A stretch of DNA of 64,000 nucleotides from Tubiluchus corallicola (Eukaryota; Animalia; Priapulida), in NCBI GenBank assembly GCA_030141605.1, contig JAQGDQ010000108.1, positions 310,001 through 374,000 of the forward strand, written 5' to 3'. The position numbers and the translations under genes were made by a program. Positions within the stretch are counted from its first letter, which is position 1, and every line of letters begins with the position of its first letter. This document shows, one piece after another, positions 1 to 64,000 of this stretch. The notes beneath the pieces were generated by a model. That model searched no databases, was not told where the DNA came from, and was given only the letters and a program-made list of their open reading frames with translations.

Positions 1-884
1 TCTCTAGGTGTTTCACCTGCGTGCGATGGGAGTTTCATTTTCGAAACTGAAGTTCACAGAAGCGTTAGTTGAAAATTATTAATCTTTAATCTTAGAAAAC
101 TTTAGTGCCATTGACAACTGAGTGCATTTGAGCAGTAGAATTTCATTTTCGTGCTGTAAATAGTTTTGTATATGTACATATATTTATACACCTATAATGA
201 CATGTTTCCTATTCGTGCAATATATAGTTATTAGTGTTTCTTCATTGTACTCTCTTTCGTTTTACAAGATAAAGCCTTTTTCCAACAAGTTTTATGTTTA
301 TTAGATTTAGTACTTTTCCAATTAAGAGTTCATTTGAAGACCTTAATGACGTCGATTTATGTGGGCACATACACGCGTATTAATAATTTGTTTAATCAGT
401 TCAATCAAGCTATAATCGTGTGAACATAGGTGTAACTTTTGCTTACATAACAAGGCAAATGTACAATAAGTGAGATTTCTCTTCGTTGGAATACCAAGAC
501 AGGAAAGCGGAACAGTTACTAATTACTTAGACTAGTTATATGTACAGGTTACGTGCTAGCTTCCACGTTAATGAGTTACAGGTGCGCAGCTAGAAGCACA
601 GATAATCAATATTATCTTACATTGTATTATTACATATTACATATTATCAATATTGTTGCCTATTGTATCTTACATTTCGTATATAAAACGAGGCAGTTAC
701 AATTGCTTTGAACGGAATTTATGGGTGATTCCAACACTTTTCTATTTTTTCAAAAACACTGACAATCATGAAATTAAATTGGCAGCACTAAAATCCCCCG
801 GGAGTCGTAATCTGACTGAACCGTTTCTTACTGGCATGGGGCCTGACCCGATCGTAATAGCAGTGGCATCTTAGTTTCATATAC

Positions 885-1670
885 AGACTAAATAGAGGAA
901 ATTCCCAGAAAATGAAATTATAAGAAGCGATTTTGACATCTACTCTAGAATTGTTGGACAGAAGCCATCCATTTCTGTAACTTTCTTTTCAAAAATGGCC
1001 GCCACGCAAATCGAAATTGTGCCGATCATGCAATTTTATTAGCTGTTTCACTTAAAGATCTATTATAAAAACAAAAGATATATTACTTTTATTAATTTGA
1101 CCTTTTTGAATCTAACAAAACTGCTAGATTGCTCGATGGGCTCTAGCATTGTACAAGTTTCATATATTTTATGCAAAATTAGTAAGTTTTTTATCATTCT
1201 GCTAGATTATATATGTCAGGAATCCCGCGACCATTTTGTTTTTTTATTAGACTGTTCAGGTCCCATTGCATACTTTTCGGTGACTAGTAGCAGCTAAGTC
1301 GAATTAATAATTTGCTTTTCGTTTTTGTTACACATCTCTAAGTGAAATCAGCATAATTTCATTTTGTGGCAGCCATTTTGAAAACGGCGGCTATTTTTGA
1401 AGTAAAAGCGAAAGAAATGTATTCCTTAGGCCCAAACACCCTAGAATAGACGTTTCATAATTGCCTCTTGATATTTTCTGGGACTATTTGATTCTTTTGA
1501 TTTATATTGTTTGTCCAAAAATATACGTTGTTGATCATTTAATTTTTTGCGTTTTTTGGCCCTTTTCTGCTAACTTTTGAAACTTGCAACAGTTTTTTTC
1601 CGATTCGTCATAGTCAAATTGACGAGACTTGTTGCCCACTTTCAGAAAAAAGGATTCCACTTTTCTGAAT
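885..1670. mobile_element. Decayed non-autonomous DNA element with imperfect inverted arms; family also present at about 28070-28255 and 42480-42760
   Basis: aaatagaggaaattcccagaaaat is inverted relative to attttctgggactattt; a ...cccttt...ttgcaacag...gattc(a/g)...agt-type block recurs in degenerate form at three loci. Confidence 0.5.
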
Positions 1671-1857
1671 ATTTGTCTAGTCTAATACATAAATTACCGC
1701 TGCCACTTACATGCCTCTGTTAAGGTAGTAGTTATCCTAGTAGTACAAAAGAACAACATGCCAATAACATCTTAATTGCTTAATCAGTCATTACGACGAC
1801 TGCTCTGCGTTTGGCTTCAGTAGTTAATTATAGCTAGTCGTTTTTGTTTATCTGCAG

Positions 1858-1967
1858 GTTATCGTAAACTATATGAAGCCAGATTATTACGTCTGTACCA
1901 TAATGCCAGTATTGAAATACACCGGGTTTGCACTGCTGTATGGAGCGCTATTATTAAAGACTTGGAG
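1858..1967 (+). CDS. GPCR exon: ECL1 and TM3 (VIVNYMKPDYYVCTIMPVLKYTGFALLYGALLLKTWR)
   Basis: Acceptor tctgcag, donor gtaatt; KTWR motif of class C TM3. Confidence 0.9.
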
Positions 1968-4900
1968 GTAATTTTCTTAGAATTTGCTTAATGAAAACGT
2001 ATCAACTGCCATAGTCACAGTAACGGCAAATGCAATGTACTGACAAGGATAACTGATAGTACGGTAACTCTGCTTAAACTTTCTTGTTAACGGTACTTGT
2101 AATATTGTTGATATCACTCAGTTCAAAAGCATTTTAACGTGTCAGATGGAGAATGCTTCCGACTCCGAGACTGACTGATCTTGAAATGACACTGATAGAT
2201 CGCTTAATGAGAACACAGAAAAGGGATTCTAGGACCACTAAGGATAAAATTGTTAGCTTAGCTTCTGTCTGGTTTTTCTGTAACTCATCATGTAGCTGTA
2301 CTGAAATTAGACACACTAACTTCTCATAATGAGAAAGAAGACAGGGCGATTTTTCATATACTACCCCATTTTCAAGTCATACATTTTAACACAATTAATA
2401 CGATTAATTTCTGATAATCATATAATAGATTCAAAACTTAGTTAACGGCGGGTGAGCTCCAACTATTGATGACATCACAAACTAACATAACACCAAATGC
2501 ATTCCATGATCGTGTTGTACGTGTTTGCAAAAGTGAAAATTGAAGTACATTCCTACTGTAAGAGATTCAGCGTGTTGTACTAAAACTAGGCAAGTTTTAA
2601 GATAAAAATTCAAATTTACCGCTGTGCTCACGCATGAGTTGTCGAACGTGCGTAGTTCGTCACAAACGAACACATCTGAGGTGAGAGGTGCAGCACCTGC
2701 TTTTTGTGCAATGTGTTTCGGAAATGCAGGCGCTAGTGCCCGATTAACTAGCGAATGGCGAAATGCATGTAACAGCGAAGAACTAGTGGCGCTAACGCGA
2801 AATTGTGTTAATAATTCTTTCACGTAAGTCATTTTTGAAAACAATTGTGTGTTCGTTTCAATATTTTAAAGAGCAGATTGTTTTGACCTACAATTTAAGA
2901 TTGGGTCCCGTTTTATTTTAGTCTAAACTCCAGAAAATCTTTTTTATTTTGCTATGTTAATCCGTAGACGCTTCATTGGCTTTTTGTTTCTGTATCACAC
3001 CCGGCACCAGCAGAATAGATTATATATGCACCTAAACCAAAAATAAAAACTTTCTCCCGAGTAGGTCTACGCCCATGGAGAGTGCTGAAAGTCTTAGTAT
3101 TAGTCAAATAGTCAAAAATACGTAAATGGGCAACCGGCAATGAAATCGCAGAAAAACTTACGGGAAGAAAATCACAATTTTGACTAGAAAATAAGTCACA
3201 GGAAAAAAGTCACAATTAATTTTGTCTAGGATTTGGGTTAGGGTTAGGTGTAGGGTTAAAGTTAGGATTATTTTTTTCCTGCGACTTTTTTCGATGACCT
3301 TTCTCCTGTGACTTTATCTGTGACTTTTTTTACCATGATTTTATTACCTAGATTCATAAAATGTACCTAAAATTGAACAAACTCTGAATTGGTATTAAGC
3401 TTCGTTGATACTTTGTTAGTTTTGGTAGTTCTCGTGACTCCTGTTCTTTTATTTCATCTGGTTTTGCTAACTTGTTATTAACCTGTTCAAATCGCTGGCT
3501 TTGTATTCAAGTTTTTTTGAAGTTCGTTACCAATTGTTTGTCAGTTGGTACGTCACTCAACACTCAATCTAGTTATTTTCGCAGGTAATTGTGATCTGCT
3601 TGTTTTTGAATAATGATATCTGTAGTCGACTATCCTTTGGTATAATTGGTTGTTTTTCATATGTCTTTGGATTTTGGGTCATATCTTGGTAATAACTCAT
3701 GCTGATCATTTCAGCCTACTTTCGTGCCATCATTATATGTTTTATATGTTTTCCGTCGTTTTGTTATACGTTATACGTTAATGTCTACAGCAATGTTGAG
3801 GCCACGGCGAAAGCCATTACTAACATTCTTTGCTGCTGACGAGGAGAAGGCAATCATCATCTAACAGATCAGGCTTTCCTTCTTCAGTAGCCAACCTGAG
3901 CTACATCGAAAAAAGCTTAATTAACACATTAAGCTTTTTCACATCTTCCCACTTGGCCGTTCGTAAGCAGCAAATTTTTTCGCGCCGCGAAATTTCTCAC
4001 ATGGTCAACTCAGGACAACGTCGGACACATCCAAAGAATGCTAGCCAAAAGCAATAAAAATGCGAGCAGGCTATAGAACGGGGGGGGCGCGCTAACACTT
4101 TTACTTAGTGTCAAGCATACCGTCTTGTCCTGTAAGCATGTTATATATGTCACAGGTTAGTCTTAGCATTGTTGTTATTCACATAACGCAGGGCTAACAT
4201 TTTTACTTCAGGATAGCAAAAGTTTTTCGTATCAAGTCGGCAAAAAGGCTGAAAATCACTGACAAAGACTTGGCGAAGAGATTCATACCGATTTTATTAC
4301 CCACATTCTGTTATTTGGGCGTGTGGGTTGCGGCAATTCAGGGAGATCGTGTTGTCGAAGTGACAAATAAGCATGGCTTACGGTACAAAAGTTGTCTAGT
4401 GAACTGGTGGGACCATGGAGCTCTGATAGGTATTCTTTATTAATGTCTAATATCTCCAAATTATTAATCATGGCACGCGTTTTTCTTGCATATCTTAAGC
4501 TGAAATGCTTTTGATTAAAACAAATGCCTCTTTATCCGTATGGACTGCGACAATTAAAACAGCCTTTCTCTAACTCTCTTCACTGTCTTTTTTGGAATGC
4601 TTGAACTGCTTTTATATACTAGCTACTATGCAGGTATAGGTCTAAGAAATAAACAAAAAAACTAAGTAAGTGCACTCTAGGTTGCGACATTTTGTGCAGC
4701 TAAAGCGTGGTGCAAGTTTAGCGAAAAAAAAGGAAGTGAAAATGTATGAACTGGGAATGCATTTTCACAAAGAAAAAAGTTTAAATGTTTAAGTTGTTAA
4801 AACAAACTTAACGCATGCAATCATACAAAACTTAACAGGACTTAACTTATTGTTCGGAAAAATCAATAATTATATAGCAATTACTTATCTGTACTAAAAT

Positions 4901-7900
4901 TATATAAATTTATTATTTGTTATGCGTTTTTTGGCTCTATAGCTATATGGTAATAGCTGTGTTTTGTACTTTTGTATTTTGTTTTTATTTTGTTGTATGT
5001 ATATCATTGTAATGTAATGTAAATGCCAATAATAAGTTCTAATTCTAACAACTGCATGAAAAACTAGACTTTCCGTATAGTTGTAAAGTAACAAACTTGC
5101 ACAAATATGTAATAATATAATGTGACACTCGCTTCAGATCTACTTTTGCCATTTATTTTTGGCACAGCAAATGTTTGGAGGCCTAGATGCTCTAGACAGC
5201 AATTATTTCTGTTAGTTTCATTTTTTTCGAGCCGTTTTCTTTTTTCACGTTAACTAATTAAACTCAGCCATCTGTATTATACTATCACTTTGCACCGTTT
5301 ACATTTTTATGAAAATTTCAGCTCGAAGCCTTTTCTTAATGTGGGGAGTCTACCTGTGCTATGTTATACGAAGAGCGCCATCTAGTTTCAACGAAAGCAG
5401 ATACATATCCATAGCAATATATAACTGTATCAGCACCGGGACATTCGTTGTTATTATTAGGTAAAGTCGCAAAATGGTTAAGACATTTTTCCAATAATGC
5501 ACACTTTTATTACAAGTTTCAATAGTTCAAACTAGGCATTTGTATTTCCACTTACTTTAGCATGTATGCTATTAAAATTCTTGTGACTTTCCAGTGCATG
5601 GTGATCTTATGAAATGCCGAACATCGCATCCACTAAATAAAAAGAAAAAAGAAAAAGAAAAAATGTTAAACAAAATGTAGGTTTAAAGTGCACTATTATG
5701 CAGTGCGCGCTGTACACTAACGAACCACAGTAACATATGACTTCTTAGAACATTATCTGTAAATCATAATCATAAATGTAGGCCCAATAATGTTGGTTTA
5801 CATTTTCTTCGAGTGAACAACACAATTACATCGTCGCCAGTACATGCAAAATAATCAAATCGCTTTTGGTTACTTACGAAGTAACCTATAAAGAGGTCTA
5901 TTTCGTTGATGTTGTTGTTATTCTCGTTCTTGTTCATATGATATGTTGGTCGTAGTTATCACGTAGCTCAGCTCGTAGAGCAGCCGAAATTTGGAACATG
6001 GACTTCATACCTCGAAGCCTGTGCATATCGGGAACAAGACTAGCCGTGCAGCCGCCATAAACCTAATTTTCATGAAACAAAAATTTAGTATCCCCCAGTT
6101 CTTCACACAGGAATCACGCGTAACGTGGCACAAAGTTCCTGCAATGTGTGAGGAGCTAATGCTGGAGCTTTCGTGCGTTTTTATGCGTGCGTGTGTGCCT
6201 TAGTGTGTGCGAAACCGGAAACGTTCGTGCGTGCTGGTTTTCGTGTTTGAGAGCGACAACTGTTACTATGTATTATTTTTCTCTTTATTTCTCTTACGAT
6301 CAAGCGAATATTCCGACACATTCCCATCTCGTTATATACGTATTGCTAAAGCGAGAATTTCTTCATAATTCTCTAAAATATTATTCTGTTATCGTTGTCT
6401 AGCTCAGTAAATACCGGTTAGCAGAATTAAATTCTTGCTACAGGCAAATCTACATGATTTCATTTACTGCCTGTTAACTGAGTCAAAAGGACCCCATATA
6501 TAATGCTGCATAAATAAACATCAGCTAATAAAAACATCAGTTCTAAAAGCACTGGTGCAGCAAAATCATTTTCTGGTAACATCATTACCTTGATCTTGTT
6601 TCTTTATTAGCCTAATTAGTGAGCGATAAGGAGATTTATGTGCATGGGACTGTGCCCTTTTGCACGTAACGTGAGCATTCAAGATAAAGACGTATAATGA
6701 TATAATGAGTATTCATATATATAACCATACAATGAATAGGCGGTTGTTTCGAAACTAATAAAAGATCTCTGCAAATGTCAAGGATATTAGCATACAAGAG
6801 GCACGTATCTGCGTGAGATCCTCCCTTAACTAGTTATTTGGTATGTCAGCCCAAAATGTACCAGCAAACATATATTACTTAACAGTGTTGCCTTCTATGC
6901 TCGTTTGTACATAGTAAATTATAATTATTATGTGTTCCTGATAAGGCAACTTTGATTTACTAAACATCAAGTGCAAATCTTTGTGATTTAGCAATAACAA
7001 TGTATGTATGTATGTATGTAATTTACTGACCAACATAGTTATAATAAGATTACAAATTACAGGGTAGATGTAAAAAGTCAGTCCATAACAAAGCATGTTC
7101 CTTACTACTACATCAGTGACGTCACGTAAATATAATTTGGGTGCATATTTAGCAAAATGAAATGCAAGTAGTATATCACTGAACAAAAATATTTGTTCAT
7201 TTATTCATTACATTAATCAACAGAACGAATATTTAACGGACTCATAAAAAGTTACCGATCTGAGAATTCTTTTCACCTCTTACGTAATTTTTAATTTTAT
7301 GAGTTCTCGTACCATGGAATGCTGGTGATACTTTATATCTAATTTTAGGTTATTCATTGCCACACAAACAGGACCTAGTATGATCTACGTGATGTCGATG
7401 TTAGAACTGCAAATAAAAGTTACTGTAACAATGTGCGTCATTTTCTTCCCAAAGGTAAGATCATTCAGATCTGTGCTCCTATTCATTGCATCATGTATAG
7501 ATAATTATTTGATTCATAGATTTTTGCCTAAGCTTCATAGCACTGGCGGTGCTAGAGAGAGAGCAAAAGAAACGATTGCTCCCCTTGAGTACATTTTTCA
7601 ACATGGTGCCTCTTTAAAATCTCTAGTTGCGGCAAAAGTTGACTACTCCGTCAGCATATTTCAGATTTAGGACCAGCATAACAAAGTCGCAGTTTGAAAA
7701 TCGGTCCCCTTGAAATCCGACTTGGGGATTCGTTTTCAGTAGTCAGTCTTACCGGCAACTTCTCGAAGTTGAAGGAATGATTGGTGTTACAGCCCTGCTT
7801 ATTTTGGATTCAGATGTGTTCAGATTGCAGAAAACCGGTCCCAAATTTTCAAAATTTTCCTGGGAGAAGAACCTCAGACCCCTCCTCTTCGGCTCTCGGC

Positions 7901-9409
7901 ACTTCGGCATTCGCCCGCTCCGCTATAATATACTAAACATTCCATTCTTTGATATCCTGGCGCCCCCTTTCAAAAAATCCTGAACCCGCCCCTGTATCTT
8001 CTGGGTACCATGTGGCGTTCACTACTGCCAAATTTCTATGCCAATGTCCTAAGTGTTTTCATAATTGTTGTCGCAGTTTTATCTAACATATACGGGAAGA
8101 GGAAATGAAGTAAGCAGGATGGCAGGTGATCAGTCTGCAACAACTTCTACCAGATCATCGGATCCGAGCATTCAAACTACACCTTCTCAGGGTAAGCTTT
8201 AGCAGATTCATTCATTAAAGGAGAAGAAAAGGGAATTTAAAAAATTAAGGCTTTCCATACAAAGTTATACTGCTCAGCATTAGGCCTGCATGTTGGAAAG
8301 ACTTACATAATTGGAAAATAAATTTTTAATAATTTAAAATGTTCGCCACACCTTATAAAACAGCAATGCCTCGCCATCCCAATGTGCATCATTGATTCAT
8401 CAAAGAACACATTATTGATCTTATTGACAACTTAAAGTAATTTACACTTTGGCTTATTTACCGTCGAGTGTGTTACAAATGCTCTGATTATTTTTTCAAA
8501 CTTTACGTAATGATCTAAACTTGTTTCAAACGGCTTACAATTAAAATGGCTGCTTCTAGCTGTCATGATGGCATCGCGGGAGTTTAAATTTACAAGTTTT
8601 TTTAAAGCGGTACTGTTAACACAAGCACTGTATGCAATAAGATAGCATATAAGTGGTGTATAATTTCAAGACGATTTTTAAACTTTATTTGTGATGAAGA
8701 GTATTTTGAGCTGTTCTGCACTTTTGTTACAGAAGCATAATATATAGGAGTCTATGTCAAAACGCGTTCAACATTTTTAATACAAACAAGGACTAATTTC
8801 CTAAATTTCACTTTAGCAGCTCATAGTAGCAGCTACTCAGGTAAACGAGGACAGCCAGTACAGTCGACGTGGGAACAGAGTTTGGTAGCCACAGAAACAT
8901 TTGAATCTCAGGTAATAATTTTTAGACACTTGTGAGGAACGCAGATAAATGAACATACCAACTGGAAATAAAAAAATGTTTCATTTTTATTTCATACAGA
9001 GTAAATGTCACAATTTTTTACACTCAGATAAATTCTATCCTATTCTATTCTAAAGCTCTACTCTGCTCTGCTCCACTCTGCTCTGTGCTGCGCTTCTCTT
9101 CTCTTCTCTTCTCTTCTCTTCTCTTCTCTTCTCTTCTCTTCTCTTCTCTTCTCTTCTCTTCTCTTCTCTTCTGTTCCTTTCTGTTCCGTTCCGTCCCGTT
9201 CCTTTCCATTCTATTCTGTTCAACTCTATTACCAAATCTCTTCGTTTTAATAACCTACACTGTTTTTGTTGCTGCAGGTTAAAGCGCTGACACAACAGTT
9301 AAAAAATATGGGCGTTTGCGGAGACTGTATTGAGTCGATATCTCGTTATCTAGAAAACATTAATTCCGAGGAAAACGCCACAAAAACTGCTAAACCGGTC
9401 TTTTATTGA
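1858..9409 (+). CDS. Class C (7tm_3) orphan GPCR, GPR158/GPR179/CG31760-like; 3' part only (TM3 to stop), 7 exons; 5' exons not found in the window
   Basis: Exons 1858-1967, 4212-4429, 5322-5460, 7349-7454, 8077-8191, 8817-8911, 9278-9409 all have AG/GT boundaries and join in phase. Translation includes GFALLYGALLLKTWR-IAKVFRIKSAKRLKITDKDL, CLVNWWDH, LFLMWGVYLCYVIRRAPSSFNESRYISIAIYN and VTVTMCVIFFPKF, which are hallmark class C / GPR158-type motifs. Stop TGA at 9407-9409. Confidence 0.9.
2333..2920. mobile_element. Dispersed ~590-bp MITE-like repeat, copy 1 (Kolobok-like)
   Basis: Clearly homologous to 47878-48485 along its whole length (aaagaagacagg ... gctcacgcatgagtt ... gctagtgcccg ... 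aataattctttcac). Confidence 0.75.
3150..3352. mobile_element. Small MITE-like element: inverted GTCACA/TGTGAC repeats around a degenerate TTAGGG core
   Basis: aagtcacaggaaaaaagtcaca ... gggttagggttaggtgtagggttaaagttagg ... tgtgactttatctgtgacttttt. Confidence 0.5.
4212..4429 (+). CDS. GPCR exon: ICL2, TM4, ECL2 (IAKVFRIKSAK...SCLVNWWDHGALI)
   Basis: ctaac branch-like motif, tttttacttcag acceptor, gtattc donor; phase 2 in, phase 1 out. Confidence 0.9.
5322..5460 (+). CDS. GPCR exon: TM5-TM6 (LFLMWGVYLCYVIRRAPSSFNESRYISIAIYNC...)
   Basis: tttcag acceptor, gtaaag donor; FNESR motif. Confidence 0.9.
7349..7454 (+). CDS. GPCR exon: TM7 ending IFFPK
   Basis: ttttag acceptor, gtaaga donor; overlaps ORF 7380..7670. 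Confidence 0.9.
8077..8191 (+). CDS. GPCR C-tail exon (FYLTYTGRGNEVSRM...)
   Basis: tcgcag acceptor, gtaagc donor; completes PK-F motif in frame. Confidence 0.8.
8817..8911 (+). CDS. GPCR C-tail exon (AAHSSSYSGKRG...ETFESQ); NAGNAG acceptor TAGCAG
   Basis: Phase-compatible with both neighbouring exons; gtaata donor. Confidence 0.7.
9033..9220. repeat. Compound pentanucleotide microsatellite (CTCTG/CTCTT/GTTCC/ATTCT)n
   Basis: Direct reading; explains spurious ORFs 9050..9295 and 9085..9282. Confidence 0.95.
9278..9409 (+). CDS. GPCR terminal coding exon (VKALTQQLKNMG...KPVFY*)
   Basis: gctgcag acceptor; short coiled-coil-like helix in the position where GPR158-type receptors have one; TGA stop. 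Confidence 0.75.
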   Translation, partial: VKALTQQLKNMGVCGDCIESISRYLENINSEENATKTAKPVFY

Positions 9410-9839
9410 ATACGCAGTAAATTATGAATGGTAATAGATAGCTAAAAGCTAATTCGGCACGCCGTGAATTAATTGGAGCTAGATACGTTTACAAGTTGCG
9501 ATGTCTCAGTTAGAGACGTGTTTTATATTAACTGCAACTAATCGTGTAAGGTGACTTACGTGGCTTTGAGGATAGAACAAGCGTGCAAGATGGTTGCAAC
9601 TCAAAGCTGCATATGTGCACTGAAGGAATCTATCAGGGTTTTAGACAAACGGTTAGAAAAACCAAAAGTCTTGCGCCATACAGAAGTGACAGAATTTGAT
9701 GTTTGGTTTATTAAATCACTCACAAAACTGGAAAAGAGTACCGCAAAAACGTTTAAAAACGTTTTCAATAAAATTTATCGTGTCAGTGGTCAGTAAGTAA
9801 AAAAAGCTAGTCGTAATATTGAAGTAAAACGAGTCTTTA

Positions 9840-10380
9840 GTGGTATACAACCATTTGCTGGGGAGTATTTATAGTGAATAATAGTAAAGAACAGTTTATT
9901 ATATCAAGATACTGCTGAAGCAATCGTGAATCTATCATGCCTTCAAAATCTGGATGCCTCGCGCGTCTCGTACAGCCTGCAGTCTTGAGAGGTATGATAT
10001 GAGCATTGAGAAGAACTCAAGATATCTCACAAACTTGTCTATTAACGTCACATTTTTTACAATCTTAGCGTCCCATCTACCTTTTAGGATTGCTCCAGAG
10101 TGATTGGTGGGCTTAAGTACATATAAATTTCTAGGCCATCCAGCATAACAAAAAAATTAATACACGAACCTTCAGAGTTTCAGAAAAATTAATCTCGGAA
10201 GAGAAGGTCCTATTATACTCTCAAGATTGCAGGCTGCTTGAGACGCATAAGAATGTAACACTAACTTTTGAGAGTTGATAGATTACTTATCGTTTCAGCA
10301 ATACTTTGGTGCAATAAATTGTTCTGTACTGTTTGTTACTCGTGTTTTTGCACCCCGTAGCAAAAGAATGGGTACTACCC
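9840..10380. mobile_element. Imperfect inverted-repeat (foldback/MITE) element downstream of the GPCR stop
   Basis: gcgtctcgtacagcctgcagtcttgagag (about 9963) is inverted relative to ctctcaagattgcaggctgcttgagacgc (about 10218); similarity continues outward. Confidence 0.65.
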
Positions 10381-11780
10381 TGTTTTGGCCCTTTTAAAAT
10401 ATTAACTGAAAATGATAGAAAATTGGTAGCTTGTGAAACCAAAATCAGCTATTGATTGTAAAAAGATAAATACTCTATTAACGACAACGACACAAAAACG
10501 GGAAAATTGCAATGAATTTTAACAGCAAGAAAGTGTTAAGTTTTTAAGTTGCAGAATTTTTAAATTAGTTCTTGAGAGACGGTTTCCAAAGGATTTGGCC
10601 TGTGTGACGAAAATGTTCAGAAAGTGACACTGATTTAGATAAAACTTTTTCCATTGTGCATAGCATGGAAAGGTAACATTACAAACATCAGTCAATACAG
10701 AATTTTGTCCGTCCGAAGACTTAGTGATCAGTCTAATTTCAGTTAACCCAAACTAACATCACAATTGTGGATAACTTTTCGTTCTTGCTGTTAACTCTTA
10801 TTTTCGGTTATGGTGTAGCACCTGGGTCTAGTAGGCTCGACTAAACAAATAGGTAAAATAGCATTCCTAAACCAATATTACAATGTGTAATAAAACATTT
10901 GCATGTGTAAAGGATCTGTTATCAGATAAAAAATAAATAATCATTTTACATAGAAGTGCATTTCAACAAAACATCGTACCCAAAGATCTAAAAATCTACT
11001 GTTCTGTAAAATTTAAATGTTAGTTACATCTTATTCAATTTTAACGTTAGGCTGATGATACAGAGAGCAACTCTGTCAAACGCCCCAAAATTTTAATCGA
11101 TGGTTACAATTAAGAGACACCCAAAGAAGCCAAAAAATGCAAAATAAGGCTATATAAGTTTATAACCGAAATGTACATGCCACGAGGATATTTCACCACA
11201 GATTCTATTTTTTGACTCCATAGCCATACCAGCACTGTATGTAGCACCATTTTGAATATGAACAGCCCCGCCAGTTGTTTAAGCTTATAATTTTTGTTTG
11301 CTATTTGTGTTAGATTAGAATTAGTTTGTTATTTTGGCTGTTAGTGTTTCAACAAAGACTTTCTATGCATAAATAAGTAAAATGTTTTAATTTTCTATCA
11401 AAATCACCATTATTTCTTCATTCCCTGTGTTGCTTACATAATTTATTGTTTGTTTAAATTTAGCTTGGCTAAACACCTAAATTTATTACCAGATTAGTAG
11501 TTGTAGTGTTCTTTCTAAATAAATGACTTCCTATACACACATAACTCTGCTGTATTTAATTTCTATTAAAATAACTAGGGCTCGTTCACACCGTTACCTG
11601 GGCAGCTACGTGATGCGTGACCATAGTTTTGCTGTAGAGCCTTCTCTGTATGCATATCTCCTAACATTAACCATCAAGGATTGTATTTACATAACTTAGA
11701 AACAAGAATTCATCAATATTAGAGGAGTGCCGTATTGCATCACTTGCCTTCGCAAATTTGTATTAATTAATTATAATGCC

Positions 11781-13083
11781 AATTAATATTAGCATTACTA
11801 AAACTCTTCACTTCAGTCCTGTTGTCCCATTTATGTCGACTAATATCAGCATTACTAAAACTCTTCACTTCAGTCCTGTTGTCCTATTTATGTCGACTAA
11901 TATCAGCATTACTAAAACTCTTCACTTGAGTCCTGTTGTCCCGTTTATGTCGATTAATATTAGCAACTCTTCACTTGAGTCCTGTTGTCCCGTTTATGTC
12001 AATTAATATTAGCATTACTAAAACTCTTCACTCGAGTCCTGTTGTCCCGTTTATGTCAATTAATATTAGCATTACTAAAACTCTTCACTTGAGTCCTGTT
12101 GTCCCGTTCATGTCGATTAATATCAGCATTACTAAAACTCTTCACTTCAGTCCTGTTGTCCCGTTTATGTCGATTAATATTAGCATTACTAAAACTCTTC
12201 ACTTGAGTCCTGTTGTCCCGTTTATGTCAATTAATGTTAGCATTACTAAAACTCTTCACTTGAGTCCTGTTGTCCCGTTTATGTCAATTAATATTAGCAT
12301 TACTAAAACTCGTCACTTGAGTCCTGTTGTCCCGTTTATGTCAATTAATATTAGCATTACTAAAACTCTTCACTTGAGTCCTGTTGTCCCGTTTATGTCG
12401 ATTAATATTAGCATTACTAAAACTCTTCACTTCAGTCCTGTTGTCCCATTTATGTCGATTAATATTAGCATTACTAAAACTCTTCACTTCAGTCCTGTTG
12501 TCCCGTTTATGTCGATTAATATTAGCATTACTAAAACTCTTCACTTGAGTCCTGTTGTCCCGTTTATGTCGATTAATATTAGCATTACTAAAACTCTTCA
12601 CTTGAGTCCTGTTGTCCCGTTTATGTCGATTAATATTAGCATTACTAAAACTCTTCACTTCAGTCCTGTTGTCCCGTTTATGTCGATTAATATTAGCATT
12701 ACTAAAACTCTTCACTTCAGTCCTGTTGTCCCGTTTATGTCGATTAATATTAGCATTACTAAAACTCTTCACTTCAGTCCTGTTGTCCCATTTATGTCGA
12801 TTAATATTAGCATTACTAAAACTCTTCACTTCAGTCCTGTTGACCCGTTTATGTCGATTAATATTAGCATTACTAAAACTCTTCACTTCAGTCCTGTTGT
12901 CCCGTTTATGTCAATTAATATTAGCATTACTAAAACTCTTCACTTCAGTCCTGTTGTCCCGTTTATGTCGATTAATATTAGCATTACTAAAACTCTTCAC
13001 TTGAGTCCTGTTGTCCCGTTTATGTCAATTAATGTTAGCATTACTAAAACTCTTCACTTGAGTCCTGTTGTCCCGTTTATGTC
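11781..13083. repeat. 57-bp minisatellite, about 23 near-identical copies
   Basis: Unit ATTAATATTAGCATTACTAAAACTCTTCACTT(G/C)AGTCCTGTTGTCCCGTTTATGTC(G/A); one copy near 11965 lacks 8 bp; no spacers. Confidence 0.97.
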
Positions 13084-13371
13084 ACTTACATGCTGTTTTA
13101 TTGCTTACGGGCTTGCGTTAACAGCAACCCTGCGTAAAACTTGTAAATTTAACCTCCCACAATGACTATTAGGAATGGCCATTTTAATAGTAAGTCATTT
13201 GTAACAATTTAACATTTATAAATAAATATTGTATAAAATTTGAAAAAATAATCAGAGAATTTGTGGCACACTCTTCGCTAACAAAAACAAAAGTTAATAT
13301 TACTTTATACTGTCAGTAAAGCGTTTTAAGGGGAAACGGTGGTACACATTGGGATGGCAGTGCAGTCCCAG

Positions 13372-13780
13372 AGTCCAATTTTATCACATGTCTACCTGGA
13401 GACATTTTAATAATTGCCCTATCTTAAAACTCAAAATTGAGCACAATGTGTCAAAAAGATTATTTTTCGGATATGCATATGATTACAGTGCTCGTAAGAT
13501 GAGTGTTGAAATTCGTGTGATGTATTTTGATGTATTACGTAGAAAATCTGTCTTAAGTTTAATGAAAAGATTTAATACTAGTGATAATTTAATGTGCCAG
13601 CTAAATTTACATCGCACATAAGACAGCAATGGTGGAGACTATTATTGTAATTTTCATGTTTATCTAAGTTTGTGTGTGATTTGTTTGTATTGGTTTTTTG
13701 TTTTTTTATGTTGTATGTTGTACATATGTAAATTATAATATGAACTTATGTTTGAAATAAAGAATTAAATCAAATCAAAC
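13372..13780 (+). mobile_element. 3' end of a non-LTR retrotransposon (ORF2 C-terminus plus tail), older copy; possibly RTE-X-like
   Basis: FYHMSTWRHF...LKLKIEHN...MYFDVLRRK is homologous to the 22182 ORF; ends gaaataaagaattaaatcaaatcaaa. Confidence 0.7.
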
Positions 13781-14406
13781 ATGGCGTAAATGTTTGAAAT
13801 GAAAATGAAATTTCTTTACCAATTAAATAAGTCTTTCAAAAAAGTAAGCATAATGCTGAGAATTCGACTTTGTATGGAAAGTTCTTTGCGGTTTCTTTAA
13901 AATTTCTTTCCTTCCCTGTAAGTAACTTGTAGATAATGAGTAAAAAATATTATAGTAAAAAAAGTATAGTCAACGTTATGTATACCAAAACATTTTGATA
14001 ATCATACTCAAATTGCAAACAATAGGCCTATCTCGCAATATAATAAAACTGTAAGTAGCCTATTTACATGGAAAGGAAAACTATGGGTTTTTGCACAGCT
14101 GTGCGAGGTATAAATGACGCAAAAGAAGATTGTTGCATGGGTTACTTATTATGCCTTTCAAGAGATAAACAATGTATGCATTGGCCTTCATATATTATGT
14201 ATGCTAAGAAGATCGTTTATTGATAGTCGTTGCAGTCTTAATGACATTTGTTCGATGGCAAACAATAAAATAATGAAGGAAGCTCTTGCGAAAGACAATA
14301 GAAACGTCTGAACAGGAACTTGCATTGAAGAGCTACCGCAAATGTCCTAGAGTGTAAATTCATTAATCGCTTCTTCTTGTACTGGATGGATCTAATTTCA
14401 CAAGAC

Positions 14407-14479
14407 ATGGCGGGTAATTACTTTAAGCCGCTACTCCCAGTTTTCATGACCTGGCTGTTTTTTGCTTGTGACGTTGAAG
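14407..14479 (+). CDS. Signal peptide exon (MAGNYFKPLLPVFMTWLFFACDVEG)
   Basis: gacATGG start context, hydrophobic core, strong AG|gtaagc phase-1 donor compatible with exon 16932. Confidence 0.8.
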
Positions 14480-17400
14480 GTAAGCATACAATTTTCTTTT
14501 TCGTTCCCCTTGTCGTGAATACTAGGAAAATGTATGGTAATAATTCATGAATGCATGTAATTGTTATCTAGTCTAGTCTAGTCAGGGCCTATTTCAGCCT
14601 AAGCGAGGCCCGGGGAAGTGGGGCGTGTGAGGCCTCCTCGGGGGGGGGGCGGTCGCCACCATGGTTGGCGCCCAGAAAATTTTTGAACTGCTAGAACGCC
14701 GGAGAAGCATTTTCGAAGAGAAAGTATGGAGTTATACAGTATGTTCGCATAAAGCAAGAAAAAAATAATGTTACCTCGGCGCGAGGCCCCCTGGAGGGTG
14801 AGGCCCCGGGCAAGTATCCCCACTCCCCCCCTGAAATAGGCCCTGAGTCTAGTTAAAGGCACAACATTCATGAGTATTTCAATACTGACATAATCATATG
14901 ATTTTATTCTAATATGTTTATTCGCAAGCTTAGGTTTAGGTTATTATTTTTTTAGAAAAAGATATTAATGGCGCCCTCTTGAATTCAAGATGACAGCTCA
15001 AAATCCATCTCTTCCAATCGATGAGAATTCTTTCTACTTTCATGACGATCAATTTCAAAATGGCAGAGCCATAGGCTTTTATTGAACACGATGTAATCGC
15101 TGCCATCTTGAACTCAAAACGGTAGATCAAAAAGCAAACTATGTCACTCGATGCAAAAGTTATTCTAAGTTTCACTACGATCCACTGTGGATTCACAAGC
15201 GTGCGTGGTCTTTTTTCAAAAATAATATTATCATTGCCATCTTGAATCCTTCAGTCGATGCGCAATTCGTTCTGGTATTTTCCTTTCATGACGATCCGTT
15301 GGGAACTGCCAGAGATTTAAGCCTTTTTAAAAATGATGTTATAGCTGCCATTTTGAATTAAAAATGGCGGATCGAATAGCCTACTACGTTAATCGATGTA
15401 GAATTCGTTTCAGTATATCCAACGGTGCTTTCAGACTAACGAGTTTACTCGCCAAGTTAGGTGACTATGTAACTCTTTAAGTATGTTTGATTAGTGTCAA
15501 AGAATTTGCAATTACTTGCCACAGTAACTCCCAAGGCAGTTCACACTTTCGAGTTTGCCGTAAGAGAGAAAACTCGCTAGTCTGACCGCGCTGTAAGTCA
15601 TATTGCTTCTGGAATACACAAGTATATACCAGATTGAATCAGCTGACGGTCCGCCATCTTGAATCTGAAGTATATTTCAGCAAAGTTCAGCATGACGATC
15701 CATCGCGAATTCATCGAACCATGGGTTTTTTTCGAAAATGATGTTATTGCCGCCACTTTAATTTAAAATGGTTGATTGAAAATCCGACACGCGAGGAAGA
15801 ATTTTCCTGGTAAAAATTATGTGATGCTTCATAGCGATCCATTACACATTCGTGGAGTTTTAAGCCTTTTTCAAAAGGTCATTCGCCCAACAAGAGTCGT
15901 AGAAGTAGTAGAAGAGTAGAGATTTGCGTCGAGTCCCTCGAAACAAAACCGAGTAATTAAAATTGAAATTAACATGTGCATCGCTAGCTATTTCAAACTT
16001 ATATAAACTCCACACAGTTTCGCATTCTAACAAGGTAACATGCAAGCACAGATATACTAATTATATATCTTTAAATTTAGACTTATTTAACCAGTAATAT
16101 TAACTATTAAACTTCTCTAATTTAAAAATAACATTAGTGATGACACATTACACCATCTTTAGGGTGTACGCCTAAACTGCCGCTTTTTAAAAATAGACAG
16201 ACAATCTACACTAAGGCTAACATAGACAACAGGAAAATATTAAATTGGGGGTGATTGTTCAGGGTGATCGCCAGACAAGATTCGTCTGCCACATCTTGAT
16301 GACGGACGATGTACATTCAGACTTGGCTAAAATGTCTCTATAGGTTCAGTATCTGATTTAGAGATTCGCTGATTTAAGTTGAAACTTGAAATTGAATTAA
16401 AAAATCCACGATTGGGACATAATAGCCCACGTTTGGCATCAGGAGCACAGATGGTCGAATTCTCATTGTATTGGTTGCAGCATACCTGGGTGTCTTTCAA
16501 TTTTTTATGTGTACAACTGAATTTATACAAGGTTAGCACGGCAATTTTTGCTAAATACAGAGGTAGCTTGCTAATAATTTTTGCTAAATATTTCAAAAAC
16601 AGCAATACTTAAACAGTTTTTTAATGATGAATAAAACCTTTTTTCCTCTTTTTCTTCTTTACAGTTTATCTAAGTTACCAACAATCTTGCACTTGTAAAA
16701 TGCCGCGATCTTTTTTTCTATTTAATTTACGAAGAGTAGGACGAAGAGTAGAATATAGGCGATGATCAGCGAAGTTATGATTGAATGTTCAATATGGTAT
16801 CTTTATTTGTTACCAATTGAAATTGATAAAACACACCGATTCTTACTTTCATATCTAGCAGCAGCAGCAGCTTTTGAAAATCAACCTTACAATATTTCGT
16901 AACAGTTACTAAATTTAGGCTTGCATTTTAGGTATTATGAATCCTACTGATAATTGTCCGGAAGACTACGAAAATATTACAATGACTACTAATAGCTGCT
17001 ACAAATTTCATCAAACTGAGATGAATCGTGTAGCAGCCCATCTCACTTGTGTTGACGAACATGCGACATTATTCAACGTCAAAACTATTGAGTTTTGGGG
17101 TGATGTTCAGGATTGGCTGGATTTGTAGTAAGTTCTTTGTTTATTTTTTAAACATTAATAACCTGTACAATCACTATAAGTCTATGCATACAAACTGTCT
17201 ACTTGTGTTTCTACCACATTATTTCTCTCTGCCAAAGTTCCAATGTCATTGTTACCAAATAAAGTGTTAAGCTTGTTAAACATATTATTTCTTGGTTTCA
17301 TGTAGATTGGAATTGTTGAATTATAATTTAGGAAAAATTTTCATATGTTGTTGGTTTGGGATTCTAATTTAATTATGAAATAACAATATGAAAGGCCTTG

Positions 17401-18558
17401 GTAAACAACGTTGGCGTTTTTGCTCTTAATATATTAAGCTTCTTAGCCAACAAAAGTTTGTTTCAACACTTTCTTCAGTAACCTAATTCCCAACACGGGC
17501 TTCTGTTCGAGTAGTTCCAAGTAGCTCAATACTCCATTTTACAACAACTTTTTCCAGATACTCACCAAATGTCTTACGAATTGCTTATGTTATAACCTCA
17601 ACAATCAGGTATGCTAGTCGTACACACAACACCGCCACAAACACCTCGTCAACACCCTTAAACCTCCCCCCCCCCCACACACGCACATCTTCTCGGCTCT
17701 TTTAACTTCTTTAGCTAAATCACTGTAATTATCAGTCTCGTTCTCGTCCCCTGTTACTATTCTGAGAAACCGAATTTTACTAACTGTCATGGTTTCCTTA
17801 TTTCACAACAGCAGCACTTGCACACCTGTGTCCTACGACATGATCTTGCTAAGTAATTAAAATCCCACAACGTTTACGGTGTTCACAGAGTCCCTTACGT
17901 TATGTTTGCCCCATTTTCTAAAACGCGTCAATGTGTATTTAAATGGCTACTAACGATTTACTTACAATTAAACAGCTCAATTTTAAATGATTTATTTTAA
18001 AACTTAAACCAGGCTGTTGTTGGCTGATGTTGTACAGTAGCTAATGCGGACAATGAGATTCAAGCTTTAGTAAAAATATTAAAGCAGTCTGGACATTGCT
18101 TTCTTTCCTTTATAAACAGTGCTACAGCTTATATGCTATTACCTTATTTTTAATACAGCCTGGAGCTTATTGTCCGAGATTATCGAGCGAGTGACATTAG
18201 CTCATTTTGCTACATTACTTATTATTTTCACATCAACATCTTAGTCAGGAACTCAATAGATTTTGCTTTTCTTTGCATTTTTATTTTCGCTCTTGTAAAT
18301 CTGCAGTAGCTTTATGCTAAATTAATTAACTATGTAGGTCTGTTCCTGTGAAGGATTTCAGGTTATTTTATTACTTCAGTGTTCTCTCATTCTGTAAACC
18401 CCCTATACTGTCCTTTTTAACTGCATTCATGTATGTATGTCTTGACTTCTTTCTGTCATGCTCTACTGACAGAGTTAGCTTACCTGGCTAGTTGGCTGTC
18501 TGTTCTTGGCTAAGAGAGTTGTTGCTGTTGTTGCTGTTGCTGCTGCTGCTGCTGCTGC

Positions 18559-18646
<88 letters not shown>

Positions 18647-20545
18647 GCTTTGTTTTGTCTCAGTTCAACCATTTATTTGTCAAGAGTAGTAGAGCCATGA
18701 TGTAAGTTTATTTTGATTATTCAGTCTCACTTTATTATTAATTTCTTTGTTTCTTTTTTGGCTCAAATTAGTTTGTTATATTTTGTTATGATTTTTCTTA
18801 CAGATAAAACGTAATAAAGCTATTCAAACATGAATTTTTTTGACTTTGGGCATCATGAAGTAGTAGTCTCTCACAGTTACAGTAGGTGAATGTTTTCATG
18901 AAGAAGAACTTATTAAGATCACATATTTAGATGTTATGAATCTCTAATAAATGCTCCACCAAACTTAACAGTTTAGATACTTAGAATGCGAGAGCTGTTT
19001 AACTTTTCATATGATACGAGCGCTAGATATATTTCTACTAGACTTAATCTTATTTATTTTGATGTGATTCACAGAAAATGTGCATACAGTTTACACGTCA
19101 GGCTGAATAAGAGTGAAAATTTTATATGCAAGAACATTTTAAACAGTGATGCAAACTTTACTTCTGTAATTAGGCATCATGAAATCATTTACTTCTTCTC
19201 TTAACAATTGTCAGTTCAGCATTGTTATTGTTATTTTGTTTTTAATGAATGTCACATTAACTGATTTTGCAGTAGTGTTAGCTACGTGTGGACTGGCCTC
19301 ATTTATAACGAAGCCAACAATAAGTGGAAATGGGAAGATAATCAACAATTATCAACTTGGCACAAATTCGACGGAGGGAGTATTCCAACAGAATCAGATG
19401 GTATGCACCTGCATGGAGTTAATTTTTCTTATTAACTTAGTACTGGCAAGTGTAACAGCCCAACTGCGGACAAATTTGGAACAGTTCGTTAATTAAAAGA
19501 TAACTAATTATTTATCCACGGCTCTAAATTGACTATAATGTGTAGCGGGAAAAATATTGTGTCATTTTAATTATGCCAAAGTGGAAGTTCAAAGTTCATC
19601 CCTTATAGCTGGCCATACGTGATGATGAGTTAATGTCGTGCTAATGTGCTCAGATTAATATCTTTTCAAAGATTTTATCAGATATTTACCAGAACAACTT
19701 CTAGTCATTGCGTTTCTAACCTTTGACTGCTTATAAACATTTAGATAGCCCAACCAATTTGGTTTATCATTTTAATATAGTGAGGTCAATTGAAAACGTC
19801 ACATCCGTTGCCATCAACTTACATTCATCACCGTCCTACCTAACGATCCGCCACTAAACTTATCTATTGATCAATATCAATTATACACGCACTTTCCGCA
19901 TAGTGCAGCCTAATTTACCATGAAATTCAATGTTTAGTGATTCAATGATCAAATTAGTACAAAAAAATCTTGAACTCACTTGCTACTTTCTTGTTCTCTG
20001 TTACAGGTAAACACAATGAGGATGGAGACTGTATCACAGCTGGTGTTTTTTCTAATATTCTTTATTATTGGAAACGTCAGTCTTGTATCGACAGTCATTA
20101 TATCATATGCGAGTATGACGCAATGGAACCTTTGCCTGACCCAGGTAAACGGTGAACCAGATGCTTTAGCGACCCATTGAATCTAACAATTAGTCCTAAA
20201 TATGCAAACTGTTATCATCTGTGTCGTGTCAATCCGTATTAAAACAAATGTATGTTATCATTTTTAGTTACAACATGTCCAGCAGGATGGACTAGCTATC
20301 CAAGTCCTGAGGCAGCCATTTCGTGTCTTCTTGAAGTGAATGCTAATGGCGATTTACAAGCTGCAGAAGCTGCTTGCTATGGCGCTGCACCTGGCTATAT
20401 TTCTCACCTGGTAAAAATTGACTCTCAAGCTAAACTACAAGCTGTTGTGAATATGATGGTGCAAAGCGAGTGAGTATTACTGTCCTGTAAATAAATCATT
20501 TCACTTTTGTCTCTGTAGACTGTAGCACACAACATCATCATAATA

Positions 20546-20601
<56 letters not shown>

Positions 20602-20630
20602 AATAATAATATTAATAATAATAGTAATAG

Positions 20631-20670
<40 letters not shown>

Positions 20671-20946
20671 GATAATGATAATGATAATGATAATGATAAT
20701 GATAATGATAATGATAATGATAATGATAATGATAATGATAATGATAATGATAATGATAATGATAATGATAATGATAATGATAATGATAATGATAATGATA
20801 ATGATAATGATGATGATGATGATGATGATGATGATATGATAATGATAATGATAATGATAATGATAATGATAATGATAATGATAATGATAATGATAATGAT
20901 AATGATAATGATAATGATAATGATAATGATAATGATAATGATAATG

Positions 20947-21020
<74 letters not shown>

Positions 21021-24000
21021 CTTTATTTAAAGTCGGCTTTTGGGTCAACAATTAACATTAGCTCAAAGAGCTATTATCGCCGACTGTAAATAACTACCTA
21101 CAACTACATAACAGAGACTATTATTACCCCACTTTTACCCTAAATAAATCAGACTTCTAGCGTCATAGCAAGGTACATGCAGGCTTCGGCTACGACAAGT
21201 TTTCTAATAAAGTTTCGTTATTTTGACATAGGGTTTGGGCTGGCATAGTGCAACCTGTTAATCACAGCGATTTCATGTTCCTATATGATTCAGAAGTTGT
21301 GTCAGATTTCAGCACTAACCCAATTTATATTGGTCTCAACCCAAATGGTGAGTTTATCATTTTACGAAGTTAATACTTACTAGGGGGCAATTTATATACA
21401 TAGTCATCATTGCTAGATGATAGGCAAGTTTTTCAAATTGACAACTTAAAAATAGCTGAATTTTTAAAACCAGTTGGTATATGCTGATATTTTCTAATTT
21501 CGTTTAGCAGGAATTGGTGGGCTTATAACACTTAAATATATTAATTTGAATTTTTTGGTAGAATACCTTCTTAAACCTCATATAAAACAGATCCCCAAGT
21601 TATTACCACAAACTGATAATTTCCATAAAATTGTCTTTACGTTACTATAAATACGGATTAGCAACAAGCACATACTGAGTGATCTACACAACTAATTGGA
21701 TTATTTATTTTGAAAAATTTTAAATCTGAAATCTTCGTGGTTTAAACAATATTAATCAGTAATTTGTAATTTTAATGCCAAGACTATCATTAATGATGGC
21801 ATAAACCACAATTAATTAAATTTTGATGCCAATCTCATAATGTGAAAAGTTTGAAACACAGGATTTGAAACCAGGCACCTTCGACTTGCAAGGCCAAGTT
21901 TATCCCCAAGAAAAATCCCTAGGAAACATGGTAGCCTAGTATCGCGTTGTCTATACTAGTAAGAGTACTAAGATAGTAATCTTATCTTTGTGGATGTCGA
22001 AGGTCCCTGGTTCATGTCCAGACCGTGTTCCAACTTTTCACATTTCTCGCTTTTCTAGTTTTGTACCGAAATTTAATTAATTTTAGGTTGACATTTACGT
22101 TATAAATAACTGATTTATTGTCCACAGAAATTTCAGGCAAAGAAATAATTAGCGCAAATAAATAGAACAAATAAATTACTCATGAAATTTACTCACTGTT
22201 CAGTTAACGTGAAGAGACAATTGTTTAATGCTTACTGCACTACTTTTTATTGTATGTCCACTTGGAGACATTTTTATTCTTACAATCTTAGCAAACTCAA
22301 GGTTGCATATAATGTATCAACACGGAAGCTGTTTAACTTTTCATATGATACGAGCGCTAGATATATTTCTACTAGACTTAATATTATTTATTTTGATGTT
22401 ATTCACAGAAAATGTGCATACAGTTTATACGTCAGGCTGAATAAGAGTGAAAATTTTATATGTAAGAACATTTTAAACAGTGATGCAAACTTTACTTCTG
22501 TAATTAGACGTCATTGGCGTAGGTTGTTATATCGTTAATTGTTATTTGTGTTATTGTTGTGTGTCATGATTTATTGTATTATTTGTATTAATTTGTGATG
22601 TGTATATGAACTTTGTGAAGTTTGAAATAAAATATTAAATCTAAATCTAAATCTAATTAAAAGAAAATCATCTAATTAGTTCAAATCACTCTAGCTTGAG
22701 AAATCTAACTTTGGAAATGTTGAAAAGGTTGACCAGCTGAAAATGATAAACTTTGCACTGCCACAATAACTAGGAAAACGTAGTGCTTTGGCGTCAACCT
22801 TGTAAGCCAAAGGTCCTTGGTTCAAATTTAGGCTGTGCTCTAAATTTCCTGTCTTTCGAGTTTGGTATTAAAATTCAATTAATTGTGTGTTAGTGCCATC
22901 AAAACCGGGTTTCGCATCAAAATATAATTAATTATGGGTTTGCGCTTATTATCAGAAATCACGAGCAAACTATTTAAATTCTAGGGCGCGTAAAGAGTTT
23001 TTTCTTATATTTAAGAAAGTTAGTTTACCTAATTATAATTAATTTGCTAACTTAACAGACTGTGTGTACATAAACAAAGCGGATAGTTCAAAACTTTATG
23101 GAATACCTGATTGTGAATATACACAGTTGGACGCCATTTGCGAAATGCGGCTGCCTCAGACTCGTAAGTACTATTTAATAAACAAAATCGCTACGCTTAC
23201 ACATGATATTCTTCTATTAGTTTTTACGTTATTTGTACTTTGTTTTTATTGACTAAATGAGATGACTTGTTACCAATAATGCTCAAAAATTCTGCAGGTT
23301 TTTGTTTTAAAAGGACAGAAGACATGAAATGCTGAATTACTTGTGTAAATCTAATTAATTACTTTTATTTATCACGAAAGAAAATAAACTATTTTCTAAT
23401 TGTGCAGCAAAATTATATAACATAAAATTATCATCATCATGTAAACATTGAATGATCAATTTAAACAACTACATACCAATAGGTTTATTTCTATAGTTGC
23501 CAAAAAAATTCCAGTTTTGTGCTGATATTTAAAAACACTTTTGCACTGCTTAGATCATAGCAACTGTGCAGGAACGTCATCAGAATATGATGGCAATGAT
23601 AAATGTCTAGTGAACGTCAATGAAAACGGTGACTACCAGGCTGCTCTAACCGAATGCAGAAATCAAGGAATGGAATTATACAGCATGTCTTCTATCCATT
23701 CTGCTTGGAGAATTTTCTCTCTTGGATGGTATGATTATATCTACATTCATTTGCGATAATTACAGTCAGTACTTAAAGCCAAATGCAACCAGACAGTTTT
23801 AAGACAAAAAACAAGATGTGTGGCACTTGAAAAAAGGCCAATGCTCACTGTTCTTTTTAGTGCGTGTAATAATGTTTAACCTGACAGAACTAGGGGTGAG
23901 CATCGAACGTTCGAGTTCGAACGTTCGAATCGAATTCGAACGCTCGAATTCGATTCGAACGAGTTTTTTAGTTCGAACTCGATTCGAATCCAAAACTATA

Positions 24001-27000
24001 GATTGGAATAATTCAGCACTTCAATCACACATATTCTTTATCACTAAAACGATTGAAACATCATGCAATTAGCATAATTTAGCCGTGATTTCTGCACACA
24101 ATTTTAAAGAAATTACTAGTCGTTTTATTGCAGAACAAAATCTAGTGATATGCATGATCTTTATAAAACTAATTTTTGCTGGTGGTTCGAAAACTTGTTC
24201 GAAAATCTTTCGATCTCAATTCGAATTCGGTTCGAATTCGAAACGCTGAAGTTCGGTTCGATTCGAATTCGAAAGTCACAAATTCGGTTCGATTCGAATT
24301 CGCTTTCTGGTAGAGAATGCTCACCCCTAGACAGAACTGTAAACAAATTACAGCGTGGAATAATTTCAATATAAATTGCAAAAGAGCTCTACCCCATTGA
24401 CACGATATAATGTGTCTATTTTAATTGGGCTAGGCGATAGGCCTATAGGCATCATAAACACAGTTAACTTACAAAATTAAATTCCATTACTTTTCTAAAT
24501 GTCTTTTGTAATTTATTCTAAAATTCACATTAAACTAATTGCGGTGGTTTGGTCGGCTTTTTTGGTTGGTTTATTTGCTTTTTTAGGAAACTCACATGTA
24601 TATTATTTTTCACTAATTTTAAAAATTTAGATTAGCTTTTTCAGTTTACAAATAATTTGTTCCCAAAAATGTGTTCCGTGTCTGAACCAAGAAGCTGTAT
24701 ATACATTATGTTTTAAGAACGCACAAAGCTTATAAAAAGTGTAAAATGTAGATAATAAATTAAAGACTTTATGTGACATTCTGTCACAATTTTGCTATAT
24801 ACGACTCTCATAGCAGAATATAACACACGAGATTCAAACATTCCTAACCAAAATTATTCACCAGTACATGTATAAGCCTCAAGAAAGTTTAGTCATTTAA
24901 ATGCCTCTTCTTAGTCCTCTACGTTACTACTTTTCAATGAATCAACTTAATTATTTCGGGCACTTCTAGGTATAATCCAAAGGACTTTTGGATTTCGGCT
25001 AGATTCAATGATCAGACGGGGCATTATGAATATCCAAATGGCAACAGCATAGGCTATTACAATCCTCAACAGAACCTCATTGTGTGGACAGGATTTACAC
25101 GATGGCTGAACGATGAACACTGGCCAACCATGTCAAGCAGTGGTAGTCTTTTTGAGGTGATTTTTATATTTTGCTGTCATTCATTCGACTCCCTTGGTTT
25201 TACTTTGCTTCTAATGGAATCAAAATGAAACAACAACAGCCAGTGCAGCAAATTATTTTTGAATTCAACTTTAATGAAACATACAGTTTTTCTTTGAAAA
25301 AAAATATGAGAAATAATTTAGTATATTTTAAAATACGAAATCCATAGTAATAGGTAACTAGCCAAAACCTGCAAAAATGTTGCCCATAAACCCACAATGA
25401 CAAACCATACCACTTCCACCACACCCACCACAGCACTCCACCAACATTACGCTCAACACATCACCCATAACACACCACACCCACCACACTACACCAATAC
25501 CACCCAAAACACATCACTCTACAACACAATACATCATCCTCACCACACGACACCATCCCACACCCACTACATCATACGGTGATGGGGTCTAGGGTTGCTA
25601 GATTAGAAAATTAGAAATACGGGACACTCCTAAAATATCTCTATATATTACTGTATTTATAACCTACACACCCAGACTATTATACCATATATAAAAGTGG
25701 AAAACTTAAAGCAGGGATTTTAATAGGTTATGAGAAAAACAAAAGTAAGCCCACAGTAGCTTTTGTTGAAGCAAAATTATACACAGAGTACAATAGAATG
25801 ACCCCAGAACAATGGCTTTGCGTCAGCAGTACTCCAAGCGAGAATCGCCCAAAAATGGAACCTCAACAAAAATGTAATCAACTCGTCGCAGCTCCTCTTG
25901 GTAGAGTGGTCCTAAAAGGTCGTCCTTTTTCAAAGAGCTATACATCTCGTTCTGAAAGCTCACCAGGTGCCACGAGAACTTTTTCCTGTGGTGTTTTCTG
26001 TCAAAAAAATGTTTTCTTTTCGAAAAAATCGGGTAGCTGGGTCCGGGAAAACGCCCTTGCGGGACGTCGTGAATTCTAAATACGCCTGCTACTCCCACCA
26101 TTGAACGGGCTATATGCAACCACTATCAGCACCATGCCTAGCTCATTCCCATTCTCTAGAAATAAGAAGTATAATTTTGCAAAAAAACTGCCTGAGTAAT
26201 CCACCACTTCGCCAGCTATCTTTTCGCCAGTCTACTTTTTCGGTAGTCTACCCTTTCGCCAATCTACCATTTCAATGTCGCGCGTTGGGTTTCGTTCGAA
26301 ATGCCAGAAAATGGCAATAAATAGGATGGCCGGTCGAAAATTTGACATTCAGAATCTGCTGTTTACGTTCTGCGATGTTTAGTTTCCGAGATACGCATCT
26401 TTTTTAAATAACTCAAAAACTAGACAGAGCTACTCCACCAAATTTGGTGTGCTTATAGCTAACATGGAGAGCCACTTTTTGCTATAATTTCATAATTTCA
26501 TGTCGTGATATTTTGAAAAAGTTCCTGAGTTAGTTATGATCCAAAAATCGTCAAAATTCATCTATTTTTGAGAAACAATTTCTCCTACAAGAAGCGCCAC
26601 CTAACAAAATGGTTATGAGTGGTGATTGTCCGATCAATTCCCTATCAGTAGTGCGCCACATAGCCGCCACCGCCAGAGGGCTGCCACACTACACCCATTT
26701 TTCTGGGTCCATGTCGGTACCATACTTATACTTATATATAGCTGATAGCAACATGGTTTCCTTCAAACGCTCCCGTAAGTCATGCAGAGACGGACCACAT
26801 GTCATTGGATTCGCAATAAAACGTTGAATAAGATGCGCTATGCTGAAAATTTTTCCTCTTTTTCGTTTAACCGAAATAACCAAAATTTGGCAAATTGCAT
26901 AAACGAGATCTTTCCTTTATTATATGAGACGACGGTGTCTATATGACCAAATTGGGAATCCATTTCTCTTGAAGAAAACCTTCCGGTATCACGTGGCTAA

Positions 27001-28378
27001 CACTCGAAATAGAGACGTCCTTGTCTAGAACCTAGATGACACGTTAGCAAGTCTAGCAGCTATTGGGACCACGGGATACTAATTTTTCTGTGCCTCACCA
27101 GAATTACTTCTTTAGATTAGAATCACGTGTCACTCATGACAAAAGCTCCACCGGAGAGCATGGAGACACGTGGTGGTAGTCCAACCAATTCTCTATTCGA
27201 CCATGTGCTATGCAGCTGCCACCTGGAAACGGTTTCCGCCTTGTATACCGTTTTACTAGGCCACGTCGGTATCATATTTAAAATTTAAAACTTATGACAA
27301 TAAAATCCCACATTTTCAAATTTGGGAAACAGTAACTCTTGAAAGAAGCCATTTTGAATCACGTGGTTAACAATGAAAGTAGAACTGTCATTGTGCTACT
27401 AGTACAAAAGAGTTGGTGTTTTTTGAATCCTGTTTATAGCCATTTTGTGGCTAAACGAAACGAAATTTTGGCGCAGTGTACCTGATACATCCAACTTTAT
27501 GGCCAATCGGATGATGTATTGTACACTCCTGTACGACTTACCTATGTTTACACAGCGTTTAAAGGAAAACATGTCGATACCTGCTATATGTGTCCCGACA
27601 TGTGTCCAGAAAAACGGGCCTAGCGTGGCAGCCCTGTAGCGGTGGCAGCTGTGCGGCACATCATTGATAGGGAATTGATAAACAATTATTGATAGACAAT
27701 CACAACTCGGCGCCATCTTGGTAGATGGGGCATCTTGTAGGAGTTAAGATTTATCAAACATAGGCATATTTTGACGATTTTTGGGTCATAACTCAAACGG
27801 GACAAAGAGTCACTCGAAATTATAAGCAAAAGCGGCCCTCTACGCTACACCAAATTTGGTGAAGTAGCTCTGCCTAGTTTTTTAGTTATTTAATAAAGAC
27901 GCGTATCTCGGAAACTGAATCAAAATAACAGCAGATTCTGAATGTCAAATTTTCCTATTTGGACATCCTATTTATTGCCATTTTCTGGCTATAGGAAACT
28001 AGACACGTGATTTTGACGCAGTGCATCAGATTCCACATTTTGTTGCGAATCCAATGATGTATGGCACACCTTTCTCTTTGGTTGTGCAAAAACTTGGTGG
28101 CCATTTTGTTTTCTGCATTTTAACCCTTTCCCCTAACTTTTCGGGCTTGCAACAGCTTGTTTTCTGATTCAGCATAGTCAATTTAATAAGACTAGCTATG
28201 TTATCCCCCTTTTAGCAAAAAAACGCTCATATGGTTCCTCTTTTCTGAAAATGGCCTAGACTATTTGAAACTTTGACTTGTTTGTTGTGCAGTACCGTCC
28301 ATATAATAGTTGTAAGTGGTACTTGTTTGTTATGTGGGATTTACATAGAAGCTGACTCACTAATTGTTCGTGCTGTGT

Positions 28379-28449
<71 letters not shown>

Positions 28450-31400
28450 GAATGCGCACTTTCCAAAAACTGAGAAATTTTAGCAATGGGCCCTCAAAAT
28501 CTGGTGCCCCTAAAAATGTGGCTCCCTAGGCAACAGCATAGTTAGCTTATTTATATATTCGCACCTGACGTCTTCTGAAACAACATTATGTGTGCATATC
28601 TACATTCCTCATGTAAGACAATTTTTAACTACTTGTGAAAATTTGCTAATCTACGTTAATCCACATATGTAATCCAGTTCGTGAGATGTAAAACATACAT
28701 CCAAAAACATGATATTTAAACTCCTATAACATAATTCATAGTTAGATATTATTTAAAATATCTTACTACCCTGATCAATTTTAAACAAGTGAGACTTATC
28801 TTTATTTACTGATGCCTGCAGGAAAAACTAAAATTCTTAATTTAAAATGCGTATTGTTTCAGGTTACAGTGACTGTTTACTTTTTACCAATTCTGGTTTT
28901 ATAATTATATAGGACGACAACTGTGTTACGATGAAAGCTGACGACCCTTACACCTGGTATGTCAACAAATGTGCAGACACATACCCTTTTGTCTGCGAGT
29001 ATGAAGCTAGTAAGTAGCTTTCTATAAATGAACTTTCATAAAACTACCTTTTATAATAGAAACGGACCTGTATATTGCGTCTTCTCATAATAATAACAAG
29101 TGCGATTAGACTATAGTCCAGGGAAAATAAGTTTAAGTGACATTCCACAAAGTTCTGAAACATAACCAGAGCATTTGTTGTACACACTTCACCAAACTAA
29201 GCAGTAGTATTAATTACATTATCTTGTCAGTACGATTAATAACATGTTTTGGGCGATTCATGTAGTGACTTCTTTGGTGCTCACCAAGAAAGCAAAATAG
29301 TAACATTTTGCTAGTTGGTGCAAATATTCTAAATTATTAAGAATTTTCTTTCTCTATTACATGTCTTCCAAGCAGATAAATGCAATGCTAACTGACATGA
29401 CTTTATAGAGAAAGACTTTTGAGACATGCTTTTAAAGTTCCCTTTTTTCTATATTAACATTTAATTGATAACTTACTATTCTACAATATTTTCAGCTGTT
29501 GAGTGTCCAGAGCTCGAACTCATACATGCTACCATAGAATTTGGACACAACACAGACTTTGACAACACAGTAATTGTCACTTGTCACCCAGGTTATACAT
29601 ACGAAGGCAGTTCTTACCACCTTATCTCATGTCAGGCTGATGGAAACTGGTCCCCAGAAAATTATGACTGTATTGGTAAAAAAGACTTAATCAATTATTG
29701 ATTTGTAATAACTAAATTATATGAAGCAACTGAGGTTTGTAGCTCAGCACTTTTTAGCCTTAAACAAGTAAATTACTGTTCATATCTCCCATTTTTACTG
29801 TGCCATATTTACAAAAATTGTTTTTGCTTCGAAAAGCAAAGCTGCAAAGGCAACAAAACAGTGGAAATCTTATAAGGCAAGAATGTAGATTACTTATAAA
29901 AAGTTAAAAAAATCAATTGAAATTTTGTACTGTCTTCATACTGTCTTAAAGCACACAGAAGTCGTATTAGCAGCAATGCTGTAAAACTTAGAAATTTATT
30001 CTCTCATGATGACTGGCTGGTGCAGCTATTTTGATGTTAAGCTGTATAAAACAAGTTTAGATAACATTCTACAAAGTTCGGAAGCATTACCAGAGCATTT
30101 GTCAAGTATACTTCATTAAATTAAACAGTACTGTTAATTACATTGTCTTGTAAGTACGTTTTATAACATGTTTTGGGAAAGTTATATGCAGTGACTTTTT
30201 AGTACACACTGAGAAAGTGAATAAATGACATTTTACCAGTACGTACAAACATTTTATATTATTAAGAAGTGATATAACTTCGTAAAGAAAGAACTTTGAG
30301 GCATACTTTTAAAATGTCTTTTCTGCCACATGATTTGATAACTTACTATTTTACAATATTTTCAGCTGTTGAGTGTCCAGAGCTCGAGCTCACACATGCT
30401 ACCACAGAATTTGGACACAACACAGACTTTGCCAACACAGTAGTTGTCACTTGTCACCCAGGTTATACATACGAAGGCAGTTCTTACCACATTATCTCAT
30501 GTCAGGCTGATGGAAACTGGACACTAGAAAATTATGACTGTACTGGTAAAAAAGACTTAATCAATAATTGGTTTGTATTAACTAAAGTATATGAAACAAC
30601 TGAGGTTTGTAGCTCAGCACTTAATAGCCTTAAACAAGTAAATTACGTTTACATTTCACATTTTTACTGTACCTTACATAAAAAAATTGTTTATGCTTTG
30701 AAAAGCAAAGCTGCAAAGGCAACAAAGACAGTGGAAAACTTATAGGGCAAGAATGTAGATTACTTTTAAAAAGCTAAAAAATCAATTGACATTTCTACTT
30801 ACCTTCATACTGTCTTATTGCACATGGAGCTCGTATTAACAGCAATGCTGTGAAACTTGAAAATTTATTCTCTCGTGATGACTGGCTGGTGCAGCTAATT
30901 TGTTGGTAAGCCATATAAAACAAATTTAAATAACATGTCTACAAAGTTCGGAAGCATTACCAGAGCATTTGTCATGCGTACTTCGTTAAACTACGCAGTA
31001 CTGTTAATCACATTATCTTGCCAGTACTATTTATTATAAGTTTTGGGAGAGTTATATGCGGTGACTTTTTGGCACACACTGAGAAAGTGAAAAAGTAACA
31101 TTTTACCAGTATGTGCAAACATTTTAAATTTTTAAGAATGTTATTTTTCAGTTACGTATGCCTTTCAAACTAATAAAAATAATGCTAACTGATATAACTT
31201 TGTAAAAAAAGAATTTTGAGATATACTTTTGCATTGTCTTTTCTTCCACATGATTTGATAAGTTACTATTCTATGATATTTTCAGCTGTTGAGTGTCCAG
31301 AGCTCGCGCTCACACATGCTACTACAGAAGGTGGATACAACAGAGAGTTTAACAACACAGTATTTGTCACTTGTCAGGAAGGTTACACATATGAAGGAAG

Positions 31401-34400
31401 TCCTGGCCATTCTATTTCATGTCAGATTGATGGAAACTGGACACCAGAAAATTATGACTGTACTGGTAAATAAGGCTTAGTCAATTATTGGTTTGTATTA
31501 ACTAAATTCTATAAAGCAACTGAGGTTTGTAGCTCAGCACTTAATAGCCTTAAACAAGTAAATTACTGTTTATATCTCACATCTTTACTGTACCATATTT
31601 ATAAAAATTGTTTATGCTTTGAAAAGCAAATCTGCAAAGGCAACAAAGACTGTGGAATACTTATAGGGCAAGAATGTAGATTACTTATAAAAAGCTAAAA
31701 AATCAATCGACATTTGTACTCTCTTACTGCACATGGAACTCGTATTAGCAGCAATGCTGTAAAACTTGAAAATTTATTCTCTCATGATGACTGGCTGGTG
31801 CAGCTATTTTAATGCTAAGCTATGTAAAACAAGTTTAAATAACATTCTACAAAGTTCGGAAGCATTACCAAAGCATTTGTCATGCGTCCTTCGTTAAATT
31901 AAGCAGTACTGTTAATCACATTATTTTGCCAGCACTATTTATTACAAGTTTTGGGAGAGTTATATGCGGTGCCTTTTTAGTACACACTGAGAAAGTGAAA
32001 AAGTAACATTTTACAGTACGTGCAAACATTTTAAATTTTTAAGAATGTTCTTTTTCAGCTACTTATGCTTTCCAAACTAATAGAAATAATGCTAACTGAT
32101 ATAATTTTGTAAAAAAAGAATTTTGAGATATACTTTTACATTGTCTTTTCTTCCACATGATTGGATAAGTTACTATTCTATGATATTTTCAGCTGTTGAG
32201 TGTCCAGAGCTCGCGCTCACACATGCTACTACAGAACCTGGATACAACAGAGAGTTTAACAACACAGTATTTGTCACTTGTCAGGAGGGTTATACATATG
32301 AAGGAAGTCCTGGCCATTCTATTTCATGTCAGATTGATGGAAACTGGACACCAGAAAATTATGACTGTACTGGTAAATAAGGCTTAGTCAATTATTGGTT
32401 TGTATTAACTAAAGAATATGAAGCAACTGAGGTTTGTAGCTCAGCACTTAATAGCCTTAAACAAGTAAATTACTGTTTATATCTCACATGTTTACTGTAC
32501 CATATTTATAAAAATTGTTTATGCTTTGAAAAGCAAATCTGCAAAGGCAACAAAGACTGTGGAATACTTATAGGGCAAGAATGTAATTTACTTATAAAAA
32601 GCTAAAAATTCAATAGACATTTGTACTTACCTTCATACTGTCTTATTGCACATGGAACTCGTATTAGCAGCAATGTTGTAAATCTTGAAAATTTATTCTC
32701 TCATGATGACTGACTGGTGCAGCTATTTTGATGTTAAGCTATATAAAACAAGTTTAAATAACATTCTACAAAGTTCGGAAGCATTACCAAAGCATTTGTC
32801 ATGCGTCCTTCGTTAAATTAAGCAGTACTGTTAATCACATTATTTTGACAGCACTATTTATTACAAGTTTTGGGAGAGTTATATGCGGTGCCTTTTTAGT
32901 ACACACTGAGAAAGTGAAAAAGTAACATTTTACCAGTACGTGCAAACATTTTAAATTTTTAAGAATGTTCTTTTTCAGCTACGTATGCTTTCCAAACTAA
33001 TAGAAATAATGCTAACTGATATAACTTTGTAAAAAAAGAATTTTGAGATACACTTTTACATTGTCTTTTCTTCCACATGATTGGATAAGTTACTATTCTA
33101 TGATATTTTCAGCCGTTGAGTGTCCAGAGCTCGCGCTCACACATGCTACTACAGAACCTGGATACAACAGAGAGTTTAACAACACAGTATTTGTCACTTG
33201 TCAGGAGGGTTATACATATGAAGGAAGTCCTGGCCATTCTATTTCATGTCAGATTGATGGAAACTGGACACCAGAAAATTATGACTGTACTGGTAAATAA
33301 GGCTTAGTCAATTATTGGTTTGTATTAACTAAAGAATATGAAGCAACTGAGGTTTGTAGCCCAGCACTTAATAGCCTTAAACAAGTAAATTGCTGTTTAT
33401 ATCTCACATTTTTACTGTACCATATTTATAAAAATTGTTTGTGCTTTGAAAAGCAAATCTGCAAAGGCAACAAAGACAGTGGAAAACTTATAGGGCAAGA
33501 ATGTAGATTACTTATAAAAAGCTAAAAAATCAATCGACATTTGTACTTACCTTCATACTGTCTTATTGCACATGAAACTCGTATTAGCAGCAATGCTGTA
33601 AAACTTGAAAATTTATTCTCTCATGATGACTGGCTGGTGCAGCTAATTTGTTGGTAAGCCATACAAAACAGTTTAAATAACATTCTACAAAGTTCGGAAG
33701 CATAACCAGAGCATTTGTCATGCGTACTTCGTTAAATTAAGCAGTACCGTTAATCACATTATTTTGCCAGCACTATTTATTACAAGTTTTGGGAGAGTTA
33801 TATGCGGTGACTTTTTAGTACACACTGAGAAAGTGAAAAAGTAACATTTTATCAGTATGTGCAAACATTTTAAATTTTTAAGAATGTTATTTTTCAGTTA
33901 CGTATGCTTTCCAAACTAATAAAAATAATGCTAACTGATATAACTTTGTAAAAAAAGAATTTTGAGTTATACTTTTAAATTGTTTTTTCTTCCACATAAT
34001 TTCATAAGTTACTATTCTATGATATTTTCAGCTGTTGAGTGTCCAGAGCTCGTGCTCACACGTGCTACTACAGAACCTGGATACAACAGCGAGTTTAACA
34101 ACACAGTATTTGTCACTTGTCAGGAGGGTTATACATATGAAGGAAGTCCTGGCCATTCGATTTCATGTCAGATTGATGGAAACTGGACACCAGAAAATTA
34201 TGACTGTACTGGTAAATAAGGCTTAGTCAATTATTGGTTTGTATTAACTAAATTCTATGAAGCAACTGAGGTTTGTAGCTCAGCACTTAATAGCCTTAAA
34301 CAAGTAGATTGCTGTTTATATCTCGCATTTTTACTGTACCATATTTATAAAAATTGTTTATGCTTTGAAAAGCAAAGCTGCAAAAGCAACAAAGACTGTT

Positions 34401-37400
34401 GAAAACTTATAGGGCAAGAATGTAATTTACTTATAAAAAGCTAAAAATTCAATAGACATTTGTACTTATCTTCATACTGTCTGATTGCACATGGAACTCG
34501 TATTAGCAGCAATGCTGTAAAACTTTAAAATTTATTCTCTCACGATGACTGGCTGGTGCAGCTAATTTGTTGGTAAGCCATACAAAAAAGTTTAAATAAC
34601 ATTCTACAAAGTTCGGAAGCATAACCAGAGCATTTGTCATGCGTACTTCGTTAAATTAAGCAGTACTGTTAATCACATTATTTTGCCAGCACTATTTATT
34701 ACAAGTTTTGGGAGAGTTATATGCGGTGACTTTTTCGTACACACTGAGAAAGTGAAAAAGTAACATTTTACCAGTACGTGCAAACATTTTAAATTTTTAA
34801 GAATGTTCTTTTTCAGCTACGTATGCTTTCCAAACTAATAGAAATAATGCTAACTGATATAATTTTGTAAAAAAAGAATTTTGAGATATACTTTTAAATT
34901 GTCTTTTCTTCCACATGATTTGATAAGTTACTATTCTATGATATTTTCAGCTGTTGAGTGTCCAGAGCTCATGCTCACACATGCTACTACAGAACCTGGA
35001 TACAACAGAGAGTTTAACAACACAGTAGTTGTCACTTGTCAGGAAGGTTACACATATGAAGGTAGTCCTGGCCATTCTATTTCATGTCAGATTGATGGAA
35101 ACTGGACACCAGAAAATTATGACTGTACTGGTAAATAGGGCTTAGTCAATTATTGGTTTGTATTAACTAAAGAATATGAAGCAACTGAGGTTTGTAGCCC
35201 AGCACTTAATAGCCTTAAACAAGTAAATTACTGTTTATATCTCACATTTTTACTGTACCATATTTATAAAAATTGTTTATGCTTTGAAAAGCAAATCTGC
35301 AAAGGCAACAAAGACTGTGGAATACTTATAGGGCAAGAATGTAGATTACTTATAAAAAGCTAAAAAATCAATCCACATTTGTACTTACCTTCATACTGTC
35401 TTATTGCACATGGAACTCGTATTAGCAGCAATGTTGTAAATCTTGAAAATTTATTCTCTCATGATGACTGACTGGTGCAGCTATTTTGATGTTAAGCTAT
35501 ATAAAACAAGTTTAAATAACATTCTACAAAGTTCGGAAGCATTACCAGAGCATTTGTCATGCGTCCTTCATTAAATTAAGCAGTACTGTTAATCACATTA
35601 TCTTGCCAGTACTATTTATTACGAGTTTTGGGAGAGTTATATGCGATGACTTTTTCGTACACACTGAGAAAGTGAAAAAGTAACATTTTACCAGTACGTG
35701 CAAACATTTTAAATTTTTAAGAATGTTCTTTTTCAGCTATGTATGCTTTCCAAACTAATAAAAATAATGCTAACTGATATAACTTTGTAAAAAAAGAATT
35801 TTGAAATATACTTTTACATTGTCTTTTCTTCCACATGATTGGATAAGTTACTGTTCTATGATATTTTCAGCCATTGAGTGTCCAGAGCTCGCGCTCACAC
35901 ATGCTACTACAGAACCTGGATACAACAGAGAGTTTAACAACACAGTAGTTGTCACTTGTCAGGAAGGTTACACATATGAAGGTAGTCCTGGCCATTCTAT
36001 TTCATGTCAGATTGATGGAAACTGGACACCAGAAAATTATGACTGTACTGGTAAAAAAGGCTTAGTCAATTATTGGTTTGTATTAACTAAATTCTATGAA
36101 GCAACTGAGGTTTGTAGCCCAGCACTTAATAGCCTTAAACAAGTAAATTGCTGTTTATATCTCACATTTTTACTGTACCATATTTATAAAAATTGTTTAT
36201 GCTTTGAAAAGCAAAGCTGCAAAAGCAACAAAGACTGTGGAAAACTTATAGGGCAAGAATGTAATTTACTTATAAAAAGCTAAAAATTCAATAGACATTT
36301 GTACTTACCTTCATACTGTCTTATTGCACATGGAACTCGTATTAGCAGCAATGCTGCAAAACTCGAAAATTTATTCTCTCATGATGACTGGCTGGTGCAG
36401 CTAATTTGTTGGTAAGCCATACAAAACAGTTTAAATAACATTCTACAAAGTTCGGAAGCATAACCAGAGCATTTGTCATGCGTACTTCGTTAAATTAAGC
36501 AGTACTGTTAATCACATTATTTTGCCAGCACTATTTATTACAAGTTTTGGGAGAGTTATATGCGGTGACTTTTTACTACACACTGAGAAAGTGAAAAAGT
36601 AACATTTTATCAGTATGTGCAAACATTTTTAATTTTTAAGCATGTTATTTTTCAGTTACGTATGCTTTCCGAACTAATAAAAATAATGCTAACTGATATA
36701 ACTTTGTAAAAAAAGAATTTTGAGTTATACTTTTAAATTGTTTTTTCTTCCACATGACTTCATAAGTTACTATTCTATGATATTTTCAGCTGTTGAGTGT
36801 CCAGAGCCCGCACTCACACATGCTACTACAGAACCTGGATACAACAGAGAGTTTAACAACACAGTATTTGTCAGTTGTCAGGAGGGTTATACATATGAAG
36901 GAAGTCCTGGCCATTCTATTTCATGTCAGATTGATGGAAACTGGACACCAGAAAATTATGACTGTACTGGTAAATAAGGCTTAGTCAATTATTGGTTTGT
37001 ATTAACTAAATTCTATGAAGCAACTGAGGTTTGTAGCTCAGCACTTAATAGCCTGAAACAAGTAGATTGCTGTTTACATCTCACATTTTTACTGTACCAT
37101 ATTTATAAAAATTGTTTATGCTTTGAAAAGCAAATCTGCAAAGGCAACAAAGACTGTGGAAAACTTATAGGGCAAGAATGTAATTTATTTATAAAAAGCT
37201 AAAACTTCAATAGACATTTGTACTTACCTTCATACTGTCTTATTGCACATGGAACTCGTATTAGCAGCAATGTTGTAAATCTTGAAAATTTATTCTCTCA
37301 TGATGACTGACTGGTGCAGCTATTTTGATGTTAAGCTATATAAAACAAGTTTAAATAACATTCTACAAAGTTCGGAAGCATTACCAGAGCATTTGTCATG

Positions 37401-40400
37401 CGTCCTTCATTAAATTAAGCAGTACTGTTAATCACATTATCTTGCCAGTACTATTTATTACGAGTTTTGGGAGAGTTATATGCGATGACTTTTTCGTACA
37501 CACTGAGAAAGTGAAAAAGTAACATTTTACCAGTACGTGCAAACATTTTAAATTTTTAAGAATGTTCTTTTTCAGCTATGTATGCTTTCCAAACTAATAA
37601 AAATAATGCTAACTGATATAACTTTGTAAAAAAAGAATTTTGAAATATACTTTTACATTGTCTTTTCTTCCACATGATTGGATAAGTTACTGTTCTATGA
37701 TATTTTCAGCCATTGAGTGTCCAGAGCTCGCGCTCACACATGCTACTACAGAACCTGGATACAACAGAGAGTTTAACAACACAGTATTTGTCACTTGTCA
37801 GGAGGGTTATACATATGAAGGAAGTCCTGGCCATTCTATTTCATGTCAGATTGATGGAAACTGGACACCAGAAAATTATGACTGTACTGGTAAATAAGGC
37901 TTAGTCAATTATTGGTTTGTATTAACTAAATTCTATGAAGCAACTGAGGTTTGTAGCTCAGCACTTAATAGCCTGAAACAAGTAGATTGCTGTTTACATC
38001 TCACATTTTTACTGTACCATATTTATAAAAATTGTTTATGCTTTGAAAAGCAAATCTGCAAAGGCAACAAAGACTGTGGAAAACTTATAGGGCAAGAATG
38101 TAATTTATTTATAAAAAGCTAAAACTTCAATAGACATTTGTACTTACCTTCATACTGTCTTATTGCACATGGAACTCGTATTAGCAGCAATGTTGTAAAT
38201 CTTGAAAATTTATTCTCTCATGATGACTGACTGGTGCAGCTATTTTGATGTTAAGCTATATAAAACAAGTTTAAATAACATTCTACAAAGTTCGGAAGCA
38301 TTACCAGAGCATTTGTCATGCGTCCTTCATTAAATTAAGCAGTACTGTTAATCACATTATCTTGCCAGTACTATTTATTACGAGTTTTGGGAGAGTTATA
38401 TGCGATGACTTTTTCGTACACACTGAGAAAGTGAAAAAGTAACATTTTACCAGTACGTGCAAACATTTTAAATTTTTAAGAATGTTCTTTTTCAGCTATG
38501 TATGCTTTCCAAACTAATAAAAATAATGCTAACTGATATAACTTTGTAAAAAAAAGAATTTTGAAATATACTTTTACATTGTCTTTTCTTCCACATGATT
38601 GGATAAGTTACTGTTCTATGATATTTTCAGCCGTTGAGTGTCCAGAGCTCGCGCTCACACATGCTACTACAGAACCTGGATACAACAGAGAGTTTAACAA
38701 CACAGTATTTGTCACTTGTCAGGAGGGTTATACATATGAAGGAAGTCCTGGCCATTCTATTTCATGTCAGATTGATGGAAACTGGACACCAGAAAATTAT
38801 GACTGTACTGGTAAATAAGGCTTAGTCAATTATTGGTTTGTATTAACTAAATTCTATGAAGCAACTGAGGTTTGTAGCTCAGCACTTAATAGCCTTAAAC
38901 AAGTAGATTGCTGTTTATATCTCGCATTTTTGCTGTACCATATTTATAAAAATTGTTTATGCTTTGAAAAGCAAAGCTGCAAAAGCAACAAAGACTGTGG
39001 AAAACTTATAGGGCAAGAATGTAATTTACTTATAAAAAGCTAAAAATTCAATAGACATTTGTACTTACCTTCATACTGTCTGGTTGCACATGGAACTCCT
39101 ATTAGCAGCAATGCTGTAAAACTTGAAAATTTATTCTCTCATGATGACTGGCTGGTGCAGCTATTTTGATGTTAAGCTATGTAAAACAAGTTTAAATAAC
39201 ATTCTACAAAGTTCGGAAGCATTACCAGAGCATTTGTCATGCGTACTTCGTTAAACTACGCAGTACTGTTAATCACATTATCTTGCCAGTACTATTTATT
39301 ACGAGTTTTGGGAGAGTTATATGCGATGACTTTTTCGCACACACTGAGAAAGTGAAAAAGTAACATTTTACCAGTACGTGCAAACATTTTAAATTTTTAA
39401 GAATGTTCTTTTTCAGCTATGTATGCTTTCCAAACTAATAAAAATAATGCTAACTGATATAATTTTGTAAAAAAAGAATTTTGAGATATACTTTTACATT
39501 GTCTTTTCTTCCACATGATTTGATAAGTTACTATTCTATGATATTTTCAGCTGTTGAGTGTCCAGAGCTTGCGCTCACACATGCTACTACAGAACCTGGA
39601 TACAACAGAGAGTTTAACAACACAGTATTTGTCACTTGTCAGGAGGGTTATACATATGAAGGAAGTCCTGGCCATTCTATTTCATGTCAGATTGATGGAA
39701 ACTGGACACCAGAAAATTATGACTGTACTGGTAAATAAGGCTTAGTCAATTATTGGTTTGTATTAACTAAATTCTATGAAGCAACTGAGGTTTGTAGCCC
39801 AGCACTTAATAGCCTTAAACAAGTAAATTGCTGTTTATATCTCACATTTTTACTGTACCATATTTATAAAAATTGTTTATGCTTTGAAAAGCAAATCTGC
39901 AAAAGCAACAAAGACTGCTGAAAACTTATAGGGCAAGAATGTAATTTACTTATAAAAAGCTAAAAATTCAATAGACATTTGTACTTACCTTCATACTGTC
40001 TTATTGCACATGGAACTCGTATTAGCAGCAGTGTTGTAAATCTTGAAAATTTATTCTCTCATGATGACTGGCTGGTGCAGCTATTTTGATGTTAAGCTAT
40101 ATAAAACAAGTTTAAATAACATTCTACAAAGTTCGGAAGCATTACCAGAGCATTTGTCATGCGTCCTTCATTAAATTAAGCAGTACTGTTAATCACATTA
40201 TCTTGCCAGTACTATTTATTATGAGTTTTGGGAGAGTTATATGCGATGACTTTTTCGTACACACTGAGAAAGTGAAAAAGTAACATTTTACCAGTACGTG
40301 CAAACATTTTAAATTTTTAAGAATGTTCTTTTTCAGCTATGTATGCTTTCCAAACTAATAAAAATAATGCTAACTGATATAACTTTGTAAAAAAAGAATT

Positions 40401-43400
40401 TTGAAATATACTTTTACATTGTCTTTTCTTCCACATGATTGGATAAGTTCCATTTCATGTCAGATTGATGGAAATTGGACACCAGAAAATTATGACTGTA
40501 CTGGTAAATAAGGCTTAGTCAATTATTGGTTTGTATTAACTAAATTCTATGAAGCAACTGAGGTTTGTAGTTCCGTGCTTCGTAGTCTTAATCAAGCAAA
40601 TTACTCTTCGTGTCTCACATTTTTTACCATGCCATTTGTTTAAAGATTGTTGATGGTTCAAAATACAAAGCTGAAATGGTAACAAAGACAGTGGAAATTT
40701 TATTCGGTAATATAACTCTTTACTTACAAAAAGCTAAAATCAACCCAATTTGGCTTCCATTTTCTAGGTGGCTGGCAATATGACTGGTGTTATAGTTTTT
40801 TATCTTGCACGCAGACAAGATGACGATTTTGGTGTCTAAGTATATGTTTTCAAGGTCAACGAATGTCTAGCTGATGGTTAAAATGCCTGATGGTGCCAAA
40901 ATATTTGCAGTCTCTTGTATATTCATATTAGCTATATGGCATGTTCTCTCTAAGGCACATAAGAAGATTTTAGTATCTATACATAGGCTATAAAGGATTT
41001 TGGGTACTCTGCAATATGGCTTAAATTTTGACAATGCTTTTACCTCATTAAAAGCATTATTTGCATCTTTAAGAAACATTACTAGAGCTGAACAGGTGGC
41101 TGAACTCAATGCCTGTACTCCTACATTTTGTTATTTTGTTTTACTGCTGTGTGACAAAGCACGCAAAGACTTTTTTACATGAAAGGGAAGGTCAATGAAG
41201 GCAATTCCTCCAACATGTACCGCACTATTGTAGCACAACAGAGTGCTGTTGAGATGGCTAAAGATGTTGTTTGTACCAGCATTGTTTGTACTAGCATTGG
41301 GGCTGAAAGAGATCCACTGGTGTGACATGGGGACCACAATGGACACGCAACCTGAAGCATTTCAACAACATATTAAATGTTGCTGCGTGCCAAAGGTACC
41401 CTGAGAGATGTAAATGTTTCCAAGTAAATTTCGCCTACACAACTACAAACGTATTGGTTAACGGGACAGAATGTAGACCCACAAGGATCTATAAATTCTG
41501 ACTTGATCTGTTTGTTTTTCTTATTGTTGACTTCCGTAACAGACCCCTTAAAAGAATGTGCGATATGAATGCCTGACATTACTGATATTCTTACTGTTTA
41601 ATATGAATAACAATAGCAATACTGCCCTAAATCGTCGAACTTTAAAGCCTGTATCTAGATGCTAAAATCATCGTTCTGCTTCCTGTAGAACAAACAATGT
41701 GCCTAATACTTTACATAAGCGACTGCAGCCATCTTGAAAACTGTTTTAAATGCTAAACAGGTGATGTTATAGGTCTTTTTCAGCATCAGCTGTGGATTCC
41801 TTCGAAAATTTTGAAAAACAACATTTTAGACACCAAAATCATCATCTTATCTGCTTTAACAGCTAAGATGTGATCTTTACATGCAAGCGACAGCAAATCT
41901 TGTCATCTTTATGGTAGCAGTCATATTGCAGGAATTTTGATTGACCCCGTATGCAGCATTAATCACCTTGACGAGTTTTAGCATTGTGCAAAGTTTTATA
42001 GCATTTACGTGGAATAAGTAATTTTTCGCTATTCTGCTGTTCTAGATGTCGGGAACGTGGCGGCAGCCATTTAAACACAAACAACACGACAATATCGTAC
42101 CAATGTTGTCGCATATTTTTGCAAATATGGATACCATATGGAAATGTGGACTTGCCACACATTGCACCAATAATGTTTGTCAATATGTGTAAACCATGTG
42201 TTCCAATACTGGGCGATAATATTAGTCCAATGGTGTACCAGTATTGGACAAAATCATTCTATGTGGTACGAGCAATATTTTCTAATCATATTTTTTGTCA
42301 GAATCCTGACAAGATCGTGACTATGCAGTGACAATCTTGTGTGCATAGTGTGATCAAAATAATTTATTTTTGTTTTTATAATTAATCTTTAGATAAAACA
42401 GCTAATATAAGTGCATGATTGGTATAAGTTCGTTTTGTATGACATAGACATACACGTAGACATAGACAGACAAAATTTAATGGGCGACAATTTATGGCGG
42501 CCATTTTTGAAACGAAAGTAACTGAACTGGTGGCTTAGGCCCTGGTAACTTGGAGTAGATGTTGTAGTCGCTTTTTTGATACTATTTGTCCTGGAATTTC
42601 TTTTGATTTGTATAATTTGTCCCAAAACTTGGCAGCCATTATGCTTTTTTCGCATTTTTGGCCCTTTTCCACTAATAATTCTAGCTGGGAACAGTTTCTT
42701 TCAAATTCAGCGCAGTTAGATTGATTACACTAATTATGTTGCCTGCTTTTAGAAAAAACATTGGTACCAATATTGTCACAATATTCTTAAAATATTTTCA
42801 AAAATATTGGTACAATTTTGTGACAAGTCCACATTTCCATATTTATTGTCCCATTTATTGTCTATTGAATATGTTACGCACTATGCCTTTTAACAATGAA
42901 GATGCCTCCATGATGTTTCTTCCAAGATTAACTTTTGTAAATCACCACGGCTTTATTGCAGTGAAGCAGTGTCCAGTTATCACTGGACTACTTAACGCAG
43001 TACCAATGTCTATGGAAAGAAGCTATGGTGATGAGGTTTCTATAAAATGTCTACCGGGGTTTAGCTATGAAAATAGAGAAACTACCATGTTGATTACTTG
43101 TGGCATGGATGAGTTATGGAATCCACCTATTGAAGATTGTATCGGTATGCCGTTGTTTTGAATGTTAACATCACAATATTACATTTTATAGAGACCGTAA
43201 ACTGAATTGGTCAAATATCGTTGCACTTGTCATAAAAAGTATTGCAAACGACATAACACTTTGCGTAACAGTTATAGTGAGTTACTGGACAGTAATTGAG
43301 GTTTTCTGCTACACTGTACTCCATTCTATTTTTTCCATTCTGTTCTGTAATGTTCTGTCCTGTTTCTTCCTGTCCTTTTCTGCTCTCTGTTATGTTTTGT

Positions 43401-43570
43401 TCTATTCTATTCTATTCTATTCTATTCTATTCTATTCTATTCTATTCTATTCTATTCCGCTCATTTCTGTACTGCTGTTTACTCCGTTGTGTTGTATGTT
43501 ATACACTTTTTATTAGCAACAATCAATAGGTAGAGCACACACACATACCTTATATAGATATGTGTTTGTG

Positions 43571-43602
<32 letters not shown>

Positions 43603-46600
43603 TGTGTGCGCGCGCACGCGTTCTTTTTCTTCCCCCTGCTAAGGCACAATTTACTTCGATTCTTTTTCATACCCGTTATTAAGCTTTGGTATTATATAGT
43701 ATTAAATTTTGAAAGTAAAAATTATTTAGCGCAAACTTGGATTTTTATAATTATGGACAATACCGTATATTGCGTTTAGAAAAGAAAAATAAACGGCTAC
43801 AGAAGTAATTTAAAACTGTTAAAAATTATTCATATTGTTAATATTTCAACTCTCCTTCAATATTATACATTAACTATCGGTTTAAAAGGGAAACTTCAAC
43901 AAAATCACATTAAAAAAACAACAATCGTTTCATTGGTACGATCTTAGGAGAAATGTACAGTGTTTCCGAGTGTTGAATGTTGACACTTACACAGGAACAA
44001 TAATAACTTTTTTAGTTTTGTTTAATTCAGGTAAAAAATGCTACAGTCTGGATGAAACTTATAATGCTGTGTGGAATTACACGCTAGACAATGAACCACC
44101 TCAGAATACATATGTTATGGTACGTAACTATATAGTCTCTGTGCAATATTTTGTTCAGTGTAATCTTATTTGATAGCTTGTTTCAGCATGATATCCGCAA
44201 ATAAAAGTGAAACAAAAACAGGCTTGGATACAAATGTAAGTTTCTCGAGCAATCGATTCTTTGCAAGCCGGTAACGGATCATTTTCATTAAATTTCTGGA
44301 CCAAAAGCAACAATAATATCTTTTCGCCAAACAGTTGCTGTTTTGGATATCCCACTTACATTTTATTTGGACCAGATATCTCCATCATTTATCCATGTTC
44401 TGGCTTGGAGAAATACTTTCATAGAATGAAATACAGAAATACACAAACATCAGTTGTGGGAACTAACACCAAGTTCTGGATGTCGCCGTAAGACATCTAA
44501 GAGTGGTAAGACATCCATGTTGAGATCTGCACAGAGGGGTGTCCTTTCTTCTTTGTTTTGAACCAGAGACGCCCAGGAGGCACACTAAGCTGGTTCAAAA
44601 CCCATTATGACTTAGCACTATTTTGACAATAGCAGTTTTTGATAGTTCAACGCCCGAGTGTTCCAATGCTGCCTGCTTTTAAACTGCTATTCCTGTAACT
44701 CGATGAAGATTTTATTTTTGCTGATTTCATTGCAGAGAAAGTTTTCTTTTCATGTTAAACGATTTTGTCTCCCCTGAAACCGCTCACCTTGCGCCCATTT
44801 GTGGTCCAACAAAAGATACGGACTTGGTGGTATAGCTATGTCAAGATGGGTCATGATGAAATTATGATGAATCAGCATAACTCCTGGCTATCTTTCTTCA
44901 TAGCAGGGAAAAAATGCAACTAAAGCACAAGCTATGAGACACTGGTAATCTCTGTTCAGATGTCGAACAAAATAACTGAACGTGCTTACGTTCATAGCAT
45001 ATCACACAACATCCAGGCTTTTTGATATAAGTAAAGGAACACTATTGAAGAAAATGCATTCAGCAATGATTAGAGAACTGTTTGAAAGTTATTGGCAAAG
45101 TTTTTGTTAGAAGAAAAACTCGATTTCTTGGGCAATGTGCGAATCGGCGTTTGGTGGCCGTTTTGAAATCAGGTTAATTTCGGCGTTAGAACTATATAAG
45201 ATTTTTTTAATTATAAGCAGTAAAGCTTGGCCTAACCCAACAATGTAAAGTGATTATTTAAACAATGCTTATTCTGTCAAATTGACGAGAACAGAGAAAA
45301 TCAAATGAGACAGACGGAAATTGAGGAAGTAAGAGATCATTGTAGGTCGTGTGAGTGGTTAATTATCTTTGCTTTAATATTAATCTTTTTATTGTTCATA
45401 AACAGAAGTAAAGCTGATTAACTTTTAAATAGGTAACATGTAATGAAGGTTATGATATAAGTGGTAATCGCAAAACACAATACAGTTATTGCTCACCATA
45501 TGAGTTCACCTGGACACCAGAAATTGAAAAATGCGCAGGTAAATAAATGTCCGTTTGTTAATAACTTTTTTATGTAGTTAATGTAAATTCAATTTTCAAC
45601 TTATCACAACTGCAAAATTTTACTACCTTTCTATTTTTTCTTGTGTTTTGAGTTGAAATTAAAACTATTTAATCTTAGAACTTTTAATGTCACTAGAAGT
45701 GTTTGATGTGACCGTTTCAAAAATGTTCAAATTACTGAAAAGGAACTAGCGGAACTTAGTTTTAACAGCTATTTAAAAAGAACTGCTTCTTTACTTCAGT
45801 TTTCTTACACTTTCTTTAGTGACTTTCTGCATTGCTGTTAGATCAGTCACTCTATTAACTTGCTTTTTACAGAAATGGTTTGTGACCCATTCGGACAGAG
45901 GCATCGTGTTCACAGTGATAATGATGCATTTTTAACAACTGAACAGTTTTTCAACACTAGTCTAAACCTGCAATGTTATGAAGGGTGGTTGTTTTCAAAT
46001 GGTGCGGCAATGGCTTCCACGACTTGTGTTGATGAGCCACGTAGGTGGGAGCCTGCCTTTGCTGACGGATGTGACGGTTTGTTTATTGTGTACACATGAT
46101 ACAAGTTGTACATGGATAATAAAATTACTGAGATAATATTTACATACAAATCTGTTTACATTTCACCCGATAATGCTTTTTAATACTGTATCAGGCCTTT
46201 TTCTACCAACGTTTAACTCCAAATTAGGACAAAGGTCGTTACGTTATCAAGGTACATTGATCTGGAATGATCAAACACATACTTAAGAAAACTGCCATAT
46301 AAATCATTAAAAAGCAATATAAAAACATTTGACTGATATCTATAATAGAGCAGCAACATAATATTGATTTTAATTTCACCAATATTGGTTTTCTTTTTGC
46401 TTCTTTTTTCTCTGGTTAACAATTGCTATATTCATGCTTTTTTATTATGGTTGCATAAGATTTGATTTTTGCTTTGCATGAAATTTTGTTAACGCATAGA
46501 ATCTATTGATTTACATAATTAGTACAAAGTACATCAAATATATACTAATCTATGGTCAGAAACTTTATTTTCATATACATGAAGTGAGATAGTACAAAGC

Positions 46601-46910
46601 GTGAAGTAGTTGAGTTTTGAAGATTTTTTTGGATGAAGTATTGGCATTTGAAATAATTCACTTGCCAATATGTAGAAGGAAGCCTAATCATATTAATTAA
46701 ATTACGAATTAAAAACAGATTAAGCAAAAATCTTAACCAAGTAATACTGTGTAATTGGACAGGCGCTCGCCAGAACTGATATGAGATGACACAAAATTTG
46801 TGTTAACGCATACTTATCCATTCTAAGTGGGGTTGACTGTATAATGATTAAAATACTCTAGTTAGCTGTATCTTTCAAATGATAATGATGATGATGATAA
46901 TAATGATAAA

Positions 46911-46943
<33 letters not shown>

Positions 46944-49362
46944 CAAAAAGCAAAAAACGTGCTTTTTTACGTTTAGTTCCCGTCGTATGTCCTCCAGCTC
47001 TCAGCGGAGATCACCGAATGAAAAGTACTGACGAACAGGTGTTTGGCACAGACCTTATTCTCACTTGTGAAACTGGCTTCGAGTTTTCTCCTGGAGTGAC
47101 TCAAGTATCGACAGTTTGCCAAGCAAATGGACAGTGGACTACAGATCCAGAGTATCTAGGATGTCACGGTATCGTAGGTTAACTTTTAACTAAAGTACAA
47201 AAAGTGAAGACGTCTTGTTATCTTTAAAAATTAAACAAAATGCAAAAAATGTTTTTTTTTGTGTGTTTAGTTCCTATACTTTTTTAATTATGGTATGTGT
47301 CAACTAAAGGTAGATACTTTTATTTAAATTACATATTCAATGTTTTCTGACATTTTTATAGCAATGGGTGCAATTTCTGCTCCAGGGCACCATGTTGTTG
47401 TTCATATAAATTTTGACGATTGTTTCAAGCCACTTTTTCATTTTTCCTCCTCTATGTTAGACCTTAATTATAGCTCAACTGTGTACCTGTTTAAAATATA
47501 CCCCCCCCCCCCTTTCATTAAAAAGTGTGATTTGTGAGCATTATTACAGAAGTAAAGAATATTTTTGGTTAGCAACCCAATCGTGCACTAAACCTGAAAA
47601 TAGACAACTCAAAATATTTATGAGTACCTCGTAACCCCTTGTTCTGATATTGATAAGATGCGATGGCAATTTTCCTGTTCCGCTTTCTAGTCTGTATAAT
47701 TGTAGCACACCACAAATCAAATCAAATCAATTTATTTCGCTCCAGCAATACATATGCAATACAATACATCAACATACAACATGATTGAAAAAAGAAACAG
47801 TACAGGTATATGTAAAATAACGTTGATGAAGTCAAATTAACCAAATTCAGTTGTGGCTCAAACGTTTAAACACAATCTTAAAAGAAGACAGGATGGTTTT
47901 TCATGTACATCCTCATTTTCAAATCCGATAAAAAGTATACATTTTAAGGTAATTAATACAGCAAAAGCGTTTCTGACAATTAAGTAATAGATTAAAAACT
48001 TAATTAACGGCGCGCGAGCCCAACTATTATGACATCACAAACTAACAGAATTTTCAACAGTAAAAATATTTCACGAGTGTGTTGCACATGTTTGCGAAAG
48101 TGAAAATTGAAGTACAGTGCTACTGCATATATTCTGTGTGCTGTACTAAAACTACGCAAGTTTTAAGACAAAAATTCAAATTTACACTTGCGCTCACGCA
48201 TGAGTTATTGAACTCGTGTAGTTCATCGCAAACGAACACATCTGAACTGAGAGGTAGGGCACCTGTTTTTTGTGCAATGCGCTTCCGAAATGCAGCTGCT
48301 AGTGCCCGTCTAACTAGCGAATGCATGTAACAGCGATCAATGAGTGGTACGAACGTGAAATTGTGTTTGTGTGGTAATAATTCTTTCACATAAGTCATTT
48401 TTGAAGAAATAGTATGTTTCCTTTCAATGTTTTAGTAGATTGTTTTGATCTATAATTTTGGATTTGGTTCGGTTTTGCTTTTTAAGTGAAAATGAAGAAG
48501 CAACTTGAAACTAGTGGAGGTAACTTAAACCCTGGGGTATATTAAAACTAGGTTTCTTTTACTGAGTGGTATATTGCAACAGAGTATATGTAATCTAAAG
48601 CTGTTGTTCCAGCAAGTCAAAACACGGGCTTCTTAATGTTGCCATACTCGATCTTCTAAACTTAGAACTTAGTTGAAATATAGTTAATCGAAAATTTAAA
48701 GCATATCGTTAATTGTGTTCTATGTTGGTCATCACTCCTCTTTCTAAATGCCTCCTCATCCGACTAGGACCGTGTTAGTGTTTTAGTGAATCGAAAAACT
48801 TGAAAATGTGGCACTTACAATAAAAGCCAATTAATAACTCCAGGGAGAGGAATGTGGTGGGAACAAGTAATCGTTATAACGGACATTTTCAAATGTGTAG
48901 TCAGTTGAGATGACACTAAGACTTGAGCGTAGCATGGCATTTAGGAAGGGGAAAGATGAACAACAAAGACAAAATAAATGATCTTTCATCTATCATTACT
49001 CAGGGCCGTGCGCAGAAGGTTTATGGCGGCAAAGTTGCAAACCCGCGTTCCAAACCAAAGTTTACAGGGCCCAAAATATCAATTGAAAGAATTCGTGAAA
49101 AAATGGAACTGAGCCTGGATTTCAACCAAAGGCCTTAGACTTACATGTCACGTTTTTTTCTTAGGCTGTTCGTGTCCAGCACTGGTGGCACCACAATATG
49201 GTATCATGAAAGATATTTATGGCCGAGTCAGCGATGGCCACAATCTTCTGTATCGTGACAAAATATTTTTCTTTTGCGATGCAAAGATAGCCGTGTTAGA
49301 AGGCCCTTCCGTGACAAAGTGCCAAGCAAATGGAACCTGGACAAACCCTGTTCCAAAATGTG
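14407..49362 (+). CDS. Secreted or cell-surface multidomain protein: signal peptide + 3 C-type lectin-like domains + 17 Sushi/CCP modules (selectin-like but no EGF); final exon(s) unresolved
   Basis: 28 exons with canonical AG/GT sites join in phase with no stops (4549 nt, about 1516 codons). CTLD Cys pattern and W-x-G/S motifs are present. CCP consensus C..C..G(Y/F)..C..W..C is seen in every module. Confidence 0.88.
14583..14845. mobile_element. hAT-type MITE, 263 bp
   Basis: Perfect 15-bp TIR CAGGGCCTATTTCAG/CTGAAATAGGCCCTG; 8-bp TSD AGTCTAGT on both sides. Confidence 0.9.
14960..15890. repeat. Degenerate ~130-bp tandem repeat rich in GCCATCTTGAA/AAAATGGC, interrupted by a small TIR element at about 15422-15594
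   Basis: Repeated catgacgatc ... gatgt(a/t)at..gc(t/c)gcca.(c/t)tt.aa blocks; inner TIR tcagactaacgagttt / aaactcgctagtctga. Confidence 0.55.
16932..20144 (+). CDS. C-type lectin-like domain 1 (exons 16932-17127, 19273-19400, 20007-20144)
   Basis: CPEDY..SCYKF..AHLTC / YVWTGL..WKWED / DCI..W....C..YIICE; intron phases 1-2-1-1. Confidence 0.9.
18517..18648. repeat. (GCT)n(GTT)n trinucleotide microsatellite
   Basis: Direct reading; source of the poly-L, poly-V and poly-T ORFs. Confidence 0.97.
18993..19180 (+). mobile_element. Internal LINE fragment nearly identical to 22327-22514
   Basis: About 6 differences in about 188 bp by eye; no 3' tail. Confidence 0.85.
20268..23163 (+). CDS. C-type lectin-like domain 2 (exons 20268-20469, 21232-21347, 23059-23163)
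   Basis: CPAGW..SCLL..AEAAC..SHLVKIDS / VWAGI / DCVYI..C....AICE; phases 1-2-1-1. Confidence 0.88.
20534..21020. repeat. Long compound (GAT)n/(GATAAT)n/(AAT)n microsatellite
   Basis: Direct reading; source of the poly-M/I/YH ORFs. Confidence 0.97.
21650..22950. mobile_element. Cluster of three degenerate tRNA-derived SINE-like copies (one minus, two plus); one is interrupted by the LINE at 22127
   Basis: B-box-like gaaggtccctggttcatgtcc (about 22000) and aaaggtccttggttcaaattt (about 22810); inverted copy ggatttgaaaccaggcaccttcgac (about 21861); shared downstream aaatt(t/c)aattaatt. Confidence 0.45.
22127..22655 (+). mobile_element. 5'-truncated non-LTR retrotransposon (ORF2 C-terminus, 3' UTR, (AAATCT)n tail); possibly RTE-X-like
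   Basis: ORF 22182..22538 KFTHCSVNVKRQLFNAYCTTFY...LKVAYN...HWRRLLY resembles LINE ORF2 C-termini; AATAAA followed by a tandem-repeat tail. Confidence 0.8.
23554..29009 (+). CDS. C-type lectin-like domain 3 (exons 23554-23728, 24970-25156, 28913-29009)
   Basis: C..DKCLV..YQAALTEC..MELYS / DFWIS..YEYPNG / NCVTM..TW...C..YPFVCE; phases 1-2-0-1. Confidence 0.88.
23891..24329. mobile_element. hAT-type MITE, 439 bp, with TTCGAA-rich subterminal repeats
   Basis: 13-bp TIR TAGGGGTGAGCAT/ATGCTCACCCCTA; 8-bp TSD GACAGAAC at 23883-23890 and 24330-24337. Confidence 0.92.
25405..25580. repeat. CA-rich low-complexity repeat (CACCACAC-like)
   Basis: Direct reading. Confidence 0.8.
26303..27989. mobile_element. 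~1.7-kb foldback-type element with long imperfect inverted arms
   Basis: gccagaaaatggcaataaataggatg...aaaatttgacattcagaatctgctg is inverted at about 27930-27989; arm similarity runs inward for roughly 550 bp. Confidence 0.85.
28383..28445. repeat. (AT)n microsatellite
   Basis: Direct reading. Confidence 0.97.
29496..29675 (+). CDS. CCP/Sushi exon 1 (array, divergent type)
   Basis: ttttcag|CTGTTGAGTGT...TGTATTG|gtaaaa; 180 nt, phase 1-1. Confidence 0.9.
30366..30545 (+). CDS. CCP exon 2 (array, divergent type)
   Basis: 180 nt, phase 1-1, four Cys and Trp. Confidence 0.9.
31286..31465 (+). CDS. CCP exon 3 (array)
   Basis: 180 nt, phase 1-1. Confidence 0.9.
32193..32372 (+). CDS. CCP exon 4 (array)
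   Basis: 180 nt, phase 1-1. Confidence 0.9.
33113..33292 (+). CDS. CCP exon 5 (array)
   Basis: 180 nt, phase 1-1. Confidence 0.9.
34032..34211 (+). CDS. CCP exon 6 (array)
   Basis: 180 nt, phase 1-1. Confidence 0.9.
34951..35130 (+). CDS. CCP exon 7 (array)
   Basis: 180 nt, phase 1-1. Confidence 0.9.
35871..36050 (+). CDS. CCP exon 8 (array)
   Basis: 180 nt, phase 1-1. Confidence 0.9.
36790..36969 (+). CDS. CCP exon 9 (array)
   Basis: 180 nt, phase 1-1. Confidence 0.9.
37710..37889 (+). CDS. CCP exon 10 (array)
   Basis: 180 nt, phase 1-1. Confidence 0.9.
38631..38810 (+). CDS. CCP exon 11 (array)
   Basis: 180 nt, phase 1-1. Confidence 0.9.
39551..39730 (+). CDS. CCP exon 12 (array)
   Basis: 180 nt, phase 1-1. 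Confidence 0.9.
40450..40503 (+). pseudogene. Truncated 13th array exon (pseudo-exon): acceptor and the 5' two-thirds deleted
   Basis: ggataagtt is joined directly to ccatttcatgtcagattgatgg; about 147 bp missing relative to other units; donor at 40504 intact. Confidence 0.85.
40770..42044 (+). mobile_element. Decayed, internally deleted DNA transposon, probably Academ-like
   Basis: Inverted arms gcaatatgactg/cagtcatattgc and aagatgacgattttggtgtctaa/ttagacaccaaaatcatcatctt; broken + strand coding remnants KARKDFFT*KGRSMKAIPPTCTALL*H, HWG*K..WGPQWT, IKCCC and ERCKC resemble the Cys-rich C-terminus of Academ-type proteins. Confidence 0.55.
42962..43144 (+). CDS. CCP module 13 (divergent)
   Basis: ttgcag acceptor, VKQCPV..KCLPGFSY..TC..W..DCI, gtatgc donor; 183 nt, phase 1-1. 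Confidence 0.9.
43400..43620. repeat. (TATTC)n and (TG)n/(TGCG)n microsatellites
   Basis: Direct reading. Confidence 0.9.
44031..45538 (+). CDS. CCP module 14 split over two exons (44031-44119 and 45433-45538)
   Basis: GKKCYSL..TYVM | VTCNEGYDISG..YC..WTPEIEKCA; phase 0 junction. Confidence 0.85.
45873..46076 (+). CDS. CCP module 15
   Basis: tttttacag acceptor, EMVCDP..QCYEGWLF..TC..W..GCD; 204 nt. Confidence 0.88.
46977..47168 (+). CDS. CCP module 16 (not in the ORF track)
   Basis: VPVVCPP..TCETGFEF..VCQANGQW..GCH; 192 nt, phase 1-1. Confidence 0.88.
47878..48485. mobile_element. Dispersed MITE-like repeat, copy 2 (Kolobok-like, TTAA-flanked)
   Basis: Homologous to 2333-2920; begins ttaaaagaagacagg and ends ggttttgctttttaa (TTAA at both ends, imperfect short TIR). 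Confidence 0.7.
49165..49362 (+). CDS. CCP module 17
   Basis: tttcttag acceptor, CSCPALVAPQYG..FFCD..LEGPSVTKCQANGTWTNPVPKC, gtatgt donor; 198 nt. Confidence 0.9.
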
Positions 49363-51521
49363 GTATGTAGAGTCTTGCAGACACTGCAAGTACTGAGTCA
49401 TAATGTGACAGCATGCATTCAAGGACAAATGTCAACGTGTATGGAAGGTAGGTACTAGACAGGTGCCAACAATCTTGCGCGTACATAACATAGATACACC
49501 CTTATATGATATTTTGATATTTTTAACGTTTTTATGCTGGAAGTAAAATAAGTGTGAATTCATTCATTGTTTGGTTCAACTGTAGAGTATAGATCACTTG
49601 GATTTCCTGAACTTATTGTGAGGTACGTACAACAATTTAAATTGTGTAATAATTTAGTGTTTTCCAGAACAAAGTTAATGCATAATCCATTCCATATCTT
49701 TATAACCTGTTTTTTTCCTATTTACGGCTTGCGTTTCTTTTATTTTTGTTTTTTAGCTTTTGTATTCCTGAATTCATATTCCTGTGTGTAAGCCTATCTG
49801 TTTTTGCATTTAATGTTATTCTGAACATTTTATAAGTAAATACTTTACAATTATAAACTTTCCTGTTTTGTTCACTTCCCTGTATAAACCATTTGCATGA
49901 GTTTGTGCTAGAAATTCTTAGAGATGTTGTATGATTGACGTGTCATTGAGTGTACGGTTAAACGCTAGTAAGTGTAACTATTTAGCACGACTTGCAATTC
50001 TATCACTGATACATGCAGATGAGGGCAAGAGACTGCAACCTTGCTGTCCGTCAGCGCCAACAATGTCACAGAAGATCAAAATAAAACAATAAAGCTTTCT
50101 TGCTATACATTTACTAACGATTACTACGTCCCCGTATTGGTACTTGTATTTATTTATGTTAAGCTCAGACGCAATACTACCTTAGAAGCACCTTCTAAGG
50201 TGCTTCTAAGGTAGACTGAACTCATTAATTGTCAGACTTGTTGCATCTTGTTTTTCAGAGATCGTGCCAATGGGTAAAATGAATAACCATAATAACAGTT
50301 TCAATTTTTATTCGGATATATACCTTATAATTTTATGATAATTACATGCAGCAGACATTTAACAGTGACGCAAATAACTGTTGAAAATCCATCAAGTTTT
50401 TGAAATTACTTGAGGCCTAAATTATAATTTGCTCGATTTTTCAAAAATGCTTATCCATACGACGGATAAATCACTAAAATATTATTCAGCTTCTGAGATG
50501 TCCGTTATCTAATTCCCAAATGTAATTAAGCGGCCACCCTCATCAAGCTCTCGAAATTATACTTCTGAGTCTTGCTATCATATACGATTCCAAGAAAGCG
50601 GTAGTTATTGGAATTATGGTGTTTCTACTGCTACGTACATCAGCAGATTTCATTGCTTTATGATAAGTTACAAATTTACAATATACTACATATAATATAT
50701 ATATATATATATTGTAATATTACATATAATATAATATATATATATATATATATATATTATACTGTATGTATAATACATTAGCATACGCTGCTGGAAAGAA
50801 AAAACGGATATGAGAATTTGTTTTAGACTCCAACATGGAAACGATAATGCACTTTACGCGGCTGATATTTCTAAATTTTATATGACACATTTAACGCGTT
50901 TCATATTTTTCAGATCATTTGAACACTGGTATAAAACTTTATGACATGTAGTGTAGACCCAACTTGTTGAAAACTGACTTTAGAAACGCTATGATTAAGA
51001 AGTCTCATTTCATTGTAATATTTGTCAGTTAGGCTTAACGAACACACTGAATATCAATAACCAGTTGTACTTATCGCAGACGAACTAATTAATAATTCGA
51101 TGTAAGCAGGTAAATATTTTAATCCTTTCTTAACTATTCTACTTTAGATATTACTTGAGTACAAATACGTAGAAGAACATTGCTGGCTGTAGGGAATGCA
51201 ATCACATTATCATGTACTTGGCATGTACTGCATAACTTTGCTACATTCTGCTCCAAGCAAAAAGCATAAAACATTTAAAATGGAACTCACACTCCCTCTA
51301 TTCTACTAAGATCTATACAAATTAAAATGATTTAGCTATGCCTGATAATATATTGTGATACACAAAACAGTTTAAAAGTTAAATTGGCAGCAAACTGTTA
51401 TAAAAATGCACACAATAAAAAGAAATAAAATTAAAAGTATTAATCAACTCTATATAGCTATAAAATATATATATATAGTTTTGTTTCGACTAATTAATCT
51501 TTGCAGTGACATTAATATATT

Positions 51522-53102
51522 TCACGTTGTGTTCACAACATTATTTAATCTCTTAAAATACTGTTTAATTAATGTGAACAGAAACTCTATCCATTCACAT
51601 ACAGCAATAGCTGACAGACCGATGAAGAGTCCAGCTAATCCACCTATGTCTGATGCCCAATCTGTCAATGTGTAGGCAATACGCTCTTCAAGCTGTTCAG
51701 TAACTGCAGCAGAAACTCGGACTTTGATTGTGTTCCACTTCATAGGATAAATCATTTCTCTGAACTGCCTGTGTAAATTTGCCACAGTGCTGTCATTTTC
51801 ATATCCCCATTCTGCACGCAATGCGTTGGCTAGCTCTAACAGATTTTGCTGCTGAGCCTCATACACAATATATGGCTTTAGCAGTCGTTTTGACAGCATG
51901 TCATCTCTGTATAATAATCGACCACCAGTCTTCCATATGTCTAACTCATAGTTATACTCAGTGCACGGTGATGGGCACCTGCATTTCTCTGTGTCCAGTG
52001 TTTCATAAATACGTTCAAAAAGGCATGAACAAGCTAAAGACTTTGACTGATTAGGTGATATAATACATGCATCCCTGCAAAATGGCACATCATCTTTGCC
52101 AGTAATGTGTTTCACAAAACCACTGTGCTTTGGAAAACCAAAAAGTGTACATCCGCAGACTTCTAATGCAAAGCGAATCCAACAAGTCCACTGGCATTTA
52201 ACCTTAGAATAGTCATAGTTTTTTGCTGATGCATAAATGTCAAAATGTTCATATCTTTCTTTCATTGTCTCCTTCTCATACTCGATACATGAGCCCCCAT
52301 CCTTTTTTGACAAGTGAACCTGTGAAATGTTGTTTACTATTATTTCGACTAGCTCGCCACCAGTTGTAGACTTCCAATCTGATCCAGCATACAGTTTAGG
52401 TGAATGAACATTAAAATAATAGCCAATCGTAACGTATTCATGATTCTCATGGACTTGACGGTTTAGTGGTGGTAATTTTGCCAATAGAGCAATTGGTGTT
52501 TCAAGTTTAATATGCATAATCAGGGGCAAATCCTTTGCTCTTACATATTTGTCATTAACCAATTGTGTGTTTGGCGGATAAGCTGTGATGCAGTTCATGG
52601 TATCATATACTGCACTCACTATTGAACAGTTCCCCTGTGAAAGAAATTGTTGACCAAACCAGCAGCTCGTTTTCTTTCTAAAAAAATCGTTGCTGGCCAC
52701 TGAATATCCTTGATTTCCAACCGATGCAATATTCATAGCCGATTCAACACTTTTCCCTTGTTGTACGATAAGCTCATCCAGAATTGGTAAAATGTTAGCA
52801 ACAAGTGTGCTATAACCTCTTGCATCGCACACTGATAGAGCTGGGTATTCTAGTAGCTCATTATGCACTGGGACTATCTTTATTTGTGTGGTTCTGCTCA
52901 GGTATTTGGACAACTGTATTCCAGCCATGAGTAAAAAAGTGATGCTAGCAGCAACGAATAAGAAGCTCCAAATTAAACGTGCAAATTGTGTTCTTGCACC
53001 ACCAATGTTCCCAATGCCATGCGTAGCCGACTTCTGACTGAAATCTGTAAGAATTTCCCGAAATGAGGAATGCGACCTTCCTGTATCAACAGGTTTTGAC
53101 AT
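51522..53102 (-). CDS. DEG/ENaC (amiloride-sensitive sodium channel / ASIC superfamily) subunit, single coding exon, 526 aa
   Basis: Pre-TM1 HG motif (SATHGI), TM1, YPALSVCD (FPAVTICN-like), Cys-rich thumb, TM2 SDIGGLAGLFIGLS with the G-x-S filter. Confidence 0.95.
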   Translation of the reverse strand: MSKPVDTGRSHSSFREILTDFSQKSATHGIGNIGGARTQFARLIWSFLFVAASITFLLMAGIQLSKYLSRTTQIKIVPVHNELLEYPALSVCDARGYSTLVANILPILDELIVQQGKSVESAMNIASVGNQGYSVASNDFFRKKTSCWFGQQFLSQGNCSIVSAVYDTMNCITAYPPNTQLVNDKYVRAKDLPLIMHIKLETPIALLAKLPPLNRQVHENHEYVTIGYYFNVHSPKLYAGSDWKSTTGGELVEIIVNNISQVHLSKKDGGSCIEYEKETMKERYEHFDIYASAKNYDYSKVKCQWTCWIRFALEVCGCTLFGFPKHSGFVKHITGKDDVPFCRDACIISPNQSKSLACSCLFERIYETLDTEKCRCPSPCTEYNYELDIWKTGGRLLYRDDMLSKRLLKPYIVYEAQQQNLLELANALRAEWGYENDSTVANLHRQFREMIYPMKWNTIKVRVSAAVTEQLEERIAYTLTDWASDIGGLAGLFIGLSAIAVCEWIEFLFTLIKQYFKRLNNVVNTT

Positions 53103-53692
53103 TTTAGTTGTGAATATCTAGTTTGCAGGAATGTTTGTGACAACTTAGAAAAAATTTCCCTAATTTCTCGCTTAAATAAATGACAAATTAATTATCACGG
53201 TCATTTGTCTTCACAAACAATAAGTAATAAAATGAAATATTATCGACTGTTACTGTTTTTGCACAAGCGGCCACTGCAGGCACTTACTAATTGCAACAAT
53301 ATTGCCGTCTTTCTCTATTTGTCAATGCTATATTTTATTTCCCTGCTTTCTTTACCGATAATGGCTTGGTATTGTGAGCTTTCTAACACCTGACTTCATT
53401 CAATTGACATTATTTATTGCAGCATAGTGTTTTCTGTTATCATATCTGAGTTTACAGAAGTGCCTGTAATGTATTCTTGCTGTTGTTACAATAGTCAGCA
53501 AACCTGCATGGTGCTTCTACTCTAATTGTTTGCTGCCATGAGTTTTGTGAATGGTGGCTTCACTTTTTGATACAAACCTTTACAAACCTTTTTGATATAA
53601 TACAAATGATATTTAAAGTAATGGACACTGGTTAGGAATTGAGAATATGAATATCAGAAAAAATTGAATTCTTAGGTAATTAATAAGTTAGT

Positions 53693-53693
53693 G

Positions 53694-53758
<65 letters not shown>

Positions 53759-54945
53759 CTTTCATTTATCTTTTAACACACGCACAGTTATAATACAATT
53801 AATTTGGTAATAATAATGTGAAGAAAAGGCAGCGAAAAACCAATTGGTCATCTAGTCAGCTGCCCTATGGTTAGTGATGAACATTTTTATAGGCGCTACG
53901 CTACAGTGTATTAGTGTTAGTACTGCTTATAATAAAAACTAAATTGTTACGAATGACATTAAATTGATATGCTTATAACGTGTTAGTACAATTCATACAC
54001 AGTATTAATAAGTGCATAATATTAAAAAAAATCAAACTGAAAATAACTGAAATAAAACTGAACTGAAATAAGAACTGAAACAAGAACTGAAATAAAAATC
54101 TGACAACAGAAACATAATAACAATGGCAACTGAAATTTACTTTATAACAGAAGCATAATTCTTAGACATAAGCAAGCGAATGTATAATGGAGTCATAATA
54201 TATCATAATAATGTAAAAAAATACAGAGCGATTTTTGATGATCTGAGGTAAAATAAATAGGCAGATAGTTAAAGCACAAGAAATTACCTGTATGACTGCA
54301 TGAGGAGATTGGCAATTGGAGTCCAGACTTTGAAAATGATCTACAGAAGTTAGACAATAAACAATTAAATATTGAAGTTAATTGAACCTGGTATAACAGT
54401 AACTGCTCTTGAACGCAGTTAGACAATTTATTAGTGGGCAAAAGAAATAAAAGTTGTAAAAGTTGTTACAAAAATACTGTACGCTTATATGTAGTTAATC
54501 TCAGTAATAAGTTTGCAAGAGTTGACATTTAAATAATTTACTTAAGTGACAGATACTGTTGATTGCTTAAGATCATCTGAAAGAGTATTCCATAGAATTG
54601 TACCATTATGTTTTAAAGTATGTAGACCTTTTGTTGTGTTAAATCTTTCCTGAAAATAGTTTTGTTTGGTAGCTGCTCTCGTAGAATACTGGTGAACGTC
54701 ACTAATCTTTTTGAAATAATTGCCGTATAATTTAGGTAGAATGCCCTTTTTATAGTTGAACATGAATTTCGCTAACTCAAGCTTATAAATTTCATTAATT
54801 TTTAATAATTGCAAAGCATAATAGGAAGGGGTAGCATGATCTCGGAACCCAGCAAAAGTCATTGTTTTGATAATTTTGTTATGTGCTGCTGTAAGTGGTT
54901 TCAGAACAGATTTTTTGCTGTGCCCCACGATAAGATACAATAGTT
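53693..54945 (-). mobile_element. 5'-truncated CR1/L2-group LINE (ORF2 C-terminus, long 3' UTR, (TTA)n tail)
   Basis: ORF 54542..54940 ...LLKINEIYKLELAKFMF...HQYSTR...GTILWNTL is typical of CR1/L2-group ORF2 ends; (TAA)n at 53693-53757 is the tail on the minus strand. Confidence 0.75.
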
Positions 54946-56709
54946 AATGTGATAGATGATATCTGTTACCAGTTGCTATACGAAAAAACAAAAATCCATG
55001 GTCCAAAACGTCACAAGAGACGCAGCGGCAAAATGAGTACTACCAGCAAACTATCAACAATTAGGAACCAGTGAAGACAGCTCTAGAGAGCATATTCCGT
55101 AAAAGTTGTGATAAATGAGACAACAACAACAGACCTTCAGTAATAAATAAAACAGTTAATTCCAAAATTAGACCCGGTTATACTGACAATACGACTTAGT
55201 AGTCTACTAACTGAGTTAAGTTAACAGGTTGAACCATTAACTAAGATGCTGGCCATATGCTGTACTACAAGCCCTATGTAAGATCAATTGATTTGTTAGA
55301 ATGAGCATGAGTACGGAATTACAACCTGTGCAGACAAGCCTGAGCACAATACAGACAAATCACTTTTTAATTACATTCTTAGTCACTTCTAGGTACATTC
55401 AGAATAAATTTCTAGACAATTAAATTTGGTTATTATTGTTTGTTTTAACTGACAAAAATAAATTCTTACAATAGTCTTATAATTGGTGTTATCATTGGTG
55501 TTTGATTTTCAACCAGTGATCCGACTGCTAAATTGCTCCACAGCCTTTCTAATCAGGCTTGAGAATTGTGTGCCATGCATGACATAAGATGTTCAGTCAG
55601 AATGCATGACAATTGTAAAAAGAATGGTGTATAATCGCCAAAATGTACTTTACTCAAAATATTTGGAAATTACAACCATCAAAAAATTCTCCATTCTGCT
55701 TTCATCAGTCTTAATGTCATCTCATCTCTTTTTACTAAAACTTTGTTACTAATATTAGAACGCTAATACACAAAACTAGTTCTATGCACAACAACATCTA
55801 GTAACAACTATTAAAATAGAAATGAGATAGACCTTCATTTCGTACTTACTTTCAAATATCATTGGCAGACACTTGCCATCTGACAAAAGGTGTGTTAATA
55901 ATCATCACATTCTCTTTTATCTTCTCTGACATATCTTCTACTGATATGCGTTACAAATAGATGAGGCAACAACCGTGAAAAATTATTTAGACATTGTTCA
56001 CTATTATTCGGGTCAGGTACAAGTTATTGCAGTCCATTTCAGAAATTCCCACTCAATGAAATTACTTTTATGATTTACAAAAACAACAATATTTTGTAAC
56101 TTCTTCAGTACTACACACTGTGACCCAAGTCCTATTAGACCCTTTTCAAGTACTTCATACCATTCAAATATATCTTCAGGAGTCCCAACAGGCATTTTAA
56201 ACAAGTCAGTATTCAGGTTTTGTAAGATTTTAACACTATCAGAATCTTAATAGGCTGATTCTAAACATTTGGCATTTTACTGTAAACAAACTGAAATTAC
56301 TGTAGTTCTTGCAGTGACTGGTTTGATTTTGTAATTTTAATATGAAGAAGCTTAAGTATATATGTGCGGTCTTAAACAGCTTCAGATATGCTAATAAAAG
56401 CAAATATACATATCAGTGCAAACCAGAACTTCTCTCTAAAATGTACTTCCACATTAATAAGCTTCTAACAATTCATAGCAAAGACTGCTGCATGCAACCC
56501 ATGGAAATAGCACATATAACACATACATGTAGTAGTATTTTTATATGCGAGCTGTAATATGCCAGCAGCCTTTAAAATAACATCCCAGCAGAATTTCTTG
56601 TAGCAAAACAGTTTTGATACTTATAACACCATGCGGGTATTTTAGCAGAACATTTCCATTGGCAAGTAAGCCTATTGTTCAATTCAATACATATTACTCT
56701 GCATTTAAT

Positions 56710-58173
56710 CCCACTATTATTTGATCTCTTGCGATATTGTTTAATAAGTACAAAAGGAAATTCGATCTACTCACGTACAACTAAAGGTGATAAACCAACA
56801 CAAGTCTCAGTTAGTCCACCCATGTCTAATGCCCAATCTGCCAATGCCAATGTGCAAATAATGCACTCTTCAGTCTGCTGAGTAACTGAATTGATAACAT
56901 GCACTTTAATCGTGTTCCATTTCATTTGATACACTATTTCTCGAAAATTCTTGTGTAAATTTACCACAGTGCTGTCATGTTCATATCCCCATTCCTTATA
57001 CAATGCGGTGGCTAACACTGTCTGGTTCTGCCGCTGCGCCTCAAATGCAATGTATGGTTTCAAAAGTTGTTTTGTCTGTAAATCATCTGTTCGTAATAAC
57101 CGCCCGCCACTTTTCCTTACATTTAAATCGTATCTGTTCTCAGTACATGGTTCTCGGCATAAGCAGTTCACTGTGTCTAATATTGCTGAAGCATTTTCGT
57201 TAAGACATGAGCAAGCTAAAGAACTGATTAGCACATGCATCGATGCAGAACGGCACATCATCTTTGCCAGTAACGTATTTCACAAAGCCGTAATGCTTTG
57301 GAAAACCAGAAAGTGTGCATCCACAAATGTCTAACGAAGTACGAATCCAACAAATCCACCATTTTCTGTGGATGCATAAAGATCAAAAGGTTCATACCTT
57401 CTCATACTCGATACATAACCCTCCTCCTCTTTTTGGCAGGTATATATAGAAAATGTTCTTTACATTTACTTCTACCACCTCCCCTCCAGTTGTGAACTTT
57501 CACTCAGCTCCACATTGTATTTTAGGAAGATGAATATCAAAACGATAGCCAATTAAAATGGTCATTTTTACCAAGGTTTTGAATCTTTGATGGTGGCAAA
57601 CTTACCAAACTATCAATAGGTGTCTCCAGTTTTACATGCAATTCCAGTGGCAAAGCTTTAAATCTTACAAACTTTCCGTAGATCATTTGTTTGCTTGGAG
57701 AGTACACAGTGAAGCAGTTTAATTCATCATAACTAACATGCTAAATTGAATAGTATGGTTTTGCAAAAAAATGTTGACCATGCCAGCAACTTATTTTACT
57801 ATTAAAAGAAACATTTAGTGCTGTTGCTGGACTTGTAATAGATGCATAATCTATTGCAGATTTAACGCTGAGCCATTTTTGCACGATGAGTTCATCCAAA
57901 ACAGGTAAAGGTTCAGCAACAGACATATAGACAAAGCTGTATACCCTAGCAACTGATTATATATCGGACTTATCTTTGTCTGTGTGACTCTGCTCAAGTA
58001 CTTGGAAAGCTGTACGCCAGCCACAAATAAAAAAGTAACACTGGCAACAACAAATACAAGACTCCATGATAAATGTGAAAATCGCGTTTTTTACTGCCAA
58101 TGTTCGCGATACCATGTGTAACTGACTTCTGACAAAAATCATTAAAAATTTGTTGAAACGAGCTCGATTCCAT
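56710..58173 (-). pseudogene. DEG/ENaC pseudogene, tandem paralogue of 51522-53102
   Basis: Fragments in different frames: MESSSFQQIFNDFCQKSVTHGIANIG; LPVLDELIVQK..KISCWHGQHF; SLACSCL..CREPCTE..GGRLL..LLKPYI..EWGYE..MKWNTIKV..DMGGL. Several frameshifts; the Trp of EWIE is a TAG at 56767-56769. Confidence 0.92.
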
Positions 58174-61100
58174 TGTAAAATACCGCCACGTGTAAAATTG
58201 TAACATTAAGATGTTTTCAGTTTGTGAAGTTCCCAAAAATATTATTTGCTGGGGCAATGGCAAGTTAGTTGCAGATAGACAAATATTCTTGCCTAGGCAA
58301 AACTGACAATTACATCAGGTAAACATCATTTGCACGTTTCAATAACAAGTGAAACCAGGTAAAAGCTTTATTTTCTATAATACTTTTATTCTGTGTTGTT
58401 TGCTGAAGCATTGTTGGAGTCACTTTCTGTTGCCTAGTTGCGATGCACCTTGTTAATTTACATGAAAGCACGGCTTTTACACTAATGGTGTACTATTGAG
58501 CATTTTTTCTGGACAAATGGTATTTACTATCATAGTTACATTTTGGTTTGCATTCACTAACAATGACCGCTTGAATGAAATCCACCCAACAAAACTGAAG
58601 AAAGGGTCGTAGAACAACGCATTTTCCTGTATTTAAGGGTATTTTGGAGACCTCAAATGAGATCTAAATTTCTCTTGCGAACGTGATTTGAAACGTGATT
58701 TTCTTACGAACTTACATGGCACTAAAACGTTTCTACAGTTTCACAAGAAATGGAACATATATGCACATCAGTAAGTATCAAACTTGGAATGTCTACAGCT
58801 TGATAATAACTAGAGCCCACTACAACATTTTTTCATCTGAATAGTGACAGATACAATGAATCAAGAATTTTCACTCCAAAGATAACACTCTGATCTAAAA
58901 GTCAGCAGAGAACTACTGATAGGCCAATAAGAAATGTACGTTCCTGCAAGTAGTCAATAATATTTAGCATTATTGACTACAAATGGCTTTGTTAAATAAA
59001 GAAATGAAGAGATGAAAAATAGCCAAACACATATTTTTAAACACAATTGAAATATTTTATCTGCCATTATAGTCACCACCAAAGAAATGGCCCTGACTGT
59101 TAGAAAGCAGTCTGAAAAGAATGCAACTGATTTGCAATTTAACAAGAAAAAGCTTGTTCCAAGCTAAAAATGACTGAGATTTTTTAAAAAGAAAGCTTAC
59201 TCAATATCTATGTATAAAATGAACCCTCTCCTTATATGTAGCACTACTTATAATGCTAGGCAGCTTTTGCATATAATTTTACGTACAGATTTGCTTACGT
59301 AACACAATGCTATCTTTCATATATTTTCTAATGTATGCGACACTTTGCATTATTAGATTTAAACTTTTGTAGGTTCTTCAAGGAAATAAAGTCAGCCTTT
59401 AAAAACGTTAGCATTGCACATACGACGTTTGCAGCGGTACTTGAAACATTTTGGTTTTAATTAATGGCTTTTCTTTTTATAAAAACGGTGGTTATAAGAA
59501 CTGCTAATTTCCTGATTTCCAACTTGATCCAAAACAGCAAAATCCAAAACACTCTGCACTCATTCTACGTTGGTAACTAATGCCAAAGTGCCATACATAC
59601 CCTTCATTACGGCGGCCTTAATGAGCATCTGCATAAGTAACTTCTCTAGCTTTGCGCATCAAGTGCTTCAAGTCCTGATAACAACAAACTGTGGATTACA
59701 CTCACATTTTTCACAAGTGCTCACTAAGATTGAAAGTTTGTTAGATACAGCTACCGGCGCCGCCAACGCACTGACGCACGTGCGTCCACAGAATTACTTA
59801 AGAAAAAAATTCTTTATGGCTGAATAATTTTTCTAGAAGTAAACTAAGAAACACATCAATCCCTTGTTTGTTTGCGCAAACCCCAAGAAGTAAGCTATTT
59901 TGCGCAGTGAAGTTATGTTTATGTTTTCCACTTACATAGTGGCGATTTTATTATCGATTTCCGTTGTCTAGACACTTTAGCCAACTGTAACTGCACTTCT
60001 GCATTTAGGGGGTCGGCCCGAGGGTCCTGCCACTCCACCCCTTCACGGTAATAGTGAAATTATGAGTAACGAGTTTGAAGTGACGCAATGACTATGAGTT
60101 TTAATTTGGTGAACTTGCCTGAGGAAATAGCTTAAATTAGCAACTGCAAAATGCACTAAAATGCAGTAAAACGCATGTGAGGCCGAAATGTTCTGCCGTT
60201 TAGCTGTGTCTGGTGGGGAAAATTAGCTAGCACGCATCCAACTTATTAAATTTTGTATGAACAATTCTCAAATCAGTTTTATGTTTGACTATCTACATTT
60301 TAGTGAGTGGATAATCTTGACACTAAATAAATTAAGCTTAAGTAATGGGACATCCGCATTGCAGTGTATTACGACGAACTTGCTTTCAAGATAAATTACT
60401 ACTGCAATAGAATGCAACGAATATTACCTAGCTAAATGTAGGTAAAATATATTCATTAAAGCAGACTTTTTCATGTTTGAGGAAGTCTATGTACCAGAAT
60501 TTAGATCTCATTTGAGACCTCCAAAATGTGGTTAAATACTGGAAAAGAACCCCGGACACCACTGGGGTGAGCTTACAGCGCTCCCCCAGACACCCTAGCT
60601 TGTGCGTCAAATTTTTTAAACTCTGGCGGCGCCCAAGGATGCAGCTAATTTTATTTAAAATTAGAGCACAATTTCAGCTATCGATATTCCGCAAATGTTA
60701 GTTATAATAAAAATACCGAGCAGAGACGAGTCATGCACCTGTAAAGGTATTTGTCGGTTTCTGTTGCTACTGTCTTCAGTAGAGCAGTTCAAATAAACAG
60801 AAATTTTTAAAGAATGAATTTGTACATTCGTCAATCATAAATCGAACCTCGACTCATCCATTATTTAATTCTTGAGTAAGATGACTACTATTAGTAGACA
60901 TAATAGTAGACATAATATCTACTGCTGTGTGCCATAATTTGTCAAGTTACAAGACACTTTTGGTGTTTTAACTCCTCTGCATACGTTATGCAGTATTAAA
61001 AAACATGTAAAATCAGGATATTTCAGATTAGCATACAAATACTGTATGCACTGCAGCACTAAAAAATTTTGTATTTACAAAAATATTAAATATAGGCTCA

Positions 61101-63500
61101 ATTTATGAATAACGTTGTGCATGATCACTAAAAAGACAGCCAAGATTACCTCAAGATTTATACAATTGCTGGGATTCCTAGCAATGCTAACACGGTATGG
61201 CCACACGGTTATAACAGCCACTAGGGGCACCCTGATGCACCAGGATATGTGAAGTAGCACCAATTCGTCTGCCTGCCATTTGGTAGTTTTTGACATGGAT
61301 TCTCCAGCATGTAATTCCAGAAATGTACATAGACGTACAAAATGGATGATAAAACAACCACATCGGAATACAATGGTTGGGATAATTTCAGCAAGAAAAG
61401 CTTCGGAAACGAGACAACTATAGTACCAATGCAAACGAAGAAAAATACATAAAAAAACAAATAAGGCTATGCAACAACACCAATTTTTACCAACTACAGA
61501 AAGCTGAAGCTACAAATGCAAACGAAGTAACCAACATTAACACACAATCATACGAACAAAAATTATTGGGTACACTTAAACACAGAAACTCGACAAATAT
61601 TACAGCAGAAACATTGCTGTACAAGATCAATAATATCAATAGAAATTTTTAGCATTGACTTATCAACTGTTTACAGAACTAAAATACGTCAATGGATTCC
61701 AAAAAGTAAAATTTTAAATTTGTCCTGCTGAAGCAATCACCACATAGTGCGATTACTCGAGCCTGGACAAAAAAGCATGATGATCTACGTCAAGATATGT
61801 AGCGCCGCCTAGTGTCCACACTCACTGCGCTTCAGCTCGGTAGTGAAAAGCCGCTTGTGGTTGCCAAGTGTAGCAACTTCAGATGTGGATTTGCCAGGGA
61901 GACCACACGATGCTGACGTGTTGATAATGGTTGTGGGTGATTCAAATGGGCCCTGTCCAGCCCAATTGCCTAATCTGGCCCCTAAATGGTACCCGTACTA
62001 TGACCACTTTAACCACCAGCCAAACGCGGAACCTACAGAATTTATACGACGCCTTGAAAGATTAGTGAGCATTTTAATAAATGTAACAGAAAGCCACAAC
62101 AAACATACACTATCCAGTGTTCTAGCTATAGTGTTCTCTTACAAAATACTATAAATTGAATTCTTCAAATTGAAAAAAATTATTAAATTGTTTTGTAATT
62201 GCAACAGGATTTCTTCGTCGTAGCCAAACTTATTGCACAGGCTGTCACATCAATCAGTCAATAATCTCCCAGTCAGCAACAGGCCATCAAAATTGTGAAC
62301 AATCAGACCGAAATATTCATAATGCATAATATCCCTAGACATTTAGGAAGTAGAAAATTAGCACGAGGCAAAGCCAGTATTACTCCACATTAATTTCATC
62401 AAATCTGTGAAACAAAGGCTACACAATTTAAAAAAAAATTGTGTCAGTAGCTAGAACACTGTTTTTAAGGTAACATGTATGCCACATATTATCAATGCCT
62501 AAGTATAGGAGAGCAGTCCTACTGCAGCACAACCTAAATTTATTGTTGTAATACTGGACGATCAGGTGCACCAAAACAAAATGTAGGGGTTATTTTAAAA
62601 CAACAACTATTTATTGTTGTTTCAGACAAAAAAATTATATGATTCTCCACACTAGAAGTCACAAAGATTTTTGAAAGCCCTTTGATTTCAAGAGCACCTT
62701 CAGCAAGAGAAGCTTACCGTATCACAAAAATTAAGCGGTAACCAACATGTTATAAGTCTAAAGCAAGTTTGAGATGGATATGTTTTGAACTTTGGGAATT
62801 TAAAAAGTAAGTTCTATTTGAAAAAATGGGTTTTTCAGACAGTGCTTGGAAAACAGTAAAAAATCTGTGCAATTTTAATAACAGATTACGGCAACAGGAT
62901 TAATTTATAGAAATGCAATTTATTTTTGTGTCAGGTGAAGTCACGTGTACCACTGAGCGGAATCATAATGAACAAAAAATAGCTAAAAAAGGGTTTAAAT
63001 TTAGCATGCAGTTGTTAAAGACAATGAAAAAATAAATTTGCTATATTCAACAATTAAGAAGGACATCAGATTTTCTAATTTTTCATTTATAATACTTTTT
63101 TCAATTTAAACGATTTGTTTTGTGCTAAAGTAACTCGGATTATCTTGCTCTTTAATAAATTTAATCCTCACCCCAATGACTTAGGATGTCTTGTAAAAAT
63201 AATTTTTTATTTAAAAAAAATTAACTCTCTGAAATATGACATATAAATGCTAAAGTTTAGACGGGTTTTTGAACAGCTGCATATAAAGCTAGAACAATAA
63301 ACTATACTCCAAAAATGATGCACATTTCTAAAAAAAAACACTAAATAGCATATTTTCATACCTGCCAACTAACGCGACTGGATAAATTTTCAACTATAAG
63401 TCTGTAGTCTGTCCTTTGTGGTGGACCATAACGACTGAAACAGAGACGAAAAGTGTTTAAAAGTTTAGCAATTTGCAAAACTTGAGAGCAAAAGTAAGTA

Positions 63501-63697
63501 CTGTATATACTTGTGTACAAGTCGGATTTTTGGGAGGCGATTATAAGGTGAAATTTTTGGGGTCAACTTATACTTTATGATATGTTTTTTTCGGATTCTG
63601 GCCGCAATATCCTAGGGTTAAAGGCATTACAAACAATTATGCGCGATGAAAGGCTAGGCTGTATTATCATGAATTGCATTGAGGGCCCTCAACATGA

Positions 63698-63735
<38 letters not shown>

Positions 63736-63948
63736 GGTAGGTATAATATATTCGGCCCAGGCACTTGCACGTATCTTACACACTAACACAGTAGGCTGTT
63801 GACTTATTACTTATTACTCGGCCATTGTTGATATCATTTACTCTGGAAGATCTTAATATTTTATGGTCGACTTGTACACAGGTAATATAGAAAATGATGC
63901 AATTTTTGGTCTTAAAATGCACATCGACTTGTACACGCGTATATACGG
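63501..63948. mobile_element. Tc1/mariner-pogo (Tc2-like) MITE
   Basis: TIR CTGTATATACTTGTGTACAAGTCG / CGACTTGTACACGCGTATATACGG, flanked by TA on both sides. Confidence 0.85.
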
Positions 63949-64000
63949 TATATATTACACATACGCAATTTGGTTCTCCAATGAATAGATAAAAGCACAT

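What the first reader, a model, noticed from the sequence alone, without database searches (positions are those of the whole stretch)
29060..40740. Homogenised array of 12 frame-neutral CCP exons inside one lectin gene: a candidate variable-length stalk
Seen in sequence: twelve ~920-bp units, each a 180-nt phase-1/phase-1 Sushi exon plus an intron about as conserved as the exon. Units 4, 5, 11 and 12 encode identical peptides. Established: symmetric exons can be added, lost or skipped without a frameshift, and CCP number sets how far a lectin head reaches (selectins; complement receptor 1 length alleles). Inference: the array lets three lectin heads sit on a stalk of variable length, through allelic copy-number change (unequal crossover) and/or combinatorial exon skipping. 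That would be a diversification route for an invertebrate immune or adhesion receptor. I cannot name a described protein with this layout, but I have not searched.
Basis: partly seen in the sequence, partly recalled or inferred. Interest (0 to 1): 0.82.

Follow-up and report, generated by a model that had tools for sequence, protein, structure and literature searches.

The report
Under-counted repeat-exon stalk in lectin-like gene
An animal gene carries twelve near-identical copies of one domain-coding exon with its intron, and sequencing depth points to about four times as many copies as were assembled, so it likely encodes a very long spacer of changeable length behind three lectin-like domains, a new case of a mechanism already known from human genes such as LPA and DMBT1.

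Summary
In detail: twelve intact 180-nt phase-1/1 Sushi (CCP) exons at 870-921 bp spacing; peptides 4, 5, 11 and 12 are identical. They lie in a 28-exon open model: signal peptide, 3 C-type-lectin-like domains, 17 CCPs. New here: a dead 13th unit lacking its acceptor; mosaic units (768 of 1596 site pairs incompatible); and contigs of public runs in which the repeat core is 37-42 times the single-copy depth against about 9 copies in the window. The array is therefore no over-assembly; it is more likely under-assembled (about 40 units), or a longer allele or paralogue exists. A second sample carries an array variant absent from the window. Not supported: sugar binding (no EPN/QPD/WND motifs), a membrane anchor (none found), exon skipping (no RNA data). 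It works like a protein-coding exon VNTR (LPA KIV-2, DMBT1); CLECT+CCP proteins are known in bivalves. It is not a selectin. The scan earlier noted only a three-exon analogue (shark PAMR1). New variant of a known kind; moderate interest.

The parts
14407..14479 (+). Predicted first coding exon, signal-peptide-like
   Evidence: ATG, hydrophobic stretch, GT donor, joins in frame; signal peptide judged by eye
16932..17127 (+). CTLD1 exon a
   Evidence: PDB hit NKG2D E=4.6e-4; no Pfam hit
19273..19400 (+). CTLD1 exon b (W-T-G-L and W-K-W-E-D stretch)
   Evidence: Pfam Lectin_C E=0.0018, below curated cut-off
20007..20144 (+). CTLD1 exon c
   Evidence: no Pfam hit alone
20268..20469 (+). CTLD2 exon a
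   Evidence: Atlas 0.89 to clusters with 11% Lectin_C, lead only; no Pfam or PDB hit
21313..21347 (+). CTLD2 exon b (35 nt)
23059..23163 (+). CTLD2 exon c; the domain lacks the long-loop region
   Evidence: CTLD2 vs CTLD3 z=6.9, 0 of 500 shuffles; vs CTLD1 z=0.0
23554..23728 (+). CTLD3 exon a
24970..25156 (+). CTLD3 exon b
   Evidence: no true homologue found
28913..29009 (+). CTLD3 exon c
   Evidence: Pfam Lectin_C E=0.0089; single-copy depth 89.9 in X1
29124..40750 (+). Tandem array of about 920-bp exon+intron units (12 intact + 1 relic as assembled)
29496..29675 (+). CCP exon 1 (diverged edge type; single-copy in reads)
30366..30545 (+). CCP exon 2 (diverged edge type; single-copy in reads)
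31286..31465 (+). CCP exon 3
32193..32372 (+). CCP exon 4
33113..33292 (+). CCP exon 5
34032..34211 (+). CCP exon 6
34951..35130 (+). CCP exon 7
35871..36050 (+). CCP exon 8
36790..36969 (+). CCP exon 9 (start of a 760-bp stretch identical to unit 10)
37710..37889 (+). CCP exon 10
38631..38810 (+). CCP exon 11
39551..39730 (+). CCP exon 12
40450..40503 (+). Relic 13th exon: 147 nt missing (acceptor with 21 intron nt plus first 126 exon nt); donor kept
42962..43144 (+). CCP13 exon (unique; a second, diverged version exists in sample S1)
44031..44119 (+). CCP14 exon a
45433..45538 (+). CCP14 exon b
   Evidence: Sushi E=0.0015
45873..46076 (+). CCP15 exon
   Evidence: no Pfam Sushi hit; 21.1 bits on a profile of six other CCPs, 0 of 1000 shuffles reach it
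46977..47168 (+). CCP16 exon
49165..49362 (+). CCP17 exon, last exon identified; strong donor, but an in-frame stop lies two codons into the intron

Best explanation
The region is a tandem array of one frame-neutral CCP exon plus its intron inside a gene for a predicted extracellular protein with three C-type-lectin-like domains; the units are sequence mosaics of each other, likely kept alike and changed in number by unequal crossover and gene conversion, and the true array is likely about 40 units, of which the assembly shows 12. Steps: (1, shown) each unit adds 60 residues without changing frame. (2, shown) units 3-12 are 0.5-6% apart, patchwork-related, with diverged units at the 5' edge and a dead unit at the 3' edge. 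(3, shown as depth, inferred as copy number) the repeat core is 37-42 times the depth of the single-copy flanks. (4, inferred) all copies are spliced in by default, as their splice sites are nearly identical, so protein length follows DNA copy number. (5, inferred) the modules, each with 9 acidic against 1 basic residue, two N-glycosylation sequons and a 4-residue linker, form an extended, glycosylated rod that spaces the three head domains from the C-terminal CCP13-17 end; the heads probably bind protein rather than sugar through calcium.
For: Anatomy. Recombination: 768 of 1596 informative site pairs fail the four-gamete test, Rm 12; nearest neighbours switch along the unit and divergence does not rise with distance; 760-bp and 573-bp perfect internal matches. 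Depth: in run X1 ten contigs at window multiplicity 1 have depth 63-104 (mean 90), core contigs 3304 and 3807 where window 31-mer multiplicity is 8.6-8.7, ratio 4.3-4.9; runs X2 and X3 of the same sample give 33-47 copies, X4 of another sample about 26. Excess is strongest for unit-8 type (7.1x) and unit-9/10 type (6.5x) and weakest for unit-3/7 type (2.3x), i.e. where the window has its longest perfect duplications. Flank bins on both sides and units 1-2 are at single depth, and 18 of 18 X1-supported array substitutions among the rows shown are present in window units, which favours collapse of this same array. Function of the module kept: 12 of 12 exons open with 4 Cys; pN 1.8% against pS 5.0%. 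Precedent: DMBT1 transcript and protein length follow DNA copy number rather than splicing (PMC9038570, passages); references hold 6 LPA KIV-2 units against up to 40 per allele (PMC11201333, passages); P-selectin needs enough CCPs to work under flow (PMC2120654, abstract).
Against: Depth comes from contig means, which the tool warns are a weak copy-number measure; no long read spans the array. One search hid 31 of 71 variant rows. A second CCP13 version at single depth shows that another allele or paralogue exists in the sample and could hold the extra units. The deficit of amino-acid changes is not significant by segregating sites (10 of about 139 versus 85 of 704 intron sites, p=0.11). No transmembrane exon was found, so a membrane-anchored stalk is not established. 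No homologue was found to anchor function. The gene model rests on my own exon calls without RNA.
Confidence: 0.55

Rival explanations
1. The window's 12 units are correct for this haplotype, and the extra 30 or so copies lie on the other allele (or an unlinked paralogue) whose flanks are too diverged to map. That would be direct allelic length polymorphism, about 12 versus 30 units, in one individual.
For: Flank depth (about 90) is half that of the best-supported dispersed contigs (171-204), so the locus is heterozygous or hemizygous; a second CCP13 version with at least 13 substitutions in 87 nt is at depth 85-100. Window units are distinct mosaics rather than blurred consensus copies.
Against: That partner has no counterpart at 85-88% identity for the CTLD3c exon, unit 1 or the flanking introns, yet its array would have to share all 18 displayed variants with this haplotype.
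Confidence: 0.25
2. Combinatorial skipping of the symmetric exons is the main source of stalk-length diversity, as for the membrane-proximal exons of Botryllus fester-family receptors.
For: All 12 exons are phase 1/1, so any subset keeps the frame. Precedent: 26 of 38 FF genes splice out 1-3 extracellular exons, moving the Ig and Sushi region relative to the membrane (PMC12582321, passages).
Against: All units keep AG/GT with near-identical flanks and the two sampled acceptors score among the strongest in the gene (9.1 and 11.1, range 4.7-11.1); nothing marks them as alternative. For DMBT1, length variation once ascribed to splicing proved genetic.
Confidence: 0.1
3. The protein is secreted, ends just after CCP17, and serves as an acidic structural or avidity scaffold (matrix, mucus or mineral-associated); copy number sets valency or simply drifts, rather than setting reach from a cell surface.
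For: In-frame stop two codons into the intron after CCP17, AATAAA about 720 nt downstream; no convincing transmembrane exon among scanned acceptors; predicted pI 4.05 for the array; no sugar-binding motifs; pN/pS of 0.65-0.9 between units 1-2 and the rest fits loose constraint.
Against: The CCP17 donor scores 10.5, the highest of the 18 donors scored, so the gene may continue, possibly past the window. This rival changes the purpose, not the array mechanism.
Confidence: 0.3
4. The array is an assembly expansion artefact.
For: Units 9 and 10 share an intron identical but for one base in a homopolymer.
Against: Contigs from two samples hold the head-to-tail unit junction at high depth and more copies than assembled; units carry private differences, 24-782 private 31-mers each.
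Confidence: 0.02

Closest known systems
LPA kringle IV type 2 exon VNTR (human)
   Same: Tandem domain-coding units with introns, subtypes differing by exonic and intronic variants, degenerate flanking units, reference holding far fewer units (6) than alleles (up to 40) (PMC11201333, passages).
   Different: Unit is 5.6 kb with two exons and a kringle; here 0.92 kb, one exon, one CCP. Allelic variation is proven for LPA, only implied here.
DMBT1/SALSA SRCR array (human)
   Same: Innate-type extracellular protein whose domain number is set by an exon array; copy number determines transcript and protein length (PMC9038570, passages).
   Different: In DMBT1 the repeated domain is the ligand-binding one; here it is predicted to be a spacer behind CTLD heads, untested.
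Complement receptor 1 / CR2
   Same: Long CCP chains; best PDB matches of the unit-4 CCP; CR1 has 30 SCRs in long homologous repeats of 7 (PMC3168156, passages).
   Different: The duplicated unit is a 7-CCP block (its role in size alleles is recalled), there are no CTLDs, and the CCPs bind complement.
Selectins and bivalve 'type-A P-selectins' (CLECT or EGF + CCP)
   Same: CTLD N-terminal to a CCP chain; length matters for P-selectin (PMC2120654, abstract); CLECT+CCP proteins occur in Venerida (PMC9484242, passages).
   Different: Three CTLDs without Ca/sugar motifs, no EGF exon, at least 17 CCPs, no anchor found; the bivalve passages read describe gene-level tandem duplication, not homogenised exon arrays.
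Botryllus fester-family receptors; prawn Rlec lectins
   Same: Invertebrate precedents for variable-length linkers: exon skipping between Sushi and membrane (PMC12582321, passages), and 1-9 short repeats in a C-type lectin (PMC7536079, abstract).
   Different: FF uses 1-3 non-identical exons and Ig heads; Rlec repeats are 30-33 bp inside one exon. Neither is an array of whole-domain exons.

Membership tests
Protein-coding exon VNTR (LPA KIV-2 / DMBT1 type) | Head-to-tail units of domain exon plus intron with high identity in both | tested here: met
Protein-coding exon VNTR (LPA KIV-2 / DMBT1 type) | Frame-neutral units, all open | tested here: met
   12 of 12 exons 180 nt, phase 1/1
Protein-coding exon VNTR (LPA KIV-2 / DMBT1 type) | Signs of recombination among units and degenerate edge units | tested here: met
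   units 1-2 and relic 13
Protein-coding exon VNTR (LPA KIV-2 / DMBT1 type) | Unit number differs between alleles or individuals | tested here: inconclusive
   Reads hold 4-5 times the assembled copies; S1 about 33-47, S2 about 26 with noisy baseline; one variant only in S2
Protein-coding exon VNTR (LPA KIV-2 / DMBT1 type) | Units are transcribed and spliced into mRNA | not testable with these tools
   No RNA holder listed; X6 laid nothing
Selectin | One N-terminal Ca-dependent sugar-binding CTLD | tested here: not met
   Three CTLDs, no EPN/QPD/WND-type motif in the first 450 residues (motif set recalled, QPD also in PMC514892 passage)
Selectin | EGF domain between CTLD and CCPs | tested here: not met
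   CTLD3c exon joins CCP1 in frame across a 486-nt intron; no EGF-like ORF there
Selectin | Transmembrane segment and cytoplasmic tail | tested here: inconclusive
   None found by acceptor scan of 49365-51520 and 53110-63000, phase 1 only; gene may run on
C-type lectin-like domain superfamily | CTLD sequence pattern | tested here: met
   Weak per-exon hits, six Cys per domain and mutual similarity CT1-CT3 z=6.2, CT2-CT3 z=6.9; CT1-CT2 z=0.0. CTLD2 is the least secure
Sushi/CCP domain (PF00084) | Profile score above curated cut-off, four Cys and Trp | tested here: met
   Units 1, 2, 4, CCP13, 16, 17 above cut-off; CCP14b just below; CCP15 only by in-script profile

The most novel reading that the evidence does not exclude
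This animal carries a CCP-exon VNTR of about 40 units that makes a rod of 45 or more CCPs (some 160-190 nm if extended, module length recalled), as long as or longer than the CCP chains I recall, on strongly diverged haplotypes, with array variants turning over between individuals: an invertebrate-type counterpart of LPA/DMBT1 in which allele length tunes how far a recognition head reaches, under balancing selection.
Probability: 0.2. Interest if true: 0.72.

Novelty: new variant of a known kind. Interest (0 to 1): 0.45.

Why it matters
Exon-level VNTRs that set protein length are characterised mostly in human genes. A one-exon, one-CCP unit of only 0.92 kb behind three lectin-like heads would be a compact, testable case in another animal lineage of whether repeat number tunes reach or valency of an extracellular protein. 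It is also a practical warning: the assembled count of 12 is probably several-fold too low, so annotation of this protein's length would be wrong.

Tried and rejected
No whole genome is held, so paralogues could not be searched. Word-based protein searches found nothing for the unit-4 CCP (3 candidates), the ENaC-like ORF (6359 candidates) or an upstream exon (13 candidates); weak evidence only, and the organism's clade stays unknown. The HMMER search of cluster representatives with CTLD3 exon b gave 4 hits, all repeat-driven and unrelated. PDB search with CTLD2 exon a gave none. No RNA holder listed; the one RNA-labelled run laid no contig; run X5 of another sample laid only a dispersed repeat; none of these is evidence either way. 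No listed contig bridges the relic junction at 40449/40450 (most pieces hidden). A higher-order repeat period was looked for and not found in the assembled units. Positive selection between units 1-2 and 3-12: pN/pS below 1 and exon-versus-intron excess p=0.07, rejected. A missing long-loop exon in CTLD2 and a transmembrane exon were scanned for and not found. A cryptic acceptor in the relic would give a 40-nt frame-shifting exon. Ten literature searches listed no paper whose title or abstract describes a CTLDx3+CCPx17 protein or a homogenised single-CCP exon array; the library lacks most subscription papers, and the SpCRL search returned 0. PMC10855680 (passages) covers SRCR gene and exon expansion, not homogenised CCP arrays.
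Full report
Observation. Self-BLAST shows a tandem array from 29124 to about 40750 (93% identity over 10.4 kb at one-unit offset). Twelve 180-nt exons, each flanked by AG and GT and phase 1/1, are spaced 870-921 bp apart. The three units scanned match Pfam Sushi over the whole model; the unit-4 peptide also matches CR1, CR2 and beta-2-glycoprotein I in the PDB and Sushi clusters in the Atlas at 0.97. Peptides 4, 5, 11 and 12 are identical.

Gene. Joining 28 exons from 14407 to 49362, each boundary AG/GT, gives 1489 codons without a stop: signal-peptide-like start, three C-type-lectin-like domains, 12 array CCPs and five unique CCPs. This model is my own and has no RNA support. CTLD evidence is modest: Lectin_C hits below cut-off for 2 of the 7 CTLD exons scanned, NKG2D at E=4.6e-4, an Atlas lead at 0.89, six Cys per domain, and significant similarity CT1-CT3 and CT2-CT3 but not CT1-CT2. 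CTLD2 lacks the long loop. None has EPN, QPD or WND-type motifs (motif set recalled), so calcium-dependent sugar binding is unlikely. No EGF exon lies between CTLD3 and CCP1. After CCP17 there is a strong donor but no convincing downstream or transmembrane exon, and read-through stops two codons into the intron: secreted versus anchored is open.

Evolution of the units. Over all 66 pairs exon and intron diverge alike (6.9% and 6.1%); among units 3-12 the exon is 2.7% and the intron 4.3% apart, with pS 5.0% and pN 1.8%. So homogenisation acts on the whole unit and amino-acid sites look somewhat more constrained, though the segregating-site test is not significant (p=0.11). Units 1-2 are diverged edge copies. 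Of 1596 pairs of informative sites, 768 are incompatible with one tree, at least 12 recombination points; nearest neighbours change along the unit, and divergence does not grow with distance. Units 9 and 10 share 760 identical bases, and 35375-35947 equals 37214-37786. A 13th unit at 40450 has lost 147 nt including its acceptor. These are the expected marks of unequal crossover and gene conversion (established knowledge).

Reads. Four of six listed runs hold the stretch, from two samples. I laid two end stretches; all data are contigs. In X1, contigs match both unique flanks without a difference, and ten contigs of window multiplicity 1 have depth 63-104, mean 90, about half the 171-204 of the best-supported dispersed contigs. 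Core repeat contigs have depth 3304 and 3807, i.e. 37-42 single-copy equivalents (32-60 at the extreme baselines) where the window holds 8.6-8.7. X2 and X3 (same sample) give 47 and 33-37; X4 (other sample) about 26 on a noisy baseline of 2-6.6. Excess is 7.1x for unit-8 type, 6.5x for unit-9/10 type, 2.3x for unit-3/7 type and none for units 1-2. The array is thus real and under-represented. Of the 20 array substitution rows shown, 18 have X1 support and all 18 occur in window units; 31 of 71 rows were hidden. One row (40028) is at depth 37 of 46 in X4, absent from X1 and X2 rows and from the window: a single sign that arrays differ between samples. A second CCP13 version with at least 13 substitutions is at single depth in S1, with no counterpart for neighbouring introns, CTLD3c or unit 1 at 85-88% identity. 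The tool warns that contig depth is a weak copy-number measure; I used per-contig values against matched single-copy contigs, and no long read spans the array.

How it most likely works. Misaligned crossover within the array adds or removes whole 60-residue modules in frame; conversion keeps them alike; the assembler probably collapsed a near-identical middle. By default all copies are spliced in (inferred), so protein length follows allele. Modules 3-12 each have 9 acidic and 1 basic residue and two N-glycosylation sequons, with four residues between domains, which suits an extended spacer (inferred). Probabilities: array mechanism about 0.9; collapse of this haplotype about 0.6 versus a long partner allele or paralogue about 0.3; spacer role about 0.6; exon skipping as main diversifier about 0.1.

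Comparison. It works like LPA KIV-2 (6 units in references, up to 40 per allele; PMC11201333, passages) and DMBT1 (copy number, not splicing, sets length; PMC9038570, passages). CCP number as reach is shown for P-selectin (PMC2120654, abstract). CLECT+CCP proteins are reported in bivalves (PMC9484242, passages); variable stalks by exon skipping in Botryllus FF receptors (PMC12582321, passages); short-repeat variation in prawn lectins (PMC7536079, abstract); CR1 architecture from PMC3168156 (passages). No supplements were read. It fails the selectin tests. Ten paper searches listed no description of this layout, and sequence searches found no homologue, both weak negatives. The scan's own notes held one smaller analogue and nothing for this place or sequence.

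Verdict. Real, correctly observed, probably under-counted; a new variant of a known kind. Interest 0.45.

Noticed in passing
window 51528-53105 (-): Intronless 526-codon ORF of the ASC/ENaC-degenerin channel family (Pfam E=2.2e-37); no relative found by the word search.
   Followed up: partly
window about 56700-58160 (-): Second copy of that channel gene, 67% identical in DNA, broken by frameshifts and stops.
   Followed up: partly
window 4213-4425, 5321-5460, 7350-7454 (+): Exons that look like a class C GPCR of the GPR158/179 kind (resemblance recalled); the search with the first gave no hit.
   Followed up: partly
window 29316-29351 and the matching place in other units: A fragment of a very high-copy dispersed repeat sits in the unit intron (summed depth 57,777 in X1) and was amplified with the array.
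   Followed up: no
window 42955-43390: In run X4 the contig over CCP13 matches without difference at depth 23.7 while other unique contigs are at 2-6.6; unexplained.
   Followed up: no
window 42981-43067: A second CCP13 version with at least 13 substitutions at single depth in sample S1: a strongly diverged allele or paralogue.
   Followed up: partly
window 11782-13083: 57-bp minisatellite, 23 copies, 95% matches, upstream of the lectin-like gene.
   Followed up: no
window 26303-26771 and 27554-27989: Inverted repeat pair, 71% identical, in the intron before CTLD3c; possibly a non-autonomous transposon.
   Followed up: no
window 18993-19180 and 22327-22514: Two 97% identical fragments within an ORF piece that resembles the tail of a LINE reverse transcriptase (recalled, untested).
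   Followed up: no
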